Source: Basidiobolus meristosporus CBS 931.73
Lineage: Eukaryota > Fungi > Basidiobolomycota
DNA: 64,000 nucleotides
Assembly (NCBI GenBank): GCA_002104905.1
Contig: MCFE01000088.1
Coordinates: 62,001-126,000, forward strand
Direction: 5' to 3'
Shown here: positions 1 through 64,000 of the stretch, in pieces
Layout: each line of letters opens with the position of its first letter
Numbering within the stretch: the stretch's first letter is position 1
Position numbers and translations under genes: made by a program
Notes under the pieces: model-generated
The model's database searches: none
Seen by the model: only the letters and a program-made list of their open reading frames with translations
What the model was told of the DNA's origin: nothing

Positions 1-550
1 AAGGCAAACACAGTTAAAGGCACTCTGTTCTTTCTTCTGGTACTTTAAGGCTTCCTCCCCTCCATTTTTAGAAGGGCATTCTTCTCCCATGACATTATCC
101 CAAAGGCCTCTTTTTATACCAGCATCTTCATCTTTACCTTCCACACTTGGTATTCAGATCCATCCAACTTTTCAGCAGAGGGAAGAATTCCAGTAATAGT
201 AGTAGTAGACATTGCAGAGAGTGTTGGAGATACTGGAAGTTATTGGGAGGACAAGTAGATTACGTAGTTTTCACTTAACAATTTATTGCATGTAGAAGTA
301 GTATTAATACTTTTACATGATTTTGGCATAACAAGCACATATAATAGGTTAAGGCAGGTCCCAAGAACATGTGTGCAAAGTTTGGGGCTGTTTGGACAAC
401 TTTGAGAATTTTCATGCTCTGGGTACCTGGTATTTTTGTGAAAATATTCCAAGTAAATCCCAACAAGATATTTGGTCAGTATTCTCTAGGATTTGAAGGT
501 AATGACTAAGTTAGATGAATATTTAGCTAGAATTCCCAGTTTTTACAACA
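1..550 (-). mobile_element. Decayed Ty1/copia 5' LTR (about 221-550) plus start of gag (1-220); PBS region deleted
   Basis: Reverse complement matches the LTR and gag start of the copia at 28933-29520; LTR boundary ...ttttacaaca at 550 abuts CMC transposase sequence. Confidence 0.85.
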
Positions 551-3500
551 TATACATGGTGGCCATTTACTGTTATCCTGCAGGTAAGCATACAAAATTC
601 ATCCAGCAATGGATACAGGTAGGTATCCAGGTTGGACAGTGATCTAGGCCCAGATACCAGCAAGACTACCATTAGATTATTGCTCTCATACTGTAAGATG
701 GGCAGCAGATTCAGATTAATGAGAATCAGTGGCCTGCAGGATTTGCTATTAGAGTACTTGTTGAATGAGAATCCATCAGGTGCAAAGGCAAAGGCATGGT
801 CATATATACATTCTAAGTAGCCCTTGATTCTTAGCTGTTTGTAATGTTTGCCATCAAATATATTGGATATGTTTGCGCTTGATTGATACTGAGTGTGATG
901 CTATATAGCTTTGCAACATTTGTTGGGCTGCATCAGCTTTCTCAGGCAGGGTATGACCGGTGTGGTGGTGCATAGGTCCAAGGGAGAGATACATCCAACA
1001 CTTCTCAAGTGTTTTGTGTGTGGGGTGTTCACTGGGTACAATAACCTCTGGCAAAAGCTTGCTAGGAATACTTGGGTTCTGTCTCTAATCTAATATGAAG
1101 GGGAATAAAGCCACAAGCTTTTTAAGGGAAAACTATTAAGCTACAATCCCCAACTTAGTTGGCGTCTTAAAAAAAGTATGTGCTGGGTTCAGCGTCCTTT
1201 GAGATGACAATGTACTAAAGCTTCCAAAGTCAAAACAACTGTAAACTCCAACAGCAGGGACTTGATAAGAATGCAGCTGTGGTCAATAGTTACAAAGACA
1301 GAAAAGTATCTTTGCCTGTACAAGAACAAACTTGGGAAAGAATCAAATATAATAAAAGATACCTACTCTGAGTATTCCTCACAAGTAGTGCCTCCAAGGT
1401 CAGTTGGCTGTCAGTGCGGTTTCCTGGGAGTGTCCTATGGTCTGGGGTTGGAAGTTCAGGTAGCAGTAGGTAGCAGTAGGTAGCAGTGATCACAGTAATC
1501 AACAAGTTGGTATATTGATAAAAGGGATGATGATTTATTGTTGAGGGATAGCCTCCATTATATACTTCTCTTGCTGGCTAAGTGATTACTAATTGTGATG
1601 TTCCAGAAGGTTCTGGATATCAATAGAAATCTTAATGACATCAGAATGACCTAAGAATGCTCTAAGTTGGTGCCAGAAGGTTCTAAGCAGCACAACACAT
1701 CCAACCAATCAGGAATCAGCATTCTGAAACCTGTGTAACATAGGAATACCATATACAGTATGGAGATTTTAGGGATGGTGACATGGGTTGATCATGTGTC
1801 ACAGGTACTGGCGCAGGTACTTGCCTAATATAGAAGCACTTATAGCTAATAATCTTACACAAAGTGAGGGGTAACTTATGCAATAAGGTAAGCAGGTGTG
1901 ATAGTCAACTGGCTTATGGTGGATTCCTGACAACTTGGACACATTGCATGGTAGCATTTCTGGATGTAAAAGCCATGCAACTGTTAACATATTCTGAAAT
2001 CAGTAGAGTCTCTAAATTGTATGTTGCCAGCCACATGAAAGTTGTCCACTTGTACCATGTAGATGGTAAGTTGCATCCCAGAATGATTTTGGCAAGAAGT
2101 AGTAATAAATCCTCACAGCCCCCATTACTGATATTAGTAGAAAAGCACTACTACTATAGCCACAATATTATATGATTTAGCAGTAGATGGATTACTGGGC
2201 TCACTTGGCTCCATTAAGTATCCTTGGCATTTGTTTCAATGGTGTTGTCTCATTGCATATAGGGATTTGACCAGGCTCATATGTGGTACTGTTGTTAGGG
2301 GAGATAGGCTCAAAATCCATCAGTGAGCTTTCTTTATCAGAGCTATCACTCTGCATACCATATACAGAAGGCTGAGGTGAGCCTAAAGGTGTCACAAACT
2401 CATTTGACTCAGATTGTGTAAGGTGACAAAGATGGCCAGGTGCCAATATAGAGGTATAAACTGGCCAGCAAGAAAATGTAGGTACAGTAGTGACCGATGA
2501 ATGGTCAAATATGACTTGGGTGGCAAATTACTGGCCGTGATCCTTGTAATACTTCCTATGCTGTCTGCATGTTTCATGGCTGGGCAGCTTGCTGCAATAG
2601 CCACATGGTCATTTTTCTCTTCTCTTACAGCACTGAGTCAAAGTGGTCTTATCCATGGGGCAAACAATTTGACCTTCACCAATGTATTGCTATTACATCA
2701 CTTTTTGGTCAAGACTCATGTGAGCTCAAGACAGTCTTTTATTTGAGACATTGCACCTACATGAATGTAAGATTTGATGATGACCCATCATAGTAAGCAT
2801 CATAAATAAAGTCATGGTACCATATACACATGTATATGTAACACTATTTCCCCTTTGGTTTAACTCACTTCCATATATTTGCCACCAAAAAATAAAGCAA
2901 AGTTATCTGGTTCCCAACTAAACCCCACTGCTGACAACAGCAGAAGAACAATTGGAGAACAGCTTACTTTGACATTCAGAGCAACAAGCAGGGCTACATC
3001 CAAAAAAGACCTTATTAATAGTGTGCCCACTGAAGGTTATAATGCAGACTCCTCAGGCTCTCTGTCAAGCAGGCAATTGAAAACCTCTGCACAGCCACAA
3101 GCTGACTGTTATGCTTAGGCAGATGAGAATGTTGCAAACACAGTACCCACAGTTGAAAACCTGCCAGTAGCTGTCATAACATCACCAGCACCCATATTAG
3201 CAAGTTTTTTGTCAGCTCATGCCAAAGCATTAATGAAGTAATTAGGCACAGTGGCTGATAGGATATATGCAGGGAGGGAGAAAATGTAGTGTTTATACCA
3301 AAGCCTAAAAGTCAAAAGACATTGAAGATCTGTGAAGCTGTTGAGTGCAATAATGAATAGCGGGCTAATAATCAAGAAGCTATCAGAAGTCTAGCATGCC
3401 ATCACCTTAAGGCTGGCATATGATGAAACCATCAGGAACTCAAGGCCAAGCAGAATGCACTTGACTTGTCCATGAGCATTATCCTGGATTCAAGTGGGCA

Positions 3501-5040
3501 AATGGGCTTTGGGCCAGCATTAGTATGCTAATAAAGTGTCTTTAGAATAGCAGAAACTAACAAAGGCGGAAGAACAAGGGTGCCATGGCTAAAAACCAGC
3601 AGCTTCCTCAATAGCCTATTACAAGCAGGGCCAAAAGCTCCTAACAAGCATTAAAGAGACATCAGGTAGCTGGAAGAATGCCAATTTGGGACAAGCAGGT
3701 AGACACAGATACATCAGCACAACATTTATCAAGGAAAAAGCGTAGTACCACTCAAGAAGCACCCAGTCAAAGTAGCAGTGAAGGACTTGGCAGTGATAAA
3801 GACTAGCCGCGTTTACAGGAGCCTGTCACAACTATGGTTGCAAGCTCACAACAAGCAGAAAAGAAATATCAGGTTGCCAGGAGGGTGCCAGCAAGAGACA
3901 AGCAAGCCATAACAGATGCATCAGAGCAGAATTTATCAGGGAGAAAATATAGTTCATCACAAAAAGCACTGAGACAAAGCAGCAGTGAAGAACCTTACAG
4001 CAATTAAGGAAAAGGTAAAGGGAGAAATGTGTACCCAAACCTGAGACAAGGAGGCGTGCAGGAAAAGCAGCAGTTCTTGCCAATTGACGCCGCAAGCCAG
4101 GAACAGACTGAGTCCCATCATAGCCAAGAAGAATTACCAACAAGAAAACAGCTGCTTTCACAAGTGTTGGAAGCACAGCTAGTTGAACTACACTCCAGTA
4201 TGGTAGATGAGTTTGAATAAAATGGCAATATTTCTCCCACAGCCTCCACATCCTTCTATGTTGACAGAGTGGAGATCCCACTGACAAACAAGGCTATGGC
4301 ATCAAGAACTCAAAAGACTATCACAATCCCTTCTGTGGAATTTTGGAACATTAATAGGCACACCAAGAGGTTGCAGCACTTCTCTAAGAGCAGTGCTCAA
4401 GAAAATACTCAAATAATGCAAGGATTTATTGCAAAGACTGGCAGATGATGTGCTAGACCTTGCAGTTCCAGCTGAAGAACAGGACTTGTGGGAACCAGTA
4501 AATGAACAGAGGCATAAATCCATTGGGTTCCCACCAAAGTTGTGGAACCAGAGCGTTACAGCAGAGATTCTTATTAAGTGGTGGATTTCAATGGAGTTAT
4601 TTGTTGAGTGTGGGGTTGGGCTTAATGTTAGTGTAGGGTATAGGGTCTTGTACAGGTCAATACAATTGGCTATTAAGGTATAACTGAAGTCTCAACAAAA
4701 ATAAATTGACAAGTATGCATGAAAAGTAAGTGAAACAGTTGAGTCAGGAAGTAAGGAGTGTTAATAAGAGGCAATAGCCAATCAATGCACACAAACAGAG
4801 GAGGTGATAGTGTGTCCAGGATCAGAAAGTGAGCAAATTGGTAGGGAGCCAATCAAAAGCCACCTGTACATTGTTATGATGAAAAATTTTGACCAACTTT
4901 TTTGTGAAATCCAAGGTGAAATTATTTTTCAACAGTCTCTGGATGGTGTCCTGCTGGGATCAGTACCTCTTAGTCACATGACTTTAATTCTTTGACAGCC
5001 TTTTGATGGGAGTGTCAGGCAGTATAATATTGGTCCTGAA
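551..5040. mobile_element. Older, more decayed and left-truncated copy of the CMC/CACTA-type element (transposase part on -, ORF2 on +), with a non-alignable segment at about 1060-1870
   Basis: 551-1010 aligns to about 24600-25010 and about 1900-5010 aligns to about 25060-28400; ORF fragments MPPKNKAKLSGSQ (2879) and MYPNLRQGG (4029) match ORF2 of the full copy. Confidence 0.85.
1487..1740. mobile_element. Possible solo LTR of a further family
   Basis: Starts TGATCACAG and ends CTGTGTAACA (imperfect terminal inverted repeat, TG..CA); no TSD found. Confidence 0.3.
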
Positions 5041-5099
5041 GGGACTGACTAAAGGTCCAAAATGATTTGTTGGCAATAACATAGATTGTGAATCTTGTA

Positions 5100-5700
5100 A
5101 TGCTCCCACACTGTTTGTGTACCTGAAGGCTGAGAGGCATACTATAATAACCACTTGAATATTTTTCTCTTCTCTAACTGTGTTGCATCAAAGTAGTGTG
5201 GTTCATGGGCAAACAGCTTGACATTTCAAACATAGAGCTACTATACACTTTGCTGTCAATATTCAACCAAGTTTAAGACAGTCTTGTATATGAGACATTG
5301 CACCTTCAATTATGTAAGATAAAAGAAACATACAACAGAAACCACCATGAACAAAGCTGTGGCACCACATACATGTGTATATGCAACATTGTCTTCCCTT
5401 GAGTTTCATTCACTTTTGTATATATGTGCAGTCAACAATTAAGCCAAGTTGTGAGATCCTAAACAGAGTCTTTTGTGGTCAGCAGCAGAAGAACAGTTGC
5501 ACAGCAGCTTCCCCTGATATTGAGTTCATCAAGTTGGGCTACATTCAGAAAAGGGCATGACAAGAGTATGCCCACTAAAGGCAATAATGCAGCCTACAAG
5601 GCTCTCAGTCAACTAGGTGTTGCAAATAGCTCCAAACTACCATTATGCAAAGGCAGATGAGAGTGTAGCAAACTCAGTACCTCCAGTCAGGGACCAGCAC
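5100..5700. mobile_element. Third short fragment of the CMC element (region between the two ORFs and start of ORF2)
   Basis: Similar to about 2600-3150 and 25750-26300 (e.g. tgagacattgcacc, gtgcccactaaagg). Confidence 0.65.
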
Positions 5701-5704
5701 ACAA

Positions 5705-8330
5705 CTGCTAAAAGTTGAGAGGGTCTCCTGAATTTCTTTTTGCTTGATACTAATATCTTGATGGTTTGGCATTGTAAGCAAGTCTTGGAAGCCTAAGTCT
5801 GTCACAATTGTCTAAATCTTCCAGAATATTCACTTGTTTGTCCACAAGTTTGTAAGTTGCAAAATGTCATTCACTGATGATCTTTCATGGTCCTGTCCAT
5901 TGTGTCTCAAACCTCTTTCAAGTGTTGTTTCTCAGAGATATTAAGCTCACAACTTTCAATGCTTCTGATGATATAACCTTATCACATATGTGCTTCATTT
6001 TGCTGCAATTTAAATACCTTGGCCTTCACTTCTTGACATATTTGTTTTGGTTGCTAGTATCTATTTGGCTTACTATATTCATTTTCTAAGGCATCTGTGA
6101 GCTTTGATTGTGTGAGATCTCCTGGAATCCTTGGTTCACATCCATACCCTAAGTGAAATGGCAACTGTTAGGTGGTGTTGTGCACTCTGAGTCTGCAGGC
6201 AAAAAGTGCTTGGTCTATATACTCATCCTATCTACTAACATCTACACTTTCATACTTAGTCCGCATTTTCCATATTGTCCATTAAACTGCTCAGTAACTC
6301 TATCAGTTCTTAGGTGATATACCAGGGTTTGATTAGCCACATTTTGAGGTAAGCTCCCAAAATCTTTGCCATAAAGTTTACTCCTCTATAGAAAGATTCT
6401 ACAGGGCATCCAAGCTTTATAAGGATCTCATAGTCAATGAATCTTGCAACTTCTTATTCACTGACTACAGGTAGAGCTTTTGCAACTGGCCATGGTCTAT
6501 TGCTACCAGGATCCAATGGTTGCAATAACAGGTGGTTGGCAGTCATCCAATAATGCTAGTTCCCCATCAATCAAATGGTCTTACAGGCTTCAAGGGAAAG
6601 AGTTCAGCAGTTCACTTTGGTAGGCCTAGGTTGATTTGGAAGTTAGGGTTTTCTTCCTCAACTTCTCAGTATCTTGTTTCATTATGAGCCCCCAAGCTCT
6701 GACTTTCACAAGGCTATAGGTTCCCGCAATTCCAAGAAGTCCATATCCAATGTGTAGCTTATGGGCAATTAGCAATAGGGCTTCCATTAACTACTTGGTG
6801 GAGTTTTTCACCTGCTACTATAAACTTGCTGGCTTCATCCTGGATGAACTTCTTTATCTCTTCATCCACTCCAATAGGAATGGCCTGGTCTTCCAGGTTG
6901 TATGGTAATAAACTACGCCAATCTGTTATATGCAACAAGCTGAGTTGTGCCACTTGCTCTAGCTATGTTAAGGCATCAGCAACCATGCGGTTTTTCCCTG
7001 GGCAGTAAATAATGCCCAAGTCAAATTGCTGAATGTACTACTCTATCTTGCAATTCTGTTGGATAGTACCTTCTGAGTAACATATATACTCAAATAAGGT
7101 GTGAATAGTGTTCACAGTGCCCTTGACTCTTTCAATGTGGTATCTTTAGCTCTTGAAGCAGTGTATTATGGCAAGCATCTCCATTTCATGAGTTGGATAG
7201 CTTTGTTCTGCTGAGTTCAGTTTCTTGGATTAAAAAGCAAATAAGTAGTTCTTTCCCTCATTTACTTGGCTCAGTACTTCATGACTGCATAAACTGAGGC
7301 TTCTGTGTACAGAGCCAACTCTTTTCTGAAGTCTGGTATTCCTAAGCTTAGCTGCTTAGCAAGTTCATTCTTGAGCATCTGATTGGCAATCTGACAGGCT
7401 ATGTAGCACACCAAGGTGTTGTTGTTCTTGAGAATATCTGCTAGAGGGGCTGCAATACTTGCACAGGACATGACAAATCTCCAATAACAAAACATCATTC
7501 CAAGGAATGATATGAGTTCTGAAAAGCTATCAGGCTGCTTCAGATTCCTGATGAATTCAGTCTTCTTGGGGTCTAAGATCACTCCTGTGCTAGTCACTAT
7601 GCAACCCAGTTATTCAAATGTTCCTTCAAGAATTCACATTTTGCTATCTTACTGTACAGCTTGCTCTTATTTAGCAGCTTTAAGACCTTTTCAATATGCA
7701 CTATGTGGTCCTACTCTGTCTTACTCTATATCAATATGTCATATATGTAAGTTACTACAGATTTCTTCAAGTACTCCTGGAAGATTGCTTGCAAGGTCAT
7801 GAATGTTGCAGGGGTGTTTGTGAAGCTAAAACTCTTGACTTAGTACTTTTAATATCCATGCCTGATCCTGAATGCTGTTTTAGGGATGTCTTCTGGTTTC
7901 ACTCTAATCTGGTTGTGTCCTGACATGAGTTCAGCCTTGCTGAATATGGTAGCTTTGTTGAATTAGTCCATAAGCTCAACAATCTGGTGTATGGGGTAAT
8001 CACTCCTCACAGTAACTGTGTTTGCAGCTCCATGCTCAAGGCACATCCCAAGTGTCCCATCCTTCCTTCTCACAAAAAGCACTGGTGCTCCTCATGGCAA
8101 CTTGCTATTTCAGATATATACTTGCTTCAGCAACTGATCTATTTGTTTCTTCATCTCCACCAATTCCAATGGACTCATTCTGTAAGGTATCTTGCTCACT
8201 GAAGAGCCATATCCTGTTTCAATGGCATGATCCACATATCTGACTAGTTGTAGGCATACAAGCTCATCTGGAAACACATCATTGTATTCCCTTAAAAGAG
8301 TCTGCCCATCCTGGGGTAATACATCTATGA
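5705..8330 (-). mobile_element. Decayed Ty3/gypsy pol fragment (RT, RNase H, partial integrase), same family as the intact element
   Basis: Colinear with about 10141-12810 with internal deletions; remnants such as VILDPKKTEFIRNLKQP. Confidence 0.9.
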
Positions 8331-8344
8331 GTATAGATGTCTAC

Positions 8345-9763
8345 CTGGACAAATTGTACATATTGACCCCCTGGATCAAGTGGAAAACTTGATTGATAGG
8401 TTGAAGGGAAGAACTTGCAACAAAGTGAATTATCAGAGAACTCAGACTATTGAAGAAGCATAAAGATTGCTATTGACTATGACTCAGCTATGTTTGGAGT
8501 TGGGCAGCCCACAATCACTATTCAGAGGGGCTACAATCACTATGAAAGAAGACACTCCAAAACAGTGCCAATGAAAATAGATATTATGCCAAAGAATCTC
8601 AGCTCAGAAAAAATGTAAGAAGAAAGGGTATGCTTTAATTGCCACCTGCAAGGACATATTGCAAAGTACTGTCCTCAGAGAAGAAATGGATACCAGTCAA
8701 CAAGAACCTTCAACTACATTGAAGCCCTTGAGCATAGTAACATGGAGGGCAAACTTGAAGAAGAATCAGAACTCAACTTCCATATGACAGAATAATGTCT
8801 ATCCCAAATGACATCAAACTCAGGACAGCTATTATACTACAATGAAGTAATTAATGGAGTACCTTCCAAGATCATTGCTTACTCAGGAGCATTGCATGAG
8901 TACATGTCAGAGCAATTTGCGTTGAAAGCTGGAATTAACTTGTAGCTCACCAAGTCAACTTCAGTCTCAACAGCAGATATGAACTCTTATATAAACAACT
9001 ATGTTACTCAGCCAGTAAGAATGAAGATCAATGACTATGAAGAATACCTACTGGCCTCTATATTTTGGAACTGCAAGTTTAACATTGGACTTGGAAGACC
9101 TGGCTACTTTGCTGTAATATATCAATCAACAGGAGAACCAATGCTACTCTGATGATGGAAGACAACAAGACCTATGCATTATTACCTGCCAGACTGGATT
9201 TCAACATGGTCAATTTAAGTTTGTGTAAAACAAATGAACTTATCAAGACGTGATTTTGTAGAGCACTTAGAAAAGGCACCCAGATGTTGCTCATAGTGGC
9301 ATTACAGAGGGACTCCTCTACTCCAGCACCCCATAAGGTCCAAACACTTTTGAAGGAATACTCAGAATGTGTTTTTATAAGAACCTGTAAGCTTAAGTTT
9401 GATGGATCATTTAGAAAAATGCTTACCAAGTATGCAAATGGAGCTGTCAGTAGATGTATGAGTATATAGACCAAGCACTTTTTGCCTGCAGAATTAGAGT
9501 GCACAACACCACCAAACAATTGCCATTTTACTTAGTGTATGGATGTGAACCAAGGATTCCAGGAGATCTCACACAGCCAAAGTTAACATATGCCTTAGAA
9601 GATGAACTCAGTCAGCCAGACAGACACCAGCAGACAGAGCAAAGATATCAACAGGCACAGGCCAAATTATCTCAAAGTGCAAAAAAGATGAAGCAGAGAT
9701 TTGTTAAGACTATATCACCAGAAGCATTGACAGTTGAGAACTTTGTATTGCTGAGATACAACA
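8345..9763 (+). mobile_element. Decayed gypsy copy in opposite orientation (gag, protease, deletion, integrase); target of the intact element, resumes at 14702-14877
   Basis: Reverse complement of about 13800-12780 and 10740-10360; reading frame continues across the insertion once one AACA is removed. Confidence 0.9.
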
Positions 9764-10131
9764 TGTTACAAGTCTTGGTATAAGAGTTGTAGAGGAATAG
9801 GGAGTTTAGCTAGTATTGTATTCACTAAAACTTGAACTGATTTTTATTGAGGTTCCAGCAGCTCCTTATATACATTTTGCCAGATCAATTGCTGACTAAT
9901 TGTATTTCCTAATGTAGGTTGTGGCTGATGACTCATTTGATTGCATCATCATCACCCAATAAGATCCTACTTAATATATCTATTTCTGTCTGATAAGGAT
10001 CTGCTGATTCATTTGCTGACTAATGCTACTGATTTCATAGATAATACTGATGTACTGATAACCTAAACATATACTAACTGATTTGACTAAAAACTGATCT
10101 AACTTAAACATTCAAGCGGCAGATCATAACA
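9764..10131 (-). repeat. 3' LTR of intact gypsy (368 bp)
   Basis: tgttacaagtc...gatcataaca, identical to 14334-14701. Confidence 0.98.
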
Positions 10132-10140
10132 TTCTCCCCT
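10132..10140 (-). other. Polypurine tract AGGGGAGAA
   Basis: Between the ORF stop codon and the 3' LTR. Confidence 0.9.
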
Positions 10141-10141
10141 A

Positions 10142-13100
10142 CTAAAGTTGAGAGGGTTCTCCTGAATCTCTTTTCTTGTGATACCAATATCTTGATGGTT
10201 CAGTATTATCAGCAAGTCTTGCAAGCTTGAGTCTGTCCCTATGCACTAAGTCTTCCCGGATATTGCCTTGTTTGTCCACCAGTTGGTAAGTTGCAAATGG
10301 ACATTCTCTGATGATCTTGAATGGTCCTGTCCATTGTGGCTCAAACTTCTTCCGAGTGTTGTTTCTTAGCAATACAAAGTTCCCAACTGTCAATGCTTCT
10401 GGTGCTATAGTCTTATCAAATCTCTGCTTCATCTTTTCTGCACTTTGAGATACTTTGGTCTGTGCCTCTTGACGTCTTTGTTCCAGTTGCTGGTGTCTAC
10501 TTGGCTGACTGAGTTCATCTTCTAAGGTGTCTGTAAGCTTTGGTTGTGTGAGATCTCCTGGAATCCTTGGTTCACATCCATAAACTAAGTAAACTGGTGA
10601 TTGCTGGGTGGTGTTGTGTACTCTGACTCTGCATGCAAAGAGTGCTTGGTCTATATACTCATCCCATCTACTGACAACTCCATTTGCATACTTGGTCAGC
10701 ATTTTTCCAAATAATCCATTAAACCGCTCAGTGACTCCATTAGTTCTGGGGTGATATGCCGAGGTTTTCAAGTGTCTGATCTGCTGCATTTCCAGGTAAG
10801 CCTCTAATGTCTTTGCCATAAAGTTTGCACCTCTATCGGATAAGATCTCCACAGGGCATCCAAACTTCATCAGGATCTCATGGTAAATGAAACTTGCAAC
10901 TTCTTGTTCACTGGCTATTGGTACAGCTTTAGCAACTGGCCATTTAGTGGCATGGTCAATTGCTACTAGGATCCAACGGTTGCATTTCCTGGTAGTTGGC
11001 AGTCTTCCAATAAAGTCAATTCCCCATCTCTCAAATGGTCTTACAGGCTCCAAAGGGAAGAGTTCGGCAATTCTTTGTGGCTGGCCTTGATTGATTTGGC
11101 AGTTTGGGCATGTTTTTACTAGCTTCTCAATGTCTTGTTTCATTCTGGGCCACCATGCTCTGGCTTTTACAAGGCTATAGGTTCCTTCAATCCCAAGATG
11201 TCCATATCCATTGTGTAGCTTATGTATTAAATCCAGGCGAGCAACATAAGGACAATAGGCAATAGGGTTTCCATCAACAATTCGGTAGAGTGTTTCATTC
11301 TGTACAACAAATTTGCTGGCCTCATCACGGATTATCTTCTTGATATCTTCATCCACCTCATTAGGAATGGCTTGGTCCTCCAAGTACTTTGGTAATAGGC
11401 TAGGCCAATCTGATTCATGCACCAAGTTGAGTTGTGCAACTTGATCTAATCTTGATAAGGCATCAGCAACCGTGTTGTTTTTTCCAGGACAGTAGACAAT
11501 CTCCAGGTCAAATTGCTGAATGTATTCACTCCATCTTGTCATTCTTCTAGAGAGTACCTTCTGAGTAAATATATACTTGAGGGAGGCATGATCAGTCTTC
11601 ACAGTGCATTTGACTCCTTCAATATAGCATCTCCATGTCTTCAAACAGTGTATTATAGCAAGCATCTCCTTCTCATGAACTGGATAGTTTTGTTCTGCTG
11701 AGTTCAGTTTCTTGGATTCAAAGGCAACAGGGTAGTCCTTTCCCTCGTGTTCTTGGCTCAGCACTCCACCAATTGCATAATCTGAAGCATCTGTGCACAG
11801 AGTGAACTCTTTTCTGAAGTCTGGTATTCTTAAGCTTGGCAGCTTAGCAAGTTCATTCTTTAGTGTCTGGAAGGCAGTCTCACAAGCTATGTCCCACTTG
11901 TAGGTATTGTCTTTCTTGAGGATATCAGTTAAAGGGGCTGCAATACTTGCAAATGACTTGACAAATCTCCGATAATAGGAAACCATTCCAAGGAAGGATC
12001 TGAGTTCTGATATGCTATGGGGCTGCTTCAAATTCTTGATTACTTCCACCTTCTTGGGGTCTAAGGTTACTCCTGTGCTAGTCACTATGTGTCCCAGATA
12101 TTCTACGTGTTCCTTGAAGAATTCACACTTGGCTAGCTTGCCGTATAGCTTGTTCTCTCTTAGTTTCTTCAAGACCTTTTCAATGTGCACCATGTGATCC
12201 TTTTCTGTCTTGCTGTATATCAATATGTCATCCAGGTAGATTATCACAAACTTGTCTAAGTACTCCTGAAAGACAGTCTGCATCAGCGTCATGAATGTTG
12301 CAGGGGCATTAGTGAGGCCAAAACTCATGACTAAGTACTCGTAATGTCCATATCTGGTCCTGAATGCTGTCTTAGGGATATCTTCTGGTTTCACCCTAAT
12401 CTGGTTGTATCCTGACATGAGGTCGATCTTGCTGAAAATAGTGGATCCATTAAGTTGGTCCAAAAGCTCATCAATCCGAGGTATGGGGTACTTATTCTTG
12501 ACGGTAACTGAGTTCAGGGCTCTGTAGTCAAAGCACATCCGAAGTGTTCCATCCTTCTTTTTCACAAAAAGCACTGGTGCTCCCCAAGGTGACTTGCTGG
12601 GCCTGATGTATCCTTGCTCCAATAGCTGATCAATTTGTTTCTTCATTTCCTCCAATTCCAATGGACTCATTCTGTAAGGTGTCTTGCTCACTGGAGGGCT
12701 ATCTCCTGTGTCAATGGCATGATCCACGTCTCTGACTGGTGGTAGGCTTACAAGCTCATCTGGAAACACGTCTGAATATTTCTTCAAGAGAGTCTGGACC
12801 TGCTGGGGTGCTGGGATAGAGGAATCCTCCTGTAATACCGCCATGAGGAACATCTGGGTACCTTTTCTAAGTGCTCTACAGAACTGGGTCTTGCTAAGTT
12901 CACTTGTCTCACACACACTGGAATTGACCAAGTTGAAATCCAGCCTGGCAGGTAATAGCTCATAGGTCTTGTTGTCCTTTTGGATCTGAGTAGCATGGGT
13001 TCTCCAGTTGATTGATGGATTACGACAAAATAGCCAGGTTTTCCCAAGTACAAGGTCAAACTTGCAGTTCCCAAATATATAAGCCTGTAGGTCTTCTTCA

Positions 13101-14275
13101 TAGTCATTGATCTTCATTCTTACTGGCTGGGTAATACGGTTGATTATGTGGGAGTTCCCATCAGCGGTGGAGACTGAAGTTGATTTGGTAGGTTCCGAGT
13201 TGATTCCAGCTTTCAAAGCAAATTGCTCTGACATGTACTCATGCAATGCTCCTGAGTCAATCATGATCTTGGCAGGTACTCCATTGATTGCTCCATTCAG
13301 GTACAATAACTTCCCTGAGTTTGAAGTCATTTGGGACAAGTACTCTTCTGTCATATGGAAGGTGAGTTCCGAGTCTTCTTCAAGCTCATCTTCCTCATTA
13401 TTGTGTTCATGGGACTCAATATGGTTGAAGGTTCTTGTTGGCTGGTGTCCATTTCTTCTCTGAGGGCAGTACTTTGCAATATGTCCCTGCTGGTGGCAAT
13501 TGAAGCAAAGTCCTCTCTTCTTGCATTCTTCTGAGGAGGGATTCTTCTGCATAGCGTCTATTTCCATTGGTACTGCTTCTGATTGTCTTCTTTCATAATG
13601 ATTATAGCCTTTCTGACTAGTCACTGTAGGCTTCCCAACTCCAAACATAGCTGAGTCATAGTCAATGGCAATCTTGATGGCTTCTTCAATAGTCTGAGGT
13701 CTTCGGTAATTGACTTCCTTGCGAGTTCTTTCTTTCAACCCATCAATAAAGTATTCAACTTGATCCAAGGGGTCCATTCTTTCAATTTGTCCAAGTAGAC
13801 ACCTGTACTCATAGATGTATTCTTGCACCATTCCTTTCTGTCTGAGTGTCTTTAACTTCCTTCTTAGTAGTGTCTGCTGGTGTGGAGGTTCAAAAGCATC
13901 CTGAATTTCCGACACAAACTCATCCCAGGTAGAGATTGTAGAGCATCCCATCATAGTAGCTGACCTGATCTTGTTGTGGTACCACTGTAAAGCTGCATCT
14001 GCCAGGTAAGAAGCTGCATAATGCAACTTGCTCTCTGGAGCAATTCCTTTAGCTTTAAAAGCTTCTTCAATCTGAAAGAGCCAAGTTCCCAGGTTTTCAT
14101 TGACTCTGCCATGGTACCGGTTGACCTTCACACTAAAGTTGCTCTTGACAGGGCTTTGCTGGCTCTGAGCCATGGTAGTCATTCCTTGTTGCTGTTGGCT
14201 GAGGATCTGGAGTAGCTGTTGCTGTTGGGCCAGGATTTGCTGCATGGCATTCTTCCATTCTTGATTGTCCGACAT
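10142..14275 (-). CDS. Gag-Pol polyprotein, 1377 aa, single frame, no chromodomain
   Basis: Gag, zinc knuckle [14 protein letters not shown], protease IDSGA, RT YLDD, RNase [13 protein letters not shown], integrase HHCC and D,D35E core, C-terminal WTGPF motif; RT-RH-IN order is gypsy. Confidence 0.98.
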
Positions 14276-14320
14276 CTTGAGGGTAGTTTCTTCTTTCTTC
14301 AGGAGGGAGGTTTCTGGTTA

Positions 14321-14332
14321 TCGCTGCTACCA
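14321..14332 (-). other. Primer binding site TGGTAGCAGCGA, complementary to an initiator tRNA-Met 3' end
   Basis: 1 nt inside the 5' LTR boundary; TGGTAGC matches the conserved GCUACCA end of eukaryotic tRNAiMet; same motif after related LTRs at about 15948 and 16620. Confidence 0.85.
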
Positions 14333-14333
14333 A

Positions 14334-14701
14334 TGTTACAAGTCTTGGTATAAGAGTTGTAGAGGAATAGGGAGTTTAGCTAGTATTGTATTCACTAAAA
14401 CTTGAACTGATTTTTATTGAGGTTCCAGCAGCTCCTTATATACATTTTGCCAGATCAATTGCTGACTAATTGTATTTCCTAATGTAGGTTGTGGCTGATG
14501 ACTCATTTGATTGCATCATCATCACCCAATAAGATCCTACTTAATATATCTATTTCTGTCTGATAAGGATCTGCTGATTCATTTGCTGACTAATGCTACT
14601 GATTTCATAGATAATACTGATGTACTGATAACCTAAACATATACTAACTGATTTGACTAAAAACTGATCTAACTTAAACATTCAAGCGGCAGATCATAAC
14701 A
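14334..14701 (-). repeat. 5' LTR of intact gypsy (368 bp)
   Basis: Identical to 9764-10131. Confidence 0.98.
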
Positions 14702-14877
14702 AACACATGATAGAAGTTTGAGCCACAATGAACAAGATCTTTCAAGATCATCAGACAATGTCTTTTTGCAACTTGCCAACCAGTGACAAACAAGGTGATA
14801 TCCAGGAGGACTTAGTTTATAGAGGGAGACTCAAACTTGCAAGACTTGGTGACAATACTGAACCGTCAAGATATTAG

Positions 14878-17310
14878 TGTTACAAGTCTTGGTGTAAGAG
14901 TAGTAAAGGATTAGGGAGTTTAGCTAGTAGTGTACTCACTAAAACTTGAACCAATCTTTATTGAGATTCCAGCAGCTCCTTATGTACTTTTTGCCAGATC
15001 AATTGCTGAATAATTGTATTTCCTGATGTAGGCTGTGGCAGATGACTCATTTGATTGCATCATCATGACCCAATAAGATCCTACTTAACATATTTATTTC
15101 TATCTGATAAGGATCTGCTGATCCATTTGCTGACTAATGCTACTGATTTGAAAGATGATACTAATATACTGATAAGCTGAACATATAACTAAGTGCTTTG
15201 ACTAAAAACTGATCTAACATAAACATTCAAGCAGCAGATCATAAAATTAGAATCACAAGAAACAAGATTCAGGACAGCACCCTCAAATTTAGTACAGGAG
15301 AATGTTATGATCTACTGGTTAAATGTTTAAGCTAGATCAATTTTGATCAAATCAATTAGTTTTATGTTTAGCTTACCAGGATGTCAGTGTTATCTCTCAG
15401 ATTAGTTGTATTAGTCAGCAGAAGAATTAGCACATCCTTATCATATAGATATAGATATATTAAGTAGGACCATATTGGGTGATGACAAGGTAATCAAATG
15501 AATCATCAGCCACAACCTACATCAGGGGATACAATTAGTCAGCAATTGATCTGGCAAAATGTATATAAGGAGCTGTTGTGTTATGACATACCGCTTGAAT
15601 ATCTAAGTTAGATTAGCTTTTAGTCAAATCAATCAGTTACCTGTCAGCCTATTAGTACATGAATGTTATCTATCAGATCAGCAACTTTAGTCTGCAAATG
15701 AATCAGCAGATCCTTATAAGACCAAAATCCATATATTAAGTAGGATCATATTGGGTGATGATAATGCAATCACATGAGTCATCAGTCACAACCTACATTA
15801 GAAAATACAATAAGTTTGCAATTGATTGGGCAAGATGCATATAAGGAGTTGTTGTGACCTCAATAGAACACAGTTCAAGTTTTAGTGAGTACAATACTAG
15901 CTAAACTCCCTTTTCCTCTAAAACTCTTATATCAAGGCTTGTAAAATTGGTAGCAGCAATAATCAGAAATATCCCTCCTGAAGAAAGCAGAAGCCTGCCT
16001 CAAGATGTAAGAAACTCAAGCATGGAAGAATGCTATGCAGCAAGTCCTGGCCCAGCAGCAACAGTCACTCCAGATCCTTAGCCATCAGCAACAAGGAATT
16101 GCCACCATAGCCCATAGCCAGCAAAACCCTGCCAAGAGCAACATCAGTGTAAAGGTCAACCAGCACCATAGTAGGGTCAATGAAAACCTGGGAACTTGGT
16201 ACTTCCAGATTGAAGAAGTGTTCAAGGCTAAGGAATGGCTCCAGAAAGCAAGTTACATTATGCAGCCTTACAGTGGTACCACAACAAGATCATGTCAGCC
16301 ACAATGATGGGATGCTCTAAAGTCTCTACTTAGGATGAGTTTGAGTTGGAAGTTCAGGATTGTTTTGAACCCCCACACCAGCAGACACTACTAAGAAGAC
16401 TTGTAACAGCTGGAACCTCAATAAAGATCAGTTCAGGTTTTAGTGAATACAATACTAGCTAAACCCCCTTTTCTTCTATAACTCTTGGATTGAGACTTGT
16501 AGCCAGAGTCACAGTTGCTATTAGGATAGGATTTACTGCATAGCAGTCTTCCATCTTTGATTGTCTGTCATCTTAAGGGAGGCTTCTTCTTTGTTCAGGA
16601 GAATGATTTCAGGTGATTACTGCGACCAATGTTATAAGTCTTGATATAAGTGATGTGTTGGAATAGGGAGTCTAGTAAGTACAGGATTAAATAGACCTGG
16701 ACTGCTTTTACTGAAGCTCTAGTAACTTCTTAAATAAATTTAGCCCAATCAATTGCTGATTGATTGTGTTTCCTAATGCATGTTGTGACTGATAACTCAT
16801 TTGATAGCATCATTATCACCATATTAGATCTGACTTAATATATCCAATTCTGTATAACCAAATCTGCTGATTTTCTGCTGTCTAATACAGCTGATTTAAT
16901 AAATATTTTGATATAATGAATAGCTAAACATAAAACTAACTGATATGACTACAAACAGATCTAACTTAAATATCCAAGCAGTAGATCATAGCAATCATAC
17001 CAAAGCTTCAAGGAGGCAATAGTGCAGTGGCCTATACAAGAGATACAATGGCCCAGGGAAGTTAGGAAACAGTCCAGGAGCAGGAGGAGTAGATAATCCA
17101 TGCAAAACAATAAATATATCAAGCAGAGAATGTAGTATCATTCTCCTAGAGCTAATGGAGTTACTGAGCAGGTTAATGCATAAACTAGAAAAATGCTGAC
17201 CAGGTTTAAAAATAGAGCTGTTAGTAGATAAGATGAGTATGTAGACCAAGCACTTTTTGCCTGCAGAGTCACAGTGCACAATATAACCCAACAATTGCAA
17301 TTTTACTTAG
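14878..17310. mobile_element. Cluster of older LTRs and gag/integrase fragments of the same gypsy family: LTRs at about 14878-15246, 15303-15578 (interrupted), 15579-15946 (followed by PBS and gag to about 16400), 16400-16500 (partial), 16630-16990; integrase piece about 16995-17310
   Basis: Each aligns to the intact LTR in one or other orientation; ORF 16035 MQQVLAQQQQSLQILS matches the gag start. Confidence 0.85.
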
Positions 17311-17879
17311 TAAATTTACAAAGTTTCTGGGTAAAATATCAAGGAGATGTATTGGAAGTAAATTGAAAAATCAGAGGATTGACATGATATTCACCTGACT
17401 TTTATTGAGTGCAATACAGCATTGATACATATTGCAAAACTGTGTAAGTGTAACTATCTATTTGCTCTCATGAGAGTTTCAGGAGTGCATATGCCAAATT
17501 TCTGCTCATTTGAACAAGCTTCAGATTTACCTAAAATTCTGTATATCAGTAATTCTTAACAGTTAGTAAATATTTACAAAGTATTTTTCTAGTTGATAGT
17601 CTAAATACATCATTAGGAGGTTTTTCAATTCAGAAGGCACCCATAAGGGAGCAGATCAGAAAGAGGCTATATAGGAATAAGCAAGCTCTTAGAGCATGGT
17701 GCTACAAGTTGAACACAAACTTACAGGATTGTGGGATCATCTTTGAACTACTGTAGCTCAGCTAGCATCACTGCCAAGCAATACACCAGAAGTGCTCATT
17801 TCACTATCACACACCAAGAGATCCAACTGGAAAAGAAATGACCCATATCACTATAGTGATGATGGTAGAACTTTACCTA

Positions 17880-19941
17880 TCACAATTCAGTCCATACTGA
17901 TGATCCCCAGATTGTAAAAGAGGCCCCAAATAGCTCTCAAACAACATTTACAGATCTGCAAAGACTGAGGAACATCATCCCCTGATGGAAGATCAAACTT
18001 GAGACTTTGTTAGATTATCAGCTAACCAATAATTAATTGGATACAGATGGGTCTTGAAGCAAAATACAAACTTGATAGTACAAGAAAACAATATCAACCA
18101 AGACTTGTGACCAAAGAATACACTCAAACAAAAGGACCTGACTATACTGAGACCTTTGCACTGGCAGCCAAGGTTAAATCCACCAGATCAATATTGGCTA
18201 TTCCAGCCAAACATAAGCTTTTATACATTAAATGGGTTCAAAAACTGCATTTTTGAATGGAGAACCTGATAAGAACATGTATATGGACCAACATGATGTG
18301 CCTGCTGACTAAGATAGCCCCCATTTGGCCTGCAGGCTTAAAACATCTCTGTATGGTCTTAAACAGTGACTAAGAGCCTGGATATGAAAGATATATTCCT
18401 ATTTGGAATCTTTGAGTTTCAAAAGTAGTAATGCTGACTATAGCATATACTATTAGCCAGATAGATCAAATCCAGTTCTATCAACTATATATGTGAATGA
18501 TCTTATTGTAGCCAGCAATAACCTAGAAACATCAGACTGGACTAAATGCAACCTATCTAAGGAATTCAAGATGTTCAATATAGGAGAACTCAGTTACTAC
18601 TTAGATATGAAGTTCTCCATAGACAGAAGTTCCCAGACTATTCCCCTAAGCTCATCCACAAATATTCAAGATATACTAAAGAAATAGCAAATGGAGCACT
18701 GTAAACCAGCAGCCACCCCTAACAAAATCCTAAACTTGGAATTCATCTGGCCTTCAGCTGGTATTCAGCTGGTATTCTAATGGTATTCTGTTGGTATTCT
18801 GCTGGTATTCAGCTAGTGTTCTTATTCAAAACTTCAAGTGCAATTTTTGAAGGAAGTATTTGTTGAAATATTGGACTATTTGGTATCATTCAGCAGCTAA
18901 AAGCTTACTTAACAATTCTGGATTAAACTTGGTCACTCTGGGACTAATTTATAGCTCTAACTTTGCCACTTTCTTCAGATCTATGATCTAATGATTATTC
19001 TCCTATATATGGATCTGATCATATTGCAGCAGTTTAGCAGATTGTTAGATACTAAAAAGAAACTGCTGATATCTGCTTAAGATACACCAATCAGAATCCA
19101 GAACAAGCTCTTGTGAGATACTCTAATGTTGATTGGGGGCAAAATCTAAAAGACAGTCAATCCACCACCAGATGCACCTTCCTTAACTGTAAAGTAGCAA
19201 TTTCATTGAATTCAACAAAGCAACCAACTGTGGCACTTTCCACCATCAAAGCAGAGTACATTGCAGCCTGTGAAGCTCCAAAAGAAGCAAGGTAGCTAAG
19301 AAAGCATTTTACAGATTCAGGCTTGTGTCATAAAAAGCCTATTGCTTTATTTCAGGATAATCTAGGATGTATATAATCTAGTACAAAGCCAACTTTTTGT
19401 GCTATAACTAAGCACATAAATATTGGATATCATTTTATATGTGAAGCTATAGAGCACAACATGTTCTATTTGGTTAATTGTTCTACAAATGAAATGATTG
19501 CAGACATATTTACCAAACTATTAGCTAGAGACAAGCTTAAATGTCTTAGGTCAAAATTAGGACCAGTTAATATGAACATTAAGTTGTGTAGGAGTGTGGT
19601 AAAGATTTGTAGTCCCACCTAAACATTCACCTAACTTAGTCACTAAGATCATTATCTTTAAACCCTAGAGTATATGGACCAAGTTCCTTGTTGGGATTAA
19701 CTTACAAATTTTCACCACAATATTAGGTACCCGCAACAGGAAAGTTCTCAAGGTTGTCCAAACAGCCCAGTACTTTGCACACATGTTCTTAGGACCTTCC
19801 TAAGTCTACTCTGTGTGCTTGTTATGTCAAGATCATGCAGAAGTGTAAATGCTACTTTTGCGTTCATTAAGTCAATAAGTGAAAAATACATTCTCTGCTT
19901 GTTCTCCCAATCACTTTCAGTATCTCCATGACATTACAACA
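17880..19941 (+). mobile_element. Decayed copia RT/RNase H with PPT and 3' LTR (19595-19941); unrelated insert at about 18721-18990
   Basis: Colinear with about 31600-33611; remnants DYTETFALAAK, KQPTVALSTIKAEYIAACEA. Confidence 0.9.
18747..18823. repeat. Seven tandem 11-bp units, consensus CTGGTATTCWG
   Basis: ctggccttcag ctggtattcag ctggtattcta atggtattctg ttggtattctg ctggtattcag ctagtgttctt. Confidence 0.9.
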
Positions 19942-19984
19942 AGTACCACACTGATTGCATAATCTAGGGCATATGTGCAGAGAG

Positions 19985-21350
19985 TGACTCTTGTCAGAAG
20001 TCAGGTATTCTTAAGCTTGGCAGCTTGGCAGCTAAGCATGTTCATTCTTGAGCATCTAAAAGGCAGTCTCACAGGCTATATGGCACCTCAAGGTGTTTTA
20101 TTTCTTGAGTATATCAGTCAAAGTGGCTGCAATACTTGCAAGAACCTGAAAAATCCCCAACAATAGACAACCATTCCATAAAATGCTCAGAGCTTGGAGA
20201 TGCTTAGAGGCTGCTTCAGATTCTTGTTGACTTCCACATTCTTTGGGTCTAAGGTCACTGCTGTGCTAGTCACTAAGTGTGTTAGCTATTCAATGTATTC
20301 CTTAAGGAACTCACACTTTGTTAGCTTGCCATATAGCTTGTTCTCACTTGAGTATTCAAGACCTTTTCAATGTTCACAGTGACTGAGTTCTGGGTTCTGT
20401 AGTCAATGCATATCCTTAGTGAGCCATCCTTCTTTGTCACAAAAGGCACTAGTGCTCCCCAAGCTGACTTGCTGTGCTTGATATATCCTTGCTGTGATAG
20501 TTACTCAATTAGTCACTTCAACTGCTCCTATTCCAATGGACCAAGATCCAGTCAGGCAGGTAGCAGCCATTGGTCTGCTTGCCTGTTTAGATCTGAGTGG
20601 CATAGGTTCTGCAACTGAATGATGGATTACAGTTGAATAGCCATGTTTTTCCAAGTACCAGGTCTAATATGTAGTATTCAGATATGTAGGGTCATAGGTC
20701 TTCATCATAGTCATTGATCTTCATTCTTAGTGGCTGAGTAGTGCTGCTGATTATGTGAGAGTTCTTATCAACTGTTGAGACTGAAGTGGATTTGGTAGGT
20801 TCTGAGCTGATCACAGGTTTAAAGGCAAATTGCTCTGAAATGTACTTGTGTGATGTTCCTGAGTTAGTTGTGAACTTAGCAGGTACTCCATAGATTATTC
20901 AATTCAAGTGTAATAGTTTTCCTGAGCTTGAGTTCATTTAGAGAGGTACTCTTCAGTCATATAGAAGGTGAGTTCCAAGTCTCTTTACACTCATCCTCCA
21001 AATCCCTATGCTCTCAGGCTTCAGTATGGCTAATGGTTACATTCCTCTAAGCTGCAATTCTTCTGAATAGCTTGTTCATTCTTCAGAGGTGGGATTCTTC
21101 TACATAGTTTCAATTTCCCTTGGCACTGCTTCTGATTGTCTTCTTTCATAGTGGTTGTAGCTTTTCTGATAAGTTACAGTAGCATTTCCAACTCTAAACA
21201 TTGCTGAGTTGGAGTCAATGGTACTCTTGATTACCACCTCAATAATCTAAGGCCTTTAATAGCTCACTTCCTTGCAAGCTCTTTCTTTCAGCCCATCAAT
21301 AAAGTATGCAACTTGATCAAGGGGGCTTTTCTCTCAATCTATCCAAGTAG
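19985..21350 (-). mobile_element. Heavily deleted gypsy remnant (gag, protease, RT, RNase H pieces)
   Basis: Blocks align to about 11800-12200, 12520-12660 and 12930-13800. Confidence 0.85.
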
Positions 21351-21370
21351 ACATTAAACTTGCTCTGCTG

Positions 21371-21430
21371 GATAGTGCCACATTGAGCCATGAGTGCCAA
21401 ATAGTGCCATATTGTGCCAGAGAAGCCAAG
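21371..21430. repeat. Six roughly 10-bp-period units ending in (GT)GCCA at the edge of an unassigned segment (about 21351-22200)
   Basis: gatagtgcca cattgagcca tgagtgccaa atagtgccat attgtgccag agaagccaag. Confidence 0.7.
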
Positions 21431-22205
21431 TGGAGCTATAGCTGGCCACATAGCGTGAGACACATTTCTTGAGCTTCATTCAAAGCAGCCCCTGTGTTTC
21501 ACCCATTGTGCTGGAGAAAATCTATTTCTTGACCTTTTTTTTGGGATCAATGTTAAGCATGATGTGTAAGAGTACTGAAGGACTGAAGACATGTATCTGG
21601 TAAACAATACCCTTGGCACTTTGAATCTAGCTCCTGTGGCTTGTTACATGTTACAAAAGTGCATGGCACTATCTGATACTATTTTTAAATATTATCCCCA
21701 AAGCAAAACCTATGCAAAGCGCTTATTGTACCTGATAGTGCCAGTAGACCAAGATACACTACTTGTGTACTTGTAGTTAGTATTTTGCTTGCTAGTTACT
21801 AGGTGCAGTGCTGTAGCTTAGCAGTGCTGAATTGCTTTGGAGGATGTTACAAAACCAGGCTGAAGTGCCATGCACTGATGTGTACTTTAACTTACCAAAG
21901 GCTCCTGCAGTGGAGGTACTACCAGTGGGTCTTTACTGGTCAGTTCTGCAGAAGTAACTAGCAGATGGTTAGGTGTAATAGCATGTGCAGGTGGGACATG
22001 ATGTGCTGGCATGGCCCTAAGAGAAGTCCAATGCAATGTTACATGCATTTGCAAGTTTGCCTGTGCTAGTGGACTTGTGTCTAATTGATCAGCTTGGAAA
22101 GTTCTAAAAGTTTTGCTTTGAACTGTGTGCATTGACACAACACATGTCAACTTGGTCTTAGACAAAAATCCCTTGCCATAAGGATGCTGCCTTAAAAGAA
22201 ACAAA

Positions 22206-22629
22206 ACATCTAATTAACAGAAATATCCTATGGGTTGATGAGATGAAATATGTGGGTGTTCCAACTACTGATGATGATTTAATAGTCACTCTCCAAGGTA
22301 GCCTGTCAGACAAGCTTCAGGGCCTTGTATTGGCCCAAGAGTCTAGAACTGAAGATTTGAGTTATAGTATGTATATAGAAGACTTCTGAAGCCTTAAAGT
22401 GCCAGATGAATGAATCAAGTGCTATTAACTGCATTTGCCATAATATCAAAGACAAATTGCTAACTCAATGCTCAATAGCAAACATGGCAAAGAATGCCTG
22501 GAAGGCATTGGAAGACACATACCAGTTGTGTGCAGCTGCTAAGAGAATGTATCTTAGACAAAAATATCCTACCACAATGATGTTTCAGGAGTAGAAATGA
22601 AGATCCTAATTAGAAGTATTACCCTCTTA
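22206..22629 (+). mobile_element. Old copia gag fragments; the same old copy continues at 28428-28932, 33612-34486 and about 35640-36895 after later insertions
   Basis: AKNAWKALEDTYQ motif; sequence rejoins colinearly with the 29313-32400 copia ORF across each insertion. Confidence 0.85.
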
Positions 22630-23099
22630 CCCTATGAAAAATAATTTGGTCCTGCAGGTGGATCCAATCCAGATCATCCGTCAAGATCCTGTTTAGAGAC
22701 TGTCATAATAACAGCAGCTTGGAATTAGTGACCCTCCTGACAATCTTATAACAAGATCATGACGGTGTTTTATGAATTTTATAGCCAAATAAAGGGATAA
22801 AACTTGTCAATTTTTGATTGGTGCTGTGACAATATTTGCATGGTATTGTTGAGGTCTTTCAGTGCTCTATTACTATTTTAAGTGGATCCAGTTGGCCAGG
22901 ACTTCCAATTGCCGTGTATGGCAAGGAACTTGACAGTATTTGAAGGCCTCATAGCAAGACTCTGATGGCTTTTTCTTGGCAATATGACGGCCTGCTGCTG
23001 GTTCTGTATAATGCTACCGTACCAATTTACCAAATGGTATTTCCTTTTTCTACCTCCCCTTGTGCAATACATATATTCCACTGTAGAATCATCTTTCTT

Positions 23100-25640
23100 T
23101 ATATGCTTACCCACTACTATCTTGGGTATTCCACATGTAGTTCAAATCAAGAAAAACTATGGCCTCCTGCTTACTAACCTCTACAGATGCGCACACCTGC
23201 TGCAATTGTCATACTTCTATCACCTCAACTTTACAGCTTTTTAGTGTGATACTTGCAAAGTTGCCATATACCTTGTACTGCTGGTAGCATATACATCTTG
23301 CAAACATATGCTTGGTTGTTGTCACTTCTGCCATGAATACCTCTTGAATATTGGCAAAGAACTGCTTAGTATTTAGCCAATATATTCCTTCTCCCTGCTG
23401 GATTCTAGACCCCCTTTTAGGTGTGCTCTGGCTTTTGTTTGTGTGAATTCCATATTGAATGGTGTAGAAGTTGGCTTGTGACCACAAAAAATCCGTCATA
23501 TCTTGGTGGAGTTTTCCTCAAAAATATTAGTTGCTTGTTGCACCCAACCCAACTTTGCATTACTTAACTGATTACCCACGCATTGGGGCTGCTTAGCTTC
23601 TTAATACCATAGGCATAGGTGTCTCCATGTGCACATTTGTCCTCAGTATTTTCCAACTTTTTCTGGCTGTCCTCCATGTGCCAACTCTTCACATCCATGA
23701 CAGGCTTGAAGGTTATATCCTTGATGAGATTGGGATATGGTAGTACCTGTAACTTGACTTGTCTTCCTATCTCCCCACACATCTGCTCCATAGGAAACTC
23801 CCAAAAGGTGAAGCAAGGCCCAATACTCTCCACACACTGTGCAAGATGGAGTAGAGAATGGATACTGAAGCGGTAGAGATCTATGCATTCAGCTTTATGT
23901 TTGTAGTATAGCCGCTCAAATCCCATCACAAACTCCTCACACAACAGCTGTAGATGCATCAAGTTGGCATTGGTGATCTGCTTCTGGATAAATATTCCTA
24001 CAATGTCCACATATGACTCCCAATGCTTCCAATGTACTCTTGGTAGGAATGGCTTCAGAACACTACTTGAATAAATACATATCCGGTTCATCCAGTCTTT
24101 GCATTTGAATTGTTGCATATGTGTATGAATATCAATCAGAGCCTGTGAGAAGTACTTAGGTTAGCAGATACTCTGTAATATCTTGCCAATTTTTCAAATT
24201 TCTCCGGTATCTTAAAGGGCTCATTTAGCTTGAAATGCCCCATGTACAACTTGGTCATCAGTATAGGAATATTGTTGAAAAGCAAATGCATTGCTTCCAG
24301 TGGAAAGCTTTTGCTCCAACAGATACCCTCTATCTCAAGTATCTCTGGTTTCCAATTGATTCCATATTCTGGCCAATGGCTTATAGCTTGCCAACTTTGC
24401 TGCAATTGCATGCTTACTTCTGTACATTCTCTCTGTGGAAAGATGATGCTCTTAGTGCTGGTGTTTGGGTAATAATAATGTGTGTGAGTTATGGAGCAAA
24501 TCCCCTGGATCTCATACATTTGACAGCAACGCCATCCATTGTGCCCAGAAAAACCTGCTATCTTGCTGATGGCTGGGGTATCTCCAATGCTGATAGTAAT
24601 ATGCGCCTTTACATGATGGCCATTTACCATTATCCCGCTGGAAACATACAAAATTCATTTGGCAATGGATACAGGTAGCTATCCAGGTTGGATGGTGATT
24701 TAGGCCCAGATACCACTGATACTACCTTCAGATTATTGCTCTGATACCGTAAGATGGGCAGCAGATTCAGATTGATGAGAATCAGTGGCCAGCAGGATTT
24801 GCTGGCAGAGTACTTGTTGAATGAGAATCCAATAAGTACTAATGCAAAGGCATGGTCATACATACCTTCAAAGTAGCCCTTGCTTCTTAGCTGTTTGTAA
24901 TGTTTGCCATCAAATATATTGGATATGTTTGCGCTTGATTGATACTGAGTGTGATGCTATATAGCTTTGCAACATTTGTTGGGCTGCATCAGCTTCCTCA
25001 GACAGGGTATGACTGGAATATATCCGGAGTGTGAACAATGTTTTCCCTCAATGGTGGTGGATGCCTGAAAATTTGGACACGCTGCAATGGTAGCATTTTT
25101 GGATGTGAATGCCATTCAATTGTTAACACATGCTGGAATCAGGACAGTCTCTGGATCATATGTTGCCAGCCGCATGACAGTTGTCCACTTGTACAATGTA
25201 CATGGTAAGATGCATCCCGGTATGATTTTAGCAAGCAGTAGTAATAAATTGTCAAAGCCCCCATTACTGATATTGGTGGAAATGCGCCCCTTCTCTAACT
25301 ACAACATTACATCATTCACCAGTAGATGGATTACTGGGCTCACTTGGCTCTATAAAGTATCCTTGGCATTTGTTTCAACGGGTGTTGTCTCATTGCATAT
25401 AGGGATTTAACTGGGCTCATATGTGGTACTGTTGTTAGGGGAGATAGGCTCAAAAGCCATCAGTGAACCTTCTTCAACAGAGCTATCACTCTGCATGCCA
25501 TATTCAGAAGGCTGAGGTGAGCCTAAAGGTATCACAAACTCACCTGACTCAGTTTGCGCAAGGTGATAAAGATAGCCAGGTGCCAATATAGAAGGGTCAA
25601 CTGGCTGGCAAGCTAATGTTGGTATAGTAGTGACCAATGA
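23100..25640 (-). pseudogene. Tnp2/EnSpm-family transposase, disrupted by stops and frameshifts (limits approximate; may start further upstream)
   Basis: Motifs IFDGKHY, CWPLILINLNL, GPKSPSNLDSYLYPL, IGDTPAISKIAGFSGHNG, EAMHLLFNNI, IHSLLHL..IGPCFTFWEFPME. Confidence 0.9.
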
Positions 25641-26018
25641 ATGGTCAAATATGACTTGGGTGGCAAAACACTGGCCGTGATCCTTCTAATACTTCCTATG
25701 CTCTCTGCATGCATCATGGCTGAGAGGCTTGTCACAATAGCCACATGGTCTTTTTTCTCTTCTCTTATGGTGTTGAGTCAAAGAAGTCTTGTCCATGGGG
25801 CAAACAGTCTGACATTCAACAACATAATGCAATTATATCACTTTTTGGTCAATACTCATGTGAACTTAAGACAGTCATGTATTTGAGACATTGCACCTAC
25901 ATGAATGCAAGATTCAATGATGACCCGCCATAGTAGGCATTATAAATATAGTTGTGGCACCACATACACACGTATATGTAACACTATTTCCCCTTTGATT
26001 TGACTCACTTCCATATAT

Positions 26019-28096
26019 ATGCCACCAAAAAATAAAGCAAAGTTGTCTGCTTCTCAACCAAGCCCCACCGCTGATGGCAACAGAAGATCAGTTGGACAAC
26101 AGCTTGCTTTGACATTCAGTGCAACAAGCAGGGCTACATCCAAAAAAGGCCCTGTGGACAATGTGCCCATTGAAGGTAATAATGCGGACTCCTCAGGCTC
26201 TTAGTCAAGTAGGCAATTGAGAACCTCCGCGGAGCTACAAGCTGACCGTTATGCTCAGGCAGATGAGAATGTAGTAAATGCAGTACCCTTTGTTGAAGAT
26301 CAGCAAGTGGCCATGATAACATCACCACCACCCATATTAGCAAGTATGTTGTCAGCTAATACCAAAGCATTAATAAAGCAATTAGGTGCAGTGACTGATA
26401 GGATAGATGCAATGGCCCAGAGAAATCAGGAAGTATTCCAGAAACAGAATGAGCGGATAATATTTGTAGAACAATCAATATCCCAGGTATAGAAAGCAGA
26501 ATCTTTGCTGCAAAGAAGGCACTCAATTAGCTCAATGTCACAGCCAAGAATTGAGCCATTTCCTGATGTAACAGCAGAGGAACACTGTACAGTCTTTGAA
26601 GCATAACAACAGTGCCCAAAGATAAAGCCCACAGAGAAACCTTTCACAGCATGGGAGGGAGAAAATGTGGTGTTAATACCAAAGCCTAAAATCAAAAGAC
26701 ATTGAAGATCTGTGAAGCCATTGAGTGCAATAATGCAGAATGGGCTGATATACAAGAGGCCTTCAGAAGTCTAGCACGCCATCACCTTAAGGCTGGCATA
26801 CCATGGGACCATCAGGAACTCAAGGCCAAGCAGAATGCACTTGACTTGTTCCATGAGCATTATCCTAGAATCAAATGGGCAAGCAGATTTTGGGCCAGCA
26901 TTGGTATGCTAAGAAAGTATCTTAAGAATAGCAGAAACTATCAAAGGCAGAAAAACAAGGGTGCCATGGATAAAAACCAGTGGCTTCCTCAAGAGCCTGT
27001 TACAAGCAGGGCCAAATGCTCCTGAAAAGTGTCAAAGAGTTGTCAGGCAGCTGCAAGAGTGCCAACTAAGGACAAGCAGGCAGATATGGATACACCAGCA
27101 CAACATTTATCAAGGAAAAAGCGTAGTACCACTCAAGAAGCACCCAGTCAAAGTAGCAGTGAAGGACCTGGCAGTGATAAAGACCAGCTGCGTTTACAGG
27201 AGCCTGTCACAACTACGGTTGAGAGCTCAAAGCAAGCTGAAAAGAAATGTCAGGTTGCCAGAAGAGTGCCAGCAAGGGATAAGCAGTCCAACACATATGA
27301 GTCAGAGCGGAATTTATCCAGGAGAGAACATAGTTCTTTACAAGAAGCACTCAGACAAAGTAGCAATGAAAGACCTGGCAGTGATAAAGGAAAAGGTAAA
27401 GGGAAAAATGTCTACCCAAGCCTGAGACAGGGAGGCATGCAAAAAAAACTGCAGTTCTGGCCAATTAACGCCGCAAGCCAGGAACAGACTGAATTTCATC
27501 ATAGCCATGAAGAATTACCAACAAGAAAACAGCTATTTTCACAAGAGTTGGAAGCGCAACCAGTTGAGCTACACTCCAGCAAGGTAGATGAGTTTGCTGA
27601 AAAAGACAATTTGTCTACCACAGCCTCCACATCCTCCACAGCCTCCATTGTTAACAGAGTGGAGATCCCACTGACAGACAAGGCTACAATGTCAAGAGCT
27701 CAAAAGACTATCACAATGCCTTCAGTGGAGTTTTGGAACATTAATAGGCACACCAGGAGGTTGCAGCACTTCTTCAAGAGCAGTGCTCAAGAAAATGCAC
27801 TGGAATATTGCAAGGATTTATTGCAAAGACTGGCAGATGAGGAGCTAGACCTTGCAGTGCCAGCTGAAGACCTGGATGTGTGGGAACCAGTGAATGAACA
27901 GTGGCATAAAGCCATTGGGTTCCCGCCAAAGTTGTGGAACCAGAGCGTCACAGCAGAAATACTTATTGAGTGGTGGATTTTAATGGAGTTACTTGTTGAG
28001 TGTGGGGTTGGGCCTAATGTTAGTGTAGGGTATAGAGACTTGTATAGGTCAATACAATTGGCCATTGAGGTACAACTGAAGTTTCAATGGAAATAA
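26019..28096 (+). pseudogene. Second ORF of the CMC element, uncharacterised, about 690 codons with a few stops and a frameshift
   Basis: Chained ORFs 26019, 26217, 26702, 27029; conserved in the copy at 2879-4700; helical blocks EWADIQEAFRSLARHHL..YPRIKWASRFWASIGML and LQRLADEELDL..PPKLWNQ. Confidence 0.75.
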
Positions 28097-28932
28097 GTCA
28101 ACTTGTATGCATGAAAAGTAAGAGAAACAGTCGAGTCAGGAAGTAAGGAGTGTGAAAAAGAGGCAATAGCCAATCAATTCACACAAATGTAGGAGGCAAT
28201 AGAGTGTCTGGGATCAGAAAGTGAGCAAATTGGCAGGGAACCAATCAAAAGCCACTTATACATTGTTGTGATGAAAAATTTTGATAAAGTTTTTTGTGAA
28301 ATCTGGGGTGCAATTGTATTTCAACAGTCTCTGGATGGTGTCCTGACAAGATTGGTACCTCTCAGTCACAGGACATTAACTTTGAGATGGCCTTTTGACA
28401 AGATCATCTCAATAATTTTTCATAAGGCTTAGTGAATGAGATAGAATCTGTGGGCATACCAACTACTGATAAGCTTTTGATGGTTACCATCCTGAAAAGC
28501 CTGACAGAAGGTTTCAGGGCCTAGTATCAGCCCTAGAGTCCAGAACTGAATACATGACCTTAAATTACATATATGGAAGGCTCCTAGATGAAGAGTTAAG
28601 AAAATCAAGAGCCAATAAGAAGGAAGAAGAAAATACTTAGATAAGTATTGATAACCTACCAAGGATTTACTCACAATCCTCAGAAGGCAACAGCAACATG
28701 TGTTGCAACTACTGCAAACAGAAATGATACACATCAGGCTGGTGCCTCAAACAGAGAGATAATCAGCTAAACAATTCTGAATATGGAAATGCTGCAACAA
28801 CAGAGGATATACTGTTCATATCTGCATTAAATGTAACCACAAACAAGCATTCCTAGACATGGTATATTAACTCTGGAGCATCTCAACCCTTCACGCACCA
28901 ATAGGAATTTTTTATTCAATATTAGTTGTTTT

Positions 28933-31900
28933 TGTTGTAAAAAATTGTATTTCCACCTAAATATTCACCTAACTTAGTCACTAAGATCATTACCTTCATA
29001 TCCTAGAGAATACTGACCAAATTACTTGTTGAGATTTACTTAGAATATTCTCACCAAAATACCAGGTACCCAGAACATGAAAATTTGATAAGTTGTCCAA
29101 ACAGCGCCAAACTTTGCACACATGTTTTTGGGACCTTCCTTAACCTATTCTTTGTGTTTATAATGCCAAGACCAGGTAAAAGTATAAATACTACTTATAC
29201 ATTCAATAAATCATTAAGTGAAAACCACATAATCTACTTGTTCTCCCAATCACTTCCAATATCTCCAAGACTCTTACAACATGTTATGAGCGCCAAGCTG
29301 TCACTCTCTGTAATGTCTACTACTGCTATTACTGGAATTTTTCCCTCTGCTGAAAAGTTGGATGGATCTAACTACCAAGTGTGGAAGGTGAAGATGAATA
29401 TGCTGCTACAAGAAAGTGGCCTTTGAGATGTTGTCATGGGAGAAGAATGCCCTCCTAAAGTGTGGGAGAGGAAGTCTTGAAGTACTAGAAGAAAGAACAA
29501 AGTGCCTTTAACTGCATTTGCCTTTATGTTAAAGACAAATTGCTAATTCAATGCTCAAGAGCAAAAATGGCAAAGAATGCCTGGAAGGCATTAGAAGACA
29601 CCTACCAGTCATGTTCAGCTGCTAAGAAAATGTATCTGAGACAAAAATTCTTTACTATAATGATGCTGCCAGGAGAAGAAATGAAAAATCTAATTAACAG
29701 AATTACCCTGCTGGTAGATGAGATGGAATCTGTGGGCATACCAACTACTGATGAGGATGTGATAGTTACCATCCTGAATAGCCTGACAGACAAGTTTCAG
29801 GGCCTTGTATAAGCCCTAGAGTCCAGAACTGAAGATTGGACCTTAAATTACGTATATGGAAGGCTCCTGGATGAAGAATTAAGAAAATCAAGCACCAATA
29901 AGCAGGAAGATGAAAATGCTTTAATAAGCAATGATAACCAACAAAGGAGGTACTCAAGACCCTACAAAGGCAACAGCAACCTGTTTTGTAACTACTGCAA
30001 AAGGAAAGGATACACATCAGACCGATGTCTTTAAAAGAAAGATAATCAGGAAAAGAAGCCTGAATAGGGAAACGCTGCAACAACTGAAGATAGACTATTC
30101 ATATCTGTGCTAAATATGACCACAAACAAGGATTCTCAGATGTGGTATATTGGCTCTGGAGCATTTCAACACTTAACACACCAAAAAGAACTTTTTACCC
30201 AATATCAAGAAATTCCAATTGACAAGGTTTTCATGGGTGACAATAGAACACTTGATGCAGTGGGAGAAGGAACTATCCAAATAAACCTTAGAAGCAGTGA
30301 CGGAAGCCATACACTGACCGTTAAAGAAGTACTCTATGTACCAGAAATAGCCAAGAACCTACTATCTGTAAGCAAGGCTACTGCAGAAGGACTCAGTTTC
30401 AGCTTTGACAATTCTGGATGCAAGATCACTGAGCAAAATGGTGCCCATATTGCTTTGGGTATCAGAGATCAGAACCTATACAAGTTGACTTATATTCTAT
30501 CATATTTGGAAGCCAATATAAGTAACTTAAATGAAGAAACACCAATGCTTTGGCACAGGAGATTTGGGCACATCAATTTTTATTATTTGCACAAAGTGAT
30601 CAAAGATCAGCTAATTTCTTGAGTAAAAATTGATCCCCCAGCTAATTTGGAGCACTGTGAAGCCTGCATATATGGAAAGCAACCCAGACCACCATTCAAG
30701 AGCTCTAGGTTAATCAAAACTAAGAAAAAATTAGATCTATTCACTCAGATCTGTGTGGACCTATGCAAAATTTATCCTTAGGCAGGATGACATATTTAAT
30801 CACTTTTATTGATAATTATACAAAATACACATGGGTCTACTTCATGGAGAGAAAGGAAGAAGCTCTGTCTAAGTTCAGGGAGTTTAAAGCCATGGTGGAG
30901 AGAGAAACTGGTGAAAAAAGCAAGAAATTACACTCTGACCATGGTGGAGAATATACCTCAAAACTCTTCATCCACTTCTGCAAAATTCATGGAATAAAGC
31001 AAGAGACTACAGTACCATACTCCCCACAGCAAAATGGAGTAGCAGAACATGCTAACAGATCAATAATTGATATGGCAAGATCTATGATCCATGATCAAAA
31101 ATTATCCTATAATTTTTGGGCAGAATCAGTTGCCACTTCTGTATATCTTAAAATAGGAGTTATAACAGAATACTGCGTGATTCTACTCCATTTGAAGCAT
31201 GGTATGGATACAGACCAAGTGCAGAATATCTAAGAATATTTGGGTGTACAGCATATGCCAAGAAACTGCCTGGAAATCAGTCAAAATTTGAGCCAAAAAG
31301 TGTAAAATGCATATTTTTGGGCTACTGCAATGAGAGTAAAGCATACAGACTCTACAGTACCAAGGCAAAGAAGCTAATCAAGTCCAGGGATGTGTTGTTT
31401 GATTAAAATTAAAAATTTTCACAAAAAATGACATTAGATGTTGACAAAAATATGATCTCAAATCCATCAATTGTCAGGATTGAACCAGAGCAAAACAATG
31501 AGAATTTTTTCACTCCAGAGGACTCTACAACCATGGTTCAGCCAGAATCAGTACCCAGGAATATCCCAGAAGTGATCATTCTAGTATCAAATGCCTGGAG
31601 ATCCAATTGGACAAGAAATAACCCAAATAACTATATCAATGAGGGTACAAACTTAGCCTATGCCTATTCAGTCCATATTGATGAGCCCCAGACTGTAAAA
31701 GAGGCCCTAAATAGACCTCAGACAAAGTTTTGGAGATCTGCAATGACTGAGGAATATCAGGCCCTGATGGAAAATCAAACTTGGGACTTGGTCAAATTAC
31801 CAATCAACTAAAAATCAATTGGATCCAGATGGGTCTTCAAGACAAAGACAAGACTGATGGTACAATTGAAAGATGCAAAGCAAGACATGTAGCCTAAGGA

Positions 31901-33611
31901 TACTCTCAGACAAAAGGACTTGACTATACTGAGACCTCTGCACCGGTAGCCAAGTTCAATTCCATCAGATTAATATTGGCTATTGCAGCCAAATATAAGC
32001 TTTTTATTCATCAAATGGATGTAAAAACTGCATTTTTAATGGAGAACCTGCTGAGGACATGTATATGGACCAGCCTGATGGGTGTGTTGACCAAGATAAC
32101 CCCAATTTGGTTTGCAAGCTTAAAAAGTCACTATATGGTCTCAAACAATCACCAAGAGCCTGGAATTGCAAGATAGATTCTTATTTGGAATCTTTGAGTT
32201 TCAAAAGGAGTAATGCTGACTATAGTATATACTATAAGCCAGATAGAGCAAATCCAGTTCTATTAGCTCTATATGTGGATGATCTTATTATAGCCGCCAA
32301 TACCCTAGAAACATTGGAAGAGACAAAATCCAGCCTATCTAAGGAGCTCAAGATGTCTAATCTAGGAGAACTCAGTTACTACTTAGGGATTAAGTTCTCC
32401 ATAGACAGAAGTACCCAGACTATTACCCTAAGCCAATCCAAGTATATTCAAGATATACTAAAGAAGTACAAAATGGAAGACTGTAAACCGGCAGCTACCC
32501 CAATGGAGACAAACCTTTACTTGGTCAAAACTCAACCAAATCATGAGAGCTTGGTGCCATCTGAAAGCCCTGACTTTCCTTATCAATCTATGGTTGGCAG
32601 TCTGATGTATATTATGCTTGGAACATGTCCAGATATCTCATATTCAGTGGGAGTTGTCAACCAACATAATCCCAACTATGGATCTGATCATATTGCAGCA
32701 GTTAAGCGGATTTTTAGATACCTAAAAGGAACTGCTGATATCTGCTTAATATACACTTATAAGGACTCAGAACAGGATCTTGTGGGATACTCTGATGCTG
32801 ATTGGGGACAAAATCTGGAAGACAGAAGATCCACCACAGGATACACCTTTCTTTACTGTAAAGGAGCAATTTCATTTTTTTAAAGAAAGCAACCAACCAT
32901 AGCACTTTCTACCACAGAGGCAGAGTACATGGCAGCCTGTGAAGCTACAAAAGAAGCAATGTGGTTAAGAAAGCTTTTTACAGATTTAGGCCTATGTCAA
33001 AAAACGCCTATTACTTTATTTCAGGATAATAAAGGATGTATACAATTAGGTAGAAATCCAACTATTCATGCTAGAGCCAAGCACATAGATATTAATATCA
33101 TTTCTTACATGAAGCTATAGAGAATAACTTAGTTAGCTTAGTTTACTGTCCTACAGATGAAATGATTGCAGACATATTTACCAAACCATTAGCTAGAGAC
33201 AAGTTTGAATATCTTAGGTCAAAATTAGGACTAGTCAGTGTGAACATTTAGCTGAGTGGGAGTGTTGTAAGAATTTGTATTTCCACCTAAATATTTGCCT
33301 AACTTAGTCACTTAGATCATTACCTTCATATCCTAGAGAATACAGACCAAATTCCTTGTTGGGACTTACTTCAAATATTTTCACCAAAATACCAGGTACC
33401 CAGAACATGAAAATTTGATAAGTTGTCCAAACAGCCCCAAACTTTGCACACATGTTCTTGGGACCTTTCTTAACCTATTCTTTGTGTGTGTAATGCCAAG
33501 ACCAGGTAAAAGTATAAATACTACTTTTACATTCAATAAATCATTAAGTGAAGACCACATAATCTACTTGTTCTCCCAATCACTTCCGATATCTCCAAGA
33601 CTCTTACAACA
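28933..33611 (+). mobile_element. Full-length decayed Ty1/copia element, 4679 bp; 349-bp LTRs (28933-29281, 33263-33611); TSD GTTTT/GCTTT
   Basis: LTRs differ at about 20 of 349 positions by eye; PPT GAGTGGGAG before the 3' LTR; PBS-like TGTTATGAGCGC at 29282. Confidence 0.95.
29313..33255 (+). pseudogene. Copia gag-protease-integrase-RT-RNase H polyprotein with multiple stops and frameshifts
   Basis: KLDGSNYQVWKVKM, CNYCKRKGY, WYIGSGA, LWHRRFGH, SDHGGEY, PQQNGVAE, LYVDD, GYSDADWG, ARAKHIDI; IN before RT is copia order. Confidence 0.95.
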
Positions 33612-34834
33612 GCTTTAATTAAGAAGGTTTTCATGGGTGACAATCAGGCACTTGATGCAGCTGGAAAAGGAACCATCTAAGGAAGCCCTAAAAGCAGTGA
33701 GAAAAGCTATACACCTACCTTCAAAGAAGTACTCTATGCACCAGAAATAGCTAGGATCCAACTATCAGTAAGCAAGGCCACAATAGAAGCACCCAGTTTC
33801 AGCTCTGACAATTTTGGTTGTAGAATCACTGATCAAAAAGGTGCCCATTTGTTTGGGTATCAGGGATCAGAATCTATACAGATTGACTTATATTGCATCT
33901 TATCTGGAAGCCAATATGAGCAGCCAAAATGAAGAAGCACCCATGCTTTGGCACAGGAGATTTGGACACATTAATGTTGGTTATTTGCATAAATTGATTG
34001 AAGATCAGCTAATTTTTGGAGTGAAAATTCATCCCCTAGTTGATTTTGAGCACTTGAAGTCTGCATACATAGGAGATAAGCCAGACAGTTGTTCCAGAGC
34101 ACTTGGTTAATCAAATCCAAGACAAAACTAGATCCAGTTCACTCAAATTTGCGCATACTTAAGCAAAATTTATATGTAAGTGGATAAAGTAATTAATAAC
34201 TTTTATTGATGATAATGCAACATACACATGGGTCTACCTCATGAAAAGTAAGGAAGCAGCCTTTTCTTAGCTCAGAGAGTGTTAAGCTGTTGTGAAGAGA
34301 GAGACCAGTGAGAAAATCAGGAAAATATGCTCTGACAATGGTGGAGAATACACCTCATTGCTCTTCATCCATATCTGCCAAATTCATGTTATAATCCAAA
34401 AGACTGCTGTATCTTACTCTCCACAATGAAATGTAGCAACACAACATGTAAACATATCACTAATTGATATGGCTAGCTCTATGATCTGTTGTGTTGTATT
34501 TTGATTAGTTTGGGGCTTGTTCTACAATGTTGAGGCTAATCAACAATATACAACAACTTTCAGTGTGCTAATACTGAAATAGTTTATTGGGAGTTTGATA
34601 TACTAATAGAAGATAAAATTTTCACTAATATCCTCAATCTTAGGCTCTAAATATACTCTAGGCAGTGTTTCTCACTTCTACAGCAGTGTTCTGACCTTCT
34701 GTTGACTAATGGGTTTATTTACTTTTATAGTAACTTTTCTTTATTTGGAAGTCACTTTCCTTTCTGAGAAAATATTTCCTAATATGGAAATTCTGACCTC
34801 CCCTTTAACATAAAGTGGTGTGTTGTAGAAGTCT

Positions 34835-35010
34835 CTAAAGGGGTGTCTTTAGAGTAAAGGGGCTCCTTGTAGTGGTCTCTAAAGTGGACTTAATACTAAT
34901 GGGGTGCCTAAAGGGGCTTCTTTAGAGTAAAGGGGTTTCTTAGCAGGGTCTCTAAAGGGGTCTTTAGACTAAAGGGGTGTCTAAAGGGATGTCTTTAGAG
35001 TAAAGGGTCT
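34835..35010. repeat. Array of about 10 TAAAGGGG-like motifs inside an unassigned segment (about 34487-35640)
   Basis: ctaaaggggtgtctttagagtaaagggg... recurring at irregular 10-25 bp spacing. Confidence 0.75.
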
Positions 35011-36898
35011 CTTAGAGAGGACTTTTCCAACAGAAAAGTGGTAGTTTCTTGTAGAACTTAGATTGGATTCTTGTGAGCTTTGCAGTTTCTTTACTGATGT
35101 GGTACCAATCAAAGTCAGAATACTCAACAGTGCAAGTGATGCAGGGGAAGTCTTATAACCTTTAAACTTGTGATTGTAGTGTCAAGATTCTGGAAAGAGA
35201 GGCTCCCTTTTATTTTTCAGCTGGGCAAGTCATATATATGATATTTCTGAAGGATCAAAGTTTTTGGGTGATTGTGCAAGCAATACAAATGATACAAAGC
35301 TAAAATGTTGCAGTGGTGCAGATTAGACATAGGTGCAGCACCTGTGAAAACTTCACATGATTTGATTGGCCGGTTCAAAAGCTACATGTGATCAAAGTCA
35401 CCATAGTAATCCTAGCAATAGTGGCCTAGTATACATAATAATTGGACTCTTTTGGTAATAACTCCTTAAGTACTGCTTCAAATGAGCTGTAATTTGAGAT
35501 ATGTGTTGGCTACTGCATGTCCTGTATGACATAATATTCTTGGGTGGATTGCTTGTCAGGGTCTGGAGTACTTGTCCTTCAAAGTTGGAATTTCTTAACC
35601 TTTCACTTGTGTGATACAAACCTTGCAAATAGATATTATTGCAGAATGCTTTGTGATCCTACTTCACAGGAGGCATGGTACGGACATAGACCAAGTGCCA
35701 AACATTTAGGAATATCTGGGTGTGCAGCATATGCCAAGAAACTGCCTGGAAGTCAGTTAAATATGAGCCAAAAAGTGTAAAATGTATATCTTTGGACTAC
35801 TAAAACAAGAGTAAGATACACAGACTCTACAATACCAAGGCAAAGAGGCTGCTCAAGACCAGGTATATGGCACTTGATGAGAATTTAAATTTCTTGCAAA
35901 AAGTGATAGCAAATAATGATAAAATTCTGATCACAAGTCTACAAATAGTTTGGATTGAATAAGAACAAAGCAATGAAATCTTTTCACTCCAGAGAGCTCA
36001 ATAACCATGGATCAGCTTGAATCAGTGCCCAGAAATATGCCAGAAGTGATTATTCAAGTATTGCAAACCTGGAGAACCAACTGCACCAGACAAAGCTCAA
36101 TTTCTATTTCAATGAGGGTACCAACTTAGCCTATGCCTATTCAGTCCTTGTTGATAACCCCCAGACTGTAAAGGAGGTCCTAAATGGCCCCCAGATAAAG
36201 TCCTGTAGATCTGTAAAGACTGAGGAGTATCATACCCTGATGGAAAGTCCAACCTGGGACTTGGTCAAGTTACCAATCAACCAAAAATCAATTGGATACA
36301 GATAGGTTTTCCACACAAAAGAAAAGGATGATGGTACAATTGAAAGATATAAAGAAAGATGGATGGCCAACAAATATTCTTAAAGGAAACAATGTGACAA
36401 TACTGTGATCTTTACAGCAGGAGCCAAGCTTGACTCTGTCAAATAATATTGGCTGTAGCAGCCAAATATAACTTTTTATGCATCATATAGATTTAAAAGC
36501 TGCATTTTCAAATGGAGAGCTTGGTGAGGATTTGTATATAGACCTGCTTAATGAGTGTTTTGACCAATATAGCCCAGGTTTGGTTTGTAGGCTGAGAAGA
36601 TATTTACATGGTGTTAATCAATCTCAAAGCATCTAGAATTGCAAGATAGATTCTGATTTGAAATCATTAAGCTTCCAATGGAGTAATGCTGATCATAGTA
36701 TGTACAATAAGACAGATAAAGCAAATCCAACTCTATTAGCTCTATACATGGATAATCTTATTATAGTCACCAATAGCCCAGAAACTCTGGATGAAACTAT
36801 ATCCAGCCTTTCTTAGGAGCTCAAGATGTCCAATCTAGGAGAGCTCAGCTGCTACTTAGGCATAAAGTTCTCCATTGACAGAAGTACCTTGACTATTG

Positions 36899-38725
36899 TT
36901 GTAATTATTGAGTTGTCACCAAAATATTTATGCTAACTTAGTCACATATATCATATACTGTGATTAGCATTCTGCCCTGACCAGATTTCTTGTTGGGACT
37001 TACTTAGAATATTTTCACCAAATTGTCAGGTACCCATATTATTATTTTTCTCAAAGTTGTCCAAAAGTCCCCAAGCTTTGCACACATATTCTTGGGATCT
37101 TCCTTAACAAACTCTATGCTGTAAGAGTCTTGGAGATATTGGAAGTGATTGGGAGGACAAGTAGGTCATGTGGTTTTCACTTAATGATTTATTGAATGTA
37201 AAAGTAGTATTAATACTTTTACATGGTCTTGGTATTACAAACACGTAGAATAGGTTACAAAAGGTCCCAAGAGCATGTGTGCAAAGTTTGGGGCTGTTTG
37301 GACAACTTTGAGAATTTTCATGTTCTGAGTACCTGGTATTTTGGTGAGAATATTCTAAGTAAATCCCAACAAGGAATTGGGTCAGTATTCTCTAGGATTT
37401 GAAGGTAATGATCTAAGTGACTAATTTAGCTGAATATTTAGGTGGAAATACAAATTTTTACAAGAATTTTGACACTTGGCTTCAATTTTGAAGATCTACT
37501 ATCAAGGACTATGACACTAAATAGCTATTATAATGCATTGAGTATTAGTAATTTGAGCTTATACATATACAACATTGTATTTGGGAGTCAGCTTGGGTAA
37601 AATTAATAGAGAAATACATATGCATTAGCACATAAGGTCTGGATATATTGATTTGGATAAGTTAGCTCACTGATTGGCCTCTTTGCAGAGGTCAGGATGT
37701 CAAATATGGTTAAGCACAGTGACTACTTGGCGATACAGCTCTCTGTAAATATATGCACCCAACATCCTGGTCCATATGCTTCAGAAGTACCAATTGAGTA
37801 TTAGAAGTTGGCATCTATTCATTTGGGAGCCAGCCTTATCCTGATCACAATCAGCTAAGCCAAGATAGCTTGAAATTATCTAAAATCCCCTTACTATTCT
37901 ATGACCAGAGGCTTATCATATATTATGCTTTGAGCATGGGTGTAGTTGCTGTAAGAGTCTTGGAGATATTGGAAGTGACTGGGAGAACAAGTAGATTATG
38001 TGGTTTTCACTTACTGATTTGTTAAATGTAAAAGTAGCAATTATACTTTTACATGGTCTTGGCATAACAGACACTTAGAATAGGCTTACAAAGGTTGCAA
38101 GAGCATGTATGTAAAATTTGGGGCTGTTTAGACAACTTGGAATATTTTCACCAAAACATCGGGTACCCAGAACATGAAAATTAGAAAAGTAAATTGCAAC
38201 AAGGAATTTGGTCAGTATTCTATAGAATTTGTAGGTAATGATCTAAGTGACTAAGTTAGATGAATATTTAGGTGGAATTCCAAATTTTTACAATAAAAAC
38301 CCCTTTAGAAATATCCCTTTCTTTATTCTAAAGGAGCATTTTCATGCAATTCATGAAATCAACTAATTGCAGCTCTCCTTACTACACAAGCAGAGTATAT
38401 GTCTGTCCATGAGTCTACAAAAAAAGCGACATGTCTAAGAAAGCTATTATAAAAGTAAACTAATCTTTCCTCTACCACTATATTTCTGAATAATCAAGAG
38501 TGTACTCCATGAAGTAGAAGTTGAATTTGTATACTAGAACTAAGCACATAAATATTAGGCATCATTTCATTTAGGATGCTATGGAGGATAACTTAGCTAG
38601 CTTACTATCCTACTGATGAATCAATTGCAGATATATATACAAAGCCCCTATCTAGAGACAAGTTTGGATATCTAAGATCACAATTAGCCCTAGTTAACAT
38701 GAATATCTTGTTGAGTGGGAGTGTT
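36899..38725. mobile_element. Copia-family LTR cluster and tail: partial + LTR about 36899-37110, - LTRs 37117-37465 and 37947-38295, RNase H remnant about 38300-38720 ending in PPT plus TGTT
   Basis: Alignment to the 33263-33611 LTR and 32870-33266; gagtgggagtgtt at about 38713-38725 then abrupt loss of similarity. Confidence 0.85.
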
Positions 38726-39855
38726 CAGTTTGAATGATATCCTGGAAAGCCTGGATTGACCAAAACAAAAAATCCATCGCGGGGACATTGGCATGGTTTG
38801 AATCAACGTTGGCGGCGGCACTGAGTTGCGCAAGACGATCATATTTTCATGAGGTTGTCTCTCCTCAGGCGCCATATTCGTCTCAGTGGCGTTTATGCAA
38901 CGCCAGTTAGAATACAAATGAAATCGAAGGGAGGTATATGCTACTCACCAAAGGCATTCCACTCATCGGCGGCTGTATAGCCCAGGGCGGGGAGTTCAGT
39001 CCAGACGAGATAGCCCTCATTTTTCATCTGCTTGCCCGTCGCTGGTCTTTATCTTTCAGAGCTGGGTGACGAAGTCAACGCATGGCAATCTCGATCAGGA
39101 ACGACGCACTCAGTTGGTATAGCCGCTAATTCATGGAATGGATAATACACCAGGTGAAAGTAAAATCGAAATCTGAAGTCGATCACGCACCTATGTTGGT
39201 CATTGAACCGGATTACTAACTCGGTTAGCAAAGGTTGTGGCATTGTCATCTTGGACGTGATTGAACCGGCATGTGGCACAAACATGGGTAGTAGTGGAAG
39301 CAATTACTGTATTTAAGCCGCCCTACAAACCGCCCTACAAACCGCTATTGTGAGCGCTTTGATCAAATCTTACTATATTTAAGCAACCATGTTGGGCCTA
39401 ATTTACGACGCATAAAAGTGCATGGGATTGGTTAGACTCCGATGTGACAATTCAGAAGGGAGGTTAGGCCACGATACACTGACCCATTTCATATAATATG
39501 ATGAAGTCACCTGGCTGGCTGAGGTAACGGGTTACCGATTGAATGTGAGAAGAAATGGAATTCGTGGGATTCACTCGTTCATGTACATATTTATTCCACC
39601 TTGAGAAGGAAGTTTATCCTGGTTACGAATCAGCCATAGATAAGGTGTCAACGAGGGAGAATCAGTCGGGTTGAACAAATACATAACATCACCACAGGAA
39701 TTCCTGATGAGAATAATTCACACGTTCGCAAATTCATTCGTCTCCTAGATGAATCACCCCTACGCTCACAATCACACCCACCTCCGCATCCATCTGTGGA
39801 ATATAAGAAGCCATGATGCCCCCTCCTCTCCTTGCTTCTACACCAATTCGAGATT

Positions 39856-41095
39856 ATGAATCCCCCAACTGCACCTGTGGAAAAGAAAAACTTCTTTCAG
39901 GAACATGAGACATTCTCTCGATTTGCCTTTGGTGGTTTAGCTTGTACAAGTGCCGCTTTAGTCACCAACCCGGTGGACGTATTGAAAGTCCGTTTACAAC
40001 TAGTTGGAGAGCGTACCCATCATCCAGCCGGGACCTCAGCCACCTTAAACCACGCCACTCCCCACAGCACCTTTTCCCCACCTATAGCACGTTCCAGCAC
40101 CACAATTCCCATCAACGGCACCATACCCGTCATCCCCCTGAACACAAAGCCCGTTGGAGGTGGTGCGTTCAGTCGTTTAAACCAGGCACGACTTTTGTTA
40201 GTTCAAGAGGCAGGCAGCGGATTTGGGTTCTTATACAAAGGGCTGACCCCCGCTCTGCTACGGGAGGGAACCTACTCCACTATCAGGTATAGTATAAGAA
40301 AGTCCGTGTCACCCAGAGTCTTGGTGTTGAACTAACATGAGTTTTCAGAGTTGGGCTCTATGAAACGTTCAAGCATTTCCTTGTCACCCCCGATGCACAA
40401 GATAAGTACCTCCCGCTGTGGAAGAAGATTGTGGCTGGAGGATCGGCTGGAGCCATTGGCTCCGCTATCGCCAATCCAACCGATCTGGTCAAAGGTAGGA
40501 GTATGTTGTGAACGATCAAAGTTGAGCCTCATACTGAGCAGATGTCTAGTCAGGATGCAAGCCAAAACTGGTGCAGTGAAGTACAAATCGACCTTGGACG
40601 CTTTCATTCGTATCTACCGTGACGAAGGAGGAATCCGAGGGCTGTATCGTGGGGTTGGCCCAACGACCCAACGAGCAATTCTGCTAACCTCCTCACAGCT
40701 ACCCAGCTACGATCAATCCAAGCAGATGCTGGTGGGCCTTGGCTACAGAGCGGACTCTATCAACACACACTTTGTAGCATCGTTCATGGCAGGTAACAAC
40801 CCTAGTAGACTCACCTGCACCTCGAGGTCTAGATTCACTGAACCATTTCTTAGGCTTTGTCTGCTCGCTCGTCACCTCGCCAATGGACCTCGTCAAGTCT
40901 AGGCTGATGCTTCAAAGGGATCAGCACAAGTACCGAGGGATTTTGGACTGTGCGTTCCAGACGGTCAAATATGAAGGATTCCTTGGGCTGTACAGGGGCT
41001 TCATGATGAATTGGTTGCGCCTGGGTCCCCACACGATCATCACTTTCCTCATCTTTGAGAAGCTCCGCCACCTCGCTGGCATCAAGCCACTGTGA
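39856..41095 (+). CDS. SLC25 mitochondrial carrier, UCP/oxoglutarate-dicarboxylate carrier-like; 4 exons
   Basis: Three PX[DE]XX[KR]X[RK] signatures (NPVDVLKVR, NPTDLVKVR, SPMDLVKSR); GT-AG introns starting about 40287, 40495, 40793; WLRLGPHTIITF. Confidence 0.92.
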
Positions 41096-41710
41096 GCTCG
41101 ACATTTCATCTGTGTACATAACATCGAACCCCATCAATTCAGTGAATAAAGCCGTAGTGAACCACGTGGGATAGAGGTACGAGAGGTGTGTAGGAATCCT
41201 GAATTAGGGGAGATTATCCCTGGCGTAGGAAGGATATTGTCGGAGAGTGACTGTTTATGCATCAGTGGCATTGTTCCGAATCGAAAAGGTGGCGGAAAGC
41301 AGTCATCCGGATGGGAGGGAAATCACCACCAAGGTAGACGATTTGAGCAGATACATGGTTTGAGATGTGCAGGTGCGTAAGAAGGCAGACGACCCCTGGA
41401 ATGGATCCAAGTAATTTCCGAATGTAGCACCGTTTGAAGGTGACCCTATCGGAGGGAATCCCTTGGGCTCACTTAAAAGTCCACCATGCCCCTTCCCATT
41501 GCCAAAGGGTTTTGTGTTTTTGTTCGTAGTCCGAACCACGCCTAATCAACGAACTCAATTTTGAATCTAGTTTTGTTGTTTCTTAATTCTTTAGTAAACC
41601 ATCTCTAACCAACACATGTAAGTACATCTCTATTCCCCCAGCCAACTCTGCGACTAGCTAATCTGGCTTTCTGAACCAGCACCAACTAACGACACCCCAG
41701 AATCGACAAC

Positions 41711-43118
41711 ATGAATGAGACCAAACTTGCGCGTATGCCATCTTTCGAACTATTCGCCGTAAGCCAGGAGATGGAGAAGATCCAGAATGAGAATATTCGA
41801 GTATGAAGCATCCAGCATCTACACAATCCCCCCGCCCAACTCACCCAAACTCCCTCCTTTAGCTGCTGACCCAACTCCAGGAGTTCACCGACACGAACAA
41901 TAGTTTGTTGGAGGAAAACGCCTTTTGCAAAAAGAAATACGCCTCCATTCAGCAGGATGCTCAGAACGCGCGGAATATGTATACTAGATTGGAAACCCAG
42001 CTGTTTATCAGTGATGGTCAATTAGAGGACCTCCGGAAGGAGAATATCGCCCTAGTGCGTCGTTCCAAAGAGATCGAGAAGAAGCTTGAAACAGAAACCA
42101 AGGAAATGGAGCGAGAGAGGCTCTTGACGTCAGAGAAGTTGGCCTCGCTCCAAACGCAGTTGAGAAGGCTCAAGATTCGCTCGGCCCCTCCGCCAGCCAG
42201 AAGCGAAACCGCCGCCAGCCCCTCACCTAAGAGCCCGGTAGATGAGCACAAGGATATCTTTCGAGAGAACACCATCCTGAACAAAACCGTCAAGAGTCAG
42301 GATAAGTTGATTCTTGAGTTGAGAGAGGAGTTGGAGAAATCCAAACAGGCCACCCAATCCGCGGTTTCTCGCTGCCAGGAGTATTCACTGCGGGTCGCTT
42401 CCCTGGAGAGTGAGAAGCAACAGATCAAGCGGGTGAACTTGACCCTGATGGAGGAAAATGAATCTTACCAGGTGTTGTTACACGAGAAGACAATGAGTGG
42501 CAGTTTCATGCTCAATCCGATCTTACAGGTAATTCAATCACTTCCCCTAGTAGAAACCTCAGTTTGTTGATTTTCCTGGCTAGAATCGAATCGACTCCAT
42601 CGAGGATGATGAAGGGGGCTTGGGCTCCTTGGCCAAGGAGATTCTCTCCGCACCCACCTCCCCGACCACCGCCGACTTCGACACCACATACACCATCGAG
42701 AAGCTCAGAGATGACATTGGCGCGTTCAGGGATGAGAATCGCTCCTTGAAAGACGAAAATAAGGCTCTGGCCCTCTACATCAACAAAATCCTGAACCCGT
42801 ATTCTAGAAAGCGGGCAGTTGGAGATTGTCTTAAGCTCGGACTACAAGGCACCCAGCCCAAAGCCTGTCAGTGAAAAGGCACCAACGGAGACCACCAGCG
42901 ATAAGAACCGCGTTTCCTTTGAGGTAAAAGAGGGCACACCCGACCAGAACACCGTTAAAGGTGGAAGATCTAGACGCTCCCACTCCATGAGTCAAAACAC
43001 TCCCACCGCTGGAGGAGTGACTGGCGGTTTTCGCGCGGCCTGGAAGAGAATGAGCGTTAGTGGATGGAAGACCGGATCACTAAATCCAATCAGTGACAGT
43101 GATAATGCAGCTAACTAG
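41711..43118 (+). CDS. Coiled-coil protein; exons 41711-41800, 41863-42528, 42584-43118, with a +1 frameshift at 42796-42798
   Basis: GT-AG introns join frames exactly; long heptad-rich stretches; removing one C gives ENKALALYINKILNRILESGQLEIVLS. Confidence 0.75.
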
Positions 43119-43309
43119 GCAAACATGCTTTACATAGAAGTAGGCCAGAATGATCTACACAGCATCAATGTTTCATCCCTGGAGTAGCCGATCCTCCCTG
43201 AATTTTCGATCACACGTCCAAGTATCCTCATATACCTCGAAGGAACAAGATACATTGTCCCAATAAATGAAAATAGATTTGATGTTTGTTTTGAAAATTG
43301 ATATGTGGG

Positions 43310-43429
43310 TAGCCTCTTGTGAGGCCGAAGAAAAATTGGCGAAGCTCCATTGAATGTTCCCCCTCCACGGAAATCTTTAGTAAAAGGCGAAAGATTTATC
43401 CGACTAAATGAAGAGGGAACTGGAGCGAT
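43310..43429 (-). ncRNA. U5: U5 spliceosomal snRNA, copy 1 (120 nt)
   Basis: AAATCTTTCGCCTTTTACTAAAGATTTCCGTGGAG is the U5 stem-loop 1 core with invariant loop GCCUUUUAC; long stem I, U-rich Sm site, 3' hairpin GCCTC-ACAA-GAGGC. Confidence 0.97.
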
Positions 43430-43635
43430 GAAGAAAGCCTTCATTACTAGTTGAAATTTATTAGTGATGAGAAAATGCAGCAATTATGGGATTGATTTTG
43501 TTGGTAGCATATCTCGGAGTCTCTAACAAATCGATCAGTGATGCATATTTTTGATTTCCTGAGGGTCAATTAATCCCACAATCTTTATGGCAGCTCAAGG
43601 TGTATAAATCCGGCCGAATCAATCGTGGAATAGTT
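43430..43635. promoter_or_regulatory. Shared 206-bp divergent promoter of U5 copies 1 and 2
   Basis: TCCCACAAT at 43574 and TATAAA at 43603 for copy 2; on the minus strand TCCCATAAT from 43491 and AATAAA from 43462 for copy 1. Confidence 0.75.
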
Positions 43636-43755
43636 ATCGCTCCAGTTCCCTCTTCATTTAGTCGGATAAATCTTTCGCCTTTTACTAAAGATTTCCGTGG
43701 AGGGGGAACATTCAATGGAGCTTCGCCAATTTTTCTTCGGCCTCACAAGAGGCTA
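43636..43755 (+). ncRNA. U5: U5 spliceosomal snRNA, copy 2 (120 nt), identical to copy 1 by eye
   Basis: Same U5 motifs as copy 1. Confidence 0.97.
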
Positions 43756-44231
43756 TTTACCACATCAAATTTCAAACAAATACAAAATATATTTCATGAG
43801 TCGGAAATAAGCCAATTATTCCTTTAAGGTTTGTTAGGATATATTTCAAAAGCCTCAGGATACATCCAATGATATTGAATGCCTTCTGTATCTCAAATAC
43901 AATCAGGGCGAAGGAAAGGGACACTTTTCTTGCACACATTTGAGGAATACGTGAATGCCTTTGTAGCAACTGGCATTTCTTCTAGACACTTAGGTTTTTG
44001 GTACGTAAACTTGATCGGCTAACGATTTTTGGAGATTTAAACAAGAATCATAACTCAAACGATGTTGAATGTTCCCTGTATCTCAAATACAACGGGTGTA
44101 CAAATAGGATTCTTGCATATATTCGACTATTGTTGATGCAAAAAAGTTGTATTCACATCTGCCTTTAGGTTTTGACACGTAGGCAGTGCCTTGTATGGGT
44201 GGATAAACGGTTTGAAGATTGATATGGTAGA

Positions 44232-44351
44232 TAGCCTCTTGTGAGGCCGAAGAAAAATTGGCGAAGCTCCATTGAATGTTCCCCCTCCACGGAAATCTTT
44301 AGTAAAAGGCGAAAGATTTATCCGACTAGATGAAGAGGAAACTGGAGCGAT
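44232..44351 (-). ncRNA. U5: U5 spliceosomal snRNA, copy 3 (120 nt), two substitutions in the 5' arm
   Basis: Same U5 motifs; ccagtttcctcttcatctagt versus ccagttccctcttcatttagt. Confidence 0.97.
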
Positions 44352-44378
44352 GTATCATCGTGATTCATAAATTGGGTT

Positions 44379-44414
44379 TTTATTCTCAGCGTGTAGTTCG
44401 GGATATTTATGGGA
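44379..44414 (-). promoter_or_regulatory. Promoter motifs of U5 copy 3
   Basis: Minus-strand TCCCATAAA from 44414 (-63) and AATAAA from 44384 (-33). Confidence 0.7.
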
Positions 44415-44469
44415 ATGGCTCCGATCTTTTCCCAACTCATCTAAATTCAATTCAATTCATGGCCTGTGA

Positions 44470-46297
44470 ATGTTGAATATGCTTTATAGTTCACCCTATG
44501 CTCCTGTGGATATCCCGGATATCGATGTTTTCACTTACCTTTTTGACAACCCACCTCCGTATGTGACCAAGGAGAGTGTGGTCATTATTGACTCCAAAAC
44601 TAACCAAAAGACCACCTTTGGTCAGCTTCAAAAACAGTCTCTAGCGTTTGCTAAAGAGGCCGAGCGTATTGGCGTTGGAAAGGGTGATGTGGTAGCAGTA
44701 TTCTCTGGCAATAATGTAAGTGGATATTCCCTCTTAGCTAGGGCGAAGAAACTAATGTCCTCCCAAGTGTTTGTATTCGAGTGTTTGCTTTGGAACCATA
44801 GCCATAGGTTGGGCCTCATGAAATTGTAAAGACTTTCCAGAGTTTAATCGTATTGTCTAGGCGGTATCGTGGCCCCCTTCAATCCCTCTCTCAAGCCCGC
44901 AGAGACTTGTGGTTACTTTTCGCAACTCCTTCCCAAGGTTGTTGTCACAGAAGCCCAACATTTGCCCAAGATCCAGCAAACTCTAGAACTCAGCCATCTG
45001 GAGACTACACATATCTATGTCTTTGATTCTCACGAACAGGCCAAAAGCATACTCGATCTTGAGTATGATGCTTCTTTTGAACGGCCTGCTGTTTCTCCCC
45101 TCGATGTTGCGTACATATGTTACTCTTCCGGAACTTCTGGTAATTCCACTCATTGAATCCTTCTTAAAGTTGTGCTAAATTGGGCCAGGCCTTCCAAAGG
45201 GCGTACAATTAACCCATAGGAACATCGTTAGCAACGTGGCCCAGCAATTGGGACCGTTTGAGCAGCCCGAGAGGCGAGATGTTTATATAGGTGTGTTGCC
45301 GTTTTATCACAGCTTTGGTTTAAATTGTCTGCTCCACATGCTACTCAAACTTGTAAGTCATGCCGATTTTTTTGAAACGTGGGGGATTAGTTTATTTATT
45401 TTTGGACTGGAATAGAACGCGACCCTCGTCGTCATGGCTAAATTTGAGTTCCTGTCGTTCCTGCGTGCGATTGAAGAGTATCAGGTGACCATCGCTCGGA
45501 TTGCACCACCAATCGCGGTGTTGCTATCGAAGCGTCGCGAAGTCGACGATTTCGATCTTTCATCCTTGAGAGCATTACGCTGTGGCGCAGCACCGTTAGG
45601 GCCAGGCGTAAGTACTGATCTCGCCCGTAAGCTTCCGCACTGCGATATGAAGCAAGGCTACGGGCTTACCGAAGCCGCGCCTGTTATTACATATATGGGC
45701 GACTCTACAGTGGTCATGGGGAGTGTAGGCCATCTTTTACCTAACCAGGTAGCGTGTATCAAATCGCCTTCTGGACATAGCTTAGGAGTCGATCAAGAGG
45801 GAGAGCTTTGGATCAAGGGACCCAACGTCATGCACGGCTACCACAACAACCTTGATGCCACTGCGGCGACTGTGGACGCCGATGGCTTTCTGCATACCGG
45901 GGATGTGGCCAAGTTCGATAAACATGGCAATCTATTCATCACCGACCGATTGAAAGAACTCATCAAATACAACGGATACCAGGTGGCCCCAGCGGAACTA
46001 GAGGCACTTCTTCTGACCCACCCATACGTAGCCGACGCTGGGGTGATTGGCGTACAGTGTCCTAGACGATATACCGAAATCCCAAAAGCATTCGTCGTCC
46101 TCAAGCCTGAGGCGACTCCTTCAGAGGAGGCGCGACTGGACATTCTCCAATACGTCGCGGACCGCGTTGCTAATTACAAGTGGATTCGCGGTGGGGTGGA
46201 ATTCGTAAGCGTCATACCCAAATCACCCTCGGGCAAGTTGCTGCGCAGAGAGCTCCGGCACAGAGAAAAGAAGCGCCAGACGCACTCCAAGTTGTAA
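44470..46297 (+). CDS. 4-coumarate:CoA ligase-like adenylate-forming enzyme with C-terminal PTS1 (SKL); 5 exons; start may be 44479
   Basis: YSSGTSGLPKGVQLTH (spliced), QGYGLTE, GELWIKGPNVMHGY, FLHTGD, DRLKELIKYNGYQVAPAELE, PKSPSGKLLRR; introns starting about 44716, 44808, 45141, 45352. Confidence 0.93.
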
Positions 46298-46539
46298 TGC
46301 AGAGATGTTTATTTTGTTTATGCATCCGTAGTCCAGCTAACCCAATAAAAGATCCATGATGATGAATGCGGAATCTTGGAAAACGGGGGATTTTGGGATT
46401 CAGCGGTCGGATTGAAAAAAAAAGTGTTTTCGATTTTTTTTCGTTTTTTTGCCACCTAAAACCAGCTGGTGGATTCGTCAGTAGGCTTAGTGTTTCCGAA
46501 GACGAAGCCTAGTGAAGCAACTCAACGATAGAATTTACG

Positions 46540-49500
46540 ATGGCCTCATCGTTAGCATTACAACTTCAGGGTATTCGAACCGTCGATAACCCCCTAGGAA
46601 ATGACAACTTCACCTCCAAATTCAAGGCTTCCTTCCTTTTTGACTCTAGACAAGCCGCCGATTATGATTTGGAAACCATCTTTTCTTTGGGAGTGAACGG
46701 CCTCGCTGAGCTCAAGCAGCTCAACAGCCATTTCGCTCAATTTGAGAAGACCCTTTTTTCGGAAGCAATCAAGAACGTGGACAGGGTCTTGCAGACCAAA
46801 GAGGAGAACGAAAAGCTGGACGCCAGTATCCTCGCCTTCATGCAGCAACTGTCCCCCTACTTCTTGTTGAAGCCGGCCGGGAAAGTGCTCGAATGGTTGA
46901 TTCGCAGATTCAGAATCAACGAATTCAACATTGACGCCATCATGACCTGTATCCTTCCCTATCATGAGACGAAGCCCTTTGTGACCATGGCCACGATCCT
47001 TCGAATCCCAGACGATAGCCAGTGGACCTTCATTCGCCCTATCCGCAAGACTGCCCAACCCCTTGAACGCACACAACTTGTTGCTCAATGTATTAAAGAG
47101 AAGTCGCTTTTAGATTTTGTATGTAACATGATTCTCAACTCGGCCAACAAGAAGATCGCATTCAAAAGCTTGGTCTCATTCTATGCATCAACCATGATGG
47201 AGATAATCGAAACCCTTCCCACCATCTCCGACAGCTTCTTGTTAAACATCATGCCCTTCATATTCGATGGCATTCGCGCCAAGAACTCTCCAGAGTTCCA
47301 GCTAGCCAGTTACATGATCATAAGTCAGATCTCCGCCCGTGCGGTTCTTTCCAGCGAGACCTGCGATGGGATCCTTTCCGCAATGACCCAGCATTACTCG
47401 GATGCTCGTGGCGTTTTGTTGTGCGTTATTCAGCTCTTCCAGTCTCAGGAGGAGCTCGTCGATATTCCCGAAAGAGCCTTCAAGCACATCGCCAAGATCG
47501 CCGAATTGAACGAATTGCTCGCCGACGTCTGCTCGAAGTATGCGTCCAACAAGTTCCTCTACCCCTTCCTTCTCAACCTCATCAAGCACAGTGGCCAGCA
47601 CGAGAACTACGACAAAGTATTGAACAGCGTGCTCAAGCAGGAGAAGTTGCCTAGCACCATGGTTCAGAGTCTTTGCGAGAGTATCTTGGATTTGTTTTTG
47701 GAAAGCAAGCTATCCTCCGGCAACTCGGAGGACTTTTGCGCCAAGATGCGCGAGTTACTTCAAATTCTCCAAATCAAGTATTCCGAAGATATCGATACTT
47801 CCTTGGAGAGCAAGCTTAGAGTTGTTAGCCAAGACAAGTCCTCAGCCGGGAAGAAAACCCAGCAATTGCTCTACGAGTTCATCGCCCAAACTTTCAAGGG
47901 AACTCGTCACGAGCCGATTCAAGAATCAAACACCACTTTGTATCTCAGTTTGAATCATGCCGACACCAGCATCCGTCTCATTGCGTTGCAGAAACTGAAG
48001 TCTTTAGTCGAGGATGGATCCAGCTCTGCATTCGAGGACATCTTGGAGCAGACTTTATTGGCACGCTTGGGAGATGATGTCGACCAAATTTCTGCTTTCG
48101 TGATCGCCTTCCCAGGCCTTGAGAAGCTTGTTTCCGGAGAGAAGCTCCTGGTGCAAATCGAGAAGCTTTTGGATTCCGAGGATATCTCCCGCAAGACCAA
48201 GATCGCCTCCCTGGACTTCCTTACTGGAGCTTTCTTGGAAGCCAACCCCTCTCTGGAGAACCTGGTCATTCCTATCATTCTGTCCAACTGTGTAGCAACC
48301 AAGAGAACATGGAAGTCTTCCCTACACTTGCTCAGAACCATTCCCAAGTCCAAGCTGGCTTCATCCCCATTGTTTGCTCGTTTCTCCACTTTCGATCGCA
48401 AGACTCTTGAGGAGATCGAGGCATGCGAGGACAAGGAAAAGAAGCTCCTTGGATTGGTCGACCTTGATATTCAACTGGTCAAGCTGGTCGCCGACAATCT
48501 TGTCAGCAATATCGATGCTCAGGAGCTATTCATCAAGGCATTCAGCTCTCAGCGCTCCATGTGGGAGTTGTTCGCCACTTTGGTCTTGAACAGAGCCATC
48601 TATCTGTTGGACGAGAAGAAATCCATCAGCATTATCAGCACCATTCTTCCTCACATCCTGGAGAAATTGAATGAGCTAAGAAACACCCAGCAGCTCTCGG
48701 CCAAGGACTTCATTGCTTCCTCCGAGGGACTACCCTCTGAGGCCCATATCAACGATATCGCCAGAAAGGGCACCAAGTTCAACAAGATCCACAATGTTCT
48801 CTTCTCATTGGTCAACATTGTCTCTTGTCTCAAGGTGAAGGAGATGGGATCCATCCCATGGCTCGCACCCGTGGACAGCGTATCGACCACCATCAAGCAA
48901 TACAAGGAGATCCTGGTGAAGCTCTATATCACCTTTACCTCCGGTCAAAGCATCGGTTGCTTCGAGAAAATGGTTCGTGGTCTTTTCGAGCATCACCTTC
49001 AAGATGACCCGATCGAGTTTTTGAGCTCCTTCTGGACTGAGGATGAGGCTGAATCGTCTGCCTTGGTCCAAATGAGAAGCTTGCATATCGCCAATGCATA
49101 CTTCCTTGCTCACGCGGACCCATCCACTCCAGCATACACTGACTTCCAGCTTGTGATCCCCTCCTTGTTGATCACCATCTTGCATCCTAGCAAGGTTGTT
49201 AGACACGCTGGATTGTCTTGCCTTTCCTCCATCGACAAAGCATACGAGAAGTTGATGGGCAGTATGTCGAACCTCAAGTCTATCAAGGCAGAGAGCATCT
49301 ACAAATACGACAGCTTCTATGGCAGTAGCTCCGATCAGTTGCAATATCTCCTGGTCGAGAACATCTTCGAGTTCTTGAGGGCCGTTGAAGCCAGCAAGGA
49401 GGAGTTCCTTGCTGATCCTCAGTATATCGAGAAGTTCTTGGGTGATTATTTGACCAAGGACTCGAAAGAATCCAAGAAGCAGGCCAGCATGAAAGAGAGC

Positions 49501-52500
49501 ATCTTGGCCTTCCTATTGTCCCACGTCATTTCATTCCGCAAGCCAGTTGCCCAAATCAAGCTTCTGCGAATCCTTTCTCAGGTCAACTCGCCCAACAAGG
49601 TGAAGATGCTTCTTCCTTTGATGGACAGCCTGCTTCAGTCGGTCGTCGCTGCTGAGGATACCATCAAATCGGATGACCATATCCTTCAGCTGATGCAGCT
49701 ATGCATCCGCTGCTTCACCCCAGCCACCGCCTCCTTGTTGGATAGCAAGAGCTCCAAGTATTTGAAGATGTTCATTTCTCTTCTAAACACCAGTGGTGGT
49801 GATGAGGATATCACCTCCATTCAAGAGATGACCTTGGCCCAAATCACCCCCGAGCTCTTCGCTAATCTCAGCGCCACCAAGAAGTATGAGATCTTCTCAC
49901 ATCTTATCAGCCTTGCCTCGGAAGCCTCTACTACGGTAGTCAAACTCGTCAAGGAGGTTCTCAAGAGCATTTCCTTCGATGCATCCCTGGTTTCCCAAGA
50001 GTTTGCCTATCTTCACCAAGAGTTGATCAAGCAGAAGGATAGCCAACCTAAGCGCGCTCGTGAGAACGACGCCGAGAAGCAGCCAATTCTTGTGCCCCTG
50101 TACAACCTTATCACCACATTGGAGCTTTTGGAATACAAGCCCAGCATTGACAAGGAGATCAGCCTTATCTCCCCCTTGTTCGAGATGCTCTCCGTGGTCT
50201 TGAACCTTGAACTCGGAGATACCCCAGTGTCAGTTGATTACATCAATCAGCTCATACTCTCCTCCTTGACACGACTAGTGCGTTCTGCTGATGAGAAACG
50301 CGTCACTATCGAAGAGAACATCCTCCGTGTGGACCTCGTCGTACAGTGCATTCGTGTGACCGCCAATCCACAAACTCACAATCAGTCATTGCTTCTTATG
50401 GCTGCTATTGCTGCCTTGTATCCCGATCGTGTCCTTCACAACATCATGCCGGTCTTCACCTTCATGGGAGCGAACGTTCTTCGCCAAGACGACAACTATA
50501 GTTTCCATGTGATCCAACAGACTTTGGAGAAGATTCTTCCTCCATTGGTTGCTTCCCATCGCCAAGCCAGCGAATCCAACCAGAAGCTGCTTCTTGCCGT
50601 CAAGCCCATCATGAGCGTGTTTGTTGATGCACTCTTCCATATCCCCAAGCATAGAAGATTGAGACTGTTCACCGTCCTCGTCTCCACCTTGGGTGAGGGC
50701 GAGTTCCTTTACGCCATTCTCTCCTTGCTTTTGGAGAAATACACCGAGAAGGTCTTGAAGGGCAACTCGGCCGAAGCCGACTCTCTCATGGAGTTCTGCC
50801 TGATCGTCTCCAACCAGTTCTCTCCTCAAACCCAGATGAACTCGCTCGCTTCTTTGATGAAGGCCTTGTTGGTGTTGCCCAATGAGAAATCCACCGACGA
50901 GGAAAACGTTGATGACACTCTCTTCGACATCGAGCAGCATTCCAACAAACATCTTCGTCAATTCAAGTTCGCCTCCCTCTCGTTCGCCGGTAAACTCCTT
51001 AGCAACAAGGCGTTCTTGTCCAAGATTCTCACTCTGCAGGACGACAACCAGTTGGAGCAGTACTTCCTCTCGATCTCCGAGTTGCTTCTCTCCATTGTCA
51101 CCAACGTCACCACCTTCGTGGGCCAGAAGACTGGAGACTCCGTCGAGAAGTTCTGGAAGGGTCTCCTCAAGGTCACTTACGATGTTTTGGATAAGGTGAA
51201 CAACCTTCTTCCATTGCCATCATTCTTGAACATCGTATCCCAATTATTGAACCACGAGCACAGCACCATTCGTCGCAAGTCTATGTTGTTGCTCAGTGAG
51301 AAGGTTGCCAACTATTCGGAATGCACCGATGCCGAGGAGGCCGCCTTTGTTGAGATGGTGCCCCGTCTGGCTGCCGTTGTGGAGTCTGCCGGCCAATCTA
51401 CCGAGCAAGACGCAGTCATCAAGCAGACCGCTCTGTTGACCATTTCTGCTTTGCTTCGTCGCTTTGCTCAGAAGAACCCCAATCCCTTCGTGGAGATTCT
51501 GCCGGTTGTCATCGGTGATAGTGGCTTGAGCCACTCCAATATGCAGGTCTCCGCCTCCAGCCTTGTCTGCCTCACATACTTCTGTCAAGAGTTGGGTCCT
51601 AGAGTGATTCCTCAGTTCCCCAAGTTCATGCCAGTCATTCTCAATATCCTGGAATCTTGCTTCGGCGAGAAGGAACTCTCAGCCAATACACGTCTCCTGG
51701 TCCAATTGAGCGCTTTCAGTTCACTGGAAACCATTGTCAAGACCCTTCCTCAATTCCTCAGCCCCTACGTCCAAAGAATGCTGGCCTGCGCGCTTCAGCC
51801 TTCGTTGAGCCATTTCGAGGAAGACGATAAGGAGAGAAAGGTGTTCGGAAAGGCCCAAAGCCTCTTGTCTGAGATGGCCGCCAAGGTCCCCACCCGTATC
51901 CTGCTCCCTCAAGTGTATCAGTATCAGGGATTGGCAGTCAAGAATGGAACAAACTCGCTCATTCCTCTTTACACTGTATTGGAGACCGCCATTTCCAGCA
52001 TGAACCGCGCAAACATCTCCACTCACTACAAGAGCATCTTCAAGTTCTTCCTGATCTCGTTCGATTTCCGTCGTCAACACGGAAGCGAGTTCACTGCTGA
52101 GGAGGTCGACCGGGTCGAGAGCAAGGTCATTGAATCCTTCCTTCAATTGGTCATGAAGTTGAACGAAACCCTGTTCAAGCCTCTATTCTTGAAGACCTTG
52201 GACTGGGCCACCACCGAGCTTGCACAAAAGGACGACAACTCCAGACTCATCTTCTTCTACAAGCTTCTGGACACCTTGCTGGAGAAATTGAAGTCCATCA
52301 TCAGCCCCTACTACGTGTACGTTCTGGATCATACTATCGCCAAGTTGGAGGCATACAAATCCGAGCAGAAGAGCACCGACTCTCTTTGGGTGTTCATGAT
52401 CGACTCTCTCCACAAGTGCTTCTTGTATGACAACGACAACTTCTGGTCGGGCGATGTATTCAACAAGGTCCTTCAACCCTTGGTTGACCAAATGGATAAC

Positions 52501-52850
52501 GTCAATGGAGGCGCTGCTCTCTATCATCAACACATTGATCAGCACTTGGTCCTTGTCTTGGCCAATTAGCTGTCACGGCCAGCAACGAGGCACTCTGGAA
52601 GCCACTGAACCACGAGGTGTTGCTCAAGTCCCGTAACGATCAAATGGAGATCCGACTCGCATCCCTCCTCACCCTTCAAGACTTCTACTCCCGTCTGGGT
52701 GAGGAGTTCCTTGTGCTGTTGCCCGAAACCATTCCCTTCCTTGCGGAACTTATGGAGGATGACGAGCAGAAGGTGGAGAAACTCACCCAGGAAGTGATCG
52801 CCCAGATCGAGCAATATTTGGGAGAATCTCTCCAGAAATACTTCCACTAA
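46540..52850 (+). CDS. UTP10: U3 snoRNP/SSU processome HEAT-repeat protein Utp10 (HEATR1), intronless, with a one-base deletion at about 52551
   Basis: N-terminal SLALQL..ASFLFD..AADYD, LSPYFLLKPAGKVLEWLIRRF, RVDLVVQCIRVTANPQTHNQSLLL, BP28-CT KLNETLFKPLF, C-terminal LGEEFLVLLPETIPFLAELMEDD in the shifted frame. Confidence 0.96.
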
Positions 52851-53811
52851 ATCCACCGGGAGTTGCATTTTCCCTTTCCATGTAATATCGCAGAGATGCT
52901 CTCACGCACCCCTTCCCCGTACCTACTCTGGACGACAATCCCTATCCACCCGTCCACCACTAGATCATGTTTCTGTTAATAAAATCCATATAGAATAACC
53001 CATACTGTCCCAAGGCTCGGAGGAATTTCCAAATGCAAGGGCAAACATGAGGAGGATTTCTTCCACAGAGCCCGCGCAACATAATCAATGCGGCAATGCC
53101 TTGATTCGGTATCATTGGAATTCAATCTTGTAACCATCCACCAAGCGATGCACCTTTACATACCATTCCACTGGTAACCCACTGCAGCCAATCACCTGCG
53201 GGATGTATATTTATATCCACCAGGTACAGTGTATTCGCAGGATTGCTGTGACGACGTCAGAGATTGACACGAACTGAATGGACAAACTGTAAACAAACGG
53301 ATTGTGTATTTAGGGATCCGAACTGATCGATATCATCTCATCTCACCCCACCCTCCCGTTCTCACCCTAGTTAGAAAGAGTGACCAGTCGGAGGAGGTGG
53401 GCCTGAAATCAGCGCACCACACGCTCCCCTCCTGATCCAAATCTACCCCTCTTCTCTGGAATTCACCCAATTCCTCAATCAGATATTCCCTAGGAAAAAT
53501 TCCATTCGATCATTTCCAATTTCCCACCGCCAAATACGTCCCGTCAAAAGGTTAGGGCCCTTGTTGCTTAGGTCTACCCACTTGCCCTCGATTCTTTAGC
53601 GAACGTAGCGACGAGCCTTCGAAGTATTGCTCGCACAGTCTCCCCCTTCCGCATTCTACCTCGTAGACACACCCCTAGTTTTTACCCCCCCCCGTTAGAA
53701 AACTTCCTCCCGTACCCTCTCGGAAGTTGTTGCTGGTCTATCAAGGCCTATTTCCACTCACAGCAGTCTCCTTTCCGACCATTCCTTGCTAGCCTAGGCA
53801 GCATCCGGAGC

Positions 53812-55816
53812 ATGCTGAAAGAATACAACAACCGACCTAAACGCGGGAAAGAGTTGTGGACTAGTATGAGAAACTCGATCCAGACCAGAGTGCGGAAAAC
53901 CTCGACCACCAACGATAGCGAGACCGCGCCTTCAGATAGCGATAGCTCGAGTATCCGGTCCGCCTCTTCGAGCCACAGTATGGAACGTCGACGGTCGGAC
54001 TTTTTCATGAACAAACTCAAAGTCTGGATAGGCTCCTCCCCCAACAGTCCGACCACCACGCCCACCACCAGTGTCGAAAACACGCCCACCACCCCCACCA
54101 AAAAAGAAACCCTTCGGTCGGACTCGAGTGGTCCCAATTCGTTGGCGTTGTCGAACCTCTCTCTGGAAGAAGCTCCGGCTCTCCCAGCCAGGAGCAAATC
54201 TAAAACCTCCCTTACCATTGATATCAGTGAGGCCACTCTGGCCCCACCCTCACCACAGTCAGAGTCGGAACTCTGCAGTCCGATCTCCGACGACGAACCG
54301 CATGTCTTGTGGAACAGCATCAAGCAAGCAATTGACCGTGGAGATCGCACCGCGCTCTCCAACATCTTCATCACCCGGAACTCCTCCACGGTGTTGCAGG
54401 TGCTGCTCACGTACTCGTATTCCAACCACGACAAAATCTACCGTCACGAGCAGGAGATCATCCAGGATGCCGATGAGTTGCTGGGCAAGTCGGTAGAAAA
54501 CCTGAACGGCCTGCAGATAGCCTGCATGCTGGGCGACGAGGAGCTGGCGTTGGACATCTTGCAATACGTCGCTTACGAGTCCGAGAAGATGGACGCCAAA
54601 AAGGTCCTCTACGAATTCATGTCAAGAGTGTGGGGCGGTGGCAACACCGCGCTGCACCTGGCCAGTTTTCTGGGGATGGCCGACCTGGTGAAGAAACTCC
54701 TCGACCTCGGCGCCAACACCAACAAACGTAACGATAGAAAGTACAAGCCAGTAGATTGTGCGGATGACGATGAAACCAGAGCGTTGTTCATGAATCTATT
54801 CGAAGGTAATGCTTATATGGAAGGTCATTTCGCAGTCGCGTCTAACATGTTTCTTGCTGGCCACCAGTTGTTCGTTATCCCCTCAAAAGAACCTGCTCTG
54901 TGGACGAAGCCTATGCCCGCAGGCGACGGGAGCAATCCACGGCAAAAGCCTCTTCCGTCGGCTCGGTTAGCGGGAAAAAGATCGGGCTATCAAAAGAAGC
55001 CGAGAGCGACCTGGAGGTGGGCACGTTGTCAACGTACCAACCTATCACTGCCTCGTCGCCAAATTTCAAGTACAGCTTGATCAATGGCCCACCCGGAGGC
55101 TCCACCAAGCTTGACTCGTCGGAGAGAAACTCTTCGAGCGAACTGAGAAAGGATGTTGCCCCTAGCCGATCCAGCCAGAAAAAGAAACATGTGTCATTCG
55201 ATCCTTACACGCTGTTGTCCAGCAGTGCCCGCCTGGGAGACCTCGACGAAGTCAAACGTCTATTAGAAAATCGCAATATCGAGGGGCTATCACCGAATTA
55301 CCAAACGCCACATAGCCTTCTCTCTCCGTTACATCTTGCCGCTAGCTATTGCCACCTGAGGCTGTGTAAATATCTGGTGTCAGTTGGTGCTGACGTTAAC
55401 ATTCAAGACGCCGAGGGCTGGACTCCACTGCATTGTGCGGCGGCTGAGGGCCACATGGAGATCCTTCGATATCTTCTTAGTATGGACGAGGTGGATGTGA
55501 ACCTTTTGAATGAGGAAGATGAGTCGGCCTTGGATGTGGCAGAAGAGGAATCGATTCGTTCATTTTTAGAAGGTAAGTCCCGCTGTAAGGCATTCCCCCC
55601 ATGACGCAGCTATTGATTATTCTTTTCCAATTGACAGAGCAATTTAAGCGCAGGGAGCTCTCCAGCAATGCTCGGACGTCTCAGGATTCTGACCCATCCA
55701 CACAAGATCAGAGATACACCGGCGCAAGAGGGCCTTACTCACGAGCCAAATCGGATCTACAGCGGAATCGACTTGGGTATGGGCTCAAGAAAAACGAGGT
55801 GACCACGCATGGGTGA
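53812..55816 (+). CDS. Ankyrin-repeat protein with two ankyrin blocks and an RVxF motif, candidate PP1 regulatory subunit; exons 53812-54805, 54868-55572, 55638-55816
   Basis: GNTALHLASFLG, SPLHLAASYCH, GWTPLHCAAAEGH repeats; KKHVSFD just before the second block; GT-AG introns join the frames. Confidence 0.85.
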
Positions 55817-56223
55817 GGTGCCCACGTAGATATCCCATATGTCCGGGTTCGAGAGATTTCATACATCGTATATTCCTCACCGATTTCCGACGACCCAAGC
55901 GAGCCTACGCGCGTGGAGATCTGATGGCTTCCTTTTCAATGTACAAATTGCCGAACACGGCCTTTTTAATCATGGTTCTCGTCAACTACTTTAATCACTT
56001 CCATTGCATACAAAGCCCTGCCCAATATATATATATGTTTGCTTTTTGGCCATACCGGATTTCCAATTTGGTAGAGAATCTCCCAACCATCAGGCGTGTG
56101 GCGTGTGGGATGTAGACCTATATTAATCAACTAGAATGTTCACTGAATAAACTGAGGTGTAAATTGATCAAAACCATTTTATTCAGGCCAAAATTGCCGC
56201 TTGCGGGGTGCATTGCAAACAGC

Positions 56224-57912
56224 TTAGCAATTGCGGGGATTACGGGCACACCACAAGGGTTGCAAGGGCTCAGCACCAATGCCACGATCAACCAAACGAG
56301 CTCTTTGCTCGTGGATACGTGGGAACACGTCACCAGTCTTGCGAATAGTGCCGTCAGCAAGCTTGATGTCGGACCAGAGGACTTCGGCGGCCGCAGCGCC
56401 ACGAGGCCACAAGACACGATCAAGGTTGATGCCATCGATTTGCTCCGCCCAGAGGCCTACCTCACCGCCAAGGACAAGCTTTGACTGTTCCTTGGTCATG
56501 TTGGCAGTGAGGTCATAGTTGTAAACAACCTGCCAGCCCTTGTAAGGATCACACCATGAGTTGCCTTGGCTGTCACTGATCCAGGCACCACGGCCACAGT
56601 CAAGATACCATCTCTCGTAGCTGGTGGAGATCACTCGATGGCCAGCACCCACTACCTTCAAGGCATCGGCAGCACCGAGCCATACTTGGACGGCAACATC
56701 CTTCTGCATGGGGATGTGGTGGCTGGTCAAGGCCTCTTGCCAGGTGATTGGAGTCTTCTTGTTCTCACGGACCCAGTTGTGAGACTTGAGGACGAATTTC
56801 TCAAAGACGCTGTCAAGGGTGACGTTGTTCTTCTGGAGGTACTCGGGGTAGCCAGGAGAGGTCTCCCAGCACTTGAAGTTCACCTCATCACCACCGATGT
56901 GGACGAACTCGTCGTCGAACCAGGTGGTCACTTCCTTGAGGAAGTTGCGAACAATGACATCGGTCTTGGGGTTGATGATGTTCAATTGACCACTGTTGGG
57001 TTCAGCAGCGTATTCAGACCAGTTGGGCTGGATATTCATGCAAGTGACAATGTCAGGGAAGGCAAGACCCCAGGAGTAAGCATGGCCTGGAATATCGAAC
57101 TCGGGGTAGACTCTGATGCCGCGGTCCTTGGCATAGCTGACAATGTCACGGACATCCTTCTCGGTGTACACCCAGCGCTTGCTGTAGGCTCCCTTCTCGG
57201 CCAACTCAGGGTAGGTCTTGGTCTTGAGGGGGAAGCTGTGCTGATCGATGATGTGCCAGTGGAGAACGTTGAGCTTGTTGTATGACATGCCATCGAGGGT
57301 GCGCTTGATGTCGGCAACCTTGAGGAAGTTGCGAGAAGTGTCGATCATCACACCACGATGGGGGAACACTGGCTTGTCAGTGATCGACACTGGGGCCAAT
57401 GGGATGCGGAACTGGTTGGTCTCCTCAGTCCAGCTGACAAGCTGCGAGAATGACTCGAGACCACGAAGGGCACCATACACACTCTTGGCCGTGATGGTGG
57501 CCTGACCACCCTTGGCTGGGACATTCAAGGTGTATGACTCATCGGTGTCGAGGTTGAGCTTGGTGTTGCCACCGCTGACTTGAATGCTGAGACGATTCAA
57601 CAAGGGGTACTTGCCCTTGGGTGCGAGGGCGTGAGTAGGAACAGAGGTGGTAGGAGTGGGGAAGACAGTCTTGGCAACAGGGTTGAGGAGAGCACCATAC
57701 TCACCCTTGGTGAAGATCAACTTCTTGTAGCGGCGGACAGCTCTCTCAAGGATATCTTTGCCAGCACCGGCCTTGATGGAGACATCGAGTTCGTGATTGC
57801 TCAGACGGACGATGTTCTTGCCAATGTCCATCTTCTCGGGCAAGGGCCAGACCCAAGCCATGGAGGTGGCGGCCAACAGCGAGATAGAGGTAAGGAGTTT
57901 GATAGCAACCAT
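56224..57912 (-). CDS. GH20 beta-N-acetylhexosaminidase, copy A, 562 aa, secreted, intronless
   Basis: Signal peptide then WVWPLP; [29 protein letters not shown], catalytic HIGGDEV, YLDCG, GGEVGLWAE, LWPRGAAAAEVLWS, QPLWC. Confidence 0.97.
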   Translation of the reverse strand: MVAIKLLTSISLLAATSMAWVWPLPEKMDIGKNIVRLSNHELDVSIKAGAGKDILERAVRRYKKLIFTKGEYGALLNPVAKTVFPTPTTSVPTHALAPKGKYPLLNRLSIQVSGGNTKLNLDTDESYTLNVPAKGGQATITAKSVYGALRGLESFSQLVSWTEETNQFRIPLAPVSITDKPVFPHRGVMIDTSRNFLKVADIKRTLDGMSYNKLNVLHWHIIDQHSFPLKTKTYPELAEKGAYSKRWVYTEKDVRDIVSYAKDRGIRVYPEFDIPGHAYSWGLAFPDIVTCMNIQPNWSEYAAEPNSGQLNIINPKTDVIVRNFLKEVTTWFDDEFVHIGGDEVNFKCWETSPGYPEYLQKNNVTLDSVFEKFVLKSHNWVRENKKTPITWQEALTSHHIPMQKDVAVQVWLGAADALKVVGAGHRVISTSYERWYLDCGRGAWISDSQGNSWCDPYKGWQVVYNYDLTANMTKEQSKLVLGGEVGLWAEQIDGINLDRVLWPRGAAAAEVLWSDIKLADGTIRKTGDVFPRIHEQRARLVDRGIGAEPLQPLWCARNPRNC

Positions 57913-58318
57913 TGATTAAGATTAACAGGTGAATACGGACTCTATTGCTGAATCGCCAAGCTGCTTCGGACGGCTTTATACTTTTTCTTGAGTGGCATCC
58001 TTCATAGAGATGAATACACATGGGCTGCAAGTGTAACACAAAACCCGAGTGAATACATTACGTTCTTAAAATGTTCAAATTGAGCTGCCATGAGAATATC
58101 GAGCTTACCAAAGTAGAAATGTGTGACGATGGACAATTGGCTCAATTGAAGGGTTGACTAGATGGGGTTCCGTGGAAGTGTTTGTTAAACTTGGTAGACT
58201 GAGGTCTCAAAGAAATATCAGCGCCTACTTTATTAAGGATTCCGGGGGAAATCACTTTATTCATGAGTTCGTCACGAAAATCTATCATCCTTTGGTGACT
58301 AATGTATGGGGGGGGGAA

Positions 58319-60007
58319 TCAGCAATTTCTTGGGTTGCGAGCACACCACAGCGGTTGCATGGGCTCAGCACCAATGCCACGATCAACCAAACGAGCTCTT
58401 TGCTCGTGGATACGTGGGAACACATCGCCAGTCTTGCGAATAGTGCCATCAGCAAGCTTAATGTCGGACCAGAGGACTTCGGCGGCCGCAGCGCCACGAG
58501 GCCACAAGACACGATCAAGGTTGATCCCATCAATTTGCTCTCCCCACACTCCAACCTCTCCACCAAGTACGAGCTTGGCCTCATCCTTAGTCATGTTGGC
58601 GGTGAGGTCGTAGTTGTACACGATCTGCCAGCTCTTATACGGATCGCACCATGATTTATCCTGGTTGTCACTTATCCAGGCACCATGACCACAGTCGAGA
58701 TACCATCTTTCATGACCAATAGAAATTACGTGATGACCAGTGCGGACTATCTTCACCGCATCAGCAGCACTTAGCCACACTTGAACATGAACATCCTTCC
58801 TCATAGGAATATGATGGCTAGTCAACGCTTCTTGCCAGGTGATAGGAACTTTGTTGTTCTCACGAACCCATTGATGAGCTTTCAAAACGAATTGCTCAAG
58901 AAGGTTGTCGATGGTGACGTTGTTCTTCTGGAGGTACTCGGGGTATCCAGGAGAGGTCTCCCAGCACTTGAAGTTCACCTCATCGCCACCGATGTGGACG
59001 AACTCGTCGTCGAACCAGGTGGTCACTTCCTTGAGGAAGTTGCGAACAATGACATCGGTCTTGGGATTGATGATGTTCAATTGACCACTAGATGGTGCGG
59101 CCGAATGTGCAGCCCAGTTAGGTTGGATATTCATGCATGAAACAATGTCAGGGAAGCAAGACCCCAAGAGTAGGCATGGCCTGGAATATCGAACTCGGGA
59201 ATAACTCTGATGCCACGGTCCTTGGCATAGCTGACAATGTCGCGGACATCCTTCTCGGTGTACACCCAGCGCTTGCTGTAGGCTCCCTTCTCGGCCAACT
59301 CAGGGTAGGTCTTAGTCTTGAGGGGGAAGCTGTGCTGATCGATGATGTGCCAGTGGAGAACGTTGAGCTTGTTGTATGACATGCCAGTCGAGGGTGCGCT
59401 TGATGTCGGCAACCTTGAGGAAGTTACGAGATGTGTCAATTAACACTCCACGATGAGCAAACGCTGGCTTGTCAGTGATTGAAACGGGGGCAAATGGGAT
59501 GCGGAACTGATCGGTCTCCTCAGTCCAGCTAACAAGCTGCGAGAATGACTCGAGACCACGAAGGGCACCATACACACTCTTGGCCGTGATGGTGGCCTGA
59601 CCACCCTTGGCTGGGACATTCAAGGTGTATGACTCATCGGTGTCGAGGTTGAGCTTGGTGTTGCCGCCACTGACTTGGATGTCAAGGTGAGTCAACAATG
59701 GATACTTGTCCTTGGGTGCGAGGGCATGAGTAGGAACAGAGGTGGTAGGAGTGGGGAAGATAGTCTGGACAACAGGGTTAAGAAGAGCGCCATACTCGCC
59801 CTTAGTAAAGACTAACTTCTTGTAACGACTGATAGCTCTCTCAAGGATATCTTTTCCAGCATCAGCTCTGATGGAGAAATCGAATTCTTGACTGCTCAAG
59901 CAGACGATGTTCTTGCCAATATCCATCTTCTCAGGCAAGGGCCAAACCCAAGCCATTGAGGTGACGGCCAAAAGTGAGATGGAAGTAAGGAGTTTAGTGA
60001 CTACCAT
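58319..60007 (-). pseudogene. GH20 copy B, most divergent; +1 (about 59387) and -1 (about 59156) frameshifts as assembled
   Basis: Colinear with copy A; atgccagtcg versus atgccatcg and gggaagcaag versus gggaaggcaag; may be intact if these are assembly errors. Confidence 0.8.
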
Positions 60008-60994
60008 ATGTTAAAACTCTATTAAGGAATATGTCATGTTTTATTGCTTTTAATTTATACTCGGCTGTTTGCCGAAGACCACTCCATATATATCGGGGTT
60101 TCGGATGCATGATTGAGAGTTACCGTGCAGTCACCAGAACTTGATCTTACCATGACTTAACTATTCAATTCACTTGAGATGTTAATATCAAACGCCCCTC
60201 GTCCACTGCTATGTCAAGACAATAATCTGCAAGGCAAACCTAATCTTCGATACGGATTTGTTGTGTATCGAAGTTTACTGCTGATTGCCAGCGATCAAGT
60301 ACATGAATAGGATTCTGGCAACCTATAAACGCATCGAAAATGTCGCATTGCATGGAGATCCTTAACCTGAAAATGACCGGATATGTACAGGGTATGCACA
60401 GAGTGTGGGTACTGTGTATTATGCATCAACACTCCAGAAGTGTGAAATAACGAGAAGGGACTTATCCATTCCAAATTTAGCGGAAAATGGAATGCTGATC
60501 CAGGACCTGATACAAGGAATTTCATCAAGTTATCTTTAGATTACCTTACCACTGAAATCCGGACCCAAGAATCATTCTCAAAAATAGCGATTCTCCGAGC
60601 TGGACTAATGACCAAAGCAATCATGTGGTTTTTCTTGTGGGAGGTATGAAATTTCATTAGGCAGAATATGGAAATCCGCACGGGAAACAATCGATAATTA
60701 GTCCAACGGACCTATCCTATAGCTGGGTGATTTACGACGACTAGTCAAACAGGTGTACAACCCATGAAAGTATATCCTTGCTAAACTCAGCTCCCTAAAT
60801 TAGGTCCCAGCTCAAAAAACCCGGAAATACAAGACGCTTTATGAATACGAATCAATATATCGATTTATTAGGTCAAAATTGGTAGATCAAATGCCATACT
60901 TCTAGATGGCGAAATCAAAATACTGGAACACATTCTTCACGACATCGGTAAAAAAAACGCCCATTAAGTGGGTTGCAATTTCGAGTGCTCAAAA

Positions 60995-62685
60995 TTAGCA
61001 ATTGCGAGGGTTGCGAGCACACCACAATGGCTGCAAGGGCTCAGCTCCAATGCCACGATCAACCAAACGCGCTCTTTGCTCGTGGATACGTGGGAACACA
61101 TCGCCAGTCTTGCGAATAGTGCCATCAGCAAGCTTGATGTCCGACCAGAGGACTTCGGCGGCAGCAGCGCCACGAGGCCACAAGACACGATCAAGATTAA
61201 TGCCATCGATTGCTTCGGCCCAGAGACCAACCTCACCACCGAGGACAAGCTTTGACTGTTCCTTGGTCATGTTTGCGGTGAGGTCGTAGTTGTACACAAC
61301 CTGCCAGCCCTTGTAAGGATCGCACCATGAGTTGCCTTGGCTGTCACTGATCCAGGCACCACGACCACAGTCAAGATACCATCTCTCGTAGCTGGTGGAG
61401 ATCACTCGATTTCCTGCCTCAACTACCTTGATGGCATCAGCGGCACCAAGCCATACTTGGACGGCAACATCCTTTCCGATGGGGATGTGGTGGCTGGTCA
61501 AGGCCTCTTGCCAGGTGATTGGAGTCTTCTTGTTCTCACGGACCCAGTTGTGAGACTTGAGGACGAATTGTCCAAAGAGGTTGTCAAGGGTGACGTTGTT
61601 CTTCTGGAGGTACTCGGGGTAGCCAGGAGAGTCCTCCCAGCACTTGAAGTTCACCTCATCACCACCGATGTGGACGAATTCATCGTCGAACCAGGTGGTC
61701 ACTTCCTTGAGGAAGTTACGAACAATGACATCGGTCTTGGGGTTGATGATGTTCAATTGACCACTGTTGGGCTCAGCAGCATAGTCAGACCAGTTGGGCT
61801 GCATGTTCATGCAAGTGACAATGTCAGGGAAGGCAAGACCCCAAGAGTAGGCATGGCCTGGAATATCGAACTCGGGATAGACTCTGATGCCGCGGTCCTT
61901 GGCATAGCTGACAATGTCACGGACATCCTTCTCGGTGTACACCCAGTGCTTGCTGTAGGCTCCCTTCTCGGCCAACTGAGGATAGGTCTTGGTCTTGAGG
62001 GGGAAGCTGTGCTGATCGATGATGTGCCAGTGGAGAACGTTGAGCTTGTTGTATGACATGCCGTCGAGGGTGCGCTTGATGTCGGCAACCTTGAGGAAGT
62101 TGCGAGAAGTGTCGATCATCACACCACGATGGGGGAACACTGGCTTGTCAGTGATCGACACTGGGGCCAATGGGATGCGGAACTGGTTGGTCTCCTCAGT
62201 CCAGCTAACAAGCTGCGAGAATGACTCGAGACCACGAAGGGCACCATACACACTCTTGGCCGTGATGGTGGCCTGACCGCCCTTGGCTGGGACATTCAAG
62301 GTGTATGACTCATCGGTGTCGAGGTTGAGCTTGGTGTTGCCACCGCTGACTTGGATGTTGAGGTGAGTCAACAGTGGGTACTTGCCCTTGGGTGCGAGGG
62401 CGTGAGTAGGAACAGAGGTGGTAGGAGTGGGGAAGACAGGTCTTGGCAACAGGGTTGAGGAGAGCACCATACTCACCCTTGGTGAAGATCAACTTCTTGT
62501 AGCGGCGTACAGCTCTCTCAAGGATATCTTTGCCAGCACAGGCCTTGATGGAGACACCAAATTCGTGATTGCTCAGACGGACGATGTTCTTGCCAATATC
62601 CATCTTCTCAGGCAATGGCCAGACCCAAGCCATGGAGGTGGCGGCCAACAGTAGAGATAGAGGTAAGGAGTTTAATGGCAACCAT
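60995..62685 (-). pseudogene. GH20 copy C; two +1 frameshifts as assembled (about 62440 and 62652), otherwise nearly identical to copy A
   Basis: gaagacaggtc versus gaagacagtc and cagtagagatag versus cagcgagatag; ATG at 62685 matches the copy A start; may be intact if these are assembly errors. Confidence 0.75.
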
Positions 62686-63469
62686 TCTAGTGCTGAATGT
62701 TTTCCTCTCAAATTACTGATACTCATCGCCGGAATTATGCTTATAAATAGTGGCTCTGAAGGTTAACTGGGTCTGGAGCTGTCAAGAGTTACGTTAGACG
62801 AAATTAACGGAGGGTTGTTTGATACTGCTTTCGGCAATCGTGCTACAATTATCGACATTAAAATAGAAAATAGCATGGTTTTGAAAACCCGATACTAGCA
62901 GGATGCTTTACAAGGAATTATTATCGTATTGGCCACCTCCTGGATAATGAATTCTCTAACCTGAGCTAAGGTAGCGGGTTTGACAGAATTACTGAAGAGT
63001 CTGGAGTATTTTTACCTGTTTGGTCTAATTTAGGATAAAGTGATGGTAACATTAACGTAGGTCGTACCGGGTACCTCATAACTCGATTTTATAGGTATGA
63101 CTACAACATTATTTGACATAGCACAACCGCACCCTTGACGTCGAGAACTCTCATGTACGCTATATTTTGCTTTGAAATTCAGTAGTCTTGTAATCCTGAT
63201 GTTTTGTGCAGTGTAAAGATCCTAAATCTTCAAAACATCGTGAGGCTACTCGTAAAATAATCAAGATCCAAGAATTAGTACCTAAACACGCCTTCTTCTA
63301 TTTCCATCACTATTCTTGGTGATCATCAACAGAAGTTCAATTCATTCGAGTATAGAATATCGAAATGTCGTCCCAAAACATCTGAAAAAATTCTGGAAAA
63401 TAATATTTATTTACTTCATTAAGTGGCTTGAATACTAGCAAGGATTATTCTTATTATACTATGAAATGA

Positions 63470-64000
63470 TTAGCAGTTGCGGGGGTTGCGAGCACACCAC
63501 AATGGCTGCAAGGGCTCAGCTCCAATGCCACGATCCACTAGACGAGCTCTTTGCTCATGGATACGTGGGAACACATCGCCAGTCTTGCGAATAGTGCCGT
63601 CAGCAAGCTTGATGTCCGACCAGAGGACTTCGGCGGCCGCAGCGCCACGAGGCCACAAGACACGATCAAGGTTGATGCCATCGATTGCTTCGGCCCAGAG
63701 ACCAACCTCACCACCGAGGACAAGCTTGGACTGTTCCTTGGTCATGTTGGCGGTGAGGTCGTAGTTGTAAACAACCTGCCAACCCTTGTAAGGATCGCAC
63801 CATGAGTTGCCTTGGCTGTCACTGATCCAGGCACCACGACCACAGTCAAGATACCATCTCTCGTAGCTGGTGGAGATCACTCGATTTCCTGCCTCAACTA
63901 CCTTGATGGCATCAGCGGCACCGAGCCATACTTGGACGGCAACATCCTTTCCGATGGGGATGTGGTGGCTGGTCAAGGCCTCTTGCCAGGTGATTGGAGT
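63470..64000 (-). CDS. GH20 copy D, 3' part only (runs off the window)
   Basis: C-terminal residues match copy C through QPLWCARNPRNC. Confidence 0.93.
   Translation of the reverse strand, partial: TPITWQEALTSHHIPIGKDVAVQVWLGAADAIKVVEAGNRVISTSYERWYLDCGRGAWISDSQGNSWCDPYKGWQVVYNYDLTANMTKEQSKLVLGGEVGLWAEAIDGINLDRVLWPRGAAAAEVLWSDIKLADGTIRKTGDVFPRIHEQRARLVDRGIGAEPLQPLWCARNPRNC

What the first reader, a model, noticed from the sequence alone, without database searches (positions are those of the whole stretch)
43430..44414. Position-fixed USE/PSE-like element plus TATA-like box upstream of all three U5 genes
Seen: the three upstream regions do not align, yet each has TCCCAYAA at -62 (43574, +), -62 (43491, -) and -63 (44414, -) and WATAAA at exactly -33 (43603; 43462; 44384). 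Known: plant snRNA genes use a USE (RTCCCACATCG) plus TATA whose spacing selects Pol II or Pol III, and animal snRNA genes use a SNAPc-bound PSE; budding yeast lacks this system. Inference: this fungus keeps a dedicated SNAPc-type snRNA promoter with a plant-like two-element layout, which I do not recall being described in fungi.
Basis: partly seen in the sequence, partly recalled or inferred. Interest (0 to 1): 0.8.

Follow-up and report, generated by a model that had tools for sequence, protein, structure and literature searches.

The report
Conserved two-box promoter of fungal U5 genes
Three U5 spliceosomal RNA genes of the early-diverging fungus Basidiobolus meristosporus each carry the same two short promoter boxes at fixed distances, matching the snRNA promoter element known from plants, slime moulds and insects but, as far as the searchable literature shows, not yet described in fungi.

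Summary
Rfam finds three U5 genes. Each has TCCCAYAA starting at -62/-62/-63 and WATAAA at -33, counted from the A of ATCGCTCC. The composite occurs three times in 64 kb (0.07 expected), only at these genes.

The window is Basidiobolus meristosporus CBS 931.73. In B. ranarum the syntenic U5 genes carry TCCCACAA at -63 to -65 and an A/T box at -31 to -34. The rest of the flanks is at random identity (0.22-0.43).

The element matches the Dictyostelium DUSE ([AT]CCCA[AT]AA, about -63), the plant USE core (RTCCCACATCG) and the invariant 5' half of the Drosophila PSEA (ATTC-CAA).

Best reading: a gene-external Pol II snRNA promoter of the PSE/USE/DUSE kind plus a TATA-like box, probably read by a SNAPc homologue.

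Not tested: SNAPc genes, real 5' ends, and other snRNA classes. Other first-stage notes of this scan report the same element on U1 and U6 of this genome; I could not check them.

The plant Pol II spacing rule is not met: the boxes lie about three helical turns apart, not four.

Verdict: a real feature and a new member of a known kind, of moderate interest.

The parts
43310..43429 (-). U5 snRNA gene copy a (start taken as A of ATCGCTCC at 43429)
   Evidence: Rfam RF00020 88.4 bits over 43310-43427. Identical over 120 nt to copy b.
43636..43755 (+). U5 snRNA gene copy b, divergent from copy a across a 206-bp shared spacer
   Evidence: Rfam RF00020 88.4 bits over 43638-43755.
44232..44351 (-). 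U5 snRNA gene copy c (118/120 identical to a and b), 119 bp from the ATG of an AMP-binding enzyme gene
   Evidence: Rfam RF00020 87 bits; identity; Pfam AMP-binding for the ORF at 44470.
43484..43491 (-). PSE/USE/DUSE-like element TCCCATAA of copy a, starting at -62
43574..43581 (+). PSE/USE/DUSE-like element TCCCACAA of copy b, starting at -62
44407..44414 (-). PSE/USE/DUSE-like element TCCCATAA of copy c, starting at -63
43457..43462 (-). TATA-like box AATAAA of copy a, starting at -33
43603..43608 (+). TATA-like box TATAAA of copy b, starting at -33
44379..44384 (-). TATA-like box AATAAA of copy c, starting at -33
43286..43309 (-). Conserved 3' flank block of copy a (CCAYATCAAWYTTCAAAC type); possible 3'-end formation signal
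   Evidence: Alignments. Only the YAAAC(A)A part is kept in B. ranarum.
43760..43779 (+). Conserved 3' flank block of copy b
44208..44229 (-). Conserved 3' flank block of copy c

Best explanation
Each U5 gene has a compact promoter lying wholly upstream of the gene, made of two boxes. The first is an 8-9 bp element, TCCCAYAA(W), starting 62-65 bp before the start site. The second is an A/T-rich TATA-like box starting 31-34 bp before it. Initiation is inferred at the A of a pyrimidine-A step (C/T then ATCGCTCC). The upstream element is the fungal counterpart of the animal PSE, plant USE and Dictyostelium DUSE. It most likely is the conserved 5' half of a longer site bound by a SNAPc-type complex, through the Myb repeats of a SNAP190/SNAPC4 homologue. 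That complex, together with TBP on the TATA-like box, would recruit RNA polymerase II. Shown here: the boxes, their fixed positions, their conservation against a randomised background within and between two Basidiobolus species, and their match to published consensus elements. Inferred: the start site, Pol II, and above all the identity of the binding factor.
For: The three U5 genes are confirmed by Rfam. The boxes are at the stated coordinates and offsets. The composite motif occurs 3 times against 0.07 expected, only at U5 genes. The positional shuffle test gave 7/8 invariant columns against at most 5 in 300 shuffles. The window is identical to B. meristosporus CBS 931.73 contig MCFE01000088.1 over 26,311 nt. 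B. ranarum syntenic loci: L002 has a U5 gene next to the AMP-binding gene, with TCCCACAA at -65 and AATAAA at -34. L003 has a divergent U5 pair next to the orphan and Mito_carr genes, with TCCCACAA at -63 and TTTATAA at -33 to -27. In these two B. ranarum contigs (about 20 kb) the 8-mer occurs only three times, all at U5 promoters. Non-genic flanks show no blastn similarity between the species. Identity in register outside the boxes is 0.22-0.43, except for the recently duplicated L003 pair. Literature: DUSE is [AT]CCCA[AT]AA about 60-63 bp upstream of all spliceosomal RNA genes, both Pol II and Pol III. The plant USE is RTCCCACATCG with a TATA box at -28 to -30. ATTC-CAA is invariant in all 23 D. 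melanogaster PSEAs, the PSE centre lies about 50-55 bp upstream, and SNAP190 contacts the whole PSEA. SNAPc is said to exist in most eukaryotes. For Pol II: the genes contain internal T runs of 4 and 5-7, which would terminate Pol III.
Against: No SNAPc subunit was looked for, because no query sequence was available by reference. Only U5 genes were examined, so sharing with U1, U2, U4 and U6 rests on unchecked scan notes. Nothing is conserved in what would be the 3' half of a 20-bp PSE. A MEME and manual search in the mucoralean Lichtheimia found no PSE, TATA or Oct upstream of Pol III RNAs, so the system is not evidently general in early-diverging fungi. The box-to-box spacing differs from plant Pol II genes.
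Confidence: 0.65

Rival explanations
1. The boxes are a real U5 promoter, but the -62 element is read by a factor other than SNAPc, for example a lineage-specific Myb or telobox-type protein. Tbf1, which marks budding-yeast snoRNA promoters through ARCCCTAA-like sites, is an example (my own knowledge). The likeness to USE, DUSE and PSEA would then be convergent.
For: SNAPc presence is untested here. The element is short (8-9 bp), with no conserved 3' half. Mucorales showed no PSE. CCC-rich Myb-type sites are common (own knowledge).
Against: The same core occurs at the same distance in three other eukaryotic groups, and there it is tied to snRNA genes specifically. CCCAYAA is not the CCCTAA telomere-type site. 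The motif is not enriched elsewhere in the window.
Confidence: 0.2
2. The shared blocks are leftovers of the duplications that made the gene copies, or of gene-conversion tracts, and have no function.
For: The genes are paralogues, 118-120 of 120 nt identical. The two L003 promoters are 96% identical, so recent promoter duplication does happen.
Against: Neutral decay would not leave two sharp islands at fixed positions inside flanks that are at random identity. The same islands are kept in B. ranarum orthologues, where other non-coding DNA has lost all similarity. A conversion tract from the gene would have to skip -1 to -27 and -35 to -54.
Confidence: 0.03
3. The element belongs to a SNAPc-type system, but these genes are transcribed by Pol III, as the plant-like short box-to-box spacing might suggest.
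For: The start-to-start distance of 29-31 bp (a 21-23 bp gap) is nearer to plant Pol III than to plant Pol II genes.
Against: The genes contain T4 and T5-T7 runs, including the Sm site, which terminate Pol III. U5 is a Pol II product in every system studied (established knowledge). No T run follows the 3' stem directly.
Confidence: 0.05

Closest known systems
Dictyostelium upstream sequence element (DUSE)
   Same: The consensus [AT]CCCA[AT]AA lies about 60-63 bp upstream of the start of all spliceosomal RNA genes and other small RNAs, at both Pol II and Pol III genes. TCCCATAA of copies a and c fits that consensus exactly. The position is the same within 1-3 bp.
   Different: TCCCACAA (copy b and all B. 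ranarum copies) departs at one position from the consensus as printed. A TATA-like box at -33 accompanies the element here. The DUSE-binding factor is itself not identified in the papers read. The organisms are an amoebozoan and a fungus.
Plant snRNA promoter: USE (RTCCCACATCG) plus TATA box
   Same: A two-box layout with a TATA box near -30 in Pol II snRNA genes. The core TCCCACA is shared. B. ranarum L002 even reads TCCCACAAATCG.
   Different: The plant USE sits near -70, four helical turns from the TATA box in Pol II genes and one turn closer in Pol III genes. Here the element starts at -62 to -65, about three turns from the TATA-like box. The ATCG tail of the USE is not conserved. Spacing-based polymerase choice was not tested.
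Animal PSE / Drosophila PSEA bound by SNAPc
   Same: An element needed for snRNA gene transcription, centred about 50-55 bp upstream. Its 5' half is the conserved part, invariant ATTC-CAA in flies, which resembles (W)TCCCAYAA.
   Different: The animal elements are about 17-21 bp long, and their 3' half sets polymerase choice. No 3' half is conserved here. Vertebrate Pol II snRNA genes lack a TATA box, and flies use a PSEB. SNAPc binding is not shown here.
Dikarya snRNA promoters (S. cerevisiae; S. pombe U2 spUSE plus TATA)
   Same: Fungal Pol II snRNA genes with a TATA box.
   Different: Budding and fission yeast are regarded as lacking SNAPc (own knowledge). I could not retrieve the S. pombe element's sequence, so identity with TCCCAYAA is unknown.

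Membership tests
SNAPc-type (PSE/USE/DUSE) gene-external snRNA promoter | A short element at a fixed distance (about 50-70 bp) upstream of the snRNA start site, on the sense strand | tested here: met
   It starts at -62, -62 and -63 in the window, and at -63, -63 and -65 in B. ranarum. Chance is excluded.
SNAPc-type (PSE/USE/DUSE) gene-external snRNA promoter | Sequence of the element related to known PSE, USE or DUSE consensus | tested here: met
   TCCCAYAA compared with [AT]CCCA[AT]AA, RTCCCACATCG and ATTC-CAA. The comparison is with published consensus strings only.
SNAPc-type (PSE/USE/DUSE) gene-external snRNA promoter | [quoted passage not shown] | not tested
   Only U5 genes lie in the window and in the fetched loci. 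Scan notes s1-194702 and s1-197597 claim it for U1 and U6 but are unchecked.
SNAPc-type (PSE/USE/DUSE) gene-external snRNA promoter | Genome encodes SNAP190/SNAPC4, SNAP50/SNAPC3 and SNAP43/SNAPC1 homologues that bind the element | not testable with these tools
   No SNAPc sequence was available by reference to use as a query. None of the window's larger ORFs is one.
SNAPc-type (PSE/USE/DUSE) gene-external snRNA promoter | Element required for transcription; start site about 60 bp downstream | not testable with these tools
The start is inferred from the Rfam model start and the boundary of paralogue identity.
Plant-type USE + TATA promoter with a spacing code | TATA box near -30 in Pol II snRNA genes | tested here: met
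   WATAAA at -33/-34, or TTTATAA at -33 to -27, in all six promoters.
Plant-type USE + TATA promoter with a spacing code | USE about four helical turns from the TATA box in Pol II genes and one turn closer in Pol III genes | tested here: not met
   The start-to-start distance is 29-31 bp (a 21-23 bp gap) in these presumed Pol II genes, against the plant rule. The Pol III side was not examined.
Plant-type USE + TATA promoter with a spacing code | Full 11-bp consensus RTCCCACATCG | tested here: inconclusive
   The core TCCCA(C/T)A is kept. The flanking R and the ATCG tail are not conserved across the six promoters.

The most novel reading that the evidence does not exclude
TCCCAYAA at about -60 is the ancestral eukaryotic core of the SNAPc recognition site. 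It would be kept almost unchanged in plants (USE), Amoebozoa (DUSE), insects (5' half of the PSEA) and non-Dikarya fungi, and lost together with SNAPc on the way to Dikarya. Basidiobolus would then be a fungal system in which that loss, and the origin of yeast-type snRNA promoters, can be dated and dissected.
Probability: 0.45. Interest if true: 0.65.

Novelty: new member of a known kind. Interest (0 to 1): 0.5.

Why it matters
Knowledge of snRNA gene transcription in fungi comes almost wholly from budding and fission yeast, which are regarded as lacking SNAPc. The one early-diverging-fungus study I found reported no PSE. A clear, position-fixed PSE/USE/DUSE-type element in Basidiobolus would have three consequences.

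- It places the SNAPc-type promoter inside Fungi.
- It links the plant, amoebozoan and insect elements through one shared core, which argues for a very old origin.
- It gives a practical signature (TCCCAYAA, then 21-23 bp, then a TATA-like box, then about 27-33 bp to the start) for finding unannotated small RNA genes. It also offers candidate promoters for small-RNA or guide-RNA expression in these fungi.

It is an extension of a known system, not a new mechanism.

Tried and rejected
**Reads.** The look-up of sequencing runs found only DNA holders and no RNA run.

There was one exception, not of my choosing. The findings look-up by place ('relatives') padded my interval 43430-43635 by 1,500 nt on each side and so covered those places. 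It returned nothing.

**Metagenome scans.** The AMP-binding N-terminal exon found no relative. A 19-nt pattern from the U5 5' stem gave 75 hits, all chance matches without a U5 3' part or the promoter element.

**Literature.**
- Canzler 2016, Hinas 2006, Aspegren 2004 and the S. pombe U2 promoter paper are not held.
- Searches for SNAPc in early-diverging fungi gave nothing usable.

**SNAPc subunits.** There was no way to start a protein search without a sequence held by reference, and I did not type one from memory.

**Far-upstream enhancer.** No 6-mer is shared by the five independent promoters between -260 and -66.

**Other TCCCACAA sites in the window** (4486, 17729, 32780, 60635). None has a TATA-like box at the right spacing. 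The site at 4486-4493 and a 7-mer site at 27879-27885 sit in copies of one repeat.

**Rejected readings.** Chance and duplication leftovers (see the rival explanations).

Full report
**What is there.** Rfam places three U5 spliceosomal RNA genes at 43310-43427 (-), 43638-43755 (+) and 44232-44349 (-), each at 87-88 bits against a gathering score of 40.
- An alignment of the three genes with their flanks shows identity starting abruptly at ATCGCTCC, two bases before the Rfam model start and preceded by a pyrimidine.
- Copies a and b are identical over 120 nt. Copy c differs at two positions.
- Copies a and b are divergent and share a 206-bp spacer.
- Copy c lies 119 bp from the ATG of an AMP-binding enzyme gene, which is followed by UTP10/HEATR1.

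**The observation.**
- TCCCAYAA lies at 43484-43491 (-), 43574-43581 (+) and 44407-44414 (-).
- WATAAA lies at 43457-43462 (-), 43603-43608 (+) and 44379-44384 (-).
- The offsets are -62/-62/-63 and -33/-33/-33.
- Outside these two boxes the upstream regions are at random identity, 0.24-0.28 in register.
- The 8-mer alone is not enriched in the window: 7 sites against 5.6 expected.
- The composite TCCCAYAA-N16-28-WATAAA occurs three times against 0.07 expected. None of 100 shuffles reached three, and all three sites are the U5 promoters.
- The four other 8-mer sites have no TATA-like box at the right spacing. One of them, with a further 7-mer site, sits in copies of a repeat.
- A positional test on four promoters gave 7 of 8 invariant columns. 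In 300 shuffles the mode was 3 and the maximum 5.

**Organism and cross-species test.**
- A scan note named the genus. I confirmed it: the UTP10 ORF's best hits are B. ranarum (85%) and B. meristosporus.
- The window is identical over 26,311 nt to contig MCFE01000088.1 of B. meristosporus CBS 931.73.
- I fetched two B. ranarum contigs through neighbouring proteins.
- L002 carries one U5 gene upstream of the orthologous AMP-binding gene (tblastn hit, 61% identity), so it is the orthologue of copy c. It has TCCCACAA at -65 and AATAAA at -34.
- L003 carries the orthologues of the Mito_carr and orphan genes that lie to the left of the cluster. Beside them is a divergent U5 pair, each gene with TCCCACAA at -63 and TTTATAA at -33 to -27.
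- The U5 genes are 90% identical between the species.
- The non-genic flanks show no blastn similarity, and identity in register outside the boxes is 0.22-0.43.
- The two L003 promoters are 96% identical to each other, a recent inverted duplication, so they count once.
- That leaves five independent promoters, all with both boxes.
- In about 20 kb of B. ranarum sequence the 8-mer occurs only three times, each at a U5 promoter.
- This is a phylogenetic footprint. It disposes of chance and of duplication leftovers.

**What it resembles.**
- The Dictyostelium DUSE is printed as [AT]CCCA[AT]AA. It lies about 60-63 bp upstream of all spliceosomal RNA genes and many other small RNAs, and is associated with both Pol II and Pol III genes. 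TCCCATAA fits that consensus exactly; TCCCACAA fits at 7 of 8 positions.
- The plant USE is RTCCCACATCG near -70, with a TATA box at -28 to -30. Pol III genes have the USE one helical turn closer than the four turns of Pol II genes.
- In D. melanogaster the bases ATTC-CAA are invariant in all 23 PSEAs.
- Also in the fly work: the PSE is centred about 50-55 bp upstream, its 5' half is the conserved half, and SNAP190 contacts its whole length.
- The Basidiobolus element therefore has the sequence of the shared core and the position of the DUSE and of the PSEA 5' half.
- Its two-box layout with a TATA-like box in a Pol II gene is plant-like. The spacing is not: 29-31 bp start to start, about three turns.

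**Mechanism.** I infer a gene-external Pol II promoter. A SNAPc-type complex would sit on TCCCAYAA(W) and TBP on the A/T box, with initiation at the A about 33 bp downstream of the box.
- Pol II is supported by internal T4 and T5-T7 runs, which would stop Pol III, and by what is known of U5 elsewhere.
- The binding factor is the weak link. SNAPc is said to exist in most eukaryotes, but I could not search for its subunits because no query sequence was available by reference.
- A study of the mucoralean Lichtheimia found no PSE, TATA or Oct motifs upstream of Pol III RNAs.
- A different Myb-type factor remains a fair rival.

**What could not be done.**
- No RNA run holds the locus.
From then on I worked beside those places, with one exception. 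The findings look-up padded my interval by itself and covered them; it returned nothing.
- Other snRNA genes of this genome could not be fetched.
- First-stage notes of this scan report the same TCCCA element at about -62 on U1 and U6 (s1-197597, s1-194702) and an snRNA-type promoter on an unknown 179-nt RNA family (s1-212436). They agree with my reading, but they are unchecked and are not counted as evidence.
- Two metagenome scans found nothing useful.

**Verdict.** SNAPc dependence and a plant-like spacing code are not shown, and the plant Pol II spacing is not met. I rate it a new member of a known kind, of moderate interest.

Noticed in passing
window 43286-43309 (-), 43760-43779 (+), 44208-44229 (-); L002 downstream of the U5 gene: A conserved block of the type CCAYATCAAWYTTCAAAC starts a few bases after the U5 3' stem in all three paralogues. 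B. ranarum keeps only a CTAAACAAAC-like part. It may be a 3'-end formation signal (a 3' box), but it matches neither the plant nor the vertebrate consensus as I recall them.
   Followed up: partly
window 43530-43546: A quasi-palindrome, ATCGATCAGTGATGCAT, lies near the middle of the spacer shared by the divergent copies a and b. It is about -98 from copy b and -109 from copy a. It is not found at copy c or in B. ranarum.
   Followed up: partly
window 43860-44126: Two diverged tandem copies of a unit of about 190 bp lie in the spacer between copies b and c (43-nt core 79% identical, spacing 190; second block 82%, spacing 183). No Rfam family matches and there is no TCCCAYAA. Origin unknown.
   Followed up: partly
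window 46540-52569 (+): UTP10/HEATR1 is one uninterrupted 2009-aa ORF here. The public B. meristosporus model for the same DNA (K493DRAFT_312976) has only 1693 aa and lacks the U3snoRNP10 domain hit, while the B. ranarum protein has 2114 aa. The public gene model looks wrongly spliced or truncated.
   Followed up: partly
window 4486-4493 and 27879-27885 (-): Two of the stray TCCCACA sites sit in copies of one repeated sequence (shared CTTCAGCTGG.ACTGCAAGGTCTAGC), presumably a transposon.
   Followed up: no
window 10142-14275 (-); 32059-32883 (+): There is a full-length Ty3/gypsy polyprotein ORF of 1377 aa (gag, protease, RT, RNase H, integrase) and a copia-type RT fragment.
   Followed up: no
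window 56224-62476 (-): Three tandem family-20 beta-hexosaminidase genes. The middle one is split over two ORFs (58319-59167 and 59312-60007), by an intron or a frameshift.
   Followed up: no
L003 9582-9996: In B. ranarum the divergent U5 pair carries promoters that are 96% identical from about -65 to -1. This is a recent inverted duplication that took the promoter along and ends just upstream of the TCCCACAA element.
   Followed up: yes
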